DNA from: Candidatus Levyibacteriota bacterium
GTDB taxonomy: Bacteria > Patescibacteriota > Microgenomatia > Levybacterales > GWA1-39-11
Direction of reading: 5' to 3'
Length of the DNA stretch: 64,000 nucleotides
Assembly (NCBI GenBank): GCA_036788695.1
Contig: DAIQMY010000005.1
Span: 5,190-69,189, forward strand
Part shown: piece by piece, positions 1-64,000 of the stretch
How positions within the stretch are numbered: the first letter of the stretch is position 1
Layout: the number at the start of each line of letters is the position of its first letter
Notes under the pieces: model-generated
The model's database searches: none
What the model saw: the letters and a program-made list of their open reading frames with translations, nothing else
Told to the model about the DNA's origin: nothing
Position numbers and translations under genes: made by a program

Positions 1-11
1 CAAGTAAAAAC

Positions 12-614
12 TTAGTAGCTTTGGTTACGCAAAGATACAGATGTATTAAATGAAGCAGCCCCAGTCTTATCTGACGCGGTTCCCGCCGAATTCACTAACT
101 GAAATTTCACGTCAATTCGAGGAGGTGAATATATGTCTTGCTGGGTACAGGTAAATGAACACGTTGCCGGAGCAAGTTTTACCCGAGAAGTATCAATCAA
201 TTGAGTGATCTTATAAGGGGTAGGGGTAGGTGGGAGGGCGCTAAAAATTGCGCTGCTTGAGCTAATCGTCAACTCATTCTCATTACAAGTAAATGTGGTA
301 GTTCCACCATCAAAGCCTAGAACTGTAAGCGATTGTCCTGCGGGCGGAGTATTCACACAATCCGTAATAGAAGAAGAGTTTGTGGGGGTAAATGAAATAA
401 GTTGTCGTGAGTTTGTAAGAACATTTGAAATTGTTGATAATGCATAATTTCCGTTCTGAGCAATATCACTCGTTATTTTAGATTTTGATGTTCCCCTATA
501 CGTCGCATTTAATATTCCAACCACAACTGTACCTGTCACTATAAGTAGCATCATAACAATTAATAACTCTATAAGAGTATATCCGCCTGAACGCATAATA
601 TTATACTTTTTCAT
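12..614 (-). CDS. type IV pilin-like / pseudopilin (prepilin-type N-terminus)
   Basis: N-terminal GGYTLIELLIVMMLLIVTG prepilin cleavage/methylation motif. The ATG at 614 overlaps the stop of the upstream gene (ATGA). The track ORF 12..674 has a non-motif N-extension. Confidence 0.6.
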   Translation of the reverse strand: MKKYNIMRSGGYTLIELLIVMMLLIVTGTVVVGILNATYRGTSKSKITSDIAQNGNYALSTISNVLTNSRQLISFTPTNSSSITDCVNTPPAGQSLTVLGFDGGTTTFTCNENELTISSSSAIFSALPPTPTPYKITQLIDTSRVKLAPATCSFTCTQQDIYSPPRIDVKFQLVNSAGTASDKTGAASFNTSVSLRNQSY

Positions 615-1123
615 ATGCCCTGATATGTTGTTGGGTATGTTGTTGGAAATTGCTTTGAAACGTCTAGGAAACACGATCTAACTGATTTTTTATTGCAGAA
701 TGCTACCGTGCACTTACTGCTTGTCCAGGAAACGGAAACAGTAACGTACAGACCATTCACAAACGTGTTCCCTGACCCGCAATTCCCTGATTCAAATGTT
801 ACCTCACGTTTAAATTGATCAAAAACATAATCATTTGATGTACACGCAGTATTAAGAAGATTATTTTGTTCATCTAAGCACTTTGCATCAGTATAGGTGC
901 GATACGTTGCAATCATATTATTGTTTGATACTTGATCGCGCATGTACTCAAGCCCCTGCTGTGCAAGCTTATTTGCCTGGTTTTGCTGCTTAACAAAAAC
1001 TGAATTATTAACGCTTGTTAAAACGGCAACAGCCGTTGCGCTTAGAATAATAACCAGTAATGAAAGTGCAATTATTGCCTCAACTAATGTTTGACCTGAA
1101 TTGTCTTTTAATTTTATGTACAT
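611..1123 (-). CDS. pseudopilin / minor pilin-like protein
   Basis: N-terminal GQTLVEAIIALSLLVIILSATAV (prepilin-like, E at +5). It is operonic with the other pilins. Confidence 0.5.
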   Translation of the reverse strand: MYIKLKDNSGQTLVEAIIALSLLVIILSATAVAVLTSVNNSVFVKQQNQANKLAQQGLEYMRDQVSNNNMIATYRTYTDAKCLDEQNNLLNTACTSNDYVFDQFKREVTFESGNCGSGNTFVNGLYVTVSVSWTSSKCTVAFCNKKSVRSCFLDVSKQFPTTYPTTYQGI

Positions 1124-1710
1124 GTTACCGTTCCTTCTTTTATGTTCACATTTCCACCATTATCTACGCAAATAGTCTTACTCATGGAGCTGTCTGTTGT
1201 TGTTAAAACAATTCTACAGCTATCCGTGTCAGAACCGTTTGCAATTATGTAAAAACGCAAAATCCTATTTGAACCGCACTCACCATTTGCAACACTCACT
1301 ATTAAATTTGAGGGTCGTTTTTTTGTGTATACCGTGTAATAACCGGAATTAGTTGATGCAACATAACATATCGCATCTGTTTGATAAAGATCTGTTGGAT
1401 TTGTGCACTGATTTGTCTCTCCCGAAGCGTTTGTGCAAGTAATAAATCTGTATCGGTCAAGAGCGCCCGTGCAAGGGGTAGGTTTTACTCTGGATGTTGC
1501 GTTTGCGCGGGCCTGATCAATTCCATTTTTTATATCTACCGCAGATTGGTCAAATGCCTGTTTTTTACTGTATGACACAAATGAAGCAAAACCAATACCG
1601 GTTAATAGTCCAATAACAGAAAATACTACAAGGAGCTCTAAAAGAGTAAATCCATTATTGTTTTTAAAAATATGAAAGAACAGGTACTTTTTCAAGGCAG
1701 TATTTGGCAC
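1114..1710 (-). CDS. pseudopilin / minor pilin-like protein
   Basis: NNNGFTLLELLVVFSVIGLLTGIGF prepilin motif. A GTG start overlaps the upstream TAG by 1 nt. Confidence 0.6.
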   Translation of the reverse strand: MPNTALKKYLFFHIFKNNNGFTLLELLVVFSVIGLLTGIGFASFVSYSKKQAFDQSAVDIKNGIDQARANATSRVKPTPCTGALDRYRFITCTNASGETNQCTNPTDLYQTDAICYVASTNSGYYTVYTKKRPSNLIVSVANGECGSNRILRFYIIANGSDTDSCRIVLTTTDSSMSKTICVDNGGNVNIKEGTVTCT

Positions 1711-2198
1711 TATGGATTACTTACAGCATAATAGTACCCAGTTGCGCACGTTATGGGAGGCCACGTTATTGATGTAGGCCACCAAGTCGGTTTTCCCGCA
1801 ACAGTTCCCGCGAACGCATCTTTATCATTTATGTTCTCCATACAGGAGACTAATACATAAGTAGAAGCAGGAGAACCTACTGAATAATAGTACGCAGTAT
1901 TGGACTGAGGATCACAGGGAATGCTTGGCATATATTGTTGGGAGCCGCCTGTTCCACCCATATAAGGCTGCCCGCAACTTGCGATAGGGGAGACTGGAGA
2001 TGAGGCAGGATAGGCATCGTTGTCAGTTCTATAAAATTCAAAAGCGGCCTGAATCTGCTTTATATCTGATTTTCTCTGCACATCTCTTCCTCTTTTCCGG
2101 ACACTTCCAAAGGAAACCGTAAGAAGTGCCGTTAATATCCCAATTATTGCTATAACGGTTAGTAGTTCTATTAAAGTAAACCCTTTGTTAAATTTCAT
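1710..2198 (-). CDS. GspG/PilA-like pseudopilin
   Basis: MKFNKGFTLIELLTVIAIIGILTALL is followed by the GspG-like RDVQRKSDIKQIQAAFEFY...YP motif. The true start is the ATG at 2198, so the track ORF 1710..2315 is over-extended. Confidence 0.65.
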   Translation of the reverse strand: MKFNKGFTLIELLTVIAIIGILTALLTVSFGSVRKRGRDVQRKSDIKQIQAAFEFYRTDNDAYPASSPVSPIASCGQPYMGGTGGSQQYMPSIPCDPQSNTAYYYSVGSPASTYVLVSCMENINDKDAFAGTVAGKPTWWPTSITWPPITCATGYYYAVSNP

Positions 2199-2200
2199 AT

Positions 2201-2683
2201 TTAAGGCGAAATATTGTTGCTTGTGATACCAAAATTGCATGGCTTGTCTGTACCGCACAGAAAAGGTGCTGGCACACCCTTGCATTCTCCACTTACCGAA
2301 CATGCTTCTTTCCATATACCAGGGTTCTCCAATGACGCATATAATCTGTAAGACTGAAAATTATTATCTTCATCTGCCCAGTATACATATCTTCTACCGC
2401 CTCCCGTATCTTTTGGCAAAAATGCAAAGTAGGGCATCCAAGGTGTCCCCCATGCATACACATCATCACGATCTGCAATAATATAATTTACCTTATCATA
2501 CTGCGGATAGTGTCCGTAATCCCCAAAATATTTCTCTAGCGCTAGAGAAATCAATTTCAAATCTTGAATTCTTTTCTCATCATTTTTACTCTGAAACTCT
2601 TTTAGGGGATTTACAATATATATGCCAACCCCAATTACTATACAAACAGATACTAGTATTAAAAAAATGCCAAACTTAGACAT
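2201..2683 (-). CDS. pilin-fold (GspG-like domain) protein without canonical prepilin leader
   Basis: A hydrophobic N-terminal anchor (FGIFLILVSVCIVIGVGIYIV) is followed by the KRIQDLKLISLALEKYFGDYGHYP motif shared with GspG-type pseudopilins. There is no G-F-T-L-I-E motif. Confidence 0.45.
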   Translation of the reverse strand: MSKFGIFLILVSVCIVIGVGIYIVNPLKEFQSKNDEKRIQDLKLISLALEKYFGDYGHYPQYDKVNYIIADRDDVYAWGTPWMPYFAFLPKDTGGGRRYVYWADEDNNFQSYRLYASLENPGIWKEACSVSGECKGVPAPFLCGTDKPCNFGITSNNISP

Positions 2684-2685
2684 AA

Positions 2686-3447
2686 TTAAACTCCAATCAG
2701 TGGCAATATAGCCTGCAATATTTGATTCTCAAAGAGCAATGGAATTATAACTCCTAGGCTTAAAAATGGTCCAAAAGGAATACTTCCTCCCTTAAGCTTT
2801 TTTTTACCTATGCTAATTAGTATTATGGAAATCGCAGCCCCTGTCAAGAACGTGGTATAAAAAGCAATTATTAAACCCACAGGTGAAAGAAGAAAACCTA
2901 TTACGAGCGCGTATTTCACATCACCAAAGCCTATACCTCTCCCGTATGTTATAAGAAAAATTCCAAGGAAAAAAATAAAAGCAACTGATGCGGTTATAAG
3001 ATGTAGTATAACATTTGGAGATCCACCTAAGACTAAAATAACTGATAGGATTCCTAGAGTTATAAGCAGTTTATCTGAAATAATTCTGTGATCCATGTCT
3101 ATTAAGGCAATCGCAATTGCAGTCAAGCAGATTGCGCAAAGTAGTGCATATTGTATCCAATTTATAAAACTGAAAATAAATAGTAAAACAAAAAGTATTC
3201 CCGTTAAAATTTCTACAATAAGAACCCTCTTAGAAATTTCCCTACCGCAGTATCTGCACCTGCCTGAAAGAAACAGATATGACAAGACTGGGATCATATC
3301 GTATGGCTTTAGTTTTTTTTTACAGGAATCACAGTGAGACTTACCAAAAAATATGCTTTCTTTTCTTGGAATTCTATCAGCAACTACATTTATAAAGCTT
3401 CCAAAACAGGTACCAATTATGAAGAGAAGAAAACAAAATAATGCCAT
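2686..3447 (-). CDS. pilD: prepilin peptidase (A24 family, PilD-like)
   Basis: N-terminal CDSCKKKL...CRYCGREIS zinc-finger pair, a polytopic membrane protein with GFGDVK, and a position within the pilus operon. Confidence 0.75.
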   Translation of the reverse strand: MALFCFLLFIIGTCFGSFINVVADRIPRKESIFFGKSHCDSCKKKLKPYDMIPVLSYLFLSGRCRYCGREISKRVLIVEILTGILFVLLFIFSFINWIQYALLCAICLTAIAIALIDMDHRIISDKLLITLGILSVILVLGGSPNVILHLITASVAFIFFLGIFLITYGRGIGFGDVKYALVIGFLLSPVGLIIAFYTTFLTGAAISIILISIGKKKLKGGSIPFGPFLSLGVIIPLLFENQILQAILPLIGV

Positions 3448-3545
3448 ATATTAATAGTACAAAGTTTAGATAAAAGTAGCAAGAAGTAGAGTTTTTGTCC
3501 ACAAAAAAACTCCTTTCGGAGTTTTTTAATTATATTTTGCGTATA

Positions 3546-4049
3546 TTATGGACAGGTGGTAGCAGCTGTTATAGATGTTCCGTTTGCTTTAAAGCAACCT
3601 TGTCCGTTTGCGTAGACATATATTTGTCCAGTAGTTGGTCCTCCATACTTTTTAGATTTCAAAGCGGTTACCCAAAATGCGTAGTTGTTGCAGTTTGCGC
3701 CTGCCGTTGTGCAGGAAGCAGTAGTAGCATAGTTAACTGTATATCCTGTTGGAGCTGTGTAAGATCCAATTTTTGATTCCCCTGCTGTTTGCAAATCAGT
3801 AAGAGCAGCGTTAACTGTTGTCCCACCTACATATGTGTTATTGTGTGTTGCGGCATATGTATCATTTGCTTTTCCAAATTGAGCAAGAGATGTAACTACA
3901 CCAGAATCATTTGCTGCGTTAATTTTATCTAGTGGATCAATTGTTGTAATAAGAACTGCTGCAAGAACTCCGAGGATTGCAATAACTACAATAAGTTCTA
4001 TAAGTGTGAAACCTTTTGAGTTTCTTATTTGGGCAGGTAATAATTTCAT
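3546..4049 (-). CDS. type IV major pilin (PilA-like)
   Basis: KGFTLIELIVVIAILGVLAAVLITTI N-terminus with a Thr/Gly/Ala-rich C-terminal domain. An AT-rich promoter region lies upstream (4050-4240). Confidence 0.7.
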   Translation of the reverse strand: MKLLPAQIRNSKGFTLIELIVVIAILGVLAAVLITTIDPLDKINAANDSGVVTSLAQFGKANDTYAATHNNTYVGGTTVNAALTDLQTAGESKIGSYTAPTGYTVNYATTASCTTAGANCNNYAFWVTALKSKKYGGPTTGQIYVYANGQGCFKANGTSITAATTCP

Positions 4050-4240
4050 GTTAAAAATATCTAATCAGAAAACAGAATAGCTTGTCAATAAGCAATTTCT
4101 TACAGGATGAATATTTATTCTATTATTAACTTTTTCTGTCTGTAAATTAAACAATTTTAAAACGTTATAAATTACTAGAGGATAGATTGTATCTTAAAAA
4201 ATATATAGATTTAACAAAAAATCTTGTCTTTCCTATTTTT

Positions 4241-4855
4241 TTAAATCTGAAGAAAAGAAACCTCTATTGCCATTTTTTTATTCACATTATTTGTCTTTGT
4301 CAACTTATATGATGTGTGCAATTTCCGAAGCACCGGTAAAACTACGGGGGCAAACGTTATGTCTTTTATAATAAGACTTCTTAGGACCAGAAGCACTGAT
4401 TCGATATTTTCTACTTCTACAACAGCCGGCAATAGACTCGTAATTCCAAAAGTATCAGAAGATGTGGCAAGTACTTTCCTTATTCCATCAAAAAGCTCAG
4501 TATCCACTTCTTTTTTTTCTTTATCTAAATTCACTATTTGACATCTGGATAAAATTGTTGGTAATAAGTCGTCTTTTGTATTTGACACAAAAAACATAAC
4601 ATTTTGAGTAGTTGCTTCTTCAACTGTTTTCAGGAGTGAGTTTTGAGCTTCGATTGTCGGATTGGTTATAATTATCACCCGCATAGCGCCTTCCTTCAAT
4701 TTTAAAGATATTGTATGCTGAAGCAGGCGAACCTGCCCAATTTTGCAGTTATCAAGTCTTATTACATGATAAGAGGGGATGTTATGTATTTTTATGAAAG
4801 AACTTATATGTGCTTCTTGAAAATGTAAGGATCCAATGAGTGCGTATGTATGCAT
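4241..4855 (-). CDS. minimal DNA polymerase III delta' (HolB)-like protein
   Basis: NSLLKTVEEATTQNVMFFVSNTKDDLLPTILSRCQIV matches the delta' signature LLKTLEEPP...LLPTIxSRCQ. The P-loop region is degenerate (HTYALIGSLH) and the protein is short at 204 aa. Confidence 0.5.
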   Translation of the reverse strand: MHTYALIGSLHFQEAHISSFIKIHNIPSYHVIRLDNCKIGQVRLLQHTISLKLKEGAMRVIIITNPTIEAQNSLLKTVEEATTQNVMFFVSNTKDDLLPTILSRCQIVNLDKEKKEVDTELFDGIRKVLATSSDTFGITSLLPAVVEVENIESVLLVLRSLIIKDITFAPVVLPVLRKLHTSYKLTKTNNVNKKMAIEVSFLQI

Positions 4856-4900
4856 ACTTCTTTATTGACATTATAATAACGATTCTAATACTATTAAACA

Positions 4901-4925
4901 AGTATCCCACGCAAATTGGGATACT
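4901..4925 (+). promoter_or_regulatory. perfect 9-bp inverted repeat (AGTATCCCA-N7-TGGGATACT) 6 nt upstream of the pilB ATG
   Basis: Read directly in the sequence. It lies in the divergent region between the holB-like gene and pilB, and a TTGACA hexamer sits at 4865-4870. Confidence 0.4.
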
Positions 4926-4930
4926 GTTTT

Positions 4931-6676
4931 ATGGATCCTGCCCAAACAAACCAACAACCACAAACTAATCAAAATATTAAGCCTGAAAAAAATATTTCAG
5001 ATGTACTCATAGAAGAAGGGCTTCTAACATCTGAACAATATAAAAGATTAACAGAGGAAGCGTCTGCTCGTGGAACAACAGTTGAGCAATTACTTCTTGA
5101 AACAAACATCATTAATGAAGAGCAGTATTATGAAGCGCGAGCTAAGCTTACGGGAATACCATTTGTCTCTGTCGCAACGCTCCCATTTTCACCTGAATCA
5201 CTAAGTTTTATTCCTAAAAATGTTGCGGAACGCTTTCAGGTAGTGCCTTTTTCTTATGATAAAACCAAGCTCTCTATTTCTCTTGCAATGGCTGACCCGC
5301 TTGATTTTGAGGCAATAAATTTTATCCAACAGAAAACTGGAATGACTGTTGTTGCATACCAAGCGATTCCTTCAGAAATTGCTGAGGCAATAAAAAACGA
5401 ATACAACATAGGACTCATAGGTGAGGTTAAAGAGGCTTTAAAGGAAACTGAGCAAATTTCTAAAGTAAAAACGTTTGATCAGGAAAGTATTGCAAAAGTT
5501 ATAAAAGAAGCTCCAATTGCTAAAATTGTTTCGACCATTTTAGAATATGCAATTAAAAGCCGCGCATCAGATGTTCATATTGAACCTCAAGAAGATCGCG
5601 TACGGGTACGCTACCGAATTGATGGAATTTTATACGAAAGACTAGCCCTCCCTAAAGCAGTGCAAGATGCTGTAATTTCCAGAATAAAAATTCTTTCTGA
5701 TTTAAAAATAGATGAACGGAGAACCCCGCAAGATGGCAGATTTAATTTTAAATATCTTGACCAGGAAGTAGATCTTCGTGTATCTGTTCTACCTACCACT
5801 TATGGTGAGAAAATCGTTATGCGTCTACTTCGAAAAAGTGGAGGAGTGCCTACACTCACTGAACTTGGAATACGAGGAACTGCTCAAAAAGAATTAGAAG
5901 CAGCTATTTCAAGACCCCATGGGATAATTATTGTCTGCGGACCTACAGGGAGTGGAAAAACAACAACTCTCTACGCAGTACTTTCAAGGATAAACACCAC
6001 AAAAGTAAATATATCAACACTGGAAGACCCAGTTGAGTATCAAATACCAGGAGCCAACCAAGTACAAATAAATCCAGATGTTGGACTTACGTTTGCAAGC
6101 GGTTTAAGAGCATTTCTAAGACAGGATCCAAATATTATACTAGTAGGTGAAATTCGCGATAAAGAAACAACAGATCTTGCAATTCAAGCAGCCTTAACTG
6201 GACATTTAGTCTTCTCAACACTTCATACCTCAAACGCATCAGGTGCTCTTCCACGACTCATAGATATGGGAGCAGAAACTTTTCTCCTAGCGTCTACCAT
6301 GACGGCAATTGTGGGACAAAGAATAGCTCGAAAGATTTGCCCAGATTGTAAAATATCCTATGTCCCCACTCCTGAAGTAGTCTTAGAGATAAAGCATGTA
6401 TTAGGTACATTAATGCCTCAGGGAGAAATACACTTATACAAAGGAAACGGCTGTGAATCGTGCGGACAGTCCGGATATCTTGGCAGAGTAGGAATATATG
6501 AAGTTCTAACAGTAACAAATCAAATCGCGAAAATGATTCTAGAACGGTCTGACGCAAATTCCATTGAACAAGAAGCAAAAAAAGAAGGAATGATTACCAT
6601 AAAAGAAGATGGCTACCTTAAAGCCTTGGAGGGCACAACTACAATTGAGGAAGTACTGCGCGTTGCCCAAGATTAA
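4931..6676 (+). CDS. pilB: type IV pilus assembly ATPase PilB (GspE family)
   Basis: Walker A GPTGSGKTTTLYA, the GspE N-terminal domain and a CxxC...CxxC tetracysteine. The ATG at 4931 is preferred over the track's TTG at 4916. Confidence 0.85.
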   Translation: MDPAQTNQQPQTNQNIKPEKNISDVLIEEGLLTSEQYKRLTEEASARGTTVEQLLLETNIINEEQYYEARAKLTGIPFVSVATLPFSPESLSFIPKNVAERFQVVPFSYDKTKLSISLAMADPLDFEAINFIQQKTGMTVVAYQAIPSEIAEAIKNEYNIGLIGEVKEALKETEQISKVKTFDQESIAKVIKEAPIAKIVSTILEYAIKSRASDVHIEPQEDRVRVRYRIDGILYERLALPKAVQDAVISRIKILSDLKIDERRTPQDGRFNFKYLDQEVDLRVSVLPTTYGEKIVMRLLRKSGGVPTLTELGIRGTAQKELEAAISRPHGIIIVCGPTGSGKTTTLYAVLSRINTTKVNISTLEDPVEYQIPGANQVQINPDVGLTFASGLRAFLRQDPNIILVGEIRDKETTDLAIQAALTGHLVFSTLHTSNASGALPRLIDMGAETFLLASTMTAIVGQRIARKICPDCKISYVPTPEVVLEIKHVLGTLMPQGEIHLYKGNGCESCGQSGYLGRVGIYEVLTVTNQIAKMILERSDANSIEQEAKKEGMITIKEDGYLKALEGTTTIEEVLRVAQD

Positions 6677-6683
6677 TATACAT

Positions 6684-7751
6684 ATGGAAATTTTAGAATT
6701 ACTTGAAAAAACAGTTCAGAACAATGCCTCAGACCTTCACTTGGTAGTCGGGGATGTACCGGCTGTAAGAATTGATGGAAGATTAACATTTCTAAATACC
6801 TATCCACAGATAGAAAAAACGGAAATGGAAAAAATGATTGGAAGCATTTTAACTGCCCACCAGAAAGAATTCTTAATAAATAACAGAAGTCTAGATTTCT
6901 CATACGCCTATGGGGGAGGAAATTTTGGAGACAAGGGACGATTTAGAGTTAACTGTTACTATCAAAGGGGAACGCTTGCTGCTGCCTTCAGACTTCTCCC
7001 TACAAGAATCAGAACCATAGAGGAATTGGGACTTCCTCCGGTCTGTAGTACATTTTCAAAATTAAGACAGGGGTTTGTCCTCGTAACAGGACCTACGGGA
7101 CATGGAAAATCTACAACGCTTGCCGCAATTATTAATCAGATAAACAATGAGCGTTCATCAAATATTATTACAATTGAAGACCCTATTGAGTACATGTACC
7201 CGAAAGGGAAGAGCATAGTCTCTCAAAGAGAATTAGGTTCTGACACTTTTTCATGGCATGAAGGCCTTAAGAGCGCGTTAAGAGAAGATATTGATGTTGT
7301 TTTAATTGGTGAAATGCGAGACCCTGAAAGTATAGCAACGGCTATTTCAATTGCGGAAACGGGTCATCTAGTTTTCTCAACACTTCACACAAATTCAGCG
7401 GCTCAAAGCATTGACCGCATAATAGACTCTTTCCCGGAAGCGCAACAGGCTCAAATTAGAGTACAACTTGCAGGAACTCTTGCAGGAATAATCTCTCAAA
7501 GACTTATTGAGAGAATTGATGCTGGTCGTGCTGTAGCCACCGAAGTCTTACTAGGAACAAATGCAGTTAGAGCAACCATCAGAGACGGAAAAACACATTT
7601 GCTTGATTCAATCATTGAAACCTCTCAAAACGAGGGCATGATACCTCTTGATGTATCTTTGGCCAATCTGGTAAAAGACGGCGCAATTGCGCTTGATACA
7701 GGGAAAAGCTATACGCTTCATATGGACTCTTTCCTAAGACTACTCTCATAA
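6684..7751 (+). CDS. pilT: twitching motility / retraction ATPase PilT
   Basis: GPTGHGKSTTLAAIINQIN, IEDPIEY and GEMRD motifs. The ATG at 6684 lies just after the pilB stop. Confidence 0.85.
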   Translation: MEILELLEKTVQNNASDLHLVVGDVPAVRIDGRLTFLNTYPQIEKTEMEKMIGSILTAHQKEFLINNRSLDFSYAYGGGNFGDKGRFRVNCYYQRGTLAAAFRLLPTRIRTIEELGLPPVCSTFSKLRQGFVLVTGPTGHGKSTTLAAIINQINNERSSNIITIEDPIEYMYPKGKSIVSQRELGSDTFSWHEGLKSALREDIDVVLIGEMRDPESIATAISIAETGHLVFSTLHTNSAAQSIDRIIDSFPEAQQAQIRVQLAGTLAGIISQRLIERIDAGRAVATEVLLGTNAVRATIRDGKTHLLDSIIETSQNEGMIPLDVSLANLVKDGAIALDTGKSYTLHMDSFLRLLS

Positions 7752-7758
7752 ATGCACT

Positions 7759-8961
7759 ATGCGATACTCATACACAGCAGTAAACAATACGGGAACAAAA
7801 CAAAAAGGATTACTTGAGGCAAATAGTCAAAAAGAGGTAACGGATTACTTAAGAGAAAATAATCTCACACCTATACTAATCCGTGAAGAACATGAGACTC
7901 ATCTTCCATTTTTAAATTATGTAAATCGTGTCAAGCAAGATGATATTGTTATTTTTACTCGGCAATTGGCATCAATGATACAAACTGGTCTTACCCTGAT
8001 TGAAGCACTTACTATTCTAAAAGACCAGGCACAGAAAACACAATTAAAAGCTCTCCTTGCAGACCTTATTGCAAATATATCCGGCGGTAGCTCATTCTCT
8101 GAAGCTCTTTCTTATCACAGAGATGTCTTTTCAGATGTTTATATTGCATTGGTCCGTGCTGCTGAAGCAGGAGGAGTAATGGATAAAATACTATCCCGCC
8201 TAGCAGACAATCTGGAACGCTCTCAAGATTTAAAGAGAAAAGTAAGATCAGCTCTTTTCTACCCACTTATAGTTGTTGTTGGTGTAGTCTTGGTAATTGT
8301 AGTCATGAACGTTTTTGTTATTCCTCAGTTGTCTACACTTTACGAAGGTTTGAATGTGGAACTGCCACTCACCACAAGAATTGTCCTAGGATTCTCAAAA
8401 CTATTTACTACATTTTCTCCCCTCATGATAATTCTCATAATTGCTTGTGTATTCTTGTACAAACGTTTTTCAAAAAGCGGTACGGGAAAAGAACTTATTG
8501 ACTCATATAAGCTAAAAGTGCCTGTTATCGGAAAAATTTTAGTTTTATCCATAGAAGACGAGATTGCGCGAACGCTATCTCTTCTCATTTCTTCCGGTAC
8601 ATCAATTCTGGAAAGTCTTCACATAGCAGCAAACGTTGCTGGAAACTATAAATATAAACAAGGAGTTCTTTCCTCAGCAACTTTAGTAGAAAAAGGGTTA
8701 ACGCTTTCAACAGCATTTGAGCAACAAAACATATTCCCAGCAATTTTTATTCAAATGACAAAGGTAGGAGAATCAACGGGTAAAATTGATGAAAACTTAA
8801 ATAAGGTTGCAGAGTATTTTGAACGAGACCTAGAACTTAAAGTAAAGACGCTCACAACATCAATTGAGCCTATACTATTAGTAGTATTGGGTGTAACAGT
8901 AGGATTTTTAATTATTTCAGTTATCTCTCCTATCTACGGACTTATTTCATCAATTCAGTAG
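7759..8961 (+). CDS. pilC: type IV pilus inner-membrane platform protein PilC (GspF family)
   Basis: Two T2SS-F repeats, about three TM segments, and a position immediately after pilB and pilT. Confidence 0.8.
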   Translation: MRYSYTAVNNTGTKQKGLLEANSQKEVTDYLRENNLTPILIREEHETHLPFLNYVNRVKQDDIVIFTRQLASMIQTGLTLIEALTILKDQAQKTQLKALLADLIANISGGSSFSEALSYHRDVFSDVYIALVRAAEAGGVMDKILSRLADNLERSQDLKRKVRSALFYPLIVVVGVVLVIVVMNVFVIPQLSTLYEGLNVELPLTTRIVLGFSKLFTTFSPLMIILIIACVFLYKRFSKSGTGKELIDSYKLKVPVIGKILVLSIEDEIARTLSLLISSGTSILESLHIAANVAGNYKYKQGVLSSATLVEKGLTLSTAFEQQNIFPAIFIQMTKVGESTGKIDENLNKVAEYFERDLELKVKTLTTSIEPILLVVLGVTVGFLIISVISPIYGLISSIQ

Positions 8962-9562
8962 GTTCTCTGTTAAATGCAATAGAAGATCTGTAGAGGAATT
9001 TGCCCGATTCCAAGGTAGCAAAATGAATTTCTTCAGTGTTAACTGACACAGGTTTTGAGTTTTTATCCGTCTTTACACCCCGTACAAACATGTCAACCAC
9101 ATCACAAACAACATCTTTTGGCAAAACTACCCCGATCGCTAAAACAGAGCTTTGCGCTCCTTCAGAATTGCCAGGCTTCGCGTTCCATTCTCTTATTCTT
9201 TCGAGTGTTGGGTCAGCAATATTTTTCATTTCCCGATGTAATCTTTTTCTAAAATGAGAAAATCCCTCACTTGAAAGGTCTCTTTGAGACAAGGTTCTCG
9301 TTTCTTCTGTGGGTCCTCCAATTACTCCTCCCAAAACAGAAGCGTTTTGCTTTCCTAAACCGTCTTTATCCAGATAATAAATACGTGTTATCCCGTGATT
9401 ATTTAAAACATTTAATGATGAGGGAGAGCGAACAGAGGCATCTGAAGGTGTTGGAACTATAAAAATATTTATTTTTTCTTGTGGCATATCATAAAATTCC
9501 CATGTGGAACGATCCTTAAGAGGCATTATACAAAATATTTTGCGTTTAGCAAGTTGACACAT
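8942..9562 (-). CDS. hypothetical protein (conserved-looking, unassigned)
   Basis: An ORF with protein-like composition and no motif I recognise. Its 3' end overlaps the pilC 3' end by 20 bp in convergent orientation. The start is possibly at the internal MPLKDRS. Confidence 0.3.
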   Translation of the reverse strand: MCQLAKRKIFCIMPLKDRSTWEFYDMPQEKINIFIVPTPSDASVRSPSSLNVLNNHGITRIYYLDKDGLGKQNASVLGGVIGGPTEETRTLSQRDLSSEGFSHFRKRLHREMKNIADPTLERIREWNAKPGNSEGAQSSVLAIGVVLPKDVVCDVVDMFVRGVKTDKNSKPVSVNTEEIHFATLESGKFLYRSSIAFNREPTELMK

Positions 9563-9647
9563 TTGTTTTTTTTCACTATACTAACTTCACAAGCGATAGT
9601 TTATATCGCTTTTTTAAATGGTCGACAGCTATAAATTTTGATATAAT
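9554..9647 (+). promoter_or_regulatory. gyrB upstream region: TTGACA-17-TATACT promoter-like hexamers, an 8-bp perfect hairpin (9591-9611) plus T-run, and an extended -10 TGATATAAT (9639-9647)
   Basis: Read directly in the sequence. The hairpin is in terminator orientation on the + strand and may insulate gyrB from pilBTC read-through. Confidence 0.3.
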
Positions 9648-9722
9648 GAAATTAGTCCAAAAAGAGCATTTCAGATTTATAAATAAAATTGCATTACGCG
9701 AAAAATTGAGGTTCTCATATAA

Positions 9723-11684
<1,962 letters not shown>

Positions 11685-11698
11685 GTGGTTTTTAGGAG

Positions 11699-12220
11699 GT
11701 GAAGCGAAATATTATGAAATTAACAGCAGGAGAAAAAGCACCAGAACAAGTAAATGTACTTATTGAAATCCCATCAGGATCATCAATAAAATATGAGCTT
11801 GATAAAGATAGTGAAGTAGTATTTGTGGACAGGTTTCTACACACAGCTATGTACTATCCCTTTAACTATGGTTTCATCCCGGGCACACAAGCTCCAGATG
11901 GGGATCCGGTTGATGTTTTAGTTTTATCTGAACAATCCATTGCACCGGGCTGTGCCATAAAAGCCGTACCTATTGGATTTTTGGAGATGGAAGATGAAGA
12001 AGGAGTTGACGCGAAAGTAATCGCTGTTCCACCCACAAAAATTGATCCATTTTATGGAACGTTCACATCTATTGATCAAATACCTGAAGCATTGAGGAAT
12101 AAAATTAAACACTTTTTTGAGAATTATAAAACACTTGAACCTGGAAAATGGATTAAGATAAAAGACTGGAAAGGAAAAGAGGAAGCACTTGCGGAAATTA
12201 CAAAAGGAATGAGTAAGTAA
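11699..12220 (+). CDS. ppa: inorganic pyrophosphatase (family I)
   Basis: [16 protein letters not shown]...[10 protein letters not shown] family I PPase signature. Confidence 0.85.
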
Positions 12221-12321
12221 TTACTAATTCCTAATTGATCTAATTTTAAAAAGACGATTTATAAGAATCGTGATGAGACTAAGAATTAGGTTAATTAGAA
12301 GTTACATAATTATATTTATAT

Positions 12322-14811
12322 ATGGCTGATAATATTGGAAAACTTGAGCATGTAGAACTAGGAGTAGAGGCGCAAAAAGCGTATTTAGATTACGCAATGA
12401 GCGTTATTGTTTCTCGTGCTTTACCAGACGTAAGAGACGGTCTCAAACCGGTTCATAGAAGAATTCTTTTTGCTATGAATGAATTGGGTCTTAACCCTAC
12501 TTCTAAATTTAAAAAGTCAGCTACGATAGTCGGAGAAGTTATGGGTAAATATCATCCACATGGAGATATGGCAATTTATGACACGCTCGTCAGGCTTGCC
12601 CAAGACTTCTCAATGCGGTATCCCCTCATTCACGGACAGGGAAATTTTGGATCTATGGATGGGGATAGTGCCGCCGCTATGCGTTACACAGAGGCAAAAC
12701 TAGCAGCAATTGCAGGAGAAATGCTCAGAGATATTGAAAAAGAAACTGTTGATTTTTCCCCTAACTTTGACGCAACAATCCAAGAGCCTGTATACCTTCC
12801 AAGCTTACTCCCCAATCTGCTTCTTGCAGGATCAGAGGGAATTGCGGTTGGAATGGCCACAAAAATCCCTCCTCATAACTTAACAGAGGTTGTTGACGCG
12901 GCCATTTTTCTCATTGGAAGAACAAAAGTTGAAAAATCAGAGACAGGGGGAGTAGCATCTCTTACATCTGATGTCTCAATCGATGAGCTTATTGACTATG
13001 TAAAAGGTCCAGACTTTCCCACTGGAGGAGCTATATTTGATATTAACGAAATTAAAAATGTTTATAGAACTGGACGTGGAAAAATCATCATCCGGGGAAT
13101 CGCTGAGATTGAGGATATAGGACAGGGGAAAAGCGCAATCATTATTCGTGAAATTCCTTATCAAGTAAATAAATCAGCATTAGTTTCAAAAATTGCGGAA
13201 CTTGCAAAAGACAAGCGTATTGAGGGAATATCAGATCTTCGTGACGAATCAGACAGGCATGGAGTACGAGTAGTAGTTGAACTAAAAAGAGATGCAACCC
13301 CTAAAAAAATCTTAAATAATCTCTACAAGCTCACCTATCTTCAGACTCAATTTCCGGCAAATTTCGTAGCATTGGTTGATGGTGTACCTAAAACGGTTAA
13401 TCTTAAAATTATTCTTGAGGAATATGTAAAACATAGATTTTCAGTTGTGACTCGTCGCTCAGAATTTGAATTGAGAGAAGCCCAGGCTCGACTTCACATT
13501 CTAGACGGATTGCTCATTGCGGTAAACAACATAGACGCAGTGATCAAACTTATTCGCGAATCAGAAAGCGCAGATCATGCCCGGGGAAGACTCATGGAGC
13601 AATTTAAACTATCGGAAATTCAATCTACCGCAATCTTGGATATGCAACTAAGACGTCTGGCAGCGCTAGAACGTGAGAAACTTGAAGATGAATGGAAGAT
13701 AGTGAAAGAACTTATTGACTATCTTAACTCAATACTAGGGGACTCTGTTAAAATGCTTTCGGTTATTCGGGAGGAAATTGAAAAATTAAAAGAAAAGTTT
13801 CAAGATCCAAGACGAACAAGAGTATATAAATCCAAGGTTGATGAGTTTTCAGATGAAGATCTTATTCAAAACGAGCCTACAGTCATAACGATAACTCAAT
13901 CAGGATATATAAAACGACAAAGTATTACCTCATTTAAGACTCAACACAGAGGCGGCAAGGGTGTCTCAGGCATGACAACGAAAGAAGATGACGCGATAGA
14001 ACACATTCTGTATTCTGAAACTCATGATTTTGTCTTGTTTTATACAAATACAGGAAAAGTATACCAAACACGCGTATTTGAAATTCCTGAATCGTCCCGT
14101 GTTGCAAAAGGACAGGCAATAGTTAACCTCATTGATATGCCATCAGGTGAAACCATAAAATCAATTCTCACATATAATCCAAAAGAAAAGGCAGCAAATA
14201 AATTTGTTTTAATGGCCACAAAAAAAGGTGAAATTAAAAAGACTGGAATAGATGAGTTTAAAAATATCAGAAAATCAGGAATTCTTGCAATAAATATTCA
14301 AAAAAACGATGAACTATCCTTTGTTGATTTCACGAACGGAGACAATGACATCTTGCTCGTTACAAAAAGCGGAAAAATCATCTCTTTTAATGAATCTCAA
14401 ATCAGAGCAACTGGAAGGTCTTCTATGGGAGTACGGGGTATTAAGCTAGTCGGAAGCGACATGGTAGTAGCAGCTGATGTTCTTGAGAAAAATTCAAATA
14501 AAAATCTACTTGTTATAACGGAAAATGGGATTGGAAAGAAAACACACGTTTCTGAATTTAGAAATCAGAACAGAGGAGGACAAGGAATCCGCGTCGCACA
14601 TATCACTGAAAAAACAGGAACTATCGTATTCTCAACCGTTATATCAGATAAGGCAAAAGAAGTAATTATTACATCTCTTAAAGGAGTTATCGTAAAACTA
14701 GACTTAACCTCTATACCGCTTCTCTCAAGAAACGCACAAGGAGTTATCCTTATGCGTTTTAAAAATGCCTCAGACAAAGTCGCGACTGCAACCGCAGTTG
14801 AAGCAGAGTAG
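12322..14811 (+). CDS. gyrA: DNA gyrase subunit A
   Basis: [25 protein letters not shown], an active-site region and a GyrA-box-like TQHRGGKG in the C-terminal domain. Confidence 0.9.
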
Positions 14812-14822
14812 AAACAATACAC

Positions 14823-15872
14823 ATGCAATCATTTGTAATAAGAACAAGTATTCTTTTGCTTTTTTCTCTTTTTTTTATTGTACTTTTGTATATCGTTCTT
14901 TCAGATAGAAAAACAGGTAATCTTCCCGTAACAGAAAGTAACTCAAACTCTGCCGCCCTAGAAAATCCTCTTTCTGTCATTGCCATGAGAAGTCGTTCAT
15001 ACCCAGGATCAGAACTTGTCATTGAAGAAGAATTGCCAGAAGGCGCAAACTACAAACAGTATGTCGCGTCATATTTTTCCGATGATTTAAAGATTTATGG
15101 ACTGCTTACTATCCCTACGTCAAAAAAACCAGAAAAAGGCTATCCTGCGATCATTTTTAACCATGGCTATATACCTCCCGCGGAATATAAGACTACCGAA
15201 AGATATGTTTCATATCAAGACTCACTTGCACGAAATGGATATATTACTTTTAAGTCGGATTATAGGGGGCATGGAAACTCTGAGGGAAATCCTGAGGGTG
15301 CTTATTTTTCGCCCGCGTACACAGTTGACGTATTAAACGCGCTCTCAAGCGTAAAGAAGCTATCACAAGTAGATACAAATAATATAGGCATGTGGGGACA
15401 CTCGCTCGGGGGAAACATTACTCAACGAGCTCTAGTTGTAAAACCCCAAGATATACAAGCAGCTGTTATATGGGGTGGAGTAGTAGGATCATATGAAGAT
15501 ATTTTTTCTGAGTGGTGGAACAAACGTCAAGTACCCACGACAACACCTCGTAATCCTGAACAACAATCCTATAGGCCCACTCGTCAAAATTTTATAAATA
15601 TGTATGGGCAGCCAAGCGCAGGCAATCCTTTTTGGGCTGATATTTCACCTACTACTTACATTTCCGATGTTTCTTCGCCTGTACAACTTCATCATGGGCT
15701 AGCAGACGAAACAGTACCGTACGCGCTTTCCCAAAAGTATTATGACGCACTTAAAGATAAAGGAAAGACTGCGGAAGTCTTTTATTATGAAAATACTGAT
15801 CACAATATCTCACAATCTTTCAACTTAGCAATGGAGCGTTCAGTTGACTTTTTTGACAAATATCTTAAATAA
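14823..15872 (+). CDS. membrane-anchored alpha/beta-hydrolase (S9/dienelactone-hydrolase-like)
   Basis: N-terminal TM segment, a GHSLGG nucleophile elbow and a C-terminal HHG...D...H region. Confidence 0.55.
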   Translation: MQSFVIRTSILLLFSLFFIVLLYIVLSDRKTGNLPVTESNSNSAALENPLSVIAMRSRSYPGSELVIEEELPEGANYKQYVASYFSDDLKIYGLLTIPTSKKPEKGYPAIIFNHGYIPPAEYKTTERYVSYQDSLARNGYITFKSDYRGHGNSEGNPEGAYFSPAYTVDVLNALSSVKKLSQVDTNNIGMWGHSLGGNITQRALVVKPQDIQAAVIWGGVVGSYEDIFSEWWNKRQVPTTTPRNPEQQSYRPTRQNFINMYGQPSAGNPFWADISPTTYISDVSSPVQLHHGLADETVPYALSQKYYDALKDKGKTAEVFYYENTDHNISQSFNLAMERSVDFFDKYLK

Positions 15873-15879
15873 TACATAT

Positions 15880-16422
15880 ATGCAGCTTCCAGAAAAATCT
15901 TCGCCCGTAGAGGAAAGGGTAGTGAAATTAATAATTTTTATTGGTGAACGACTGGCTATTATCTTGTTTGCAATTTTTGCAACAACACTTTTATTTACAA
16001 GCTTTACAACTCAAGCATTTTCAAAGCAGGAGGAAGCAGAATTTGTAAAGCCAGACAGCAATTGGTACCAAAAGAATATCACACTTCCCGCTCTCAAATC
16101 TGAATATAAATCTGTGGAATATACAATTTCCGAAGCTCAAATAACCCCTACACCAAACAGTAAAATAGAGCACGCTAATGCTTCTGATAACTCAATTTGG
16201 GAAAAATTAGCACAATGTGAGACTCATGGAAATTGGAGTGCTGATACAGGAAATGGATATTACGGTGGACTTCAATTTAATATGTCAGCCTGGCAGGCCG
16301 CAGGCGGATCAGGAAATCCTGCCCAAACTTCAAAAGACGAACAAATAATGAGAGGAAAGATACTTCAGGAAAAACGAGGTTGGGGCCCATGGGGAGCCTG
16401 CGCAAAAAAACTAGGACTCTAA
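15880..16422 (+). CDS. transglycosylase-like (Rpf-like) domain protein, membrane-anchored
   Basis: C-terminal CETHGNWSADTGNGYYGGLQFNMSAWQAAGG...WGPWGAC matches the resuscitation-promoting-factor / transglycosylase-like domain. Confidence 0.6.
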   Translation: MQLPEKSSPVEERVVKLIIFIGERLAIILFAIFATTLLFTSFTTQAFSKQEEAEFVKPDSNWYQKNITLPALKSEYKSVEYTISEAQITPTPNSKIEHANASDNSIWEKLAQCETHGNWSADTGNGYYGGLQFNMSAWQAAGGSGNPAQTSKDEQIMRGKILQEKRGWGPWGACAKKLGL

Positions 16423-16522
16423 TCACTTGCTTATCAACTTATAGTAATTTTGCTCGAAAACTAATTAAAATACGCTATATCTAAAAATAGAACCTTGCTC
16501 CCTCTTAAAATTTTTTTATTTT

Positions 16523-17377
16523 ATGTATAATGTCAGTATGGAATTATCAGGCAGAGTTCTTTCAGGACAAATCTTGCAGGGAGTAAGGGAAAAAGTGGCA
16601 AAACTTGCACAAAAAGGTATCATCCCAGAGTTAGCAATTATCACTGTCGGAGGAGAGGAAGCCTGGCTGTCCTATGTTTCTCAAAAATTAAAAACTGCTG
16701 AACGACTTGGCATTAAAACAGTTTTAACAAATTTGTCATCAAATAAAGAAGATGAACTCCTGCATGCAATCCAAAAATTAAATAACAATACAAATGTTCA
16801 TGGCATAATAGTTCAGCGCCCTATACCTCAAACCTACTCCCGAGAAAAGATAGTAAACAGCATTGAGAATGTGAAAGACATTGATGGATTTAGATCTGAT
16901 TCGTTATATATTGTTCCAGTTTTACTCGCCATACAACATTTTATCAGAGAAGCATATGGAGTGCTAACAGCCTCGGATTTAAAAAAAGTGTTGATAAATA
17001 AAGCCGTTTGTGTAGTCGGAAAAGGAGAAACAGCCGGAGGTCCAGTAACAAAATGGCTATCCACTCTAGGAGTAGCTTACACTACTATTGATAGCAAAAC
17101 AAAAAACCCTTGTCAAGAACTGAAAAAAGCAGACCTTATAATTTGCGCAGTTGGAAAGAGTGGAGTAGTGAAATCAACTTGCCTTAAGCAAGGGGTCGTG
17201 CTTATTGGCGTTGGAACACACAAGGAGAACGGTAAGCTTACAGGAGATTATTATGTTGAAGATATAAAAAAGGTGGCTCGTATATGGACACCAACACCTG
17301 GAGGAGTTGGACCATTGAACCTCGCATATCTTTTTCAAAATTTAGTAAAAGCGGCGGAAAAAATAAACAAAGAGTAA
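16523..17377 (+). CDS. folD: bifunctional methylenetetrahydrofolate dehydrogenase/cyclohydrolase
   Basis: IIVQRPIP, VVGKGETAGGPV and PGGVGPLNLAYL motifs. A TATAAT at about 16502 is a candidate -10. Confidence 0.85.
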   Translation: MYNVSMELSGRVLSGQILQGVREKVAKLAQKGIIPELAIITVGGEEAWLSYVSQKLKTAERLGIKTVLTNLSSNKEDELLHAIQKLNNNTNVHGIIVQRPIPQTYSREKIVNSIENVKDIDGFRSDSLYIVPVLLAIQHFIREAYGVLTASDLKKVLINKAVCVVGKGETAGGPVTKWLSTLGVAYTTIDSKTKNPCQELKKADLIICAVGKSGVVKSTCLKQGVVLIGVGTHKENGKLTGDYYVEDIKKVARIWTPTPGGVGPLNLAYLFQNLVKAAEKINKE

Positions 17378-17436
17378 ATATCCTAGAGTAATAATCTGCC
17401 TCGATTTTTTTCTATCAAAGCTATACAATAAAAGCT

Positions 17437-18705
17437 ATGGGTTCAAGAATCAAAAATATGTTTTTCTTTCCAGTTGCATACTACTTTGCATTTTTTGCTC
17501 AAATAAGACTTAGGAAATGGCAACCAAGAATTATAGTAATTACAGGATCAACAGGTAAAACTACACTGTTTACGCTTATTGAATCACAACTGGGAAATAG
17601 CGCTCATTACTCTCACCACGCAAATTCCGCAATAGGCATACCTTTTGATATTCTAGACCTCCATAGAAAAACACTAAAACCAATAGAATGGGTGTCTCTT
17701 GTTCTGAAGGCTCCAATTCAAGCATTCAAAGCTCCTTACTCACAAAAACTATACATAGTAGAATGTGATGCTGATAGGCCTGGAGAAGGAAAATTTCTTG
17801 CTCATCTATTAAGGCCTGAAGCAACTCTATGGATATCATCCGGCAGAACTCACAGCATGAATTTTGACAAATTAGTGCCCGACTCTTTTAAAAACGTAGA
17901 AGATGCAATAGCATATGAATTTGGTAACTTTATTGAAAAAACAAATTCACTTGTAGTAATAAATGGTGATTCAAACCTTATGGAAAAACAGCTCAAGAGA
18001 ACAGGAGCTACAATTCAAAAAGTCACGATAAAAAATCTAAGTAATTATGAAATATCAAATAGCGGTACAGTTTTTAGCTTAGGGGAAACAAGAGTTAAAC
18101 TCAAGGCATTACTTCCGAAAGAAATTTACTACTCAATTCAAATGACAAAAATACTATGTGAATATCTTCAAAAACCTTTTGATCCATCATTTCCCAGCCT
18201 TAAACTTCCGCCTGCGAGAAGCTCACTATTCAGGGGCATAAAAAATATTACCATAATTGACTCAACTTATAATGCAAATTTTTCTTCTATGCATGCAGTT
18301 GTCACTATGTTTAACGCATATCCCGCAAAACAAAAATGGGTCGTAATAGGCGACATGCTTGAGCAAGGCAAGGAGGAGAAGGAGGAGCATGAAAAACTTG
18401 CAGCTTTATTACTTGAACAAAATTACAAAAGAATAGTACTACTTGGACCTAGGGTAAAAAAATATACATATCCCAAGCTTCTGGAAAAGCTTCCCACAAA
18501 CACTCCAGTTGCTGTGTTTGAGAACCCGAAAGAAGTTCTCATACATCTTCAAGAAAACATACGGGGAGGGGAAACTATTCTTTTTAAGGGAGCCAGATTT
18601 CTGGAAGGAGTGATTGAGAACCTATTACTTGATAAAAAAGAAAAGTCACGGCTTGTTCGTCGGGAAAAAGTCTGGGAAGAACGGAGGAAAAAATGGGGGC
18701 TCTAG
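17437..18705 (+). CDS. Mur-ligase-family amide ligase (N-terminal TM anchor, PgsB/CapB- or MurF-like)
   Basis: Mur ligase P-loop IIVITGSTGKTTL is preceded by a hydrophobic segment. No MurF N-terminal domain is recognisable. Confidence 0.5.
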   Translation: MGSRIKNMFFFPVAYYFAFFAQIRLRKWQPRIIVITGSTGKTTLFTLIESQLGNSAHYSHHANSAIGIPFDILDLHRKTLKPIEWVSLVLKAPIQAFKAPYSQKLYIVECDADRPGEGKFLAHLLRPEATLWISSGRTHSMNFDKLVPDSFKNVEDAIAYEFGNFIEKTNSLVVINGDSNLMEKQLKRTGATIQKVTIKNLSNYEISNSGTVFSLGETRVKLKALLPKEIYYSIQMTKILCEYLQKPFDPSFPSLKLPPARSSLFRGIKNITIIDSTYNANFSSMHAVVTMFNAYPAKQKWVVIGDMLEQGKEEKEEHEKLAALLLEQNYKRIVLLGPRVKKYTYPKLLEKLPTNTPVAVFENPKEVLIHLQENIRGGETILFKGARFLEGVIENLLLDKKEKSRLVRREKVWEERRKKWGL

Positions 18706-19391
18706 AGAAAAAAATATACATATTACATGGATGGACAACTGACGTTACCCGATGGGAACCGTTTTTAACTGAACTGAAAAATTTAAAAATTACACCAATT
18801 CTTCTTCCTATTCCTGGACTGACAGCACCGCTTGATAAACCATGGGGTTTAGACGATTACGTTCAATGGCTCTACGAAATTGTCAATAAAGAGCCAAAAA
18901 TTGCACTTCTTGGACATTCCAATGGTGGAAGAATAGCCCTTTCCTTCGCGATTAAATATCCTGAAGAGATTAATCAGTTGTTCTTATTAGACAGTGCTGG
19001 AATTTATCATAACGATTTTATATCGCGCACAAAAAGAAATGCATTCCGAACAATCTCTAAGCTTGGGAAGAAGTTTACCAATAATTCATCCGCAAAAAAT
19101 TTACTCTATAAAATAGCACAAGAGTCAGATTATAAAAATGCTAACCTAATACAGCAAGAAACCATGAAAAAGCTTATAGCAGTCGATCTTCTCCCAAAGC
19201 TGTCTGAAGTAAAAGCTCAAACATACATAATCTGGGGAAAAAATGACCATGTGACACCTTACACTGACGCGCTTATTTTAAAATCAGGCATACAAAACTC
19301 AAAGCTTTTTACCATTACCGATGGTGCACACTCACCACAATTTACCCACACATCTGACGTTGTAAATATTATAAAGGAGAATTTAGTTTGA
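18693..19391 (+). CDS. alpha/beta-hydrolase fold protein
   Basis: LLGHSNGGRIALSF nucleophile elbow. The start overlaps the upstream gene by 13 bp. Confidence 0.55.
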   Translation: MGALEKKIYILHGWTTDVTRWEPFLTELKNLKITPILLPIPGLTAPLDKPWGLDDYVQWLYEIVNKEPKIALLGHSNGGRIALSFAIKYPEEINQLFLLDSAGIYHNDFISRTKRNAFRTISKLGKKFTNNSSAKNLLYKIAQESDYKNANLIQQETMKKLIAVDLLPKLSEVKAQTYIIWGKNDHVTPYTDALILKSGIQNSKLFTITDGAHSPQFTHTSDVVNIIKENLV

Positions 19392-20563
19392 ACATCTTTA
19401 ATTCACTCGGATCAAACTATACGTTTTCATTTGTGCTAAACAGTTTAAAAAAGAGGGACGTAAATTCCCGAAGTAAGCTTTCAAAGTATCTTCAAAAAAG
19501 ATATAGCGGGGAAGTAATTCTCACACATAAGGGACGAGACGCCATGGGAATTGCTCTTCGGGAGCTTTCCCTCCCCCCGAAAAGCAAGATAGCAGTAACA
19601 GGATTCACATGCATTGCGGTAATAGAGTCTATTGAGAAGCAAAACCTAACCGCGTATTTTTTAGACATAGACGAGAAATCGCTCAATTTTACAAGTGAGG
19701 AGCTAGAAAAAGCTATACAGAAAGAAAAAATTAAAGCTGTTATTGTACAAAATACTTTAGGATTCCCTTGTAACATAGAAAAAATTCAAAGTATATGCAA
19801 AAAACACCATATTGTACTTATTGAAGACCTTGCGCATTCTATAGGCACTGTTTACCAAAACGGAAATGAGGCAGGAACTGTGGGAGATTTTACCGTGCTA
19901 TCTTTCTCTCAGGATAAAGTTGTTGACAGCGTATCAGGAGGTGCAGTTATCGCAAGGAAGCACGGTATAAAAAACACCAAAGAGAAAAAAAGCAAAGAGA
20001 GCAATTCCGAAAAAATATATCCACTCCTAACATGGACCATTCGAAAAACATATCCTATAAAGATAGGGGTCTTGTTGCACATTGCAAGCAAAAAACTAAA
20101 ATTTCTATCTGACCCCATGAAAAACTCAACTAATCAAAAGCTAACCTCATGGCATGCTGGTCTAATTCTTTCTGGTTTCAATTTACTTGCGGAATCAATT
20201 CAACATAAAAGAAATATCGCACAGATCTATACAAAATATCTTCCTGAATATATACAGTCAAATGAGATTTCAAAGCTTATACCTATTGGTACAAACTTAA
20301 GATTTCCAATTTTTATAAAAAACAGAGACTCACTTATTGCGTATCTTCAAACAAAAGGGGTCTATGTTTCTGATATATGGTATGACGCGCCTGTTGCTCC
20401 CAAAAAATACCTTGGCCTTGCCCGGTATCCAAAAGATACATGCCCTAATGCTCAAAACGTCGCAAACAGAATCATAAATCTTCCAACACATAAAAACATT
20501 TCTGAAAAAAACGCCCGTACATTATCTAAATTAATTACTGTATGGTTACAACAAAACAAATAA
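19388..20563 (+). CDS. DegT/DnrJ/EryC1-family PLP-dependent aminotransferase
   Basis: LSFSQDKVVDSVSGGAVI (PLP-lysine region), a fold-type I layout and a 4-bp ATGA overlap with the upstream gene. Confidence 0.6.
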   Translation: MNIFNSLGSNYTFSFVLNSLKKRDVNSRSKLSKYLQKRYSGEVILTHKGRDAMGIALRELSLPPKSKIAVTGFTCIAVIESIEKQNLTAYFLDIDEKSLNFTSEELEKAIQKEKIKAVIVQNTLGFPCNIEKIQSICKKHHIVLIEDLAHSIGTVYQNGNEAGTVGDFTVLSFSQDKVVDSVSGGAVIARKHGIKNTKEKKSKESNSEKIYPLLTWTIRKTYPIKIGVLLHIASKKLKFLSDPMKNSTNQKLTSWHAGLILSGFNLLAESIQHKRNIAQIYTKYLPEYIQSNEISKLIPIGTNLRFPIFIKNRDSLIAYLQTKGVYVSDIWYDAPVAPKKYLGLARYPKDTCPNAQNVANRIINLPTHKNISEKNARTLSKLITVWLQQNK

Positions 20564-21555
20564 CAAGTAGGAGCGAGTGGGAAAAATTCCTAGAGAAACA
20601 TCCAGAAGCAAATTTTCTTCAAAGTTTTGCATGGGGAGAATTTCACAAATCACTTGGGCACAAAATTTTTCGTTCTGGATTTTATGATAATGGGAAGTTA
20701 TGCGGTGTTATGTTGTCGATTACTGAACATGCACGTCGCGGAACATATCTAACAGTACCCGCAGGTCCTATTATTGATCTTAGTCAAAAAATATATGCAA
20801 GCGCGTTTGTAAAGGAAGTTAGAAGAATAGGAAAAGAAAATTCTTGCGCGTTTGTAAGAGTAAGACCACAGCTATTATCAACTACTACCTCAGTCAAACT
20901 ATTTAAAGCGCTTGGCTTCAGAAATGCTCCCATGCATCTCCATGCAGAACTAACAAATCAACTTGATATAACAAAAACTGAAGATGAACTTTTGTCAGCT
21001 ATGAGAAAAGGAACGCGCTATGAAATAAGAAAGGCACAAAAAATAGGAGTAACAATCTCAGAAAGTATAAACCCAGATGACATAGATATGTTCTATCAAA
21101 TGCAAATGAGAACTGCAAAACGCCAAGATTTTGTTCCGTTTACAAAAAACTTTTTAAAAACCCAATTTGAAACTTTTGTAAAAGAAAAAAACGCGGTATT
21201 ATATTCTTCATTTTTTGAGGATAAACTTCTCTCTCAAGCGTATGTAATTTTCTATGGAAAAGAAGCAGTATACCATTATGGTGCATCGACTGATACGGGA
21301 AGAGAGTATCCAGGCGCGTATCTTCTGCAATGGCACGCAATACAAGAAGCAAAAAAAAGAAACATCACACGATATAATTTTTGGGGGGTTGCACCCTCCG
21401 CAAACCACAGATTTTCTAATTTATCACTTTTTAAAAGAGGGTTTGGAGGAGAAGATGTTGAATACCTTCATGCACAAGATCTTGTATTAAGCTATCCAAA
21501 ATACCTTATAAACCTTTTAGTAGAACTGTTAAGAAAAAAAATTAGACGAGTGTAA
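20542..21555 (+). CDS. FemAB-family (aminoacyl-tRNA-dependent peptidoglycan peptidyltransferase-like) protein
   Basis: N-terminal EWEKFLEKHPEANFLQSFAWGEF..., with length and layout typical of the FemABX family. Confidence 0.6.
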   Translation: MVTTKQITSRSEWEKFLEKHPEANFLQSFAWGEFHKSLGHKIFRSGFYDNGKLCGVMLSITEHARRGTYLTVPAGPIIDLSQKIYASAFVKEVRRIGKENSCAFVRVRPQLLSTTTSVKLFKALGFRNAPMHLHAELTNQLDITKTEDELLSAMRKGTRYEIRKAQKIGVTISESINPDDIDMFYQMQMRTAKRQDFVPFTKNFLKTQFETFVKEKNAVLYSSFFEDKLLSQAYVIFYGKEAVYHYGASTDTGREYPGAYLLQWHAIQEAKKRNITRYNFWGVAPSANHRFSNLSLFKRGFGGEDVEYLHAQDLVLSYPKYLINLLVELLRKKIRRV

Positions 21556-21593
21556 TGCTACATTAATAAATTTACCACTCATTAAAAACTTCA

Positions 21594-21625
21594 CCTTGAC
21601 ACTATTTATTTTCTGGTATAAGCTA
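21594..21625 (+). promoter_or_regulatory. candidate sigma70-type promoter (TTGACA ... TGGTATAAG extended -10) for the SIMPL gene
   Basis: Hexamers read directly. The spacer is a short 15 nt. Confidence 0.35.
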
Positions 21626-21630
21626 ATACT

Positions 21631-22401
21631 GTGATCAAGGTCTTCTTTAAGAATTATTTACTATCTCCAATTTGCTATATAGTACTTACGCTAATTACTC
21701 TTTTCATTTTAAATCAATTCTCGTATTTTAATATTTCACTGAGTTCAAATAATAATTACAACACATTTGAAGTGATTGGAACTGGTAAGGTAACTGCGGC
21801 TCCAAATATAGCTACCACACTATTTACAATAGAAGAAAAGGGCACTACACAGGAACAAGCTAAAAACTCTGCAAACGCAAAACAAAACCAGGCAATAAAA
21901 GACTTAACAGCTTTGGGTATCCCAAAAGCTAATATAAAAACGACTGGCTTTTTTGTCAATCCTAATTTTGAAGATGAAACCTTAACGCTACAGGCACCGG
22001 CAAGACGAGTGCAGCAAGGATATATTGCTACAGTCACAACGCAGGTCAAAGGAGAAAATGTTGACCAAATAAATAAAGCAATTGATAAACTCACAGCACT
22101 AGGAATAAATGTAGGCGGAGTAGAGTATCAATATAAAGACAAACAACAATATGTAAACGAGGCACAGGACAAGGCTATCGCAAACGCCAAGGAGCAGGCA
22201 CAAAATATTGCAAAAGCAGCAGGGTTTAAACTTGGGAAAATTGTAACTGTAAGAAATGCGGCAAACGACGGACAATATCAGCCTTATTCATCAGAAGCAA
22301 TGAACCTAACTAAAACTGCCCCTGATACAAACACGCAACTTCAGCCTGGAGAAAATGAAATTACTTCTCAGATGGGAGTTACTTACTACATTAGAAATTA
22401 G
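21631..22401 (+). CDS. SIMPL-domain (DUF541) secreted/periplasmic protein
   Basis: FEVIGTGKVTAAPNIATTLFTIE ... KLGKIVTV layout typical of the SIMPL/26 kDa periplasmic immunogenic protein family. Confidence 0.55.
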   Translation: MIKVFFKNYLLSPICYIVLTLITLFILNQFSYFNISLSSNNNYNTFEVIGTGKVTAAPNIATTLFTIEEKGTTQEQAKNSANAKQNQAIKDLTALGIPKANIKTTGFFVNPNFEDETLTLQAPARRVQQGYIATVTTQVKGENVDQINKAIDKLTALGINVGGVEYQYKDKQQYVNEAQDKAIANAKEQAQNIAKAAGFKLGKIVTVRNAANDGQYQPYSSEAMNLTKTAPDTNTQLQPGENEITSQMGVTYYIRN

Positions 22402-22428
22402 CCCGCATACCAAAGTTATTCGCTTCAC

Positions 22429-22716
22429 CTATTTTTTTCGTGGTTTCTCGTGTTCCTCATATAACCCAAAATTACTATGAGGATATCTAGGAATGGATGA
22501 ATCATGAATAGCATTTGGAGTTGTCTCAAATATTACAACTTCTGCTGTTGACCCCTTTGCTTCAGTGGTCGGATTTTTTTCTGTTAGGAGTATCGCTTCC
22601 TTTTGCCCTTTGCCAACAGCAACTAAAGGAGAAAGTGCCGCAGCTAAACCAATCGCGGATACACCCCCCAATGCCAATCTTCTAACAAATTGCCCTTCTT
22701 TAAAATTCATAGCCAT
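22429..22716 (-). CDS. small secreted hypothetical protein
   Basis: N-terminal signal-peptide-like LALGGVSAIGLAAALSPLVAV. No known motif. Confidence 0.3.
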   Translation of the reverse strand: MAMNFKEGQFVRRLALGGVSAIGLAAALSPLVAVGKGQKEAILLTEKNPTTEAKGSTAEVVIFETTPNAIHDSSIPRYPHSNFGLYEEHEKPRKK

Positions 22717-22747
22717 ATTCTACATCAATTTTATGCCCTACGCCAGT

Positions 22748-23680
22748 CTAGCGATTCCCCTGATGAAATTTTTTATGAACTTCTTTGAGTTGAGGGTTTG
22801 TTATGTGAGTATAGATTTGTGTCGTTGATATATTTTTATGTCCCAACATTTCTTGAACTGAACGTAAATCCGCACCGTTTGACAGCAGATCAGTTGCAAA
22901 TGAATGTCTCATGGTATGCGGAGTTGCTTTAACAGGAATACGGGATGACTTAACATATCTTTCAACGATTCGCTCAATAGAACGAGGAGTTAGTCTCATT
23001 TTTTCACCATTATTTTCTATGCTAGGTGACTTTGCGTATCTAATAAAAAGCGGCTTAAATGTATCCATTCGTATTTCCGTGTATTTTGTTATCCAAAATA
23101 CTGCTGAATCAGATAAAAACACAATTCTAGCTCTATTTCCTTTTCCTATCACCCCAAATTCGCGTGTTTTAAGATTTATAGAGTCTCTATTTAAGCGTGT
23201 AAGCTCAGATACACGCAGGCCAGTTGAAAAAAGCATTTCTAAAATTGTTCTATCCCGTAGTCCCTTTTCCGACCCTGTATCTACTGCATTAAATAACTCT
23301 CTTAGGTGGTTTTGGTCTAAAAACTTCAAGGACCTAGATTCAGCCCTTGGAAGGTCTATCTTTTCAGGGGCTAGTGTATTTTTATCGTTTCGTATGAGAT
23401 ACCGTAAGCACGATCGAAGGGCTATAATGTGGTAGCTTTGAGTAATTCTTTTAAGTGTTAATCCTTTCTCATCCGTCAGATTAGATAAATACACCCGATA
23501 CTTACGCACTACATCTGTAGTGATGCTTGAAACATCTCCTTTTTTTTCATACTCCTCAAACCACAACCGAAAACGTTCAAGATAAAATTTATAATTACGA
23601 ATAGTCAACTTTGAGGAATTTTTTTCTATTTCCAAATATTCAAGAAATTGATTTATGTATTGTTCTAATTCACTTTTCAT
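22748..23680 (-). CDS. tyrosine site-specific recombinase (XerC/XerD-like)
   Basis: LRVSEL (box I Arg), HTMRHSFATDLL (H-x-x-R) and LGHKNISTTQIYTHI (catalytic Tyr) are all present. Confidence 0.8.
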   Translation of the reverse strand: MKSELEQYINQFLEYLEIEKNSSKLTIRNYKFYLERFRLWFEEYEKKGDVSSITTDVVRKYRVYLSNLTDEKGLTLKRITQSYHIIALRSCLRYLIRNDKNTLAPEKIDLPRAESRSLKFLDQNHLRELFNAVDTGSEKGLRDRTILEMLFSTGLRVSELTRLNRDSINLKTREFGVIGKGNRARIVFLSDSAVFWITKYTEIRMDTFKPLFIRYAKSPSIENNGEKMRLTPRSIERIVERYVKSSRIPVKATPHTMRHSFATDLLSNGADLRSVQEMLGHKNISTTQIYTHITNPQLKEVHKKFHQGNR

Positions 23681-24916
23681 GGGCAGAGTAGGGTACTAAC
23701 TATATTTTGCGACATACAACACGGTATGTCAATGGAGACATTCACTTACTCCTGAGTTTCTGATTATGAATCTATGGAAAAATAAAAAAATATTTTTAAT
23801 TTCACAAAGCAGAATAACATTATGCGACATAATCATGATTGCTTAGGATAATGACTAGTTGCAAATGACTTATATTTTTCAACATGTATTGGATTATTTG
23901 GGCGAATTCGCACATGTTTACTTAAATAAATTCTCAAAATAAATCCGTATGGAAATTCTGGTGTCGTAAGACCAATCTTGCTCATTTTATTTCTAAGGTT
24001 TAAGAGACGAATCCGCGCGCTAGCCATATTAGGATTTCCTGAACTACCCTTTGTATACCCAATCCTGATCCTTGTAAACTAGCCCTTCCAGAATGCGATT
24101 CTAGAGGGTTTTTATAAAGAAGATGGGTAGATAGTCATCTATATTTTGTCAATACTGCATTGCATGTTAAAAGTCGCCGTGGAAAATAACTCTGTATTTA
24201 CGAACCTATAGTGAGGGTATTTTTATGTCTTTTTTAAAAGAGGATATAAGGAGACAATTCAGATTTCCAAATATAGCAAAACTCAATAGAATATGAAAAT
24301 AAAACATGCTATAAAAATGGCAAGGCACTCTTCCGCACATATCTTATTTATGTCGTAAAAGTATTATTGTGCGACATAATAATGTCACCATATCAAAAGC
24401 TAGAGTACTGCAGAATGGTTATCTGCCAATTACATATGTCTGCTTGTTGCGACATTACAAGTAAAGGAAATGAGGCTATTTTAGCCCCTCCCCCGGGTAG
24501 TACCTTTTAAACCTACCAAAATCCGTGAAAATAAATAGTTTCACTCCACAAACAGAGTGCAAAAAGTATTAATAAATCAATCTTTTTTAATCTATTTAGC
24601 CTCAAATTACCACTCTATAGTAGCGCCTTCTTACAAAAAGAGGTTTCGTATTTTTTTCGTTTTCCTCTTGTTCTAGCCTGAAGACAAATAAAGGCATCCA
24701 TAGCACCTATGCTCAGGAGAGTCGTGAAAAGTCATACGTAAAATCTTGCTATTTTTTGAGGCTATTTTGAGGCTAGTGAAAAGTTTTTTACCGAAGCTAA
24801 ACTTATCCACATTTATTATTATGGGATGTAATTTAACATGTATCAAACTATATCATTTGAGGCTAATTATAGGTATTACTCCTCTATTCCACTTCCCTTT
24901 CTATTCGTAATTATAC
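23681..24916. repeat. 1.2 kb non-coding repeat-rich region containing TGCGACAT x4 (23708, 23823, 24370, 24448, same orientation), TGAGGCTA x5 (tandem TTTTGAGGCTA x2 at 24754-24775, plus 24471, 24856 and inverted at 24597), a GACATAC-N6-GTATGTC hairpin (23711-23730) and the near-palindrome ATTATGCGACATAAT (23819-23833)
   Basis: Motifs read directly. The track's only ORF here is 64 aa (23833..24027); the longest other ATG ORF I found is 23 aa. Confidence 0.6.
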
Positions 24917-25729
24917 TTAAGCTCCCCATTTTGAAAAAACCAGAAGAAACAAAACTGATAATACGCCAACCCAAACATATTCCCACAATATACCTTTAAA
25001 CAGCCTCTTCTCAAGCCATGCGTGAGCTAAGCCTGAATACGTGTAAAATATGCCTGTTAAAAAAATTGCATAAATAGATGCGCTTACCGGCCATATAGAT
25101 AAAGCGAATGCCAGCTCAATCATCATTATTGAGATTCCACCCGAAAAAAGAAATACCTCGCGGCTCCCTTCTCTTGATTCAGAATATGACCATAAAAATT
25201 GTGTTGCCATTAAATAAGAGATCGCCCCTACCAGAAAAGGTGTCACATATAACGGAAGTCTTAAAGAGAAAATAATACTAAACATAAAAAACAATACAAA
25301 AATGGTTATCACAAAAGAAACGATACGAGCCGATCTGAGTAAATTTATTGTTCGTAAAGTAGAAATTGCAAAGATATTCTGTGTTAAAAATAAAGAATAG
25401 GCACCAAATGAAAAAATGAGCGTTAAAAGTATACGTGTTAAAAATCGTGAGGGAATTAAGGAATAAAATAAACTAAAGGACAATGTGTAAAAAAATGGAA
25501 GAATAAAAATGGGAAGTAAATATGATTTTTTATTAATATCCTTACGCAATATAAGATAGAGAAAAAAAACAGTTAAAGTGGCCAAGAAAAAGGACAAGAA
25601 AATAATAATTCCGCCTGAAAAAAGTTCTGAAAAATATACGGCAACTGAAAGGCTGAAGACACACAATACAAATTTCCCACGTTTTGTAAGCGAAATTTTG
25701 TTCTTTGTACCTAGCTTAAATGACCTCAC
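24917..25729 (-). CDS. polytopic membrane protein, unknown function
   Basis: About 8 hydrophobic segments. Its start overlaps the ruvC stop. Confidence 0.4.
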   Translation of the reverse strand: MRSFKLGTKNKISLTKRGKFVLCVFSLSVAVYFSELFSGGIIIFLSFFLATLTVFFLYLILRKDINKKSYLLPIFILPFFYTLSFSLFYSLIPSRFLTRILLTLIFSFGAYSLFLTQNIFAISTLRTINLLRSARIVSFVITIFVLFFMFSIIFSLRLPLYVTPFLVGAISYLMATQFLWSYSESREGSREVFLFSGGISIMMIELAFALSIWPVSASIYAIFLTGIFYTYSGLAHAWLEKRLFKGILWEYVWVGVLSVLFLLVFSKWGA

Positions 25730-26337
25730 TTCACTCCTCTCCTTTTCTTTTCTTCTTTTTCTGCTATCTTTAAATTTCTTACATGAGCCTTCTCATTCTT
25801 TTTCCTTTCGGTCTCCAATGCCAGAATTTCCTTATCTTTTCCGCTAATCTTCCATGCATGATGTATGGCAATCGCCAATGCGTCAGCAGAATCATCAAAT
25901 GCCTTATCTTTGGCTGAAAATGCAAGTACCCTCTCATCAAGCTTCAATAAAGTTCTTACTACTCTTTGCATCTCTTTTTTATCAGTTTTTCCACTACCTG
26001 CAACTATGTGCTTTACTGCAAGGCTCGTATATTCAAAAAGCGGCAAATTCATCTCAGCACAGGAAAGCATAACCACTCCCCGAGCTTGACTTACTGAAAT
26101 GGCAGTTCTTGCGTTTAGACCAAAAAAAATGTGCTCCACAACAATACAGTCTGGTGAAAATTTATGAATGAGTTCTCCTAATTCTTTATGAAGCGCAAGC
26201 AATCTGTTCTGCATCAGGTCTTCAGCCGGAGTTACTACACAACCATGAGCTATATACTCTACTATATCAGCCTCCTTATGATGTATAATGCCCCACCCTG
26301 TTCTTCCTGTCCCGGGATCAATTCCCAAAATTCGCAT
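25726..26337 (-). CDS. ruvC: Holliday junction resolvase RuvC with Lys/Glu-rich C-terminal tail
   Basis: MRILGIDPGTGRTGWGII ... DALAIAIHH RuvC catalytic motifs. The last ~40 aa are KE-rich. Confidence 0.8.
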   Translation of the reverse strand: MRILGIDPGTGRTGWGIIHHKEADIVEYIAHGCVVTPAEDLMQNRLLALHKELGELIHKFSPDCIVVEHIFFGLNARTAISVSQARGVVMLSCAEMNLPLFEYTSLAVKHIVAGSGKTDKKEMQRVVRTLLKLDERVLAFSAKDKAFDDSADALAIAIHHAWKISGKDKEILALETERKKNEKAHVRNLKIAEKEEKKRRGVK

Positions 26338-26404
26338 ATTACATTCTAGCCATACTCATAGTTAGATTCAAGGGATAATATATTAATATATATACTATGG
26401 GATA

Positions 26405-27133
26405 CTAGTACACAGAGGTATTTGTGGAGACGTTTTGAACATCACCCAAATCTTCTAGTTTTTCTATAAGTGAGACAATTTTTGATTTTGCATCTTCGGA
26501 AATTTCCATTTCATTTACCGGCTTAAATACCAACTCAGCACTCGCAATAATCATGCCCTTCTCCTCAAGTAATTTCTTTGATATTGCAAGCCTGCTTGGA
26601 TCAACGTAAAAAATAACGTCACCTGAATCTTCTAGAAAATCTGTACTGTCCAGCTCCAATGCTATATCCAAAAGCTCATCTGAAGTCTTTCCGTTTATTT
26701 GTGCAGCAATTTCTCCAACCCGGTTAAATAAATACGAAACAGACCCCTGATTTCCCAGTGTCCCTCCGTTTTTCTCTAAAACGTTTTTTACTTCAGCTAC
26801 TGTTCTTTGCTTATTATCAGTTACCGCCTCTATTAGTATTGCGGCACCCCCTGGCGCAAATCCTTCATATAATGCCTCATGTAAATCACCGGAGTCAGCA
26901 CTACCCTTTGCTTTTTGAATTGCACGTTCTATATTTTCCTTAGGCATATTATAAGAACGAGCCTTATCAATTGCTAACCGAAGTTTAAAGTTTGTTTCAG
27001 GATCTATTACTCCACCATTTTGTTTAACCGCTATTACAATGGCATTTGCCAATTTTGTAAATTGCTGTCCGCGCTTTATATCAGCCACTCCTTTTTGGCG
27101 TTTAATAGTTGCCCATTTTGAATGTCCACTCAT
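26405..27133 (-). CDS. yebC: YebC/PmpR-family transcriptional regulator
   Basis: MSGHSKWATIKRQKGVADIKRGQQFTKL N-terminus. Confidence 0.85.
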   Translation of the reverse strand: MSGHSKWATIKRQKGVADIKRGQQFTKLANAIVIAVKQNGGVIDPETNFKLRLAIDKARSYNMPKENIERAIQKAKGSADSGDLHEALYEGFAPGGAAILIEAVTDNKQRTVAEVKNVLEKNGGTLGNQGSVSYLFNRVGEIAAQINGKTSDELLDIALELDSTDFLEDSGDVIFYVDPSRLAISKKLLEEKGMIIASAELVFKPVNEMEISEDAKSKIVSLIEKLEDLGDVQNVSTNTSVY

Positions 27134-27152
27134 ATATGAAACTAGTTGATTC

Positions 27153-27229
27153 TTAAGACACTGAGTCTTAATAATTCCTACAACATTATACCTTCGCTCC
27201 TTGACATTTTCAAGGAAACTAAATAAAAT
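27153..27229 (+). promoter_or_regulatory. divergent regulatory region: palindrome TTAAGAC-N5-GTCTTAA (27153-27171); promoter TTGACA-17-TAAAAT (27201-27229) overlapped by palindrome CCTTGA-N5-TCAAGG (27199-27215)
   Basis: Read directly. The promoter is positioned for the + strand gene at 27267. Confidence 0.4.
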
Positions 27230-27266
27230 ATCTCAATTACGTTTTTGAATATTTGCTCAACAATAC

Positions 27267-27917
27267 ATGAGTACAGCCCTTAAGACACTCGCAATTCAAT
27301 ATGCCCTAGCTAACAACTGGAAAGCCGCTCAACAGGCAAATGAAGAACTCATTTTAGAAAATCCACGCGATCTTGATTCTCTCAATAGGTTGGGATTTGC
27401 ATGCATTAAACAAGGAAAGTATGCAAAGGCTCGCGATATCTATAAACAAGTAATATCCCTAGATAAAACCAATCCAATTGCGCTCAAGAACCTAAAAAGA
27501 CTAGAAACTGTTTCAAAGGGATCTAAAAAGGCAGCTCTTGAGAAAAATTCCGCCGCTCCTACAATGCTTACTAATATTTATATTGAAGAAGCAGGAAAAA
27601 CAAAAACTGTTGAACTGAAAAATGTTGCTGATAAAAAAACACTTTCGTTTGTAGAACCTGGAGATCCAGTTTCAATGATTGTTAAACGTTCTAAAATATT
27701 TATCCAAACTCAGGATAAAAAATATATAGGAATGCTGCCTGACAATATTTCTATGCGGCTTATTACTTTTATTAAGGGAGGAAATGAATATGTTGCTTGC
27801 ATAAAAGCTGCTGAGGAAAAAAATATTTCTGTCTTTGTAAAAGAAACTAAAAAATCGAGCAAATTTAAAAATCAAGCATCCTTTCCATCAACATTTACCA
27901 CCCAAGATTCCGAATAA
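27267..27917 (+). CDS. TPR-like repeat protein, unknown function
   Basis: N-terminal helical repeats resembling TPR (AAQQANEELILENPRDLDSLNRLGFACIKQGKYAKARDIYKQVISLD). Confidence 0.35.
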   Translation: MSTALKTLAIQYALANNWKAAQQANEELILENPRDLDSLNRLGFACIKQGKYAKARDIYKQVISLDKTNPIALKNLKRLETVSKGSKKAALEKNSAAPTMLTNIYIEEAGKTKTVELKNVADKKTLSFVEPGDPVSMIVKRSKIFIQTQDKKYIGMLPDNISMRLITFIKGGNEYVACIKAAEEKNISVFVKETKKSSKFKNQASFPSTFTTQDSE

Positions 27918-27919
27918 TT

Positions 27920-28069
27920 TTATTTTCTTTTAAATAAAACTTTTTCTTTGTGAAGGTTTTCCTTAATCTTTGCTAACTCTTTAGGTTTTGCTAACTCAGA
28001 AGATAAGCCGTGCAGTGCCCACAAAAATGATATCCCTAAAAGCACAGCAACTGAAATCCAAAGTGTCAT
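27920..28069 (-). CDS. possible 49-aa single-TM small protein (MTLWISVAVLLGISFLWALHG...)
   Basis: Hand-translated ATG ORF directly downstream of the LytR_C gene. It is not in the ORF track, which is limited to 60 aa and above. Confidence 0.2.
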   Translation of the reverse strand: MTLWISVAVLLGISFLWALHGLSSELAKPKELAKIKENLHKEKVLFKRK

Positions 28070-28084
28070 ATTAATATTATACCC

Positions 28085-28954
28085 TTACTTTAGCTTATTT
28101 CCAAAATCAGTTCCTAAAACTATCTTTATATCAGAAACGCCAACGAAGCTCTCATCAATTCCTGCAGGGATTCCTAAAAGATGAACTATTCGCTTCATTG
28201 TTTTTGAATTCTGTGAAGCGATAACTGTTGAATTTTCTACGCTATCAGTGGACCGTATAGATACTACATTTGCTCCCGCGCTTTTTAACACCTCCCCAAC
28301 CATACCCGCTAAGCCGGTAACGTCTGTGCCATTTATAATCTCTATGCTATGTTGCTCATCAAGTAAATCAGAGTCCTTAAACGCGTTATACACTTGCTCA
28401 TTCGTCGCCCCTTCTCTCTCCCCTTCGGTGTTCACGGAAAGAGTTAAAAACGAAATATCTTTATAAGGTATTGGCAGAGCCAGTGACGAAAGTTTTATAG
28501 AATCAAAAATTGTCATATCATAATATGTGTAATTCCATGGAGCAAACAACTGATTAACAATAGTGCCAATGCTTGAAAACTTCTCTGGAGATAGATTTTC
28601 AGCCTTTACTCTTCCGTCAATAGGTACCCCCAATAAAATGCTTTCCTTAATTTTATTCTTTTCTACGCTTTTTAATTTCAGGAAAGTAAGTCTGTTTAAA
28701 TTCTTATCATACGAGACAATAAACGGGTTTTTTGCTTCTACTAGTACTGAAAATGCGGATGTGTTATATCTGCTCTCCTGGTAGATAAAAATAAATCTTA
28801 AGGCAAGTGCTAAAAAAATAGAAATACCTACTACCAGTAGAAAATACAAAAGATAAGACATTGGGTTTTTTTCATTTTTTTCTCCCTCTACTCTCTTTAT
28901 TTTTTTTGGCTTATCAAATGTGTTAACTGACACTTTACTATATTTTAATTTCAT
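28085..28954 (-). CDS. membrane-anchored LytR_C-domain protein
   Basis: An N-terminal TM and a C-terminal IEIINGTDVTGLAGMVGEVLKSAGANVV...IKIVLGTDFG that resembles the LytR C-terminal domain. Confidence 0.45.
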   Translation of the reverse strand: MKLKYSKVSVNTFDKPKKIKRVEGEKNEKNPMSYLLYFLLVVGISIFLALALRFIFIYQESRYNTSAFSVLVEAKNPFIVSYDKNLNRLTFLKLKSVEKNKIKESILLGVPIDGRVKAENLSPEKFSSIGTIVNQLFAPWNYTYYDMTIFDSIKLSSLALPIPYKDISFLTLSVNTEGEREGATNEQVYNAFKDSDLLDEQHSIEIINGTDVTGLAGMVGEVLKSAGANVVSIRSTDSVENSTVIASQNSKTMKRIVHLLGIPAGIDESFVGVSDIKIVLGTDFGNKLK

Positions 28955-30663
28955 ATGTCCTGTATCCTCTTTATGTATTCGTCCTGTTTTTCTTTTGAAA
29001 CGTGAAAATTTCCAAGAAGCTTCAAGCCTAGCCTTACACCTGCTTCTGATTCAGGAAAAGTGACCTCGTCTGCTCCAAGTTTTAGAAACTCACTCTCATC
29101 CTCTTTTTTGTATATTCTGCTAATAATATAAATGCTTTTATGTAAATGCTTGGCTACTTTTATTATTTTTTTGTTTTCAGAAACGTCCGAAAAGGTGATT
29201 ACCAATGCCTTTGCTGATTTTATGTGGGCGAGTTCTAATATATCTGGATCGGTAGGATCTCCAAAAAGTGCATGCTTGCCAACATTTTGTATATCTAAAA
29301 TAGCTTTTCTGTTGTAATCAATTACAACATATGGAATTTCTGCAACATCTAAAACAGTTCTTATATTTCTTCCTACTCGTCCATGCCCGCAAATAATAAC
29401 GTGATTTATAATTTTTTGTTCACTATGTACTACTGCACCATGAGTATCCGGGAAAAATTTTTTTAAAAATTTATATTTATTAATCTTTGTGTGTATTTTC
29501 TCAATAATTGAGCTTTCAAAAGGAATAAAAGCAAGAGATAAAACAAAGACAGATAGCAGAAGATAATAGGAATCATTTGATATATGATGATCCAAAAGCG
29601 CTAGTTGACCTATCACTATCGCAAATTCTCCCACATTAATTATGTAAGATGAAATTTTAAGACTTGGTGATAAATTAAAAAATTGAATTCTTAAAAGACA
29701 GTATACAACTATAAATTTTATAATTAACACGATACAAGTTAGAAAAATTATCATCCAAAAATGTGCGATAAAATATGGTACAGAAAAAAGCATGCCCGTC
29801 AAAACAAAAAAGATAACAAGAAAAATATCTCTCAACGGACGAATTTCTGAAAGCGGTGCAAGATTACGTCCTTGCTCTGAAATAATAACCCCCGCAAGAA
29901 ACGCAGCTATTGCATCTGGCAAGCCTGCATATTTCAAAAGAGCTATTGTGATAGCTGCTGTAAAAATTGTAGCTAAAATGGTTAATTCATGAGATGGATA
30001 TCTAAAAATGATACCTAAAACACGCGACAGAAAATATTTATTAAAAATAAGTATGAGAAGGAAAATAACAACCGGCTTTATTGCGGATATAACAAGCGAA
30101 CCTAAAACGCTGGGAAAAGATCCAGTTGCTTCACCAAATAAAATTGGAAAGAGGACAATTACCGGCACTACGAATAAATCCTGAACTAAAAGCAATAAAA
30201 ATATTGCATTTCCTGGGAAATTGTAAAGCATGCTCTTCTCTTCCAATATCTTTATAACAATTGTGGTAGAGGAAAATGAAAAAAGAATTGAAAATAAAAT
30301 CGCAACTGGTATTGAAAGGCCAACATAGGTCAGAATTGGGAAAAGCACAAATGAAGTAATAATTACTTGAAGTACACCAACTACTAAAATTCTTTTATCA
30401 ATTTTTTTAAGTGCGTCAATAGTAATCTCAAAACCATGCGTAAACAGCAACAAAGAAATTCCTAATTGTGATAAAGCTAAAAGCCCGTCGTATGAAGATA
30501 AAAATGGCCTCCCAATCAATGAAAATAAAATACCGCTTGAGATATATCCAAGAACAGGTGGAAGTTTTACGCTACGCGCCAAAAAGCCACCAAAAAAGGC
30601 AGCGGTTGCAATAAATATAATGTCTCGCAAGAAGGACTCAGTCACTCTATCTAGTGTACTCAA
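28951..30663 (-). CDS. CPA2-family K+/H+ antiporter with C-terminal RCK/TrkA-N domain (KefB-like)
   Basis: A polytopic Na+/H+-exchanger-like N-terminus and the C-terminal VIICGHGRVGRNI Rossmann motif. Confidence 0.7.
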   Translation of the reverse strand: MSTLDRVTESFLRDIIFIATAAFFGGFLARSVKLPPVLGYISSGILFSLIGRPFLSSYDGLLALSQLGISLLLFTHGFEITIDALKKIDKRILVVGVLQVIITSFVLFPILTYVGLSIPVAILFSILFSFSSTTIVIKILEEKSMLYNFPGNAIFLLLLVQDLFVVPVIVLFPILFGEATGSFPSVLGSLVISAIKPVVIFLLILIFNKYFLSRVLGIIFRYPSHELTILATIFTAAITIALLKYAGLPDAIAAFLAGVIISEQGRNLAPLSEIRPLRDIFLVIFFVLTGMLFSVPYFIAHFWMIIFLTCIVLIIKFIVVYCLLRIQFFNLSPSLKISSYIINVGEFAIVIGQLALLDHHISNDSYYLLLSVFVLSLAFIPFESSIIEKIHTKINKYKFLKKFFPDTHGAVVHSEQKIINHVIICGHGRVGRNIRTVLDVAEIPYVVIDYNRKAILDIQNVGKHALFGDPTDPDILELAHIKSAKALVITFSDVSENKKIIKVAKHLHKSIYIISRIYKKEDESEFLKLGADEVTFPESEAGVRLGLKLLGNFHVSKEKQDEYIKRIQDI

Positions 30664-30682
30664 AATTCACTCATTTATTCAA

Positions 30683-31444
30683 CTAGAAAGAATCAAGAGT
30701 GTTCAGAAATGTTGATAAATCCTCCGGCAATAGACTTTTGTATGTAACCCTCTTTGAAGTTAAAATGTCTGTAAATTCTATTTCTCCTGCATGGAGAAAA
30801 TGCCTACCTAAAACTTTTCTGTCGTTTCGTGCTGTTTTTCTGCCAGCGTATAATACATCTGCAAAAATCGGGTGATTGATATGTTGAAAATGAACTCTTA
30901 TCTGGTGGGTACGTCCAGTTTTAGGATGCACCTCAACCAATGTAAGACACTCCCCCATATATTTTTTCTCTTGCAAAACTTTGTAATGCGTATATGCATC
31001 TCTCCCCTCCTGCAATACACCAAAACGTGTTCTATTCCATGGAAGCCTGCCTATTGGTTCTTTTATTTCCCCCTCTAAAGGGTCGAGTTTCCCATGTACT
31101 AATGCCACATATGTTTTGTTTACATCATGCGTCTTAAATTTTTCCTGAAGTTTTATAAATGTTTCTACATTCTTTGCTATTAAAATGACTCCTGAAGTTT
31201 CTTTGTCTAAACGGTGCACAATACCAGACCTTGAAATAAATTCATCATATTTATTATATCCGTTAACCATGTATTTTTCTCTTTCTTTATCTGATAGAAC
31301 ATTTTTTACTAGCCCTCTATAATCCTCTACCCAATCTTGAAGCGTTATGTTTCCTTTTGCCGTATCTGCTCTATTCACAATTACACAAGCTGGCTTATCT
31401 ACTACTAATAGATTATCGTCTTCAAAAATTATATGTATCTTCAT
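30683..31444 (-). CDS. RluA-family pseudouridine synthase
   Basis: VHRLDKETSGVILIAKN catalytic Asp motif and HQIRVHF. No S4 domain. Confidence 0.75.
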   Translation of the reverse strand: MKIHIIFEDDNLLVVDKPACVIVNRADTAKGNITLQDWVEDYRGLVKNVLSDKEREKYMVNGYNKYDEFISRSGIVHRLDKETSGVILIAKNVETFIKLQEKFKTHDVNKTYVALVHGKLDPLEGEIKEPIGRLPWNRTRFGVLQEGRDAYTHYKVLQEKKYMGECLTLVEVHPKTGRTHQIRVHFQHINHPIFADVLYAGRKTARNDRKVLGRHFLHAGEIEFTDILTSKRVTYKSLLPEDLSTFLNTLDSF

Positions 31445-31445
31445 A

Positions 31446-32105
31446 TTACTTTCCAGAAATCATACCTTCATGCACAAGAAGTAAAAATGACGCCCCTAAA
31501 AATATAATCATACTTAAAATTTGTGGGATGGTAAAAAATGAAAAAATAGTACGATTCCCCCCAGAAAATTCAGAAACAATAGTAAATATTGAAATAAGAC
31601 ATATAAATAAATAGGTAATAGTTCCATCTTTTAGAGTGTAATTTTTATATGAATAAATACCAATACCAAAAAAAATGCATGACAATAAAAAAAGCAAAGC
31701 GTTAAAATACAAAAAATAACCTCCAAAATATGATACGAGCAGAGCGAATAAAAAAATTGGATACATAGATAACGAATAAATATCAAAAATTCTAAGTAAT
31801 ATTTTCTTTTTTCTAAAAACGTAATAAATAACAATTCCAAACCCTAAAACGCCTCCGATAATAAGTATGCCTGGATACCTGATTAAATGAAAAAATTTAA
31901 CAAAATGAAAAAAGCTATATTGTTGTTCACCTAGCACAAACAGTAGTCGTCCTAAAAAAATAAAGGCAATGTAAGCAAAAAAAGTAGTATCAAAAATCTC
32001 TTGCAATAAAAGACTTTTACGTGCAAGAACAAAATCATGCTTAACAAGAACGTATAACATAAAAAGAGAGATAAATATACAAATAGCAAAAAGGAGTAAG
32101 AACAT
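31446..32105 (-). CDS. polytopic membrane protein, unknown function
   Basis: Very hydrophobic and Phe/Leu-rich. The ATG at 32105 abuts the MFS stop. The track ORF is extended to 32162. Confidence 0.35.
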   Translation of the reverse strand: MFLLLFAICIFISLFMLYVLVKHDFVLARKSLLLQEIFDTTFFAYIAFIFLGRLLFVLGEQQYSFFHFVKFFHLIRYPGILIIGGVLGFGIVIYYVFRKKKILLRIFDIYSLSMYPIFLFALLVSYFGGYFLYFNALLFLLSCIFFGIGIYSYKNYTLKDGTITYLFICLISIFTIVSEFSGGNRTIFSFFTIPQILSMIIFLGASFLLLVHEGMISGK

Positions 32106-32106
32106 A

Positions 32107-33423
32107 TTATTTGTGTTTAATATACTTAACAGCAAGAAGCTGGATCGTTTCACCTGCAACAATTACAGTTCCTAAAATTATAAGAACAGAATTAACACCT
32201 AAGGTGTCCGCAAGACCTCCTACTAATACAATCGGCAAAAACGAAAAAAGTCCTGTTACTGCAAACAACAAGCCGTAAATTTTACTTCTAAAATTGTCAG
32301 GTATTTTTTCTTGAATTGTTGTTTGCGCAGGAATAAATATTAAAGCATTCCCTACGCCCGCAAAAAAAGCTAAAAACACAACCATATGAAGAGCTGTGAT
32401 TTCTAAATATGATGGCAAAGCTAAGTTAAGAGTAGTTATGAAATCTCTAGATGTAACTCTTGACATGAGTGGAAGAAGCAATAAAATAATTCCGGAAACA
32501 AAAACTCCTGTATTCATAAGTTTTGCTCTATTTGCTTTCTTGAAAACAGAGCCCACAATAAATGCTGACACAATCATTCCAAACGCTGCTGGAGCAAACA
32601 GAAGCAAAGACACATTCTCAACTTGAACCTTTAAAATCTCTTTCGCATACCCAGGAACGATAACCGCCAATATCATAATCACCACTTGGGATAAAATCAG
32701 TAAAACAAAGGAAAAAGCAACACCCGCTGTTTCGTGAAGAATTTTATACGTATTCACAAGATATGATCGTAAGGTCTCCTCCACCTCAACGACAATTCGC
32801 TTTCTTACAGTTTTGCCTCCTTGAAAGGCTGAGTAGGGAATGAGATATGCAAACAAGCCAGCCAAAAGAAAAAGTATTGCCACTACAAGAAAAACGTATG
32901 CATGTCCCAAAAACAATAAAGCTGGCCCTGCCACAACATACCCTATAAGAATTGAACCAAAAAGGGCAAGTCCAAACAAGGAATTTGCTGGTACCAATAA
33001 TTTCTCAGGAACAATATGAGGGATAACGGGTGTTTCAGCAGGAAGATAGAATTGTGTCACAATAGATATGAGAAGTGCCAATGCATAAACTGCTGCAAGT
33101 GAATCATTGAAAAAAAATAATGGAAGAACAAAAAATGCACGCCCTAAATTCCCAAAAACCAATATTTTCTTCTTATTTCGAGTATCAGCTACTATTCCAC
33201 CTATAAAGCTTAAGAAAACCTGTGGAATTAAAGATATAAGAAGAATCATAGAGACAAGGAAGTTTGAAGAAGTTAGATTAAAAACCACAAAGATTAAAAC
33301 TACATTCATCATGTTAAATGCCACTTGTGAAAAAACGACAGAAAGAAGAAAATACGCATACGGTCTGTCTAAAAGCAATTTAACAAAATCGTGAGTGGAA
33401 ATTTTTAGCAATACGCTTTTCAT
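32107..33423 (-). CDS. MFS transporter
   Basis: About 12 TM segments with an MFS-like loop (GGIVADTRNKKK). Confidence 0.6.
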   Translation of the reverse strand: MKSVLLKISTHDFVKLLLDRPYAYFLLSVVFSQVAFNMMNVVLIFVVFNLTSSNFLVSMILLISLIPQVFLSFIGGIVADTRNKKKILVFGNLGRAFFVLPLFFFNDSLAAVYALALLISIVTQFYLPAETPVIPHIVPEKLLVPANSLFGLALFGSILIGYVVAGPALLFLGHAYVFLVVAILFLLAGLFAYLIPYSAFQGGKTVRKRIVVEVEETLRSYLVNTYKILHETAGVAFSFVLLILSQVVIMILAVIVPGYAKEILKVQVENVSLLLFAPAAFGMIVSAFIVGSVFKKANRAKLMNTGVFVSGIILLLLPLMSRVTSRDFITTLNLALPSYLEITALHMVVFLAFFAGVGNALIFIPAQTTIQEKIPDNFRSKIYGLLFAVTGLFSFLPIVLVGGLADTLGVNSVLIILGTVIVAGETIQLLAVKYIKHK

Positions 33424-33475
33424 ATCACTCTGACATTATACCGCAAGTAACAAGCGTTTAAGAAGGGAGTTTATG

Positions 33476-34027
33476 TTATGCGCGTTTTGTGTATGACCCA
33501 TCTCTTGTATCAACCACGATTGAATCTCCGATATTTATAAAAAGCGGGACACGGGTTCTTATTCCGTTTTCTAAAACTGCATCTTTGTACATATTAGATG
33601 CACTATTTCCCTTCACTCCTGGATCAGTCTCTGAAACCTTCAGGGTAATTTTAGGAGGCAAAACAACACCCAATACTTCATCTCCATAAAATTCTAAGGT
33701 AGCATTTGACCCCTCCTGAAGATATTCTGAACCATCTAAAACGTCTAAGGGGGAAGTAACTTGCTCAAATGTATTAGGATTCATGAAAAACGCGCTTTCC
33801 CCATCTTTATAAAGGTATTGATACTCTTTCTTATCAACCGATACTGCGTTTACTTGTGCTCCATTCGTAAATCCTTTTTCAACGACTGCACCTGAACGCA
33901 CATTTCTTAACTTTACTTTAATGGTCGCACTTCCCCGACCCATCTTAATGTGTTCATATGACAAGACGCGAAATAAATTTCCATCTTCCTCAAACGTGGC
34001 GCCAGCCTTCAATTCTTGTACTACCAT
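33476..34027 (-). CDS. efp: translation elongation factor P (Arg-type loop)
   Basis: It aligns with E. coli EF-P throughout. The loop KMGRGSATIKVKLRN carries Arg where E. coli has Lys34. Confidence 0.85.
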   Translation of the reverse strand: MVVQELKAGATFEEDGNLFRVLSYEHIKMGRGSATIKVKLRNVRSGAVVEKGFTNGAQVNAVSVDKKEYQYLYKDGESAFFMNPNTFEQVTSPLDVLDGSEYLQEGSNATLEFYGDEVLGVVLPPKITLKVSETDPGVKGNSASNMYKDAVLENGIRTRVPLFINIGDSIVVDTRDGSYTKRA

Positions 34028-34073
34028 AGGTACATATTATACAAACTGTGAAGGGGAATTGAAAGGGTGATAC

Positions 34074-34361
34074 TTATCCTGGGTACTGAGTACGTTTTTT
34101 ATCACTTACAAATCTAATGTAAGCCTCTCTAGGATCTACACCACCCGCTCTTATCTTATCAATCAACATGTCTAAATCGGCAGAGACTGCAACAACCTTT
34201 TCTCCGTATACACCTATAAACGTATTAGGATTTGTTTTTATAATATCTCTCAAGATGTCTTGCGTGTAAAAAGTATCTTTTTTATACTGATCCCTTCCCC
34301 GTCTAAATTCAGCGGTCATAGGTGAGATAGATAATGAAGACTCAAATTCACGATTTGCCAT
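34074..34361 (-). CDS. hypothetical protein (95 aa)
   Basis: An ORF between pepN and efp that overlaps the pepN stop by 14 bp. No motif. Confidence 0.3.
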   Translation of the reverse strand: MANREFESSLSISPMTAEFRRGRDQYKKDTFYTQDILRDIIKTNPNTFIGVYGEKVVAVSADLDMLIDKIRAGGVDPREAYIRFVSDKKRTQYPG

Positions 34362-36915
34362 AATTTTTCAAAAAGCTCTGAATTGATTTCCCATCACGTC
34401 TTAACCATTCAGCATTACTTCTGATCTGTTCAGTTACCTGAGCAATGGTGCGCTCTAACCCTTTTGATTCGTGCGCTTTAAAAAATTCTTCTATTTCTTG
34501 CGCTTTTTTATTTGTAGTAAAATTAGCAAATGGTTTTATAAATCTACTATATAAATGGCCGCCACCATACTTCTCAACAATATCCTCCCACTCTTTTTGC
34601 ACTTTTTTAAATGCCAAATTACGTCCGTAAGGATTTGCACAGATAAACGCGACAACTTTGAATGAATCTTGTGCCTTTACTTCTTCAGAAAACGCGAACT
34701 GTAATGTTTTTTCTAACAAATGTTTGTCCCTAAAAACACATAATGAACGGAGCAATCTATCTTTTTCCTCCTGAAAAGTTTCTTTTTTATACCTTTCCAA
34801 AAGAATATCAAATTCTCTTTCTCCACCATTCTCTGCAACTAATATGTACACTAATCCTCTAATGTCTGAGTGGATTTTTGCAACATCTTTCCTAAAAAGT
34901 TCCTTCGCCTTCTTAATAGTATCTTCATCCCCATTTCTTCCAAGAGTTCCCAACACAATACTTCTTAGAAGTGTTGTCTCATGACTTTCTGCGTTTTTCT
35001 TATCCCAACCTATTTTCCGACCGATTGGCGTAAATAAAGACACTATATAATTCTGAAACTTGCCATATTCTTCAGTGCCAAAGAGTATGTTTTTAACTCT
35101 TGATACCTCTGATGCTATTTGTGACCACACTATATAGCTCTCATCGTTTTTAAATGCCAACGCAAGTCCTAAAGCATCATGCGTAGAAGCATATCCTGCT
35201 TCAGAAAGTACAAATGCATCACGTATGACTCCAAATCTGTCCTGTTCAGATAATCTCTTATCAAGTTTTTCAATAGGACTAATCAGTTCTGCTAAAAGTG
35301 AACTTGAATATTTTACGCGTATAAATGATGTTTCATTTTTATTTACCTTAAGCCATTTCATGGGCTTACATTTATAGGTGAGTTTTTTCTTTTCTAACAA
35401 TACATGTTCTTGCTTTTTCATGGCATCAGACAAGATACCTAAAGGTACCATCCAGGAAGTTGTGTCATGTGTTTTCTGGGAATCAACACTCGAGAAAAAT
35501 CTATCCTGAGACAACTGTAGCATGTCCTTCTTTCTCTCAACTGTTATAAGTGGGTATCCTGGTTTTTTTGTCCAATTCTGCATAATTTTTAAAACATTTT
35601 TCCCAGATGTTTTCCCAAGTGAGTCCCAAAGGTCTTCTGTTTTTGCATTAGCATATGAATGTTTTGTTAAGTAAGAATGCAATCCAACTCTAAAATTTTT
35701 TTCACCCAAATATTCAGCAAGCATTCGAATAACTGATGCTCCCTTAGAATAAGATACTTCATCAAAAATTTCGGAAATTTCCATAGGATGATGAACATCA
35801 ACCTCTATTGCGTGAGTGTTTTTAAGACTGTCAAGTTCTAAAGCGCGAGCGTGATCCATATAAACAAACTGTGTCCAAATATTCCAATCTGGAAACAAGC
35901 TATTTACAGCTACATACTCCATGTAAGAAGCGAATCCTTCATTGAGCCACAGATGTGTCCACCACTCCATAGTTACCAAGTTTCCAAACCATTGATGAGC
36001 CAGTTCGTGAGCAATAACTAAAGCTACCCACTGCTTGTTATGCGTTGATGTACTTTCAGGATCTACTAAAAGTGCGGTTTCCCGATATGTTACAGCTCCC
36101 CAATTTTCCATAGCACCGGCAGCAAAATCAGGGATAGCAATTAAATCCAGTGTTTTAAGAGGATATTGTATGTGAAAGTAATTTGTATAAAATTCTAAGC
36201 ATTTTATAGCAGTAGTAAGCGCAAATTCAGCTTGCCTTTTCTTTCCCGGTGTGACAAATACCCTGACACATACTTTATCTTTTGTTTCCCCTTGAATATA
36301 CTCAAAGTGTCCTACAATAAATGCAAGCAAATAAGATGACATTTTAGGACTTTCTGAAAAACGAATTATTTTGTATCCGCCTTTGTGCTCCACTATCTCC
36401 TCTTCCAGTGTATTTGAGATTGCCGTTCTATCCTCTGGTATTTTAAGACTTAATTCAAAAATTGCTTTTTGGGACGGTTCATCAAAGCAGGGAAATGCAC
36501 GCCTTGCATCTGTAGACTCAAATTGCGTAACCCCCATGTGGTATGTTTTTCCTTCAACTATATACTTACTCCTATAAAATCCTCGCATCTTATCATTTAA
36601 AATTCCGGAAAAAATAATTTTTAAAGTAGCAGAACCCTTTTTAATTGACTTTTTAAATGTGAAACTTACCTCTTCGTTGGATTTTTTATATTTTGTTCTT
36701 CCAGTCTGCTCTATCCCATTTTGAATAATTTGAACAGATACTATTTCAATATCTACCGCGTGAAGTCGTATTTGAGTAGTTTCTTTATCTATCTGTAGAT
36801 CTATTTTCTCCTCACCTGTAAAGATAAAGTTTTCTAAATCTGGTTCTAGGTAAATGGTGTATCTGACCGGAGACACATAAACAGGAAGACGAACGTCTTT
36901 TTTATTTGCAGCCAT
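34348..36915 (-). CDS. pepN: aminopeptidase N (M1 family zinc metallopeptidase)
   Basis: GAMENWG exopeptidase motif and HELAHQWFGN...LWLNEGFASY zinc-binding HEXXH-(18)-E. Confidence 0.85.
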   Translation of the reverse strand: MAANKKDVRLPVYVSPVRYTIYLEPDLENFIFTGEEKIDLQIDKETTQIRLHAVDIEIVSVQIIQNGIEQTGRTKYKKSNEEVSFTFKKSIKKGSATLKIIFSGILNDKMRGFYRSKYIVEGKTYHMGVTQFESTDARRAFPCFDEPSQKAIFELSLKIPEDRTAISNTLEEEIVEHKGGYKIIRFSESPKMSSYLLAFIVGHFEYIQGETKDKVCVRVFVTPGKKRQAEFALTTAIKCLEFYTNYFHIQYPLKTLDLIAIPDFAAGAMENWGAVTYRETALLVDPESTSTHNKQWVALVIAHELAHQWFGNLVTMEWWTHLWLNEGFASYMEYVAVNSLFPDWNIWTQFVYMDHARALELDSLKNTHAIEVDVHHPMEISEIFDEVSYSKGASVIRMLAEYLGEKNFRVGLHSYLTKHSYANAKTEDLWDSLGKTSGKNVLKIMQNWTKKPGYPLITVERKKDMLQLSQDRFFSSVDSQKTHDTTSWMVPLGILSDAMKKQEHVLLEKKKLTYKCKPMKWLKVNKNETSFIRVKYSSSLLAELISPIEKLDKRLSEQDRFGVIRDAFVLSEAGYASTHDALGLALAFKNDESYIVWSQIASEVSRVKNILFGTEEYGKFQNYIVSLFTPIGRKIGWDKKNAESHETTLLRSIVLGTLGRNGDEDTIKKAKELFRKDVAKIHSDIRGLVYILVAENGGEREFDILLERYKKETFQEEKDRLLRSLCVFRDKHLLEKTLQFAFSEEVKAQDSFKVVAFICANPYGRNLAFKKVQKEWEDIVEKYGGGHLYSRFIKPFANFTTNKKAQEIEEFFKAHESKGLERTIAQVTEQIRSNAEWLRRDGKSIQSFLKNYGKS

Positions 36916-36960
36916 GACTTACGAAAGTATATAATACAAAGACTTATACGTCAAACACTT

Positions 36961-37046
36961 GGGTGAGTGGCGGAATGGTATACGCGTTAGTCTCAAAAAC
37001 TAATGGGGGCAACTCCATGAGGGTTCGAGTCCCTCCTCACCCACCA
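36961..37046 (+). tRNA. tRNA-Leu (anticodon CAA), type II with long variable arm, CCA encoded
   Basis: Cloverleaf folded by hand: acceptor GGGTGAG/CTCACCC, anticodon stem TTAGT/ACTAA with loop CTCAAAA, T-arm GAGGG-TTCGAGT-CCCTC. Confidence 0.8.
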
Positions 37047-37048
37047 AA

Positions 37049-38047
37049 TTAAATACCTAGAAGGTGTTTCCCATAATCCCCTAGATATTTAGGAGATGAG
37101 ATTTGAGCAATCATTCTCATAACTTTGTTAGGCATTTCCTTTACTGGCAAGCTCAAATCCTGAAGTTTCTGGCTCACGCCAATCCTTACAGTACCCGGTT
37201 TATAGGGTATATTTTCACCAAACATGAATCTCGTAAGCTTGTCGTCTAGATTACCTACACGAGTACCCTCCCCGACCATGAGCATCTCAAGAATACTTTT
37301 CATTCCGGTTAAATTAAAACTCCTCGTATTTGGATCAAAATAATTTTCTGTACCTTCGATTGCTACCGGAAGAATTGTGGTAGGAATCTTACTTCTTATT
37401 TGAGCTAGGAGAACGCTATTGAAGCCCTTATCCATACGCTGCAATCCGTTTAAATTTCCTGTTTTTTGATTTATTTTTCCACCCATTGTGCTACCTTCAA
37501 TATGAACTGCTGAAAGTATACTATGATCTTTCATCGCTTTTTTTGTATAGGCTCCATTGCCTAGGGGTCTTTTCATCTTACGCTCGTTAACATCATTATC
37601 TGAGACCACAAAATCAGGTGTAACTTCACTTTTATTAAAAACTGGTTCTACTCCAAAATCCCATAAAGTCTTCATAAGTAAACCCTGATCTCCTGTCTTC
37701 ATTGATCCTGCAACCGTATAGACAACCTCATTAAACTCTCCCTCAAATTCTGACCGAATCTTATCAATTACACCAAGCGTTACCGCCCCATCAGCATGAC
37801 TTCTATGAGTTGCAATGATGAGAATTTTTTCCCCCTCAAGTCTTTTCTCGTGCATTTTTACTATATTATCTACCCCTTCCCATTCAAATAATCTTTCAGG
37901 GATATGCGTATACATCCTGTCAACCATAATGTGAATCATTTTTCTCCCAATACCTGAAGACAAAAATGAATCAAAGGCTTTCTGAGAAAATCTTTCTTCC
38001 TTACCTTGAAAACTTTTACTACCTGAGAGTGTCTCTATTGGTGCCAT
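37049..38047 (-). CDS. acyltransferase with PlsB/GPAT-type HRSHxD motif
   Basis: IIATHRSHADGAVTLGV matches acyltransferase motif I (HX4D, PlsB VPCHRSHMDYLLL). At 332 aa it is much shorter than PlsB. Confidence 0.4.
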   Translation of the reverse strand: MAPIETLSGSKSFQGKEERFSQKAFDSFLSSGIGRKMIHIMVDRMYTHIPERLFEWEGVDNIVKMHEKRLEGEKILIIATHRSHADGAVTLGVIDKIRSEFEGEFNEVVYTVAGSMKTGDQGLLMKTLWDFGVEPVFNKSEVTPDFVVSDNDVNERKMKRPLGNGAYTKKAMKDHSILSAVHIEGSTMGGKINQKTGNLNGLQRMDKGFNSVLLAQIRSKIPTTILPVAIEGTENYFDPNTRSFNLTGMKSILEMLMVGEGTRVGNLDDKLTRFMFGENIPYKPGTVRIGVSQKLQDLSLPVKEMPNKVMRMIAQISSPKYLGDYGKHLLGI

Positions 38048-38066
38048 TTTTTTGAATATTCGTTCT

Positions 38067-39068
38067 CTATCTTAAGTCAATAATGTCCAATATGTCTGGA
38101 CCTGTGGAAATTATATGAAATTTGGTAAAAAGTGGGTTTTTCTTTTTTATTTTAGCCTCGGTTTCACGAATAAAATTCTTTGCCTCTTGGGTTAATTTTC
38201 TAAATTCTGTAACGTTTTCATTTCCCGGGAAAAGTCTATCTATGCATGTTAAAACTGTATAGTCACCCGTATTTCTCGCAATTGCTTCAGCCGCCATTTC
38301 TATATTAAAATCTGATAATTTTCTCATCCGCCCTGAAACTGATCCTCTTTCTACTATTCCCATTTTATCCGCTTTTTTTTGAGTCCACGGCTTATATCTT
38401 GGGTCTTCTCCTACTCTTGAAACATACGCCTTAAATATAACCACCACATGATCAACTAATCTAGGTCCAATTCCAGTGTCAGCTGCAAATTGCGATGCAG
38501 TCGTATCCTGAGATGTAACATAAGGATAGTATCTATGATCCAATAATGATAATCCATATCCCTGAACCCCCTCTATAATAATGCGCTTCTTCTTTCCCGC
38601 TGCAGTATTTACTTCATCTGCTACATCTGTTAAAAATTCCTTGAGCCTTGGCTCATCTTTTGCAATTTTTGCATTTCTCATAATCCTTTCTACTCGCGCG
38701 GGGCCGACCCCAGTACCTACTGATCCAATTCTTTTTACCAACTCTGCTTCCTCCTGTATATGTCTTTTTTCAATAATAGTACAACCCTTATCAATAAATA
38801 TTCTGCCTGCAAGATTATATTCCTTAACTTCTTTCAAAAAGACCTCTGGTGAGATAAGTGTTCCACGAGCAATTAAAAGCCTAGACTTTGGATTTATTAA
38901 TCCTGAAGGAACTTGAGTAACTTTTACATCTGAAGTAACAGTATGTCCTGCTTGGGGTCCTGCTCCTGCGCGTACTACTATATCTGCCTTATCATGTATG
39001 GAAAGGTAGCCTACTATTTTACCCTTTCCTTCATCTCCGTAAAAACCGCCTGTAACTATTGTAATCAT
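38067..39068 (-). CDS. purA: adenylosuccinate synthetase, short (archaeal-type) form
   Basis: GDEGKGK, AGHTV, IGSVGTGVGPA, YYPYVTS, KAYVSRVG and ISTGPD all align with PurA motifs. It is about 333 aa versus about 430 aa for bacterial PurA. The ATG at 39068 is preferred. Confidence 0.75.
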   Translation of the reverse strand: MITIVTGGFYGDEGKGKIVGYLSIHDKADIVVRAGAGPQAGHTVTSDVKVTQVPSGLINPKSRLLIARGTLISPEVFLKEVKEYNLAGRIFIDKGCTIIEKRHIQEEAELVKRIGSVGTGVGPARVERIMRNAKIAKDEPRLKEFLTDVADEVNTAAGKKKRIIIEGVQGYGLSLLDHRYYPYVTSQDTTASQFAADTGIGPRLVDHVVVIFKAYVSRVGEDPRYKPWTQKKADKMGIVERGSVSGRMRKLSDFNIEMAAEAIARNTGDYTVLTCIDRLFPGNENVTEFRKLTQEAKNFIRETEAKIKKKNPLFTKFHIISTGPDILDIIDLR

Positions 39069-39126
39069 TTCGTAAAAACAAACAGTAAAAAGAGTAACAG
39101 ATGGAAAAAAACTTTGCAATGGGGAA

Positions 39127-39813
39127 CTACTGAAGTGTAGTTACGGTAGGTGCTACTGTTGGGGACGGACTAATGAATGTACCCTGATAAATAAACTTAC
39201 GCTCTACCTGATCCTGATCTTGAGAAACGGTACTTTGAACTCTTAATTCAAAAGTAACATTTCCATTTGGTAAATTATAAATTGATGGTGAATTGGATGA
39301 ATATTCGGACCATGATCCACCATTAATTCGATACGACCAGACCACTGAACAATACATTTGGTCGTCATACTTTATAATAAAATTCACGGGATTATCCGTA
39401 ATTGTTGCGCCTTCTTTAGGATAAGAAATAGAAAGAGGTCCTATTTCTTTTTTGCAGGAAGATGCTGTAGGTATGACTGTTGCTGAATTATTCGTTCCAT
39501 TCAAGCCTGTATTCCCTACCTCCTCACGAATTATTACTGTTTGTGGAGTTGGTTGGGATGGCTTCTCCTGTACTTCTTTCTTGGAAGAATTCAATGAATT
39601 AACATTCAACAGAATAACTGTTAGAAGAACAGGGATCGAAAGCGCCGCAGTTATGAACTCAAGATAGTGTTTTCGCTCAGGTGCTTTCTGCAAAGAACGC
39701 AAGATTTTCGTAAATTTTCTACTCATGCCTCTTATTGTAACAAATTGAGGCGATAAATAAAAAGAAAATCCTATATTCGTGCGTTGCAATGTTATATTTC
39801 TAAGCTTACGCAT
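39127..39813 (-). CDS. membrane-anchored hypothetical protein with beta-rich C-terminal domain
   Basis: A single TM (ITAALSIPVLLTVILLNV) and a Ser/Thr/Pro-rich linker. No known motif. Confidence 0.35.
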   Translation of the reverse strand: MRKLRNITLQRTNIGFSFYLSPQFVTIRGMSRKFTKILRSLQKAPERKHYLEFITAALSIPVLLTVILLNVNSLNSSKKEVQEKPSQPTPQTVIIREEVGNTGLNGTNNSATVIPTASSCKKEIGPLSISYPKEGATITDNPVNFIIKYDDQMYCSVVWSYRINGGSWSEYSSNSPSIYNLPNGNVTFELRVQSTVSQDQDQVERKFIYQGTFISPSPTVAPTVTTLQ

Positions 39814-39865
39814 AGAAAGTATTGCGCTCGAAAAATAAATGTTACAATTCTAGGTATCTCTGAAT

Positions 39866-39936
39866 GGGCCGTTTGCATAGTGGTAATGCACCGCATTCGC
39901 ATTGCGGAAACGGGGGTTCGATTCCCCCACGGTCCA
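39866..39936 (+). tRNA. tRNA-Ala (anticodon CGC), no encoded CCA
   Basis: Acceptor GGGCCGT/ACGGTCC with a G3:U70 pair, anticodon stem CCGCA/TGCGG with loop TTCGCAT, T-arm GGGGG-TTCGATT-CCCCC and discriminator A. Confidence 0.7.
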
Positions 39937-39940
39937 CTTT

Positions 39941-41281
39941 CTAATTTTGAAGAGGTGGCGGGGTGTCTTCGCGGCTACCTTCTATATTATAGAATCTTAT
40001 TCTATCCCCTCTAAACAATAAGTCCTTTTCCCCAACCGGACCGTTTCTGTGTTTGGCTATATTTATAGAAACAATTCTTTGAGAAGAGAATTCTTCATCT
40101 TTTGTGTACAGAAACATAACCACGTCAGCATCCTGCTCGATCGCACCCGATTCACGAAGATCTGCAAGTTGTGGCTTACGCTCTCCTCTATGCTCCACTG
40201 CACGGGATAACTGAGAAACTGCAATGACAGGAACCTTAAGTTCACGCGCCAAATTTTTTAAATTTTGAGAAACGTATGATACTTCTTGTACACGATTCTC
40301 AAACCTCCTACCTGGATTCACTAACTGTAAATAGTCTACTATGAGTAGTTTTAAACCCGATTCAGCCTGTAATCGTCTTGCTTTTGTGCGTATTTCAGCA
40401 ATTGAAATTCCAGGTGTATCGTCGATAAATATTGGAGCCTCTGCAAGTTCGCCCATGGCTGTTGAGAGTTTTTCAAAATCATCTTCAGAAAGCCTTCCTG
40501 TCTTTAACCTCCAAGCATCTATATCTGACTGTGATACCAGAAGTCTATCAACAAGTTCTTCTTTGCTCATTTCTAAAGAAAATACTCCTACCGGAAGCTT
40601 TGAGTGAATAGTAATATGCTGTGCGATGTTTACAACAAATGCAGTTTTCCCTTGTCCGGGACGTGCCGCAAGAACTATTAAATTGGATGGTTGAAGTCCT
40701 GAAAGCAAAAAATCTAAATCAACAAACCCAGTCTCTACCCCACGAAAACGCCCGCCGTCTTTCTGAAGTTGATCAAGCCTATCAAAGCTCTCAGCAAGTG
40801 AATGTTTTATATGTATAAACCCTTGTTTTATTCGTTCCTGACTGATTTTAAAAACATCCTGCTCAACTTTATCAAGCACTTCAGGGGTTTCTCCCTCTTC
40901 AGAAAATGCCTGTTCAGTCATGTGCCCCGCAAGCGTAATAAGCCTTCTGCGTACGTATTTCTCTCTCAGTATGCCTGTATAATGTTCTATATTTGATGCT
41001 GTCGGAACTGCATTTACAAGCATCGTAAGGTATGACGCACCACCCACTTTTTCATACATTTTACGCGCCTTTAATTGGCTTGTTAGCGTTACTAAATCTA
41101 TAGGTTTTCTTGCTTCATACAACTCTACCATCGCCTGAAATATTTCAGAGTGGTTATCATCATAAAAATAGTCAGGCTTAATAAGTTCTGATCCTAATGT
41201 AGCTGCCTCTTTATCAATGAGAATACAACCTAATACGGCTTGCTCTGCGTCTGTGTCATGAGGCGGAATTCTTTGTGGCAT
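39941..41281 (-). CDS. dnaB: replicative DNA helicase
   Basis: LIVLAARPGQGKTAFVVN Walker A, a RecA-like C-terminal domain and the N-terminal DnaB domain. Confidence 0.85.
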   Translation of the reverse strand: MPQRIPPHDTDAEQAVLGCILIDKEAATLGSELIKPDYFYDDNHSEIFQAMVELYEARKPIDLVTLTSQLKARKMYEKVGGASYLTMLVNAVPTASNIEHYTGILREKYVRRRLITLAGHMTEQAFSEEGETPEVLDKVEQDVFKISQERIKQGFIHIKHSLAESFDRLDQLQKDGGRFRGVETGFVDLDFLLSGLQPSNLIVLAARPGQGKTAFVVNIAQHITIHSKLPVGVFSLEMSKEELVDRLLVSQSDIDAWRLKTGRLSEDDFEKLSTAMGELAEAPIFIDDTPGISIAEIRTKARRLQAESGLKLLIVDYLQLVNPGRRFENRVQEVSYVSQNLKNLARELKVPVIAVSQLSRAVEHRGERKPQLADLRESGAIEQDADVVMFLYTKDEEFSSQRIVSINIAKHRNGPVGEKDLLFRGDRIRFYNIEGSREDTPPPLQN

Positions 41282-41289
41282 GGTAAGGA

Positions 41290-41787
41290 CTAGCTTAAAA
41301 TAAATGTTTTCCCTAATATCTCTGCGGTTTTTCTAGTATTTACCTTTGTAGCAGTCTCTTGATTGTCTGATTTTATGGTAGCTAAAGCTACGTCTCCATA
41401 AATTACTATACACTTTGAATTGATAGGACCAAGAACATCATCTTTAAACTCACCAATAATTTTTACAATCACGCAATCAAACTCCTCGTCATCAGGAATT
41501 GAAGTAACACTAGCAGATGTTGCAAGAGCTATTCTACTCTGTTCATACACATAATAAAGTATCCCATCTTTTACTTCTTTACTTGTAATACCTACTCCAC
41601 CTACTTCATACTCTCCGGGGCCTGACACAATAAGTCTTGCACCAGATACTTTATCTATACTCAAACTGTCTTGTGGTTGCGTTATAAGAATTATCTCAGC
41701 GTCAACCTTCACCGTTGGGTCAACAACAATTGATGCGTTTTTTCCTTTTATCTTTATTGTAGAATCTGAAAGTTTTGAAATTTCCAT
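41290..41787 (-). CDS. hypothetical protein (possible degenerate MBL-fold, no HxHxDH)
   Basis: The N-terminus resembles UPF0173-type hydrolases (KGKNASIVVDP...ILITQP), but the metal ligands are absent. Confidence 0.25.
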   Translation of the reverse strand: MEISKLSDSTIKIKGKNASIVVDPTVKVDAEIILITQPQDSLSIDKVSGARLIVSGPGEYEVGGVGITSKEVKDGILYYVYEQSRIALATSASVTSIPDDEEFDCVIVKIIGEFKDDVLGPINSKCIVIYGDVALATIKSDNQETATKVNTRKTAEILGKTFILS

Positions 41788-41886
41788 TGGTTTTTCATAC
41801 TATCACAAAACTCACTTCCTTGACAAGTAATACAATTTGTCCTATCATAAAACCTCTGCGGAACAGATTCTCTCCTGCCATAAAAC

Positions 41887-42309
41887 ATGAAAGAACGAAT
41901 TGTCATTATTTTTATTGCTGTAACCCTAGGGCTTCTTGTGACAACAATTGGATTTTTCCTCTATGAAACGTCAAAACCAAATAAAGATATAAAACCAGAT
42001 ATTACAAAAAAAGAGAAAACCGGACCCCTACCTTCTGAGAAAACAAAGCTAACAATCCTTGCCCCCAAAGATGAAACTGTTACAACAAACAGAACAATTC
42101 AAGTCAAGGGAGTAACTGATCCTCAAAACACACTAATTATTTCAACTAATACTGAGGATGTTGTCGTTAGTCCCACAAGTGAGGGAAGCTTTACTGCTAC
42201 AATTACCATAGATGCTGGTGAAAATAAACTTGTAGTGAGAGCAATTGACCCATCAGGGGATACAGAAGAAGTTATACAAACAATTTCTTTCTCGTCAGAC
42301 ACACTTTAA
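41887..42309 (+). CDS. membrane-anchored protein with Ig-like beta domain
   Basis: N-terminal TM followed by TIQVKGVTDPQNTLIIS...SFTATITIDAGENKLVVRA beta-sandwich-like repeats. Confidence 0.35.
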   Translation: MKERIVIIFIAVTLGLLVTTIGFFLYETSKPNKDIKPDITKKEKTGPLPSEKTKLTILAPKDETVTTNRTIQVKGVTDPQNTLIISTNTEDVVVSPTSEGSFTATITIDAGENKLVVRAIDPSGDTEEVIQTISFSSDTL

Positions 42310-42313
42310 CTAT

Positions 42314-43087
42314 ATGAAGAAAATATTAATAGTATTGATATTATTATTTGGAATACTTTCCCTTATTCCTACTCAGTCCTATTCCCAGGGAGCAACATCA
42401 TCAGCATCAACCGCACCACTGGATGAATCAGAAATGAAAAACGTAAAAAAAATTATTGATCTTGTGGCAAGTAGCTCAGCAGAACAAAAAACAACCGCTA
42501 AGGCAGGAGTTATTGGCATAGTTCAAGAAGTAAATAGCACCTCAGTCAGTCTTAAAACCGTTAACGGCATAAATAGAATAATAGATATTGATGAGATAAC
42601 AAAGTTTTCAGACCCTGACTCAAAAACTTTTGGAGTATCTGATATCACAACCGGGGAAACTATAGGAATCATTGGTATATTAAATAAAGTTTCGAATCAT
42701 ATTTTAGCGCGCTCCGTTGATAGACTGGACACATTACCCACATACTTTGATGGCGTTATAACTTCAATCAATAAAACCAACTTTCAAATAACAGCTGTGG
42801 ACAAAAATGGAAATGAGAAGATCTTAGACGTGCAAACAACTACAAAAATATTTTCTTATACGAAAACTGAAGGTATGATAAAGGCAGGATTTAGCAAGGC
42901 TATTGTGGGTGAACGGGTTTTCGCAGCTGGTTTTCCAGACGCAAAAATTAAAAATCAAATCGCATCAACTAGGATTGTACTTCTTAAAGATACACCATTA
43001 TCTGCGCAGATGAAAAAATATCAAGAAACAAAAACAGATCCTGAAGAAACACAAATACCAAGCCCAAAAGCAAAAGAAACACAGTAG
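42314..43087 (+). CDS. secreted hypothetical protein
   Basis: Signal peptide MKKILIVLILLFGILSLIPTQSYSQ. The ATG at 42314 follows the previous stop. Confidence 0.35.
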   Translation: MKKILIVLILLFGILSLIPTQSYSQGATSSASTAPLDESEMKNVKKIIDLVASSSAEQKTTAKAGVIGIVQEVNSTSVSLKTVNGINRIIDIDEITKFSDPDSKTFGVSDITTGETIGIIGILNKVSNHILARSVDRLDTLPTYFDGVITSINKTNFQITAVDKNGNEKILDVQTTTKIFSYTKTEGMIKAGFSKAIVGERVFAAGFPDAKIKNQIASTRIVLLKDTPLSAQMKKYQETKTDPEETQIPSPKAKETQ

Positions 43088-43091
43088 TTAA

Positions 43092-44492
43092 TTATATCTT
43101 TTTTACAATAATTGTCTTTTTCTTTTTCCCCTCTATAAGCTCGTCCTTCACAACATACCCCATTTTCTCAATCCTATTTCTTAAATGATCCGCTTGGGTA
43201 TACTGCCTATTATGGCGCAAAAAATCCCTATCTTCAGCAAGCTTTAAGACACGTGGCGGGATAATATTCATAAGTTTTGCATTTTCAAATATATCTAGCC
43301 CTAAGACTTTATCCATTTCTCGGATTGTTGCAGCCTTATGCGATAAGGCAACCTTAGGAGTTCTTAGTAGATCCCAAAGGATAGAAAGCGCCTTTGGCAT
43401 ATTCAAATCCTGACCGAGTGCTTCAAAAAAATCACGCTCATATTCAATGTCTGCATCTTTATGAATTTCAGTAAATACTGAAACCGCCTCATAAATTTTA
43501 GTCAATGCGTTCGTTGCAGCCTCTAACGCCTCCCACGTAAAATTCATTTCCGCTCTATAATGAGTTTGAAATGTTAAATACCGAAAAGCCAAAGGACTAA
43601 AACCCTTATCTTTTAGGTCTTTAACTGTGTAGATATTCCCAAGAGACTTACTCATTTTTTCACCATCAACTCTTAAAAATTCATGGTGAATAAAAAAACG
43701 AACAAATTCCTGCCCTGTTGCACACTCCGACTGAGCAATCTCATTTGTATGATGAACACTTATGTGATCTACTCCACCAGTATGGATATCTATTGTTGGT
43801 CCAAGATACCGCATTGCCATTGCGCTACATTCAATGTGCCATCCCGGAAATCCTTCACCCCAAGGAGAATCCCATCTTAGAACGTGGTTAGCAAATTTTC
43901 CTGTGGTGAAAAACCATAGGGCAAAATCTGCCGCATTCTTTTTTTGCGAATCAACTACCACCTCTTGCCTTGCCCCAACAATTTTATCGTCAAGATCCTG
44001 CCTTGAGAGTTTTGTGTAATCTGGAAATTTCGCAACATTAAAATAGATTGCCTGTGGCGTTTTATAGGTAAACCCTTTTGACACAAGTTCTTCAATAAGC
44101 GCTACTTGATCCTCTATATGCTCTGTTGCTCGGGCAATTACTGTAGGCTTTAAAACATTCACTAATGCGATCGATTTCAGAAAATCATCTTCAAATAATC
44201 GTGCGACCTCTAAAACTGTCTTTCCAAACTTCTTTGCTCCCTTCTCCATTTTATCTTCACCATAATCAGCATCAGACGTAAGATGACCAACATCAGTAAT
44301 ATTCATAACGTGCTTAACCTCCCATTCACGCTCCAAAGTTCTTCTTAAAATATCATCTCCTATGTATTTGCGAAGATGTCCTATATGCGCATAGTCATAT
44401 ACAGTTGGGCCACAAGCGTACATTTTAACTATTTTTCCATCTAACGGCTCAAACTCTGAGATAGTATGCGTAAGCGTGTTATAAAGTCTCAT
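43092..44492 (-). CDS. cysS: cysteinyl-tRNA synthetase
   Basis: Class I HIGH (AHIGHLRKY), KMSKS and CGPTVYD. Confidence 0.85.
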   Translation of the reverse strand: MRLYNTLTHTISEFEPLDGKIVKMYACGPTVYDYAHIGHLRKYIGDDILRRTLEREWEVKHVMNITDVGHLTSDADYGEDKMEKGAKKFGKTVLEVARLFEDDFLKSIALVNVLKPTVIARATEHIEDQVALIEELVSKGFTYKTPQAIYFNVAKFPDYTKLSRQDLDDKIVGARQEVVVDSQKKNAADFALWFFTTGKFANHVLRWDSPWGEGFPGWHIECSAMAMRYLGPTIDIHTGGVDHISVHHTNEIAQSECATGQEFVRFFIHHEFLRVDGEKMSKSLGNIYTVKDLKDKGFSPLAFRYLTFQTHYRAEMNFTWEALEAATNALTKIYEAVSVFTEIHKDADIEYERDFFEALGQDLNMPKALSILWDLLRTPKVALSHKAATIREMDKVLGLDIFENAKLMNIIPPRVLKLAEDRDFLRHNRQYTQADHLRNRIEKMGYVVKDELIEGKKKKTIIVKKI

Positions 44493-44537
44493 GAGGTCAA
44501 TTGTACCAAATCTACACTCGTATTACAGTAGTTTTCT

Positions 44538-45050
44538 TTACCGATGGTTTACAAACAAATCGTAAATTTTTTCACGTGTGTCTAATATACACTCATATCT
44601 AGCCAAAATTCCCTTTGCGGGAGCTGGGTTTAATGAAAGATTATTACCGTCTACATGTCCATAGAACGCAATAGAGCTGCCATCACTTGACACATGCCTT
44701 TTAATATCTACCACATGACCTTTTAACTCTCCTTTTATGTGCGTTATCTCTTCCTGTTCTCTGTGAACCCTACCCTTAAAATACCCGACCCCTTCTATCT
44801 CATCTAATAATTCTTTTTCTTGCGCTATCTTAGACAATTCACAAGCAATATTCTCAAGTTCTATTTTAGATCCACGTATACTTCTGAATTCTCTTGCTTT
44901 ACTTATGAGAGAACCTGAGAGGCTATTATCAAGCTTTTGAGCCACAGTAATTGCATCCTTCACCCTCCCCTCAAGAGCCATATTCAATTGAATCCGCAGG
45001 CGTGTGTGTGCGTATGCATAATTATTCCTGCCTCTTGCCTCAATACTCAT
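44538..45050 (-). CDS. hypothetical protein (170 aa)
   Basis: An ORF between cysS and ctpA. No motif recognised; a weak 2H-phosphoesterase resemblance was rejected. Confidence 0.3.
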   Translation of the reverse strand: MSIEARGRNNYAYAHTRLRIQLNMALEGRVKDAITVAQKLDNSLSGSLISKAREFRSIRGSKIELENIACELSKIAQEKELLDEIEGVGYFKGRVHREQEEITHIKGELKGHVVDIKRHVSSDGSSIAFYGHVDGNNLSLNPAPAKGILARYECILDTREKIYDLFVNHR

Positions 45051-45120
45051 AAATATGGATTATACAATACTATAGGAATATTTCAACAGTCTCTGTGATA
45101 GGAGGCTTTTTCTGCTGTTA

Positions 45121-46407
45121 CTATTTTGTTAATTCTTGAATTGCCCTTTGAAGTTGATTATCTAGCGTAGGTGTCTTTGCGGATTTTTCCTTATCAAAAA
45201 CTATCTTTATATCAGGTGTTAGCCCTTTCTTATCAACCCATGTACCATTTGGTGTCAACCATTTTCCGACTGATAAGTGGACAGATGAACCATCAGCAAG
45301 ATCTACCGGCTGCTGAATTGTTCCTTTACCAAATGATGTTTCCCCTATTAAAATGGCGCGCTTGTGATCACGTAACGCCCCTGAAACTATTTCTGAGGCT
45401 GATGCTGATCCCTTATTTATTAACACCACAACTGGTATGTCAAGTAATATCCCATTACGAGATACGGGCATGTCTAACTTCTCACCATTTCCATCTGCTT
45501 GAGATACTATATTTCCGCTTTTTACAAATTCAGAAGCGATAAATACTGCATCCTGTAAATACCCTCCTGGATTATTTCTTAAGTCCAAGACCAAACCCTT
45601 AAAGTTCTTAGACCCGATCATTTTAGGATAAAGACTATTTATCATTTGTGTCCACTCCTGGTTTGTCTTATCTCCAAACTGAGACAAGCGTATGTATGAT
45701 ACTGTACTGCACGTTGGACAATCTTTCTCCTCCTGACAGCTATCTTTCGTGCATGAGAAATTTTTCACCCAACCCGTTACGCTTTTTACTTGAATTGTAT
45801 CCCTGACAATCGAAAGATTTGTGGATTTTGTCTCCTTATCATGCAAAACAGTAAGTTTTACGGTTGTTCCCTTTGGACCTCTTATCTTCTCAACAGTCTG
45901 AGGAAGAGTCCACCCGTTTGTGCTCTGTCCGTCAACTGCCAATATCTCATCTCCGCTCTCAATACCCGCCTTCTCAGCTGGTGATCCGTCAATTGGCGAC
46001 ATAACAGATACCTTATTATTCTTATTTAAACCCAACTCTGCTCCTATTCCAGAAAATTCACCTGCCATTTGGGTTTTGAAATCAGTGTTTTGCTTTGGTG
46101 GGAAAAATGAAGTAAAAGGATCATCTAAGCTTTGCAGAGCACCTGAAATTGCCCCATAAAGAATTTTTTGTGAATCAATTTTAGATTTATCATAATAGTC
46201 ACGGTTTACTTTATCTAATATTTCATAAAAGGGTGCCATATCTAAATTCTGATTTGCGGGAGGATTTTTTTTATTGATTGAAACAATAGGAGTATAGTTT
46301 TTCCATGATGTAGAGATTTGGTTCGTTCCAAGAAAATAACCTATCCCACCAGCTATAAGAACTATAAGAAGCACATGAAAGAATGATACTGAAAACTTTT
46401 TTCGCAT
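45121..46407 (-). CDS. ctpA: carboxyl-terminal processing protease (S41 family)
   Basis: PDZ domain (GIESGDEILAVDG), LVLDLRNNPGGYL and VVVLINKGSASASEIVSGAL catalytic Ser/Lys region, with an N-terminal TM. Confidence 0.8.
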   Translation of the reverse strand: MRKKFSVSFFHVLLIVLIAGGIGYFLGTNQISTSWKNYTPIVSINKKNPPANQNLDMAPFYEILDKVNRDYYDKSKIDSQKILYGAISGALQSLDDPFTSFFPPKQNTDFKTQMAGEFSGIGAELGLNKNNKVSVMSPIDGSPAEKAGIESGDEILAVDGQSTNGWTLPQTVEKIRGPKGTTVKLTVLHDKETKSTNLSIVRDTIQVKSVTGWVKNFSCTKDSCQEEKDCPTCSTVSYIRLSQFGDKTNQEWTQMINSLYPKMIGSKNFKGLVLDLRNNPGGYLQDAVFIASEFVKSGNIVSQADGNGEKLDMPVSRNGILLDIPVVVLINKGSASASEIVSGALRDHKRAILIGETSFGKGTIQQPVDLADGSSVHLSVGKWLTPNGTWVDKKGLTPDIKIVFDKEKSAKTPTLDNQLQRAIQELTK

Positions 46408-46473
46408 AGAAATATATTGTAACCTGTGCTATCCCACAAGAGCAATAGGAAAATACATCTATTACTTGTAGTT

Positions 46474-46716
46474 TTAATCAGGTACTACCACAAATGGAAG
46501 GAGTGCTAGGTGACGTGCTCGCTTAACTGCAATCGTTATCTTTTTTTGATGCTTCATGCATACACCAGTTTTAGAAGCTGAGAGAATTTTTCCACGATCA
46601 GTAGTGAATTTATGCAATACTTCTGTCTCCAAAAAATCAGGATTTTTTTCCTCTTTACAGAATATACAATTTTTTGGTACTTCTCGTTTTGTATGTAATT
46701 TTTTTTGATTTGCCAT
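46474..46716 (-). CDS. rpsR: 30S ribosomal protein S18
   Basis: CIFCKEEKNPDFLETEVLHKFTTDRGKIL. Confidence 0.85.
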   Translation of the reverse strand: MANQKKLHTKREVPKNCIFCKEEKNPDFLETEVLHKFTTDRGKILSASKTGVCMKHQKKITIAVKRARHLALLPFVVVPD

Positions 46717-46744
46717 ATTTGTAATATTTCCCTATTTATTATTC

Positions 46745-47230
46745 TTAAAAAGGTATGTCGTCTGGATTTACATCCTCTGAAACCTGTTCTTTTACTTCCT
46801 TTTTTGCCTTAGGCTTTTCAGGCTCCTCTGTCTGCAATACAGAATCCTGCAGCACAGGCTCTTCTATATGCTCCGGTACACTATCTTCGCCTACCTTTCT
46901 ACTGTCTAAAATAATCATATCTTCTATAACTATTTCAGTTGTATTACGCTGTGCTCCGTCTTGCCCGGTCCAACTTCTGTTTGAAATTCTTCCTTCAACG
47001 TAAACTTTTCTTCCTTTTGTCAAAAGCTGTGAGCAAAGCTCTGCTAACTTATTCCATGCAACTATTTTATGAAATTCAGCATCTTCTTTTTTTTCTCCGT
47101 TATCAGTTGTCCAACTTCTGTTAGTTGCAAGACCAAACGTACAAACAGCAGTCCCCTGCGGGGTATACCGTAATTCAGGATCTCTTGTCAAATTTCCAAT
47201 TAATTGTACTCTGTTTAATGAACGTGCCAT
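46745..47230 (-). CDS. ssb: single-stranded DNA-binding protein
   Basis: OB-fold N-terminus MARSLNRVQLIGNLTRDPELRYTPQG and an acidic C-terminal DDIPF tail. Confidence 0.85.
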   Translation of the reverse strand: MARSLNRVQLIGNLTRDPELRYTPQGTAVCTFGLATNRSWTTDNGEKKEDAEFHKIVAWNKLAELCSQLLTKGRKVYVEGRISNRSWTGQDGAQRNTTEIVIEDMIILDSRKVGEDSVPEHIEEPVLQDSVLQTEEPEKPKAKKEVKEQVSEDVNPDDIPF

Positions 47231-47250
47231 TTTAAAGTTAAGTATCTATC

Positions 47251-47523
47251 CTAATTTACTCTAATCATTAAGTGACGTAAGATGTCATCAGTAATTACTA
47301 GGCGCTTCTCAAAATCTGTATCTATCTTTTCAGATCCAAACTCAAGAGCAACGTAATCACCCTTTTTTTCATGCTTTATAGGATAAGCAAGTTTTTTCTC
47401 ACCTAATTCTGTAACTTTTGCGTTCTGTGCTTTTGCCCAACCCTCAACCTGAGTTAAAACGGTTTTTTTCTTATCTTTATTCAGATCAGACTTTAATAAT
47501 AGTACTAGTTTATAGCTTCGCAT
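47251..47523 (-). CDS. rpsF: 30S ribosomal protein S6
   Basis: MRSYKLVLLLKSDL...YVALEF, in the conserved rpsF-ssb-rpsR order. Confidence 0.8.
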   Translation of the reverse strand: MRSYKLVLLLKSDLNKDKKKTVLTQVEGWAKAQNAKVTELGEKKLAYPIKHEKKGDYVALEFGSEKIDTDFEKRLVITDDILRHLMIRVN

Positions 47524-47608
47524 ACGTTGAGTTATTATACACAAAAGGGATAGTTGGTATCAAGAGGAAACAACATGTCACTTTTTGGTTCGTTTTTTGA
47601 TGAAATAT

Positions 47609-48748
47609 TTAGGGTGAAACTGCATGTAGCCTTACTTCTATCTCCTGAGTTTTCCCCTTTCTATAATAAGTAATCGCTACAATGTCTCCTATCTTTTTTC
47701 TTGAAATTACGGCAGCCAATCCCCCACTCTGATCACGGAGCTTCTCACCATCAACATGCGTAAGAATATCTCCTGATTTAATTCCCGCCTTGTCGGCAGA
47801 CGAATCTGGAATTACTTCCTGGACATACGCTCCCTCTGGGAGCTCATTTAGAAGCGCTGCCTGGCGAGATAACATGGTATAGGAAATCCCAAGGTACGGT
47901 CTATTAAACTGCCCAGTATTATTAAAATTTTCTATAGATTCTTTTACTATATTTATAGGAATAGCAAATCCGATATTTTGTCCATTCTGGGCAACTGCTG
48001 TATTAATTCCAATAACCTGCCCGTAAGAATTTAAGAGTGGGCCACCACTATTCCCCGGATTAATCGCGGCATCAGTTTGGATTACATTGTCTAGCCTCTC
48101 TGCAAATCCCTGAAATACACTCCCTGCGGTAATCCCACGGCCAAGCCCTGAGACAACACCAGTTGTAACAGTATTGCTAAATTCACCCAAAGCAGTTCCA
48201 ATGGCAATTGCAAATTGTCCGACTTCAAGCTTTGCTGAATCCCCTAATTCTGCCGCCTTAAATCCGCCAGTTGGCGTTTTTTCTGTCTTTAAAATTGCAA
48301 AATCATTTGCAGGATCCCTGTAAATTTTAACGACTTTATATTTTTTCCCTTTTATATCTACTACTATGTAGTAAGCTCCATCATCAGACACTACATGTTT
48401 ATTTGTCGCAATTAACCCTTCCCGCGTTAATACAAACCCTGAACCTATAAAGTCCTCTTTTGTTGATTCATTTTGAGATTCTTGTGATATCTCTGAGTTA
48501 AAAAATAGCGAAAACGGATCATTGAGAGAAGAAGAACTTGAGGGTGGAATTATCACCCCGATTGTCACAACTGAAGGGCCTACTTTTCTTACCACCTCTG
48601 TGACAGAAGGTTCCTTCTGCAACACCTTTCCATGATCGATATCTTTTGATTCACTAAAAATGGGAGATTTTTGCAAAATAGGTGAAATGCCTCTCCAAAT
48701 TAATACCGTAGAAATCAAAATAGTAAGTAGAATTACTAGCCTCTTCAT
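47609..48748 (-). CDS. htrA: HtrA/DegP-family serine protease with PDZ domain
   Basis: Catalytic GNSGGPLLN, a TNKHV His region, a C-terminal PDZ (GIKSGDILTHVDG) and an N-terminal TM. Confidence 0.8.
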   Translation of the reverse strand: MKRLVILLTILISTVLIWRGISPILQKSPIFSESKDIDHGKVLQKEPSVTEVVRKVGPSVVTIGVIIPPSSSSSLNDPFSLFFNSEISQESQNESTKEDFIGSGFVLTREGLIATNKHVVSDDGAYYIVVDIKGKKYKVVKIYRDPANDFAILKTEKTPTGGFKAAELGDSAKLEVGQFAIAIGTALGEFSNTVTTGVVSGLGRGITAGSVFQGFAERLDNVIQTDAAINPGNSGGPLLNSYGQVIGINTAVAQNGQNIGFAIPINIVKESIENFNNTGQFNRPYLGISYTMLSRQAALLNELPEGAYVQEVIPDSSADKAGIKSGDILTHVDGEKLRDQSGGLAAVISRKKIGDIVAITYYRKGKTQEIEVRLHAVSP

Positions 48749-48859
48749 GAAAAAATAGTTTAGTACCTTAGCTTCTTTTTGTCAATAAAATAGACATCAA
48801 AAACACAAAAACTCATACGTATTTGACTGATCATTGTTGTATTATATACTTAATACTAT

Positions 48860-49261
48860 ATGCCAAAACCCGGAACAGTTTTTGGAGACGTACTGGAACA
48901 ATTTAAAGAACAAGGAAAAGCAATTGGAAAAGAGGTAGTAAAAATACCGGTTGATATTGTAAAGGCAAGCTTTGAACAACCCATACCCCTTCCCACCCAA
49001 GAACGTACACAACAGCTTAAGGCAGAGGAAAAAGCAAAGCTTGCCAAAGTAAGAAGTGGACTTGCCATGGAGCAAGAATTTAAATCTCCCCCACCTGAAG
49101 AAAAAAGAATACAACAAGGAGCGACAACAGCTGAAAAGGGTCAGGTAAATCAAAACGCTCAAGCAAATAATCAACTATCTGCCAGCATGACTCCCAAGAA
49201 AAAGCCAGAACCACTTGTAGTGCAGCAAAAAAGAAATGACCGACTTCATGGCGCAGGATAA
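48860..49261 (+). CDS. low-complexity hypothetical protein (Lys/Glu/Gln-rich)
   Basis: Protein-like composition on the + strand. The overlapping minus-strand ORF 48842..49174 looks like a shadow. Confidence 0.3.
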   Translation: MPKPGTVFGDVLEQFKEQGKAIGKEVVKIPVDIVKASFEQPIPLPTQERTQQLKAEEKAKLAKVRSGLAMEQEFKSPPPEEKRIQQGATTAEKGQVNQNAQANNQLSASMTPKKKPEPLVVQQKRNDRLHGAG

Positions 49262-49332
49262 AAATAAAAGGAATGCATTCCACCGAGTAGATATCTACCT
49301 CCGTAATTTTTTTTCTGCTACAATATCTTCAT

Positions 49333-50517
49333 ATGATAATTACACCAAGAACATTGAAGGGGTTTCGTGATTTTCTTCCTGAGGAAGCAAGAAAACGACA
49401 ATATCTCATAGGAGCTTTCAAAAAAGTTTTTGAACGGTACGGTTTTGAACCCCTAGAAACACCATCTCTAGAATATGAAGATATACTTTTGGGGAAATAT
49501 GGTGATGAGGGTGATAAGCTAATGTATCGTTTTGAAGACAACGGTCAACGCCGTGTTTCATTGCGCTACGACCAAACCGTCCCGCTTGCTCGAGTTATAG
49601 CACAGTATGAAAATGAACTTCCCTTGCCTTTCAAGCGTTACCAAGTCTCAAATGTTTGGCGAGCTGAAAATACACAGCGCGGACGATTCCGAGAATTTCT
49701 CCAATGCGATATAGATACAGTAGGTGTTGACTCTGCCCTCTCAGACTCTGAAATTATTAAAGTAGTAATTACAACCCTTGAATCGTTGGGAGTAAAGAAT
49801 TTTAAAATTTTCTTAAACGACCGCGCAGTATTTTCAGATATTCCTAAGGAAGGAATAGTCACAATAGACAAACTCAAAAAAATTGGGAAAGATGGGGTCT
49901 TGTCAGAGCTGAAAGAAAAGGGAATTGATGGTGAGATTTTAACCAGAATAACAAACTCTACACCTACACAAAGAGTTGAAGAAATAAAAGAACTATTAGG
50001 AGATGTGCGAGTGATATTTGAACCAACGCTTGCCCGAGGACTGGACTATTACACTGGCATTATTATTGAGGTAGAGATAGAAGGATATGATGGTGGATCC
50101 ATAGGAGGAGGCGGAAGATATAATGACTTAATAGGCATGTTTAACGGAAGAAACCAACCCGCTGTTGGCTTCGCTTTTGGATTTGATAGGCTTTTTTCAG
50201 CACTAGAGAGCTTAAATCTCTTAAAAATCTCCCCTTCAGTGGCTCAAGTTCTTGTAACAATTTTCTCTCCAGAATTAAAACAAGACGCGATAAATGCCGC
50301 AACAAAACTAAGAATGCGCGGAGTAAATACAGACCTATGGCTTGAGGATAATTCCAAAATGGAAAAACAAGTAAAATATGCACTGAAAAAACAGATTCCG
50401 TATCTATTAATAATAGGTCCTGAGGAAAAAGAAAAAAACATGGTAACTATAAAAGCATTGGATATACGCGATCAGAAAACAGTAACCCTAGACGAAGCAA
50501 TCCAAATGATCGGGTGA
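49333..50517 (+). CDS. hisS: histidyl-tRNA synthetase
   Basis: Class II motifs (KGFRDFLPEE, motif 2 FRYDQT-like LRYDQTVPLAR, GGGRYD) and a TGA stop. Confidence 0.85.
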   Translation: MIITPRTLKGFRDFLPEEARKRQYLIGAFKKVFERYGFEPLETPSLEYEDILLGKYGDEGDKLMYRFEDNGQRRVSLRYDQTVPLARVIAQYENELPLPFKRYQVSNVWRAENTQRGRFREFLQCDIDTVGVDSALSDSEIIKVVITTLESLGVKNFKIFLNDRAVFSDIPKEGIVTIDKLKKIGKDGVLSELKEKGIDGEILTRITNSTPTQRVEEIKELLGDVRVIFEPTLARGLDYYTGIIIEVEIEGYDGGSIGGGGRYNDLIGMFNGRNQPAVGFAFGFDRLFSALESLNLLKISPSVAQVLVTIFSPELKQDAINAATKLRMRGVNTDLWLEDNSKMEKQVKYALKKQIPYLLIIGPEEKEKNMVTIKALDIRDQKTVTLDEAIQMIG

Positions 50518-50524
50518 ATCTCCT

Positions 50525-51436
50525 ATGAAACTGTCCACAACAAAAAAAGCGGTTATAGCGCTTATTATAGCGAATACTATTTGGGGCGCTGCCCCTCCCA
50601 TATTCAAATGGGCACTCTATGATATAGGTCCCTTTTCACTTGCATTCTACCGTTTTCTCTTAGCTACACTCATCACTCTTCCTTTTGTATACAAACATCT
50701 ATCATTTTCTCCAAGGTATCTTTTGAGTATCATATTTATAGGAATTACAGGAGTTACTATTAATATCAGTTTTTTCTTTTTTGGTCTGGAATTTGCACCT
50801 AGCATTAATGCTTCTATTGTAGGGAGCGCAGGTCCGATTATATTAATTTTTGCCTCAATTATTTTCCTGCACGAAAAATTTAAAAAAAAATTATTTTACG
50901 GTGCTCTTATAGGACTTATAGGTGTTTCTCTCATAATCCTTAAGCCCTTATTTACGAAGGAGCCAAATATAGCAATTCTTGGAAGTGCCCTTTTCTTTAT
51001 TGGAATGCTCGGGTCTATCGCGCACACTCTCGTTGCGAAAAAAATTATAAAAAAACTGAACCCAATAACCATTACTTTTTGGAGTTTTTTCTTTGGAACA
51101 ATTGGATTTTTACCGTTTTTTTATGAAGAAGGACTTGTTCAAGGATTTATTCCCCATATGAGCACAAACGTAATTGTTGGAATCTTTTTTGGTGCTGTCC
51201 TTTCATCATTTGTCGCTTATCTTCTATCTTTCTGGGCATTAAAATATTTACAAGCAGAGGATGTAGGAATTTTTGTATATATTGATCCAGTAGTAACAGT
51301 TCTTATTGCAGGTCCACTACTGGGCGAATACCCAGACTTACTATTTCTTGTTGGAACAGTATTTGTATTCGGCGGGATATTTATAGCTGAAAAAAGAATT
51401 CACTGGCATCCCCTACACAAGTTAACAGGCAGATGA
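50525..51436 (+). CDS. EamA/DMT-family transporter
   Basis: Ten TM segments in two EamA-like halves. Confidence 0.6.
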   Translation: MKLSTTKKAVIALIIANTIWGAAPPIFKWALYDIGPFSLAFYRFLLATLITLPFVYKHLSFSPRYLLSIIFIGITGVTINISFFFFGLEFAPSINASIVGSAGPIILIFASIIFLHEKFKKKLFYGALIGLIGVSLIILKPLFTKEPNIAILGSALFFIGMLGSIAHTLVAKKIIKKLNPITITFWSFFFGTIGFLPFFYEEGLVQGFIPHMSTNVIVGIFFGAVLSSFVAYLLSFWALKYLQAEDVGIFVYIDPVVTVLIAGPLLGEYPDLLFLVGTVFVFGGIFIAEKRIHWHPLHKLTGR

Positions 51437-51506
51437 TGAATTGGTATTTTATGCCAGACACAACAATGCTTGCGTAAATGCTTAGAAAAAGATATAATAA
51501 TGCATT

Positions 51507-51797
51507 ATGAGAGCACAGATTCACCCACAATATAATGATTCGGCAACAGTAATTTGCTCATGCGGCAACCAGTTTAACGTGGGCTCAACTAAAGGAACCA
51601 TACACGTCGAGCTTTGCTATAACTGTCATCCTTTTTATACAGGGCAGCAAAAATTTGTTGATACTGCTTCAAGAATTCAAAAGTTTGAAGATAAAATGAA
51701 GGCTAAGAAAATTATAGTTAAAAAGGAAACTGAAAGAAAAGAAGACGATGGTCCAAAATCTCTCAAAGAAATGCTCGCAGCCCTCAAGAAGAAATAA
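51507..51797 (+). CDS. rpmE: 50S ribosomal protein L31 with Lys-rich C-terminal extension
   Basis: MRAQIHPQY...CSCGN...[10 protein letters not shown]. Confidence 0.8.
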
Positions 51798-51838
51798 GAT
51801 TTTCCTCTCATCGTGTACACGGTTACTACTACCGAATT

Positions 51839-52789
51839 GTGTATAATAAAACCCATATGAACGGAATAGAATCTCACATCATAGAACTAGATAAAAAAAT
51901 TGAAGAAGCACAAGAGCTTATGGCTGACCCTGATATGGGAACGTTAGCCGCTGAAGAACTTGAAAAGCTAAAGGCTGAAAAAGAAGCGCTATTGATGGCG
52001 CTCTCAGGAGCTACGAATCAAATAACCCAAAGCGACGCACAAATTGAAGCAGAAAGAAATGACTTAGACCACAGAAATGCGATACTTGAAATAAAAGGAG
52101 CTGCCGGTGGAGATGAAGCCAAGATATTCGCAAACGAACTACTGCGTATGTATAACCGCTTTGCCCAACTGAGAAACTATCGAGTTGAACAACTTGACGA
52201 ATATACTATAAAAATTATCGGAAAAAATGCCTTCTCTTACTTTAAATACGAATCGGGAGTTCATAGAGTACAACGAGTACCTGAGACTGAAAAACGTGGA
52301 AGAGTCCACACTTCTACAGTAGTTGTCTCCATCTTACCAGAGCTTGAGGATATAGACTTGCATATTAATCCCGATGATATTGAATTTACTGCATACAGAG
52401 CTGGCGGACATGGAGGTCAAAATGTAAATAAGGTATCAACTGCCGTACGCCTTAAACATATACCAACCGGAATAGTCGTTACATGCCAAGACGAAAGACA
52501 GCAAAACCAGAATCGCGAAAACGCGATGAAGGTACTGCGTGCAAAACTTTGGGAGCTTGAAGTAGCTAAACGCGATGAAATGATCGCAGAACTAAAATCT
52601 ACTCAGGTTGGAAAAGGTATGAGAGCTGAAAAAATCCGAACCTATAATTTTCCTCAAGACCGGCTAACAGATCACAGAATTAATGAATCTTTCCATAACC
52701 TCCCCTCTCTTATGGACGGGAATATTCTTGAAATAATTAACGCACTTAAGGATTCAGGAGATCAACAGAAAACCCCACCCCAAGAGTAA
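51839..52789 (+). CDS. prfA: peptide chain release factor 1 (PET variant of PxT motif)
   Basis: [12 protein letters not shown] (GGQ) and [17 protein letters not shown] aligning with the RF1 PxT region. Confidence 0.8.
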
Positions 52790-52808
52790 GAGAAAGGCTT
52801 TTTTCCAC

Positions 52809-53732
52809 TTAAAGATTCTGCAAAACTTCAACTACTTCAGGTAAGGTGAGCTTAGTTCCTCGCATTTGAGGATTCTTTGAGGATCCATTAAGAAGCATAC
52901 GCTTGGAAACGTGTAAATACCATGATGCCTCTGGATCCATTTTTTTTAACTTGTCGTATACCGGTGTAAAATCAACTTCTACACTTTCATAGTTATTCGT
53001 ATCCTTCTCCTTCCCACTCTTTTCCCTCTTTCTGGGCCTCGCTTTAATTCTAACTCCACCATTTTTTGGATCTTTACGAACAGTTACCACATACCCCATA
53101 AGTTGAGCTAGCTTTAGCACTTCGTCATTTATAGTTTCTATAGCAATTCCCTTTCCCCATTTTGTATTAAATTGAATTCCTTTTTTTTCTATCTCCTCCT
53201 CTGCCCACATTCTGTTCTCAAATCTGTGGATAGCCACATCTAGCAAATCGAATCCAAAACGTAGACATGTAGCGTCATCTCTTGGGTACTGAAATTTTAT
53301 TCCTGAAAGTAATGATACGAGTGAGAATTCGTACATATCTGAAGAAGGATCCGGGTAATACACTTCTTGGAAGTGGTCATCATCAACTACATATTCAACC
53401 AAACGCAAGAGTGCGTCTGATTTGTGCTTATTTGCCCTCAACTCCTCTGATAAGGGTAAAACATACTCATAGGTGAGTTTTGCAGCACAGGTATTCTCAT
53501 TTTCTACCTGATGGTGATCAAGAGGTCCCATCCCCGTATCTACATGTATTACCTCTTTCCCATCTAAATGCTCAATAACATCCTCTGAAGCACGTTCAGT
53601 GTTTAATCTTCCTCCGGCAGGAACAGTTATAACCTCCGCATCTTCCCACCCAGGTAAAAAGCGTTTAATAAGCCATGAAGATGCTACTGCATCAAGATCA
53701 GGTGAGTTATGAGTTACTATAATTTTTGACAT
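52809..53732 (-). CDS. DHH-family phosphoesterase (NrnA-like)
   Basis: HNSPDLDAVAS and DHHQ motifs, about 307 aa. Confidence 0.6.
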   Translation of the reverse strand: MSKIIVTHNSPDLDAVASSWLIKRFLPGWEDAEVITVPAGGRLNTERASEDVIEHLDGKEVIHVDTGMGPLDHHQVENENTCAAKLTYEYVLPLSEELRANKHKSDALLRLVEYVVDDDHFQEVYYPDPSSDMYEFSLVSLLSGIKFQYPRDDATCLRFGFDLLDVAIHRFENRMWAEEEIEKKGIQFNTKWGKGIAIETINDEVLKLAQLMGYVVTVRKDPKNGGVRIKARPRKREKSGKEKDTNNYESVEVDFTPVYDKLKKMDPEASWYLHVSKRMLLNGSSKNPQMRGTKLTLPEVVEVLQNL

Positions 53733-53783
53733 ATGTTTTTATATAAATTACCTGTGTAAGTATATCACATATGACCCTGATTC

Positions 53784-54359
53784 TTGATTCTTTGTTCAGT
53801 ATTCATATATCATGAGTATATGCCTGATAAACCCACGGTAACACCCGATCATATCAAAAAATATCAACAAATTATGGGTGTTACTGCTACTCCTAAATCT
53901 CAACCAGTACCAACCGCTACCAAAACCGTAACGCAACCTGAAACAAAGGATGCCCGCCTGTCATTCCTCTCCTCCCTTCCTAAACCTACTGGAATAGGAA
54001 ACAAAATGTTTATCTTTACGGGGAAAAAAAAGATAATAATAGATGGAACTGACAAGGAAGTAGAAAATGTTAAAACAATAGACCCTAAGGATATTAAAAA
54101 AGACACACCACCACCTGTGCCCCCACCCGCCACAAAAGAAGATTTAGTCGCAAAGCAAGTAGAAACTGTAACTATTCCCTCAAATCAGAAAGAAGAAGAA
54201 AAAAAACCTAAAAATTCCATTCCTGCATCTACCACAAAGTCTGAGCAAGCTGGTCAGAGAAAAAAATTCCCACTCGCGTTAGTTTTAGTATTTTTCTTTC
54301 TATTTATGGGTGTATGGATACTTTTTTGGCTCGTGTTTTTTGGATTTATTAAAATGTAA
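53784..54359 (+). CDS. proline-rich protein with C-terminal TM anchor
   Basis: PPPVPPPATKE and a C-terminal LALVLVFFFLFMGVWILFWLVFFGFI. Confidence 0.35.
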   Translation: MILCSVFIYHEYMPDKPTVTPDHIKKYQQIMGVTATPKSQPVPTATKTVTQPETKDARLSFLSSLPKPTGIGNKMFIFTGKKKIIIDGTDKEVENVKTIDPKDIKKDTPPPVPPPATKEDLVAKQVETVTIPSNQKEEEKKPKNSIPASTTKSEQAGQRKKFPLALVLVFFFLFMGVWILFWLVFFGFIKM

Positions 54360-54416
54360 CTCGCCTGAACGCAATATAAAAAACCTGAAGTGATGGTAGA
54401 CAATGCGTTGAGAATA

Positions 54417-55652
54417 TTATTTCGAGAGAATCTTGAAAACCTCAGCAGAAGATAATAATCTTGTCTTACTCTCATGTCTATTCTTCCATTCAATCTTTCC
54501 CTCTGATTTCTGAGAGATTACAAGCCTTATGGGAATACCTAATAAATCTGCATCTGCAAATTTTTCACCAGGAGATATGTCGCGATCATCCCATAAAACT
54601 TCTACTCCCAAGTTTTGTAACTTGTGATACAGCTCCTCACCTTGATCAACTATCTCTGGTTCTTTCCTGGCAAGTGTTAGAAGGTGTACTTTGTAAGGCG
54701 CAACAGACTCAGGCCATACTATTCCCTTCTCATCATGATGTACTTCTACAATGGTGCCCATAAGACGTGTTATACCTATTCCATAACAACCCATCAACAC
54801 TTTCTTCTCTGCTCCATCCGCATCTTTATATGTTATGTTAAATGCGTCTGAAAACTTGGTCCCTAATGGAAAAATATTTCCCACCTCTATAGTCTTTGCC
54901 TTCTCTAGCGCGCCATGCCCAAGATCACACTGCTTCCCCTCCTGAACAGGAGACACTTCTGTATTTGCTGAAAAGTCACCACCAGGGCAATAGATAATCT
55001 CATCCTCACCTGCGGGAGTTATAACCTGATACTCATGGGAGACATCTGAAAACGCACCACCTGATGCCTGAGTTTCAATAGCAGCTAACCCAACTCTTTC
55101 AAATACCTTCATGTAGGCTTTTTTCATAATTTCATAATAAGCTTTAAAATCTTCTTCTGTAGCATGGAATGAATACAAATCCTTCATAAGAAATTCCCTG
55201 CCCCGTAAAATTCCAGATTTTGCCCGCGCCTCATCTCTAAATTTTGTTTGAATTTGATATACATGCATGGGTAAATCTTTATAGGAGGAGATAAATTGTG
55301 ACGCGAGCGGTGAAATTACTTCCTCGTGTGTTGGTCCAAGAGCGTACTCATGTTTATATTGGGATATTACTTTAAAAAGTGCATCAAACGAATCCCAACG
55401 ATTTGTTTGCATCCATGATTCTTTACTCTGAAGAGAAGACAATTCTAATTCTTGCGCATCAGCAGCATTCATTTCCTCGCGTACAATTTTATTAATTTTC
55501 TCAATTACCCGAAGTCCCAAAGGTAGATAGTTATATACCCCCGCCATTTCTCTTCGGATATACCCTCCACGGGTTAAAAGCTTCGCATTTACTGATGTTT
55601 CTTCTGCGGAAACATTTTTTGTAGTTTTTCCGAAAAGCTTTGAATATCGCAT
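54417..55652 (-). CDS. proS: prolyl-tRNA synthetase (short form without INS editing domain)
   Basis: The N-terminus aligns with bacterial ProS (MRYSKLF...LLTRGGYIRREMAGVYNYLPLGLRVIEKINKIVREEM), and a class II core and anticodon-binding C-terminus are present. Confidence 0.8.
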   Translation of the reverse strand: MRYSKLFGKTTKNVSAEETSVNAKLLTRGGYIRREMAGVYNYLPLGLRVIEKINKIVREEMNAADAQELELSSLQSKESWMQTNRWDSFDALFKVISQYKHEYALGPTHEEVISPLASQFISSYKDLPMHVYQIQTKFRDEARAKSGILRGREFLMKDLYSFHATEEDFKAYYEIMKKAYMKVFERVGLAAIETQASGGAFSDVSHEYQVITPAGEDEIIYCPGGDFSANTEVSPVQEGKQCDLGHGALEKAKTIEVGNIFPLGTKFSDAFNITYKDADGAEKKVLMGCYGIGITRLMGTIVEVHHDEKGIVWPESVAPYKVHLLTLARKEPEIVDQGEELYHKLQNLGVEVLWDDRDISPGEKFADADLLGIPIRLVISQKSEGKIEWKNRHESKTRLLSSAEVFKILSK

Positions 55653-55734
55653 ATGTGTAGTATATGAACATAAGAGGAAGAATGCAATATTAAATCATGT
55701 TGACAATTTGTAAGCGACACAGTATGCTTCAATT

Positions 55735-55968
55735 ATGGTTGAAGCGCATAAACCGCATGAACCTAATAAAAAAACTGCAAAGGTAATAGGATGTATTGTG
55801 GGGAGCAGCATAATACTTCATGGATTGAGCGCTCTTACACTTTCCACTCAGCACAATACAGAAACTGAAGAACATGACCGTGCAGTAAGTTACGCTCAAC
55901 AAGGGGCGGTTGAAATTGTATCTGGAGCTATTGTTTTATTGGCAACATTTTCACGCAAAAAGAGATGA
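55735..55968 (+). CDS. small hypothetical membrane protein
   Basis: A 77-aa ORF with two hydrophobic stretches. Weak. Confidence 0.2.
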   Translation: MVEAHKPHEPNKKTAKVIGCIVGSSIILHGLSALTLSTQHNTETEEHDRAVSYAQQGAVEIVSGAIVLLATFSRKKR

Positions 55969-56850
55969 TGCAACTATTGGCGCGATTGAGAGAACCTCAA
56001 GTTTTTTAAACTGTTTTTCGTAAGGAATATATATAGTATCTGTTACATAAATCTTCTCAGCAGAACACGCCTCAAGCAAGCTTGGAGCTTCATCGGAAAA
56101 CACGGCGTGTGTCGCAAAAACAAATACTTTTTTTGCTCCCATACTAAATAACTCATTCACGCATTGAACAATTGTTCCTCCCGATGAGATCATATCATCT
56201 ACTATAAAACATATGTCTTTCACCTCTCCTTGAACTCGTGCAATCTTTATTTTTCCTGTTACGATGTCACGATCTTTCTCAACCGCTACATAATCTATTC
56301 CTCCGATTAAATTCTTAAGTAATTCAATTCTCCTTATTCCTCCCATGTCAGGAGTCACGAGACAAGCATTGGATAGATCAGGCTCGATCTGTTTTACTTT
56401 TTCAGCAAATAACGGAAGCGCTGAGAGGTGGTCTACCCCTATACTAAAAAGCTCAGGGATTTTTATGGAATGCAAATCAACACCCACAAAACAATTTGCC
56501 CCTGATGCCTCAATCATTTTTACGACTACCTCAAGAGAGCGCGCCTCACCTGTTCTGAAAATATGATCTTGACGCTGGTATCCCAAATACGGAACTACTG
56601 CGGTAAGATTTTTTGCTCCGCTTCTTTTAGCTGCATCTAATAACAAGCACAACTCCATTAAGTTTGAGTCTACCGGTGGACAAGTTGGCTGACAAATAAG
56701 CACGTCTTCATCTACCACGTCCTCCATTAGCTTAATTCTCCGCTCACCATCCGGGAATAAATGATTCTCAACGCCTGAAAGCGATATACCTAAATTTTGG
56801 GCAATTTTTTCTGCCAATGGTCTATTTGCACTACCTGAAAATATTTTCAT
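55951..56850 (-). CDS. prs: ribose-phosphate pyrophosphokinase paralog (divergent)
   Basis: MKIFSGSANRPLAEKIA, FPDGE and VDDMISSGGT. The ribose-5-P/ATP region reads DLHSIKIPELF where the canonical sequence is DLHAxQIQGFF. Confidence 0.7.
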   Translation of the reverse strand: MKIFSGSANRPLAEKIAQNLGISLSGVENHLFPDGERRIKLMEDVVDEDVLICQPTCPPVDSNLMELCLLLDAAKRSGAKNLTAVVPYLGYQRQDHIFRTGEARSLEVVVKMIEASGANCFVGVDLHSIKIPELFSIGVDHLSALPLFAEKVKQIEPDLSNACLVTPDMGGIRRIELLKNLIGGIDYVAVEKDRDIVTGKIKIARVQGEVKDICFIVDDMISSGGTIVQCVNELFSMGAKKVFVFATHAVFSDEAPSLLEACSAEKIYVTDTIYIPYEKQFKKLEVLSIAPIVASSLFA

Positions 56851-56893
56851 GAGATAATTGTACGAAGTATGCGCATCTATAATCAAGATGGTT

Positions 56894-57874
56894 TTATAGA
56901 ATCAATTCACGACTTAATGATTCTCCAGATTCAATTCTTTCAATCGCATGTGATAGAAGATTTGCTACTGATACAACGGTAATCCGTTTGTTTTTTTTCA
57001 TTTCCGAACGCAGCGGTACAGTGTCTGTGATTATTAATTCATCCACCGTACTTTTTGCAAACTTTTCTGATGCGTTACCAGAAAATAACCCATGAGTTGC
57101 GCAAATTATAACTTTTTTTGCCCCCGACTTTTTTAAGTATTCTGCTGCATGAATAACAGTTCCCCCCGTATCTATAATGTCGTCGACCAATAATATATTT
57201 TTCCCTGCGACGCTCCCTATCATAGCAAGCGCATTTGAAGCATTGTTTACCGCAATATCCCGCTCTTTATATACCAACGCTATCTCATTCACACCCAAAA
57301 GCCGAGCATAACCAGTAGCTCGAGTCATACCACCCTTATCTGGTGCAGCTATTACCAAATTTTTTAAATTCCTTTTTTTAATCTCAGGAATAAGAGAATA
57401 AGAACCATATAAATTATCCCAAGGACCCTTTATGAAACCTTGCTGCTGCTCAGAGTGAATATCAAGTGTAACTATTCTATTAACTCCCGCGTTTTCTAAA
57501 ATACTAGCAACTACAGATGCTGAAATAGGTACTCTTGGCATCTCCTTTCTGTCTTGCCTGGAATACCCAAAATAAGGAATGATCGCAGTTATTTCATCTG
57601 CAGATGACCTACGCGCGGCATCAATCATAAAGACTAATTCCAAAAGAGAATCGTTTACCGGAGGACATGTGGGTTGAATTATAAAAACGTGCTTACGACG
57701 TACATTTTCAGGAACTTTAATACGTATTTCACCATCAGAAAAAACGCTAACGGGGTTAAATAATTCTTTCTTTAAAAAGCTCGCCACTTTTTTGGCAAGC
57801 AAGGGGTTAGACCTCCCGGTCAGAAGTACATAATCATTTGACTGCGCAATACCCAAAGACATAATATGTTTCAA
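56894..57874 (-). CDS. prs: ribose-phosphate pyrophosphokinase (canonical-looking paralog)
   Basis: FSDGEIRIKV, YSRQDRK, DIHSEQQQGF and VDDIIDTGGT. Confidence 0.8.
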   Translation of the reverse strand: MKHIMSLGIAQSNDYVLLTGRSNPLLAKKVASFLKKELFNPVSVFSDGEIRIKVPENVRRKHVFIIQPTCPPVNDSLLELVFMIDAARRSSADEITAIIPYFGYSRQDRKEMPRVPISASVVASILENAGVNRIVTLDIHSEQQQGFIKGPWDNLYGSYSLIPEIKKRNLKNLVIAAPDKGGMTRATGYARLLGVNEIALVYKERDIAVNNASNALAMIGSVAGKNILLVDDIIDTGGTVIHAAEYLKKSGAKKVIICATHGLFSGNASEKFAKSTVDELIITDTVPLRSEMKKNKRITVVSVANLLSHAIERIESGESLSRELIL

Positions 57875-57908
57875 CTAAGTAAAATGGCGCTCAAATCTAA
57901 AAACGTTA

Positions 57909-58211
57909 CTATTTTCCAAGCAATCCTCCAAGTCCGCCTCCCATTTCTTGCATCTTTGAAGCTGCTTTTTTTTGTGCTTTCTCAAGAGCCTCATTTAGCG
58001 CATCTACAGCATCTCGCATATCCTCATCATTCACTTTAAAACTTTTAACTTTCATGTCAGCTGTCAGCTCAACTGACACGCGACCACGAGATGCAGTAAC
58101 TACAATGGTTTGCAGTTCTTTTTGGATTTTTATTGCTTCGTCTCTTAGTTTTTTTACATCTCCCAGGGCACCAAGCCCTTTCATAGGATTAAACATATTT
58201 TTAAACACCAC
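57909..58211 (-). CDS. ybaB: YbaB/EbfC-family nucleoid-associated protein
   Basis: About 100 aa, a length and composition like YbaB, immediately downstream of dnaX in the conserved dnaX-ybaB arrangement. Confidence 0.55.
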   Translation of the reverse strand: MVFKNMFNPMKGLGALGDVKKLRDEAIKIQKELQTIVVTASRGRVSVELTADMKVKSFKVNDEDMRDAVDALNEALEKAQKKAASKMQEMGGGLGGLLGK

Positions 58212-58237
58212 CTTTCTTCACTTGCTTGTCAATTATC

Positions 58238-59632
58238 CTAATTTTTAATACTAAATGCAACTTCTTTTTGTAAGATTTCTTGAATGTGGGATGAGATTAT
58301 TGCATGGTTTTGTTTTTCCGTTAACTTTCCTAGATGAAATGGGGAAGGAGCTTGAATTACAAATCCACCCGCGTCTTCACTAAGCTTACACCCGCGCAAT
58401 AACCCTGCAAGAATTTTATTTTCCTTATTAACTGAGTCTAAAAGTCTTTTGAACAGATCGGGAATGTGATTCTCTATAGGTTCCAAAGGTTTTTCCTTTA
58501 GCTCATTTTCCCTCTGTACTACTGGCGCAGATCTCACCTTTCCTTGGACTTTCACATCCTTTTGATTTATCTCCCCAACTGGTACCTCCTTCGCGCTTCC
58601 TGTGATACAGAATTCTATTACAGCAATCTCCAGCGGCAACTGAGGCAAAACGGCCCCCTTCAATCCCTTGTATGCTTCGTCTAGAAGCTGTAGCAATTTC
58701 TCTACATTCAAGATATCTGTATTTTTTTTCTGCAACACATAGTTCAACAACTGACCATGCAATATGCTTGCCATTCTCTCAATAATAATTGCAAAGTCCG
58801 TATTCAGAGAAGACAGTGATTCAATCTCTGACAATGCCTTTTGTAGATCTTTTTGAAAGCAAAAATGAATAATAGATACAGCTGAAGAATCTATTGATCC
58901 TGTTTTAAATTGTGATTCAACTAGGCTTAGTGTTATCTTTCCTTTTGCTTGAAGACTTAATTCCTCAAGTATTTTAGCTGCATCCCGAAATGCTCCCTGA
59001 GAAAGCTGGGAAACACGCAATAATACACCTTCCTCCAATTCTAACTTTTCCCCATCAACGATTCTTTGCATACTTCGCGATAGCTCATCTTCGTTTGGTT
59101 TTTCAAATGGAACTAAAAACACACGGGAAATAATAGTTTCAGGCAATTTACCGGTCTCAGTTGTCGCCAAGATAAAAACCACATGGCTTGGAGGTTCTTC
59201 AAGCGTTTTTAAAAGTGCATTAAATGCTTCAGTCGTAAGCATATGCACCTCATCTATGATATATACTTTTTTTGAAAGAACTGATGGGGAAAATTTTATT
59301 CGCTCACGAAGCTCTCTTATCTCATCTATCCCACGGTTGCTTGCGGCATCTATTTCTAAAACATCTACGGCTGTCCCGTTTGTTATAGAAATACATGCAG
59401 AACATTTATTGCAGGGTTCAATACTGGACGAGTTGCCTTGCTTTCTTTTTTCACAATTTATTGCCTTCGCTAAAATTCTTGCAGAAGATGTTTTTCCAAG
59501 CCCTTTTGGACCCGCGAATAAAAATGCGTGCGGAACTGAATTTGAAGAAAGAATTGCCGAAAGCCTCTTACGAACTTCTACAAGATCAAGCTCTGAGATT
59601 AATTGCGGACGGTATTTTCTATAATAAACCAT
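58238..59632 (-). CDS. dnaX: DNA polymerase III subunit gamma/tau
   Basis: GPKGLGKTSSARILAKAINCE, a zinc module (CNKCSACISI), DEVHMLT and LLKTLEEPP. Confidence 0.85.
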   Translation of the reverse strand: MVYYRKYRPQLISELDLVEVRKRLSAILSSNSVPHAFLFAGPKGLGKTSSARILAKAINCEKRKQGNSSSIEPCNKCSACISITNGTAVDVLEIDAASNRGIDEIRELRERIKFSPSVLSKKVYIIDEVHMLTTEAFNALLKTLEEPPSHVVFILATTETGKLPETIISRVFLVPFEKPNEDELSRSMQRIVDGEKLELEEGVLLRVSQLSQGAFRDAAKILEELSLQAKGKITLSLVESQFKTGSIDSSAVSIIHFCFQKDLQKALSEIESLSSLNTDFAIIIERMASILHGQLLNYVLQKKNTDILNVEKLLQLLDEAYKGLKGAVLPQLPLEIAVIEFCITGSAKEVPVGEINQKDVKVQGKVRSAPVVQRENELKEKPLEPIENHIPDLFKRLLDSVNKENKILAGLLRGCKLSEDAGGFVIQAPSPFHLGKLTEKQNHAIISSHIQEILQKEVAFSIKN

Positions 59633-59641
59633 ATTTGAGAA

Positions 59642-60028
59642 TCACTCGTGGTGCTCACCTAATAAATGTTGAAGACCGTGGGCAACCCAAAAACAAATTT
59701 TATCATCAACCAATTTATTCTCAAATGAAGCTTCGTTAATTATCACTGGATATGAAATAATTACGTCACCTAGTATAAGCTTGTCTGACTTTATTACCAT
59801 TCCTTCACCTTCAGTTTGCGAAAATGATAGAACATTTGTAGTTTTATCTAAATTCCTATACTTTTTATTCAAAGCACGCATCTTGCGATCACCAACTATG
59901 GCAATTGAAACCTCAACGGGAGTTGTAATTCCACGATCAGATATTACGCGATTAACCGTTTCTTTTATTTTTTTTCTACTAACTCTGTACCTACTCTCTA
60001 CAAAAATTTGGGTGGTTATATCACTCAT
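59642..60028 (-). CDS. ybeY: rRNA maturation endoribonuclease YbeY
   Basis: HGLQHLLGEHH zinc-binding H-x3-H-x5-H motif. Confidence 0.8.
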   Translation of the reverse strand: MSDITTQIFVESRYRVSRKKIKETVNRVISDRGITTPVEVSIAIVGDRKMRALNKKYRNLDKTTNVLSFSQTEGEGMVIKSDKLILGDVIISYPVIINEASFENKLVDDKICFWVAHGLQHLLGEHHE

Positions 60029-60063
60029 GTGCTTTGGACAGCGTGAAACTATTGCACAAAATC

Positions 60064-60258
60064 TTAGGCTGCCTTTTGAGCCATTTGTTTTGCAAATTTA
60101 CGAGTTAATTCTTTTTTAAATTTTCGTCTCACGGATGGTTTATGATAAAATTCACGTTTCTTCATTTCTAAAATAATCCCGGATGCTGCTACGCCACGAG
60201 AAAATTTTCTTATCATTGAATCATTACTATCCCCCGGTTGCTTTTTTATAAATACCAT
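60064..60258 (-). CDS. rpsU: 30S ribosomal protein S21
   Basis: IRKFSRGVAASGIILEMKKREFYHKPS aligns with S21 (RRFKR...GVL.E.RRREFYEKP). Confidence 0.75.
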   Translation of the reverse strand: MVFIKKQPGDSNDSMIRKFSRGVAASGIILEMKKREFYHKPSVRRKFKKELTRKFAKQMAQKAA

Positions 60259-60386
60259 AAAAATAAAACACCCCCTTTTTACTAGGAATGCAATTCTACA
60301 ATTGATGCCTAGAATACTCTTGAATTTACTCCAAGATGTGGCTTCATTATATTCCTTTCAGCGCATATTGGCAAGCTTTATATCCT

Positions 60387-60710
60387 TTACTCTGAGCCTA
60401 CTGGACCTCGAAGATGAAAATGAAGATGGTAAACGTCTTGTGCCCCTCCACCGTTTACGACAATTCTATACCCTTTTCCCATCAGCTTTTCCTGATCTAT
60501 AAGCCTTCGTACTCCATTAGAAATTTTTGTGATTATGTCACTATCCGCATGGAAAAAATCCTCAATGTGTTTCTTAGGAATTATAAGAAGGTGTATTTTG
60601 GATAACGGATTAATATCAGGAAACGCTAATATATCTGAGTCTTCATACGTAAATTCTTTTGGAATCTCACCTGACACAATTTTGCAAAAAACACACGACT
60701 TTTCTTTCAT
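60387..60710 (-). CDS. HIT-family hydrolase
   Basis: Histidine triad HLHFHL and an N-terminal CVFCKIV. Confidence 0.75.
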   Translation of the reverse strand: MKEKSCVFCKIVSGEIPKEFTYEDSDILAFPDINPLSKIHLLIIPKKHIEDFFHADSDIITKISNGVRRLIDQEKLMGKGYRIVVNGGGAQDVYHLHFHLRGPVGSE

Positions 60711-60754
60711 ATGTAGGTAAGTTTACAAGACAAAAAAAATGATTGCAACAACAG

Positions 60755-61243
60755 TTATTTTTTAAAAAAAGTATTTATAATATCTCTAATTCTTGAGGGA
60801 TGATCTTTTTTTTGGACTCCACGATGAAACGCGCGCCTTAACTCGACGATATGAGCATAGGGGAGCTCTTCTGCTATGTGCCCGCTTTGTTTTTCATCCA
60901 GAGACACACTAAACAACTGAGTCAAAAGGCTCATCTCACGACGTGATAATTCTATTTCAACTCGAGCATTTAGACTTTGTCCAGGAATAGGAAGAAATCT
61001 TTCCTTTACTAGCTCCACAAGATCTGTGCCATGATTTAAAAATGAAAAATCATGATATTTTCTTGCTCTATAGCGCCTGAGAGAACTCACTAGTCGGTCG
61101 TCTTCCAGTCGCCTCTGCCAGAAAGAAACGTCTTGATAGGATAACTGCACTGGATACGGCTTGTTAACCGCGTAAACCTTTGGATCTGAGAACATTTTCT
61201 CAACATCATATAAAACTCTCTTGGAATTTAATTCCTTTGACAT
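60755..61243 (-). CDS. hypothetical protein (162 aa)
   Basis: Soluble and charged. No motif recognised. Confidence 0.3.
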   Translation of the reverse strand: MSKELNSKRVLYDVEKMFSDPKVYAVNKPYPVQLSYQDVSFWQRRLEDDRLVSSLRRYRARKYHDFSFLNHGTDLVELVKERFLPIPGQSLNARVEIELSRREMSLLTQLFSVSLDEKQSGHIAEELPYAHIVELRRAFHRGVQKKDHPSRIRDIINTFFKK

Positions 61244-61327
61244 ATGGCACTATTTTACCATAGACTATTATTCTTCTGAAAATACACCAGAATTAAGTCA
61301 ATCTTTGGATGAGAGGAAAAAACTTGC

Positions 61328-61816
61328 TTATAAAACCGGAGAGGGTTTTTCCTCTATTTGAGGAGCAACCGTAGGTGTCTTAAAGCTAAAACAGAATCTT
61401 CCAGCGGGATGAGAGAAATCAGCGTTACTTCTATATGCTGTTTTGCCTTGGGCAGAAAGCTTCTCACTGTCAGATTTTACCTCTGTTGAAGTTGAGAAAA
61501 CTGCGCATAGCTGATAGGTATTGTCCCACATTGGAATATATTCATATTCTTTTTTTGTTTCAGGATCAGTTATTTGCTCTCTTGAAAACGCATAGGAATT
61601 ATATTGGTTAACCTCGACTAACGTTTTCGGCAGCTTCCCATATCTATCAAAATAACTGTTTACACCATAACGAATATCTGAAAAGTCATTTTGTCTTTCC
61701 AAGTCAAATTTGGCAGCACGAACTGCAGCCGGGCTACCACTACTATTAAATCCATAGATAATAGCACCCAAGACAATCAATCCAAGAACTATTATTCCCA
61801 CTATATTTTTTTTCAT
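61328..61816 (-). CDS. membrane-anchored protein with GspG/pilin-like motif but no prepilin leader
   Basis: An N-terminal TM followed by ERQNDFSDIRYGVNSYFDRYGKLP, which resembles the R-x-D-(I/L)-x-x-I-x-x-A-x-x-Y...YP motif of the pseudopilins at 1710-2683. Confidence 0.3.
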   Translation of the reverse strand: MKKNIVGIIVLGLIVLGAIIYGFNSSGSPAAVRAAKFDLERQNDFSDIRYGVNSYFDRYGKLPKTLVEVNQYNSYAFSREQITDPETKKEYEYIPMWDNTYQLCAVFSTSTEVKSDSEKLSAQGKTAYRSNADFSHPAGRFCFSFKTPTVAPQIEEKPSPVL

Positions 61817-62451
61817 GTTTGCTTTCTATCTCCCCAAACATCTAAAAAGAAGTATGCAAAAATAGATCCAGCTACAAGCACCGTTACAAAAAGATGGGCA
61901 ATACTCCGTTCTGTAACAGAACCCCCAAGCAGTTGATACACGGTTCCAATTAAATGACCCATCATAATAATAAATGTCCCAATAAGGGTAAGATATATTA
62001 AGAATTTTCTAACTTTAATTCCTCTTACTGCAGGATTTTTAATTGCTTGTCTTTTGAGAATTAAAAAAAGCACCGCGAATATGGGATACGCTACCATAAG
62101 ACTAGCTATATAAAACTGCATAAGGTATTGACCTGTATTATATGTTACCTGTAGATTGTCTAGCTTGTCTGGCAATAATTCATCTACCGCAAAATGAAAT
62201 ATTCCTCCCAAAGCTGTTGCCCAAACATAAAGCGATATAAAAAGCATTACATATAAAAACCCTACCCACATTCCAAAATGAGGTGCTGGCGGAGTAGGAA
62301 CTGAAAGAATATCTATACTTTTTTCTTTTAATGATGAATTTATTATGGATTCTTGCCAACCGCTTTTTAGAAGTGCACCCCTGATCTGTTCATCTGTTGC
62401 ACCCTTCCCGCGTGCAGTTTCTATGTACGTCCTTAGTTTTCCGTCTGACAT
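61813..62451 (-). CDS. membrane protein with N-terminal soluble domain, unknown function
   Basis: A roughly 45-aa hydrophilic N-terminus followed by 4-5 TM segments. Confidence 0.35.
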   Translation of the reverse strand: MSDGKLRTYIETARGKGATDEQIRGALLKSGWQESIINSSLKEKSIDILSVPTPPAPHFGMWVGFLYVMLFISLYVWATALGGIFHFAVDELLPDKLDNLQVTYNTGQYLMQFYIASLMVAYPIFAVLFLILKRQAIKNPAVRGIKVRKFLIYLTLIGTFIIMMGHLIGTVYQLLGGSVTERSIAHLFVTVLVAGSIFAYFFLDVWGDRKQT

Positions 62452-62495
62452 ATACTATTAACCTTAACAAATAGAGGAAACGAATACAATAATAC

Positions 62496-63596
62496 TTATC
62501 GGCCTATTTTAAATTCAGTAACATCCCCGTCTTGCATGATGTAGTCTCGCCCTTCCATCCTAGCTTTGCCTGAATTTCGGGCGTTTTTCCACCCACCTAA
62601 TTCTAGAAAGTCATGATATGAAACAATCTCTGCTTTAATAAATTTTTGCATAAAATCCGTATGAATCTCACCTGCCGCAATAACAGCATTTGATCCCCTT
62701 TTAATAGTCCACGCCCTTACCTCTATCTCCCCGCAGGTTAAGTATGAAATAAGACCCAAAGTAGAATAAGCTGTTTGAATAAGACGTTCAAGCCCTGATT
62801 TTTCAACACCTAATTCTTTTAGATAGTCTCTTGCATCCTCTTCCCCTAATTCCGCAAGTTCTGATTCAACTTTTGCGCAGATAACAACAATGCTTTCTTG
62901 TCTTACCCCTAAAAAGTCAGAATATTTTTTAATAGTTTCTTTGTTTTTTTCATCTGAATACATTTCCTCTGAAACATTTAAAACTATAATTTCAGGCTTT
63001 GATGACAAAAGATTTAATTCTTGTGTTGCTTCTTTTTCCTCATCTGTCAGGGAGACATCATATGCGCATTTACCCTCATTCAAGGCTGTTTTTAACTTCT
63101 CAACACCCTGCTGCTTTGCTTTGTCAGCCCTAAGACTTTTCTCATTTACATTGTGCAGAGTTGAAAGGTCGGATAAAATTAGCTCAGTGCGGATAGTTTC
63201 ATAGTCGCTCTTTGGATCTACTGCGCCCTCCTTTATAACATCAGGGTCCTCAAAAGCACGTACCACATGTGCCACAACCCTTACCTCACGAATGTGGCTC
63301 AGAAATTTATTACCAAGTCCTGCACCTTCACTTGCTCCTTTAACCAAACCGGCAATATCCACAAACTCTATCAAGGCATTTTTAATAGGAGGAAGACTTG
63401 TCATGCTGCCTTCAGTCTTTGTTATCTCTGCAAGCTTTTCAAGCCGCGCGTCAGGAACTGGAACTACACCAATATTTGGCTCAATTGTGGCAAAAGGATA
63501 ATTTGCAGCCAAAGCCTGCTGCTTTTTGAGGAGCGCATTAAAAAGAGTTGACTTTCCTACGTTTGGTAACCCCACTATTCCTACCGATATGTTCAT
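62496..63596 (-). CDS. ychF: ribosome-binding ATPase YchF (Obg family)
   Basis: [24 protein letters not shown]1 motif, [10 protein letters not shown], and a C-terminal TGS-like GDVTEFK. Confidence 0.85.
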
Positions 63597-64000
63597 ATCC
63601 CAACTTTTGGGTAGATTCTAGTGATAACGGTATATGTGCCCATACTTCTACACCACTCCTTTCTTTAATAATAACTTTATCGACAACATCTCTAATAACT
63701 TTATGTTTATCATTGAAATCTAAAGCCTGAACAACAGACTTCGCTTCATTATAGAGTTCTTCAGGTTCAATATCAATCGCATCGTCCATTTTACGATTCT
63801 TAATTATATGTATCTGGCGTTCTAATGATTCTCTTCTTTTTTGCACATCATTAATAAGGTCTTGATAGTTTTTGAAGTGCAATGATCCAGTTCCATAAAG
63901 TTGTGCGTATTTTTTCTCCTCCTCATCAATTTTATCGACCAATTTAACAAGACGTGTATATTCTGTATCCACTGAATTATTTTGTTGAATTTTTAAATAC
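63538..64000 (-). CDS. hypothetical protein, probably 5'-truncated by the window edge
   Basis: The reading frame stays open upstream of the track's GTG start to position 64000. Its 3' end overlaps the ychF start by 59 bp. Confidence 0.25.
   Translation of the reverse strand, partial: YLKIQQNNSVDTEYTRLVKLVDKIDEEEKKYAQLYGTGSLHFKNYQDLINDVQKRRESLERQIHIIKNRKMDDAIDIEPEELYNEAKSVVQALDFNDKHKVIRDVVDKVIIKERSGVEVWAHIPLSLESTQKLGYEHIGRNSGVTKRRKVNSF

What the first reader, a model, noticed from the sequence alone, without database searches (positions are those of the whole stretch)
17437..21555. Translationally coupled Mur-ligase-like / alpha-beta-hydrolase / DegT aminotransferase / FemAB operon - candidate undescribed envelope-modification pathway
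Four + strand genes are chained by start/stop overlaps (18693 vs 18705, 19388 vs 19391, 20542 vs 20563), which implies co-translation and stoichiometric function. Gene 1 carries the Mur-ligase P-loop (ITGSTGKTT) after a hydrophobic N-terminal anchor and lacks a recognisable MurF N-domain. That architecture is closer to the PgsB/CapB amide-ligase layout than to a cytoplasmic Mur enzyme. DegT-family enzymes make amino-sugars, and FemABX enzymes use aminoacyl-tRNA to add amino acids to lipid-linked peptidoglycan precursors. I do not know of this four-enzyme combination as a characterised pathway, although I could not search for it. It sits inside a larger envelope island (membrane-anchored S9-like hydrolase 14823-15872, Rpf-like transglycosylase 15880-16422, SIMPL protein 21631-22401). 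In a reduced-genome organism this could encode a non-canonical peptide or amino-sugar decoration of the wall or of surface proteins.
Basis: partly seen in the sequence, partly recalled or inferred. Interest (0 to 1): 0.7.

Follow-up and report, generated by a model that had tools for sequence, protein, structure and literature searches.

The report
MurF operon with Ddl-replacing enzyme trio
In this tiny-genome bacterium, the last cell-wall peptide ligase (MurF) is coupled to three enzymes sitting exactly where related bacteria keep the two enzymes that make D-Ala-D-Ala, which points to an undescribed route for finishing the cell-wall precursor.

Summary
Four overlapping + strand genes (17437-21555) encode a Mur ligase, an alpha/beta hydrolase, a DegT-family PLP enzyme and a FemABX-family transferase, in a Levybacteria (Patescibacteria) genome.

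Gene 1 is not PgsB/CapB-like. By profile, fold and position it is this lineage's MurF, minus the N-terminal domain. Canonical MurC, MurD and MurE lie beside it in relatives.

The order g1-g2-g3-g4 holds in all 64 classifiable cassette-bearing loci from GTDB species, often directly before mraY. In the 7 loci without g2-g4, ddl (with alr in 4 of the 7) follows g1 instead. Two further loci show a clean swap inside the frame DnaB-g1-[X]-Maf. The switch happened at least twice (99/100 bootstraps). g1 co-varies with it: KGAR in cassette types, KGSQ in ddl types, KGSR in canonical MurF. The Fem-like enzyme keeps its aminoacyl-tRNA catalytic Phe-Lys but has lost the residues that bind UDP-MurNAc-pentapeptide.

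Best reading (about 0.5): g2-g4 replace Ddl/Alr and supply MurF's C-terminal building block by a tRNA-dependent route. Whole-genome absence of ddl/alr could not be tested. I found no description of this in the literature.

The parts
17437..18705 (+). g1: MurF-type Mur ligase lacking the N-terminal domain. It has the P-loop GSTGKT, an amphipathic N-terminal helix, and the cassette-type motif KGARF at residues 384-388.
   Evidence: Pfam Mur_ligase_M and Mur_ligase_C. Best NCBIfam match is murF TIGR01143 at 132 bits, below the 288.6 cutoff. AlphaFold2 model pLDDT 88.6. The top 10 Foldseek hits are all MurF. It occupies the murF slot before mraY in L006, L021, L028, L055 and L084. Residues that discriminate the two locus types.
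18693..19391 (+). g2: small cytoplasmic alpha/beta-fold serine hydrolase with conserved HGW, GHSNGGR, Asp and His motifs.
   Evidence: Pfam Abhydrolase_1, Hydrolase_4 and Abhydrolase_6. No NCBIfam equivalog reaches its cutoff. The triad motifs are conserved across 74 orthologues.
19388..20563 (+). g3: divergent DegT/DnrJ/EryC1-family (fold type I) PLP enzyme with a TTG start, the PLP lysine in SFSQDK, the IEDLAH motif and a family-specific N-terminal FNSLGSNY motif.
   Evidence: Pfam PF01041 at 153.9 bits. All sugar-aminotransferase equivalogs score far below their cutoffs. PDB matches are sugar or inositol aminotransferases at E >= 1e-19. Conservation was assessed across 68 orthologues.
20542..21555 (+). 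g4: FemABX-family aminoacyl-tRNA-dependent transferase without a coiled-coil insert. The catalytic F297-K298 pair is invariant, but the UDP-MurNAc-pentapeptide-contacting residues of FemX are not conserved.
   Evidence: Pfam FemAB at 150.8 bits. FemX equivalog NF047883 scores 60 bits against a cutoff of 500. PDB matches are S. aureus FemX and FemA and Weissella FemX. Residue mapping used three alignments, with the residue list taken from PMC8280954.
18683..18687 (+). GGAGG ribosome-binding site for g2, located inside the 3' end of g1.
   Evidence: Read directly from the sequence.
19374..19379 (+). AAGGAG ribosome-binding site for the g3 TTG start. The TTG overlaps the g2 TGA stop (TTGA).
   Evidence: Read directly from the sequence.

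Best explanation
The four genes form a peptidoglycan-precursor operon.

g1 is the MurF of this lineage (Microgenomates-type Patescibacteria). It is the fourth Mur ligase, which adds the C-terminal unit to UDP-MurNAc-tripeptide, and it has lost the N-terminal domain.

g2-g4 are a three-enzyme module that functionally replaces Ddl and Alr. Instead of racemising alanine and joining two D-Ala with ATP, the Fem-like g4 forms a peptide bond from an aminoacyl-tRNA onto a small, probably carboxylate-bearing amine acceptor such as an amino acid. The PLP enzyme g3 sets the stereochemistry or the amino group, either by epimerising a residue with a free alpha-amine or by transaminating a keto precursor. 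The serine hydrolase g2 edits or releases products, much as VanX does in the vanHAX system. The product is handed to a MurF whose substrate-binding domain has been retuned (KGSR to KGAR).

Shown here: the gene identities, the coupling, the conservation, the MurF identity of g1, the mutually exclusive positional alternation with ddl(-alr), the repeated switching, and the co-variation of g1.

Inferred: that ddl and alr are absent genome-wide from cassette genomes, the acceptor of g4, the reaction of g3, the role of g2, and the chemical identity of the product (D-Ala-D-Ala or another dipeptide).
For: (1) g1 is MurF. Its only family-level matches are to MurF models. Its fold matches MurF best. Canonical MurE (377-443 bits against a cutoff of 257.3) and MurD (361 against 212) lie beside it in relatives, with no other MurF candidate nearby. 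g1 plus the cassette lies directly before mraY in five lineages.

(2) Alternation. Among 71 classifiable GTDB loci, 64 have g1-g2-g3-g4 and none of those has ddl or alr within 10 kb. The other 7 lack g2-g4, and all 7 have ddl just downstream of g1, with alr as well in 4 of them (Fisher p = 7.5e-10, uncorrected for phylogeny).

(3) In-situ swap inside a conserved frame. L004 reads M24 peptidase, DUF5666, DnaB, (333 aa ORF), g1, abhydrolase, DegT, FemAB, Maf, Hydrolase_3. L169 and L170 read M24 peptidase, DUF5666, DnaB, g1, Ddl, Alr, Maf. The flanking proteins are 53-74% identical.

(4) The switch is repeated: at least 2 changes in 99 of 100 bootstrap trees and at least 3 in 84 of 100. Different upstream synteny (DnaB or YceG) supports this.

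[quoted passage not shown] Residue 386 is Ala in 96% of cassette types and Ser in 9 of 9 ddl types; canonical MurF has K(G/A)SR. Residue 387 is Arg versus Gln, and residues 364, 388, 416 and 420 also differ.

(6) g4 keeps the catalytic F-K pair (63 of 63). It has lost R211 (invariant Phe), K36, W39, Y103 and T209 of the FemX precursor site, and Asp108 is Arg in 62 of 63 sequences.

(7) Close homologues of ddl-type Ddl and Alr were found only on ddl-type contigs, and none on cassette contigs of up to 951 kb.

(8) The same CPR gene clusters also alternate MurL (attach L-Glu, then epimerise) with MurI. So swapping of D-amino-acid supply modules has a precedent in these genomes.
Against: Whole-genome absence of ddl and alr from cassette-type genomes was not shown. 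Only +-10 kb around each locus and about 84 kb of the source genome could be inspected. The contig-length cross-check covers only the best 120 hits of each search.

L171 shows that ddl-alr can lie away from g1, so ddl could be hidden elsewhere in cassette genomes.

Fem enzymes acylate amines, and aminoacyl-tRNAs carry L-residues. Making a D,D-dipeptide therefore needs chemistry that no DegT-family enzyme is known to perform; the family's characterised members act on keto-sugars or cyclitols.

g4's closest characterised relatives add branch residues to finished precursors.

The residue-level inferences rest on alignments at about 20% identity.
Confidence: 0.5

Rival explanations
1. Precursor decoration. 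g1 is MurF and uses ordinary D-Ala-D-Ala made by ddl and alr located elsewhere in the genome. g4 is a classical Fem transferase that adds a branch or cross-bridge residue to the third-position diamino acid. g3 and g2 tailor that branch or another part of the precursor. The genes sit after murF only because peptidoglycan genes tend to cluster.
For: g4's best characterised homologues are FemX/FmhB, FemA and Weissella FemX, and its catalytic Lys is conserved. The cassette lies in dcw/mur clusters. Genome-wide absence of ddl is unproven, and ddl-alr can lie away from g1 (L171).
Against: This reading needs ddl-alr to relocate every time the cassette appears at the g1-Maf slot, at least twice independently. 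It does not explain the perfect exclusivity, 0 of 64 against 7 of 7. It does not explain why MurF's amino-acid-binding domain co-varies with the partner. The FemX residues that hold UDP-MurNAc-pentapeptide, including both basic pyrophosphate contacts, are lost in g4. No close Ddl or Alr homologue was seen on cassette contigs.
Confidence: 0.3
2. A non-peptidoglycan glycan pathway. g3 makes an amino sugar and g4 aminoacylates it, as FemAB and DegT genes may do in exopolysaccharide or PEP-CTERM loci. g2 is an esterase. The link to murF is operonic hitch-hiking.
For: DegT-family enzymes are typically sugar aminotransferases. FemAB and DegT genes co-occur in an exopolysaccharide cluster (PMC3684757). 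g4 matches the PEP-CTERM FemAB model weakly (50.9 bits against a cutoff of 260).
Against: No dehydratase or oxidoreductase to make the keto-sugar substrate, no glycosyltransferase and no flippase travels with the cassette in any of 64 loci. The only invariant partner is MurF, with start/stop overlap. The alternation with ddl-alr and the g1 co-variation are unexplained.
Confidence: 0.1
3. g1 is a membrane-anchored PgsB/CapB-like amide ligase that builds a poly-amino-acid or an unusual amide polymer, not a Mur pathway enzyme.
For: g1 lacks the Mur N-terminal domain and begins with a hydrophobic-looking helix.
Against: There is no PgsB or CapB family hit; the only family-level matches are to MurF models. 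The top ten fold matches are MurF, with MurT, MurE and cyanophycin synthetase lower. The helix is amphipathic, with a Kyte-Doolittle value of 0.92. In ddl-type relatives the same protein is followed by ddl-alr. It sits in the murF slot before mraY.
Confidence: 0.02

Closest known systems
MurF (UDP-MurNAc-tripeptide:D-Ala-D-Ala ligase)
   Same: g1 shares the central ATP-binding and C-terminal domains, the best HMM and fold matches, the murF position before mraY, and adjacency to ddl-alr in some relatives.
   Different: g1 has no N-terminal (UDP-binding) domain and scores below the family cutoff (132 bits against 288.6). Its C-terminal motif is KGAR rather than K(G/A)SR. It is translationally coupled to a hydrolase, a PLP enzyme and a Fem-like enzyme.
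Ddl plus Alr (canonical D-Ala-D-Ala supply)
   Same: They occupy the same genomic slot immediately downstream of g1, in the same syntenic frame, and are mutually exclusive with g2-g4.
   Different: The enzyme families are unrelated: an ATP-grasp ligase and a fold type III racemase, against a GNAT-fold tRNA-dependent transferase, a fold type I PLP enzyme and a serine hydrolase. Equivalence of the products is inferred, not shown.
FemX (Weissella viridescens), FmhB and MurM
   Same: g4 shares the double-GNAT FemABX family membership, the catalytic Phe-Lys pair (F304-K305 in FemX, F297-K298 in g4), and a size like FemX_Wv with no coiled coil.
   Different: Most of the eight precursor-binding residues are changed: R211 to an invariant Phe, K36 to His/Asn/Tyr/Gln, W39 to Leu, Y103 to Val/Ala and T209 to Val. 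Asp108 is an invariant Arg. The FemX equivalog scores 60 bits against a cutoff of 500.
VanH-VanA-VanX (established knowledge)
   Same: The three-gene logic for feeding MurF an alternative C-terminal unit is similar: one enzyme makes the unusual residue, one joins it, and a hydrolase removes the unwanted product.
   Different: The enzyme families are entirely different. The cassette uses no ATP-grasp ligase. It appears to be the default state of a large lineage rather than a mobile resistance determinant.
MurD2/MurL alternative pathway (PMC8788868 and PMC5808125; established knowledge)
   Same: It is a precedent for bypassing a racemase in peptidoglycan precursor synthesis by attaching an L-residue and epimerising it afterwards. 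MurL genes lie in the same CPR clusters (L006, L021, L044).
   Different: MurD2/MurL concerns position 2 (Glu) and uses a Mur ligase plus a cofactor-independent epimerase. It involves no tRNA-dependent step.
[quoted passage not shown]
   Same: These are aminoacyl-tRNA-dependent enzymes that form peptide bonds onto small-molecule amines rather than wall precursors. The ascamycin cluster pairs a tRNA-dependent aminoacyl transferase (AcmF, an AlaRS-like enzyme, not Fem-like) with an alpha/beta hydrolase (AcmE) that reverses the reaction.
   Different: Those are secondary-metabolite enzymes. None is linked to MurF or to primary cell-wall synthesis.

Membership tests
MurF (TIGR01143 / Mur ligase family) | The profile score reaches the curated cutoff. 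| tested here: not met
   132.1 bits against a cutoff of 288.6. The ddl-linked orthologue in L076 scores 141.5 bits.
MurF (TIGR01143 / Mur ligase family) | A central ATP-binding domain with a P-loop, plus the Mur C-terminal domain. | tested here: met
   Mur_ligase_M and Mur_ligase_C are present, with the P-loop GSTGKT. The top 10 Foldseek hits are MurF, with TM up to 0.71.
MurF (TIGR01143 / Mur ligase family) | An N-terminal UDP-MurNAc-peptide-binding domain. | tested here: not met
   The protein starts with a single helix followed directly by the P-loop at residue 37. The best matched stretch begins at profile position 116.
MurF (TIGR01143 / Mur ligase family) | The genomic role of fourth Mur ligase: the murF slot before mraY, with separate MurC, MurD and MurE. 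| tested here: met
   L006, L021, L028, L055 and L084. MurE and MurD score above their cutoffs.
MurF (TIGR01143 / Mur ligase family) | Uses D-Ala-D-Ala as substrate. | not testable with these tools
   Indirect only. g1 is followed by ddl-alr in ddl-type relatives. The KGSR motif reads KGAR in cassette types.
FemABX transferases (PF02388) | The profile score is above the gathering threshold. | tested here: met
   150.8 bits against 24.
FemABX transferases (PF02388) | A catalytic Lys (Lys305 of FemX_Wv) with the preceding Phe. | tested here: met
   K298 and F297 are invariant in 63 of 63 orthologues in the MAFFT and phmmer alignments. The role of Lys305 is taken from PMC12945691.
FemABX transferases (PF02388) | The UDP-MurNAc-pentapeptide / lipid II binding residues: Y103, K36, N38, W39, T209, R211, Y215 and Y256. 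| tested here: not met
   Only Y256 and Y215 are retained (as Y and F/Y). R211 is an invariant Phe, and K36, W39, Y103 and T209 are changed.
FemABX transferases (PF02388) | Use of an aminoacyl-tRNA donor. | not testable with these tools
   Inferred from the conserved catalytic pair only.
DegT/DnrJ/EryC1/StrS aminotransferases (PF01041) | A full-length profile match with the Schiff-base lysine. | tested here: met
   153.9 bits over profile positions 33-354 of 360. The lysine of SFSQDK and the Asp of IEDLAH are conserved across 68 orthologues.
DegT/DnrJ/EryC1/StrS aminotransferases (PF01041) | Membership of a characterised sugar-aminotransferase equivalog (PseC, LegC, WecE, ArnB, DesI). | tested here: not met
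   The best are LegC at 119 bits against 420 and PseC at 110 against 423.5.
alpha/beta-hydrolase fold serine hydrolases | A profile match with the nucleophile elbow G-x-S-x-G, an acid and a His. | tested here: met
   Abhydrolase_1 at 54 bits. GHSNGG, a conserved Asp and HxP are present in 74 orthologues. No equivalog is reached.
PgsB/CapB poly-gamma-glutamate ligases | A family profile or fold match better than to Mur ligases. | tested here: not met
   There is no PgsB hit for g1 at E <= 0.01, and MurF tops the fold search.
Ddl/Alr-independent precursor pathway (the proposal made here) | ddl and alr are absent from cassette-bearing genomes, and g2-g4 are absent from ddl-type genomes. | tested here: inconclusive
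   This holds within +-10 kb of 64 + 7 GTDB loci, plus ddl-type L169 and L170 within +-8 kb, and within about 84 kb of the source genome. No close Ddl or Alr homologue lies on cassette contigs. Whole genomes could not be scanned.

The most novel reading that the evidence does not exclude
Most Microgenomates-type Patescibacteria have no D-Ala:D-Ala ligase and no alanine racemase. They complete the peptidoglycan stem peptide by a previously unknown aminoacyl-tRNA-dependent route. A Fem-like enzyme makes a free dipeptide, possibly not D-Ala-D-Ala. A DegT-like PLP enzyme sets its stereochemistry and a hydrolase edits it. A retuned MurF lacking the N-terminal domain attaches the product. This would be a third way, after Ddl and VanA-type ligases, to supply the MurF substrate, and it would carry intrinsic insensitivity to D-cycloserine.
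Probability: 0.4. Interest if true: 0.88.

Novelty: new variant of a known kind. Interest (0 to 1): 0.74.

Why it matters
Ddl and Alr are regarded as near-universal steps of bacterial cell-wall synthesis, and they are the targets of D-cycloserine. MurF's substrate defines the D-Ala-D-Ala terminus recognised by penicillin-binding proteins and by vancomycin.

A widespread lineage that swaps these two enzymes for a tRNA-dependent transferase, a PLP enzyme and a hydrolase would add a new branch to a textbook pathway. It would extend Fem-type chemistry from wall branching to core precursor synthesis. It would also help explain how ultra-small symbiotic bacteria build walls with minimal metabolism.

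The repeated in-place swaps give a natural experiment: pairs of related genomes that differ mainly in this module. The hypothesis is directly testable by genome scans, complementation of E. coli ddl or alr mutants, and in vitro assays.

Tried and rejected
(1) The PgsB/CapB-like reading of g1 is rejected by the family, fold and synteny results.

(2) A transmembrane anchor in g1 is not supported: the hydropathy is too low and the helix is amphipathic.

(3) The 'envelope island' is not a conserved unit. The S9 hydrolase, Rpf, FolD and SIMPL genes flank the cassette only in close relatives.

(4) A metagenome scan with a Ddl alignment was meant to test whether Microgenomates Ddl is always next to g1.

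The lists are capped at 120 hits, so this is weak negative evidence.

(6) Extending the source contig by 10 kb on each side found pilus genes and a recombinase/Prim-Pol element, but no ddl, alr or dcw genes.

(7) Typing the adjacent MurE as DAP-type or Lys-type failed: the motif is EDPR/EDSR rather than DNPR, and no assignment can be made.

(8) Inferring the origin of ddl in ddl-type lineages gave identities and an NJ tree compatible with several acquisitions from other bacteria, but the question is unresolved.

(9) Ten literature searches found no description of the cassette or of a Ddl-independent tRNA-dependent route. The library does not hold the paper behind PDB entries 9wqw, 9wqx and 9wqy ('aminoacyl-tRNA-dependent peptide synthase'), which match g4 weakly.

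(10) Three-dimensional mapping of the discriminating g1 residues was not possible because model coordinates are not exposed.

Full report
**1. The observation**

The window is a 64 kb stretch of a low-GC (about 37%) chromosome. Its gene content is typical of Patescibacteria: gyrB and gyrA, type IV pilus genes, DUF5656, DUF5671, ruvC and efp. Exact-protein look-up places it on a 164 kb metagenome contig. Its closest named relatives are Candidatus Levybacteria.

A GGAGG lies 5 nt before the g2 ATG, inside g1. An AAGGAG lies 8 nt before the g3 TTG, which overlaps the g2 stop. No terminator-like site falls inside the unit.

Pfam confirms the four families: Mur_ligase_M and Mur_ligase_C, Abhydrolase_1, DegT_DnrJ_EryC1 and FemAB.

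**2. What gene 1 is**

The only family-level NCBIfam matches of g1 are to MurF models or MurF-containing bifunctional models. The best is TIGR01143 at 132 bits, below the 288.6 cutoff. There is no PgsB, CapB or FolC hit. PDB sequence matches are all MurF.

An AlphaFold2 model built from 26 orthologues is confident (pLDDT 88.6). Its ten best Foldseek matches are all MurF, with TM about 0.70 to the T. maritima and A. baumannii enzymes. MurT, MurE, MurC and cyanophycin synthetase rank below these.

The canonical N-terminal domain is missing. The protein begins with one helix and then the P-loop. That helix is amphipathic, with a median maximum Kyte-Doolittle value of 0.92, so it is not a convincing membrane anchor.

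Relatives that keep an intact division/cell-wall cluster carry canonical MurC, MurD (361 bits against 212) and MurE (377-443 bits against 257.3). There g1 occupies the murF position directly upstream of mraY-ftsW-murG. L021, for example, reads: PBP, murE, murC, murB, murA, g1, g2, g3, g4, mraY, murL, murD, ftsW, murG.

So g1 is this lineage's MurF equivalent, not a PgsB/CapB-like enzyme.

**3. Conservation of the cassette**

A scan of one genome per GTDB species returned 80 loci from Levybacteria, Daviesbacteria, Gottesmanbacteria, Roizmanbacteria and other Patescibacteria.

| Locus class | Number of GTDB loci |
|---|---|
| g1-g2-g3-g4 in this order | 64 |
| g1 without g2-g4 | 7 |
| Contig ends too soon to classify | 9 |
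| Any other arrangement | 0 |

The flanks vary, so the four genes are the conserved unit. In close relatives the flanks are gyrA-S9 hydrolase-Rpf-FolD and SIMPL. In other lineages the cassette lies between DnaB and Maf, and in about eleven lineages it lies inside the mur/dcw cluster.

**4. The key pattern**

In all 7 loci without g2-g4, D-Ala:D-Ala ligase (ddl) follows g1, with alanine racemase (alr) as well in 4 of them. None of the 64 cassette loci has ddl or alr within 10 kb. Fisher's exact test gives p = 7.5e-10, without phylogenetic correction.

Two more ddl-type loci, found through Alr homologues, show a clean in-place exchange.

| Type | Locus | Gene order |
|---|---|---|
| cassette | L004 | M24 peptidase, DUF5666, x, x, DnaB, (333 aa ORF), g1, abhydrolase, DegT, FemAB, Maf, Hydrolase_3 |
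| ddl | L169 | M24 peptidase, DUF5666, x, x, DnaB, g1, Ddl, Alr, Maf, Hydrolase_3 |
| ddl | L170 | M24 peptidase, DUF5666, x, x, DnaB, g1, Ddl, Alr, Maf |

The flanking proteins of L004 and L169 are 53-74% identical.

On a g1 tree the ddl-type genes are not monophyletic. At least two switches are needed in 99 of 100 bootstrap replicates, and at least three in 84 of 100. Different upstream neighbours (DnaB or YceG) agree with this.

**5. Co-variation of MurF with its partner**

Several g1 positions separate the two types almost perfectly.

| g1 residue | Cassette type | ddl type |
|---|---|---|
| 386 | Ala (96%) | Ser (9 of 9) |
| 387 | Arg (97%) | Gln (8 of 9), Lys (1) |
| 364 | Pro (100%) | variable |
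| 388 | Phe (96%) | variable |
| 416 | Arg (99%) | variable |
| 420 | Trp (84%) | variable |

Percentages and 'variable' come from the 77 cassette-type and 7 ddl-type sequences. The 9-sequence counts for residues 386 and 387 add L169 and L170.

Canonical MurF enzymes read K(G/A)SR at this motif: T. maritima has LFKASRAV and A. baumannii has LFKGSRFT. So the Ser tracks with Ddl. [quoted passage not shown] Because the ddl type arose more than once, the shared states are convergent. That argues that MurF and the downstream module are functionally coupled through the incoming substrate.

**6. The three partner enzymes**

- g2 is a small cytoplasmic serine hydrolase with a conserved triad. It has no closer family assignment.
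- g3 is a divergent DegT-family PLP enzyme. The Schiff-base lysine and the Asp of IEDLAH are conserved, and there is a family-specific N-terminal motif. Every sugar-aminotransferase equivalog scores far below its cutoff.
- g4 is a FemABX-family protein the size of Weissella FemX. The catalytic Phe-Lys pair is invariant (63 of 63). Of the eight residues reported to hold UDP-MurNAc-pentapeptide (PMC8280954), only Tyr256 and Tyr215 are kept. Arg211 is an invariant Phe, Lys36 is His/Asn/Tyr/Gln, Trp39 is Leu, Tyr103 is Val/Ala and Thr209 is Val. Asp108 is Arg in 62 of 63 sequences. Three alignment methods agree where they align these columns.

The g4 pattern fits an active aminoacyl-tRNA-dependent transferase whose acceptor is not bound as FemX binds its nucleotide precursor. 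A small anionic amine such as an amino acid is plausible. That last step is inference.

**7. Mechanism proposed, with confidence about 0.5**

g2-g4 replace Ddl and Alr in supplying the unit that MurF adds. g4 forms the peptide bond using an aminoacyl-tRNA as the activated donor, so no ATP-grasp ligase is needed. g3 provides the D-configuration or the amino group by PLP chemistry on a free alpha-amine or a keto group. g2 edits or releases products. The retuned MurF then attaches the result.

Precedents for the logic:
- VanH-VanA-VanX feeds MurF an alternative unit with a 'make, join, hydrolyse' trio (established knowledge).
- MurD2/MurL attaches L-Glu and epimerises it afterwards.
- MurL genes alternate with the glutamate racemase MurI in these same CPR clusters.
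- Fem-like enzymes that acylate small-molecule amines are known, and the ascamycin cluster pairs a tRNA-dependent (AlaRS-like) aminoacyl transferase with an alpha/beta hydrolase that reverses its reaction (PMC12945691).

**8. What is not shown**

I could not scan whole genomes. Absence of ddl and alr is established only within +-10 kb of each locus and within about 84 kb of the source genome.

Searches with ddl-type Alr and Ddl found close homologues only on ddl-type contigs. None lay on cassette contigs of 433-951 kb. The hit lists are capped at 120, so this is weak evidence.

L171 shows ddl-alr away from g1, so a hidden ddl in cassette genomes remains possible.

No DegT-family enzyme is known to act on amino acids or peptides, and the product of the module is unknown.

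**9. Rivals**

(a) Decoration (0.3). g4 is a classical branch-adding Fem enzyme and ddl-alr lie elsewhere. This fits g4's nearest relatives. It requires repeated double events, and it leaves the exclusivity, the MurF co-variation and the lost precursor-binding residues unexplained.

(b) A non-peptidoglycan aminoacylated amino-sugar pathway (0.1). FemAB and DegT genes co-occur in an exopolysaccharide locus. However, no keto-sugar-forming enzyme, glycosyltransferase or flippase travels with the cassette, and MurF is the only invariant partner.

(c) A PgsB/CapB-like ligase (0.02). This is contradicted by every test.

**10. Novelty**

Ten literature searches found no description of this cassette or of a tRNA-dependent substitute for Ddl. 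Public annotations call g1 'hypothetical', 'glutamate ligase domain-containing' or 'cyanophycin synthetase'.

I rate it a new variant of a known kind, namely an alternative branch of peptidoglycan precursor synthesis. Interest is high because it concerns a textbook pathway, is widespread in a major lineage, and is directly testable.

Noticed in passing
L006:5406-6662 (MurL); L021:14195-15598; L044:3455-4618; against L055:9220-9993 and L084:8912-9694 (MurI): Within the same family of CPR mur/dcw clusters, the MurL-type glutamate epimerase (Pfam MurL_N and MurL_epimerase_C) and the glutamate racemase MurI alternate next to murD. This is a second case of D-amino-acid supply modules being swapped in these genomes.
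   Followed up: partly
L055:3632-5629; L006:3185-5404: There are gene fusions in CPR mur clusters. MurE is fused to a GlmU-like N-terminal nucleotidyltransferase domain (665 aa), and MurC is fused to MurB (739-754 aa).
   Followed up: partly
L021:4249-5517; L025:14160-15341 (- strand): The MurE orthologues of several cassette genomes also lack the N-terminal domain: their profile matches start at positions 64-68 of 472. They carry EDPR/EDSR where DAP-type MurE has DNPR. Loss of the N-terminal domain seems to be a trend among Mur ligases in this lineage.
   Followed up: partly
L058:11890-13062: In one ddl-type locus a class I/II aminotransferase (best NCBIfam hit GntC-like, 260 bits, below its cutoff) sits immediately before ddl, where other loci have alr. 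This suggests that a fold type I PLP enzyme can stand in for Alr.
   Followed up: partly
L171:6909-9122 (GCA_041906785.1, JAYRIM010000014.1): Here ddl-alr is not adjacent to g1, and the local frame is rearranged (Maf and DnaB inverted). Whether this genome also carries the cassette is unknown. It is the most useful single genome for testing exclusivity.
   Followed up: no
window 12-8961: This is a type IV pilus gene cluster. It includes several N-methyl-motif pilins, the prepilin peptidase (2686-3447), a PilB-like ATPase (4916-6676), a second T2SSE ATPase (6609-7751) and a PilC-like platform protein (7759-8961). PilM-like genes lie further on in a near-identical contig that shares these genes (L173).
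   Followed up: no
window 63538-63972 and beyond (L172:4032-10059): A putative integrated mobile element abuts the window end next to ychF. It encodes a large serine recombinase (Resolvase, Recombinase and Zn_ribbon domains), a Prim-Pol/AAA_25 primase-helicase-like protein and HTH regulators.
   Followed up: no
window 23681-24916: About 1.2 kb beside the XerC-like integrase (22748-23680) has no ORF of 110 aa or more and no Rfam match at gathering thresholds.
   Followed up: no
window 55951-57874: Two tandem ribose-phosphate pyrophosphokinase (PRPP synthetase) paralogues lie on the - strand.
   Followed up: no
(P0269, P0285, P0286, P0335, P0338 against L169 Ddl): The Ddl of one ddl-type CPR clade is 63-69% identical to Ddl of candidate division KSB1 and Deltaproteobacteria. 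That is as close as, or closer than, its identity to Ddl of other ddl-type CPR clades (48-65%). It hints that ddl was re-acquired horizontally.
   Followed up: partly

Follow-up and report, generated by a model that had tools for sequence, protein, structure and literature searches.

A candidate dif site beside the Xer recombinase gene of a Levybacteria (CPR) genome

A conserved 28-bp site as the probable core of the region

The 1.2-kb gap beside the Xer recombinase gene of a Candidatus Levybacteria (CPR/Patescibacteria) genome was found to hold a conserved 28-bp site that, on comparative evidence, is very probably the spot where joined sister chromosomes are cut apart. The site lies at 24350-24377 of the window (the whole 64,000-nt stretch of DNA analysed) and reads, on the minus strand, ATGTCGCACAA-TAATAC-TTTTACGACAT, i.e. 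two near-identical inverted arms of 11 bp around a 6-bp centre. Literature searches found no description of a dif site, or of DnaA boxes, for CPR bacteria; only a protein-level 'Cand' subgroup of Xer-related recombinases was found (PMC8138268). The features of the region are as follows.

22748-23680 (-): Xer-family tyrosine recombinase gene (xerC), the presumed partner of the core site.
23704-23732 (-): predicted xerC promoter, with TTGACA (23727-23732), a 17-nt spacer and CAAAAT (23704-23709); a single dif-type arm, ATGTCGCAAAAT (23704-23715), overlaps the -10 box.
23819-23833 (no strand assigned): second single arm, inside the 15-bp palindrome ATTATGTCGCATAAT, directly after the stop codon of the winged-helix gene remnant.
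23833-24051 (-): 3' remnant of a 175-aa OmpR-type winged-helix gene; the 64-aa ORF 23833-24027 lies within it, and the deletion junction is at about 24051/24052.
24052-24349 (-): about 300 nt between the core site and the former start of the winged-helix gene.
24350-24377 (-): 28-bp candidate dif core site.
24444-24455 (-): third single arm, ATGTCGCAACAA, 67 nt from the core site on the DUF5656 side.
24471-24873 (-): conserved, oriented motif array between DUF5656 and the core site.
24485-24494 (-): the copy nearest the site, in the right flank of the window, of the polar G-rich motif (A)GGGGAG, oriented toward the core site.

The initial annotation had singled out this region as a large ORF-free stretch with two clustered motif families, and every feature it described was confirmed at its coordinates. 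The motif TGCGACAT occurs at 23708, 23823, 24370 and 24448, always on the plus strand, and these are its only four copies in the window (1.14 expected across the whole window). The motif TGAGGCTA occurs at 24471, 24757, 24768 and 24858 on the plus strand and at 24597 on the minus strand, again its only five copies in the window. Since every copy falls within a 1.2-kb stretch, the clustering is far beyond chance. The two near-palindromes (23819-23833 and 24363-24383) and the hairpin GACATAC-N6-GTATGTC (23711-23730) read as described; the hairpin lies inside the predicted xerC promoter. The stretch 23681-24916 is the largest gap between ORFs of at least 90 aa, the next largest being 6677-7758. 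The region lies 5' of the recombinase ORF, which encodes a full-length Phage_integrase plus SAM-like protein. However, the region is not entirely non-coding in origin, since the ORF at 23833-24027 (-) is the 3' remnant of a gene that is intact in sister strains. In addition, a fifth, variant copy of the first motif had been missed, ATGTCGTA, on the plus strand at 24350; it pairs with the copy at 24370 to form the 28-bp site.

The interpretations offered in the initial annotation (an att/dif-like locus, the scar of an element, or a novel ncRNA) were partly supported. The first is strongly supported, but in a different register: ATTATT-GTGCGAC-ATAATAAT had been taken as arm-spacer-arm, whereas the conserved unit is 24350-24377, and the other three TGCGACAT copies are single arms, not core sites. 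The second is only loosely right, since there is a scar but no evidence was found that the truncated gene belongs to a mobile element, and the third is not supported (see below).

Conservation and copy number of the site

The two arms are 9/11 identical as inverted repeats, differing only at positions 7 and 9. The site is identical or differs by one base (27-28 of 28 positions) in 10 Levybacteria species whose Xer proteins are 72-95% identical, and conservation ends exactly at its 28-bp borders; the flanks are 68-74% identical in the four nearest species and unalignable in the rest. A relative with a 54% identical Xer (L020) keeps both arms but has a different centre, GATACA. Across 147 further contigs the required pattern always recurred with a 6-bp centre, in 47 variants, including TGTATA, the centre of E. 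coli dif. The layout and length are those of a generic dif site, for which about 28 bp, with two 11-bp arms in dyad symmetry around a 6-8-bp central region, are expected.

Within the window the site is unique at 18 or more of 22 arm matches. One site was present in each of 157 of the 158 site-bearing loci scanned, and only one locus (L170) had a second, weaker dif-like site. In a metagenome scan at least 120 contigs, five of them of 0.54-1.19 Mb, carried one copy each; these counts refer to loci and contigs, not to whole genomes.

Position of the site relative to chromosome polarity

GC skew was higher to the left than to the right of the site in 29 of 35 loci (p = 3e-6), and a downward step of about 0.1 fell at the site in both locus classes. 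Flanking genes were convergent or co-directional in 99 of 103 cases and divergent in four. A polar motif, GGGGAG, pointed toward the site from both sides, with aggregate counts of +195/-24 to the left and +31/-135 more than 500 nt to the right. The flip falls within 500 nt of the site, holds inside genes of either strand, and is absent in viral contigs. In the window itself the counts were +6/-3 to the left and +2/-16 to the right, and those of GGGNAGGG to the right were 0/11. The skew on the xerC side of the window is, however, about zero rather than positive, so the terminus signal is one-sided there.

The Xer gene and its genetic link to the site

The recombinase matched Pfam Phage_integrase (2.8e-40) plus a SAM-like domain. 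Its NCBIfam scores for XerC (241.9), XerD (236.3) and XerA (202.7, against a cut-off of 220) were all below the respective cut-offs, and the XerS model scored 120.8 against a cut-off of 267. Among PDB sequences it was about equally close to E. coli XerD and to P. abyssi XerA (126.8 bits for the latter), XerH being the weakest match (47.5 bits). The protein is therefore not assigned to the XerS or XerH family. It is the only Xer-like ORF in the window, where no FtsK was found either.

In the window xerC lies 670 nt from the site. In the window, the 10 Levybacteria species and L020, and in 36 of the 37 metagenome loci with a Xer hit near the site, xerC lies downstream of the site in the same orientation, at 230-5475 nt in the metagenome loci. 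In 27 other loci with at least 2.5 kb of downstream flank there is no xerC.

A promoter scan detected the xerC promoter at 23704-23732. The same layout, TTGACA/TTGACT followed by 11-13 nt and then ATGTCG-YAnAAT, was present in 9 of the 12 Levybacteria loci aligned, and the 8-mer lay within 70 nt upstream of xerC in 11 of 69 distant CPR loci, where about 0.4 would be expected. The overlap of a single arm with the -10 box suggests autoregulation. The motif is not a general promoter element, since with one mismatch or fewer the 12-mer occurs only in this region. The second single arm (23819-23833) has no recognisable partner at 6-bp spacing; a copy sits 146-279 nt upstream of xerC in six of the loci compared (L010, L011, L013, L014, L016 and L018). 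The third (24444-24455) is restricted to this strain group, being present in the sister strain L002 but absent from L010 and L011, and may be a chance match or a decayed copy.

These data bear on the possibility that the palindrome and the single arms are merely operators of a transcription factor, either Xer acting only as a repressor or another protein, controlling xerC and its neighbours without recombination at the site. Single arms do overlap the -10 box of xerC promoters in many lineages, and an 8-N12-8 palindrome is a common operator layout. However, the full site has no xerC nearby in at least 27 loci, it lies between divergent genes in only 4 of 103 cases, its 6-bp centre is invariant within Levybacteria while the flanks are scrambled, it marks the chromosome polarity switch, and phages carry it. 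This alternative is thus considered unlikely.

A truncated winged-helix gene between the site and xerC

Alignment with the sister strains L002 and L006 showed that a 317-bp deletion removed the start codon and about 106 codons of a 175-aa winged-helix gene, so that the 64-aa ORF is a pseudogene remnant. The intact protein has weak Trans_reg_C and response-regulator hits, and its counterpart in another related locus (L015) passes the Pfam cut-off. It is unlikely to be the binder of ATGTCGCA or TAGCCTCA, since the motifs persist in species that lack the gene. The segment 24052-24349 is 100% identical to that of L002, although the flanks differ by 5-9%. It contains TTGACA at 24147-24152, followed directly by AAATATAG, and the 10-mer CAAAATATAG (24139-24148) repeats the -10 region of the xerC promoter (23700-23709). 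It is probably the leader or promoter of the lost gene, or a recent recombination tract.

The site in phage contigs

The arms were also found in 27 phage contigs from IMG/VR. Several of those examined have a terminase large subunit gene next to the site, and no Xer-like ORF was found in the 235 kb fetched (28 loci, including one metagenome contig), which covered the contigs only in part. This raises the possibility that the site is mainly an attachment site (attB) for phages and other elements that borrow the host Xer, the region being an integration hot spot with decayed junctions. In keeping with this, the ORFs between the site and xerC fall into 21 unrelated clusters. Several of them, however, are ordinary housekeeping genes and the winged-helix gene is a recurrent resident in Levybacteria, so that a variable cargo of decayed mobile elements is not supported. 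No integrated copy flanked by two sites was seen, a second full-like site, as expected for attL/attR pairs, being present in only 1 of 158 loci. Four assemblies end 1-4 nt from the site, but these were rejected as evidence of insertion polymorphism because the 30-nt string formed by T, the site and A is shared by co-occurring species and would break a k=31 assembly graph. Further, elements that exploit Xer use a pre-existing dif, so this reading, unlikely as a replacement, would add to the dif reading.

A conserved motif array with DnaA boxes

The array between DUF5656 and the site holds, in minus-strand order, CCTATAAT (24866-24873); TAGCCTCA (24858-24865); an extended -10-like TGATATAGT (24847-24855); CCCATAATAAT (24815-24825); a perfect DnaA box, TGTGGATAA (24803-24811), the only perfect one in the window; TTTTCAC boxes (24776-24782, 24724-24730 and 24525-24531); tandem TAGCCTCA (24768-24775 and 24757-24764); CGAAAAAAATACGAAAC (24643-24659); CTATAGAGTGG (24610-24620); an inverted TGAGGCTA (24597-24604); GGGGGAGGGG (24485-24494); and a terminator-like hairpin (24472-24488) that includes a TAGCCTCA at 24471-24478. 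The blocks are conserved across Levybacteria. Each motif is 20-90 times denser in the 900 nt upstream of the site than elsewhere in Levybacteria loci, and 3-35 times denser in other CPR loci. The array co-occurs with a downstream xerC in 28 loci against 0, versus 3 against 27 without it (Fisher p = 1.6e-13). This array of DnaA boxes, promoter-like boxes and A-tracts probably acts as regulatory or accessory DNA of unexplained function; a cluster of DnaA boxes next to a dif site has no known precedent and is the most surprising part of the region.

The array could instead suggest a replication origin or origin-like element with iteron-like TAGCCTCA boxes, the palindrome being an origin-associated site or the multimer-resolution site of an anciently integrated replicon. 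As in an oriC, DnaA boxes are clustered with AT-rich repeats: variants of the perfect box in other lineages stay within the DnaA-box consensus (TGTGGAAAA, TGTGAATAA), two to three TTTTCACR boxes are present, often 21 nt apart, and CCTATAAT and TGATATAGT repeats occur, in a conserved orientation. However, skew steps down at the locus, and genes and polar motifs converge on it, the opposite of what an origin shows. No dnaA or dnaN was recognised among the 35 window ORFs scanned, and the array is absent from the 27 loci where the site stands alone. An origin here is thus very unlikely. An origin near gyrB/gyrA in the left part of the window was also rejected, as the ORFs there are type IV pilus genes, gyrB, ppa and gyrA, with no dnaA or dnaN.

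No evidence for a structured RNA

The extended -10 boxes (TGATATAGT) in a fixed orientation, the terminator-like hairpin and the folding of the minus strand could point to a large ncRNA or a long regulatory leader of xerC. Rfam searches, at gathering threshold on the window, at E-value threshold on the region and at gathering threshold on 17 related loci, returned only two tRNAs elsewhere in the window, and an ARAGORN search for tmRNA returned nothing. Folding of the 877-nt stretch on both strands gave unconvincing z-scores (-2.3 for the minus strand, and -1.7). RNAalifold applied from TGATATAGT to the site in 10 loci found no consensus structure apart from the palindrome, which showed one compensatory change in a single sequence and C/A mismatches in two, giving no covariation support. 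Arm positions 7 and 22 often form a C/A mismatch, so pairing is not under selection, and the flanks of the site are not complementary (mean z = -0.55), so an extended stem around the palindrome is not supported. The order and spacing of the motifs vary between lineages and, between species with 95% identical Xer, the region is only 74% identical outside the short boxes. An RNA is thus the least likely of the alternatives considered.

Proposed function of the region

The region is best explained, with good though not full confidence, as the terminus control region of a Levybacteria chromosome. In this view, Xer would bind both 11-bp arms, probably as a single-recombinase system like archaeal XerA or XerH, two sites on a chromosome dimer would synapse, and strand exchange across the asymmetric 6-bp centre would turn the dimer into monomers at division. 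The (A)GGGGAG motifs would converge on the site as FtsK-orienting sequences do in other bacteria, and Xer would probably repress its own gene through the arm at the -10 box. The architecture of the site, its conservation, its copy number, its terminus-like position and the polarity switch rest directly on the sequence comparisons, whereas binding, catalysis and recombination by Xer, a need for the site in dimer resolution, autoregulation and a role for FtsK are inferred.

CPR bacteria are a large, mostly uncultivated part of the bacterial domain. A defined 28-bp site would provide a simple search that marks the replication terminus in CPR genomes assembled from metagenomes, helping to check assemblies and replichore structure, together with a candidate FtsK-orienting motif, a testable case of recombinase autoregulation, and a way to link phages to CPR hosts through a shared site. 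A more far-reaching possibility, which is not excluded but remains speculative and rather unlikely, is that CPR bacteria share one dimer-resolution system of their own, in which a single Xer acts on a near-perfectly palindromic 28-bp dif, represses its own promoter through a lone dif arm, and relies on (A)GGGGAG as the orienting motif, while, where xerC sits beside dif, the DnaA-box cluster couples the replication initiator to Xer expression or to recombination itself, acting as accessory DNA. Tailed CPR phages lacking an integrase would then integrate at this dif using the host Xer, the first tailed-phage case of a strategy so far described for filamentous phages and genomic islands.

Comparison with known systems

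Integrative mobile elements exploiting Xer (IMEX: CTXphi, VGJphi, TLCphi) carry a dif-like site and have no integrase of their own (PMC5357621). Known cases are filamentous phages and genomic islands, while the carriers found here are contigs of tailed phages with terminase genes, whose integration remains hypothetical. The accessory sequences of the plasmid Xer sites cer and psi also comprise a few hundred bp of protein-binding DNA on one side of the core site (PMC5357621), but they bind PepA with ArgR or ArcA and impose resolution selectivity on plasmids; the present array carries DnaA boxes and promoter-like boxes on a chromosome, and is absent where xerC is unlinked. The XerD-binding sites (XDS) of the B. 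subtilis terminus are isolated sites near dif, bound by the recombinase without recombination (PMC11894783, citing Karaboja et al. 2021), as the single arms may be. XDS unload SMC complexes, while here the best-conserved single arm overlaps the xerC -10 box, suggesting autoregulation.

In canonical XerCD/dif with FtsK-KOPS (E. coli, B. subtilis), the length and 11-6-11 plan, the single copy and the position at the skew switch are the same, polar G-rich motifs resembling GGGNAGGG point at the site, and some CPR lineages even have the centre TGTATA. Here, however, the arms are nearly identical to each other, symmetry is strongest in the outer rather than the inner positions, and only one xer gene, with near-equal XerC and XerD scores, is seen in the window. 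The site fails the inner-palindrome criterion for canonical XerCD dif, which requires more than 4 of 6 complementary pairs between positions 7-12 and 17-22 (PMC3025954): CACAAT against CTTTTA gives 3/6, or 4/6 with a G in the right arm. Only 6/11 and 7/11 arm positions match E. coli dif.

XerS/difSL of streptococci and lactococci is likewise a single recombinase gene genetically linked to its site as one module (PMC5357621, PMC1914069). difSL, however, is 31 bp long with an 11-bp centre and unequal arms and lies immediately next to xerS, whereas the present site has 28 bp and a 6-bp centre and lies 0.2-5.5 kb from xerC, the linkage holding in only part of the CPR. Finally, archaeal XerA/dif is also a 28-bp site with two 11-bp inverted arms and a 6-bp centre served by one recombinase (PMC5357621, PMC2958812). 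The site sequence is different here, the host is bacterial, the NCBIfam XerA model is matched below its cut-off, and G-rich polar motifs converge on the site.

Genomic setting of the intergenic region

The window derives from a Candidatus Levybacteria genome (Microgenomates, CPR). Its Xer protein is encoded identically on ENA contig ERZ794922 NODE_28, and the closest relatives of this protein are found in Levybacteria genomes assembled from metagenomes. From 22.4 kb to the right end of the window most genes lie on the minus strand. In minus-strand order, the local genes are yebC, ruvC, a gene for a DUF5656 membrane protein, a 1,236-nt gap, xerC and a 95-aa ORF. The gap is therefore located upstream of xerC and downstream of ruvC-DUF5656. 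It is the largest gap between ORFs of at least 90 aa; the second largest ORF-free gap (1,083 nt, 6677-7758) lies between genes for a PilB-like T2SSE ATPase and a PilC-like T2SSF protein. The DUF5656 gene is the most conserved neighbour of the 28-bp site described below (47 of 159 loci; 24917-26337 in the window, and 47 other loci). In the Levybacteria loci containing ruvC, it starts inside the end of ruvC, overlapping it by 4 nt. ruvC or yebC lies just upstream of it, so that Holliday-junction resolution genes sit beside the presumed dimer-resolution site.

The initial annotation had described the gap as a repeat-structured region containing four copies of TGCGACAT, five copies of TGAGGCTA and a 7-bp hairpin, and all of its coordinates were confirmed. 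The TGCGACAT and TGAGGCTA copies are the only ones present in 64 kb, so their clustering is not due to chance. The features of the region to which the following sections refer are:

23704-23715, single TGCGACAT arm forming part of the xerC promoter
23833-24027, 64-aa ORF, remnant of a winged-helix protein gene
24350-24377, minus strand, 28-bp candidate dif core site
24471-24873, array of conserved short boxes
24803-24811, perfect DnaA box within this array

Sister strains (loci L002, L006 and others) carry a 175-aa ORF between the gap and xerC. Alignment showed that the window and locus L001 have lost 317 bp, including the start codon and about 106 codons; the 64-aa ORF is the in-frame 3′ end of that gene. 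The intact protein is a small stand-alone OmpR-type winged-helix protein. Its Trans_reg_C hit is weak, but the counterpart in the Levybacteria locus L015 passes the Pfam cut-off. About 330 nt, extending from the site to the start of the winged-helix gene (24052-24380 in the window, 8985-9314 in L002), are 100% identical between two strains whose neighbouring sequence differs by 5-9%, which suggests a recent recombination tract or a strong constraint. In one Levybacteria species (L017), an IS200-like (Y1_Tnp) transposase gene (4127-4840) is present between the site and xerC.

A conserved 28-bp site with the layout of a Xer core site

The gap was compared by BLAST with ten other Levybacteria species, the Xer proteins of which are 72-95% identical to that of the window. 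The flanking sequences decayed quickly, showing 74% identity at 95% Xer identity and being unalignable beyond that, while one short block remained at 92-100%. This block is exactly 28 bp long and, on the minus strand, reads ATGTCGCACAA-TAATAC-TTTTACGACAT. Variation was found only at arm positions 7, 22 and 27. This arrangement is the 11-6-11 plan of a Xer core site (PMC5357621). Locus L020, whose Xer is 54% identical, has both arms intact but the centre GATACA. A search with a pattern that fixed the arms and left the six central bases free identified at least 120 metagenome contigs and 27 IMG/VR contigs, each with one copy. There were 47 different centres, led by TATATC, TAATAC, TATACC and TATAAC, and including TGTATA. 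A single locus, L170, has two dif-like sites (296-323 and 1150-1177); the second, ACGTCGCACAA-GATTGT-TTGTGTGACGT, lies 850 nt from the first and could be a junction left by an integrated element.

Arm positions 7 and 22 frequently form a C/A mismatch, indicating that hairpin pairing is not selected, and the flanks of the site do not pair with each other either. The site therefore behaves as a double-stranded protein-binding site, although binding itself is inferred from sequence alone. A structured RNA, which the initial annotation had considered possible, received no support: searches with Rfam and ARAGORN, single-sequence folding and alignment folding gave nothing beyond the palindrome.

Four independent short-read assemblies of this strain (L003-L005 and L007, locus positions 1-32) end 1-4 nt before the site. 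The 30-nt string formed by T, the site and A is identical in several Levybacteria species, which would branch a k=31 assembly graph. These ends are thus an assembly effect, not evidence of an insertion.

The site lies at a switch in chromosome polarity

In 35 non-redundant loci, the GC skew to the left of the site exceeded that to the right in 29 (p = 3e-6). The sign of this difference does not depend on how a locus is oriented, and is that expected at a replication terminus. The step, of about 0.1, falls at the site both in loci with xerC and in loci without it, and is absent in viral contigs. Flanking genes were convergent in 36 cases, co-directional in 63 and divergent in 4.

An unbiased search for words whose strand preference reverses across the site yielded GGGGAG and AGGGGAG. 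In 129 non-redundant loci the GGGGAG counts were +195/-24 to the left of the site and +31/-135 more than 500 nt to its right, the change falling within 500 nt of the site. The bias holds inside genes of either strand, so it is not a ribosome-binding-site or coding-strand effect, and it is absent in viral contigs. (A)GGGGAG is a strongly polar word and a candidate FtsK/SpoIIIE-orienting motif for CPR bacteria. In the window, where copies are found at e.g. 24488(-), 26076(-), 28292(-), 20633(+) and 18563(+), the counts were +6/-3 to the left and +2/-16 to the right, while GGGNAGGG, the E. coli FtsK-orienting word, was 0/11 to the right. Third-codon-position skew in the window gave a replication-linked component of about -0.18 to the right and about 0 to the left, so that the window's own terminus signal is one-sided. 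No dnaA or dnaN was recognised among the 35 window ORFs whose translations or domain hits were inspected. Both tRNA genes of the window (36961-37043 and 39866-39936) are on the plus strand, inside a long run of minus-strand genes and minus-strand polar motifs, and would therefore be head-on to the inferred direction of replication.

Linkage to xerC and single arms

Where a Xer gene is within reach, it lies downstream of the site in the same orientation in 36 of 37 loci. However, at least 27 loci with enough flanking sequence have no xerC, indicating that the site is more than an xerC operator. The window protein scored almost equally as XerC, XerD and XerA, below each curated cut-off, and was the only such ORF in the window.

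The other three TGCGACAT copies have no second arm at 6-bp spacing. The copy at 23704-23715 is part of the xerC promoter, which consists of TTGACA, 17 nt and CAAAAT, with ATGTCG filling the last six positions of the spacer. The same construction appeared in 9 of the 12 Levybacteria loci aligned. In 69 more distant CPR loci lacking a nearby full site, the 8-mer was still found within 70 nt upstream of xerC in 11, against about 0.4 expected. Allowing one mismatch or fewer, the 12-mer occurs nowhere else in the window. The simplest reading is that Xer binds this arm and represses its own promoter. The hairpin noted in the initial annotation is a by-product of this promoter, since the -35 box TTGACAT is nearly complementary to the outer part of the arm; it is conserved only in the nearest relatives.

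An array containing a DnaA box accompanies the site where xerC is linked

The 540 nt between the DUF5656 gene and the site hold a conserved, oriented series of short boxes. These include TAGCCTCA in both orientations, one or two copies of TGATATAGT (extended -10-like), a perfect DnaA box TGTGGATAA, three TTTTCAC boxes, CGAAAAAAATACGAAAC, and GGGGGAGGGG with a small hairpin. The DnaA box is the only perfect one in the window. Each box was 20-90 times denser in the 900 nt upstream of the site than elsewhere in Levybacteria loci, and 3-35 times denser in other CPR contigs. In other lineages the DnaA box varies only to TGTGGAAAA or TGTGAATAA, and two TTTTCACR boxes are often 21 nt apart. The array, observed in the window, in L010-L020 and in 19 metagenome loci, was present in 28 of 31 loci with xerC downstream and in none of 27 loci without it (p = 1.6e-13). 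It resembles a replication origin, but genes, skew and polar motifs all converge here. It can only be said to be a DNA-level regulatory or architectural sequence tied to the linked dif-xerC arrangement; that it is a DnaA-controlled promoter, or accessory DNA for Xer, are hypotheses.

Phage contigs carrying the same arms

Contigs of tailed phages (L210-L236 and L195) carry the same 11-bp arms with varied 6-bp centres. In several IMG/VR contigs (L210, L218, L219 and L231) the site lies 240-1300 nt from a terminase large subunit gene, and in L228 it is next to a major head protein gene. In about a dozen contigs the site is within 400 nt of a contig end. A profile built from 80 CPR Xer proteins found no relative in the 235 kb retrieved, which covered the contigs only in part. 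This fits phages that would integrate at the host site using the host enzyme, although no integrated copy flanked by two sites was seen.

Interpretation and comparison with known Xer systems

The region is a composite. It contains a very probable dif site of a CPR-specific type, single arms that probably regulate xerC, a truncated regulator gene and an unexplained DnaA-box array. The readings proposed in the initial annotation (recombination site, element remnant or structured RNA) were supported only in part. The identification as dif rests on five independent lines of evidence, all comparative: the architecture of the site, its conservation pattern, its copy number, its terminus-like position at a polarity switch, and its linkage to Xer and to phages. 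These were observed directly in the sequences, while binding and recombination of the site by Xer, repression of the xerC promoter, an FtsK-orienting role for (A)GGGGAG and phage integration are inferred.

Literature searches for a dif site in CPR, Patescibacteria or Saccharibacteria found no description. A ‘Cand’ subgroup of Xer-related recombinases from candidate phyla is known at the protein level (PMC8138268). The large dif survey of 2011 predates these genomes, and its inner-palindrome criterion is not fulfilled by the present site (PMC3025954). For the single arms, the isolated XerD-binding sites (XDS) of the B. subtilis terminus provide a precedent for recombinase binding at sites where no recombination occurs (PMC11894783). 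Among proteins in the PDB, the window recombinase is about as close to E. coli XerD as to archaeal XerA, and the near-identity of the two arms of its presumed site fits, by inference, a single-recombinase system.
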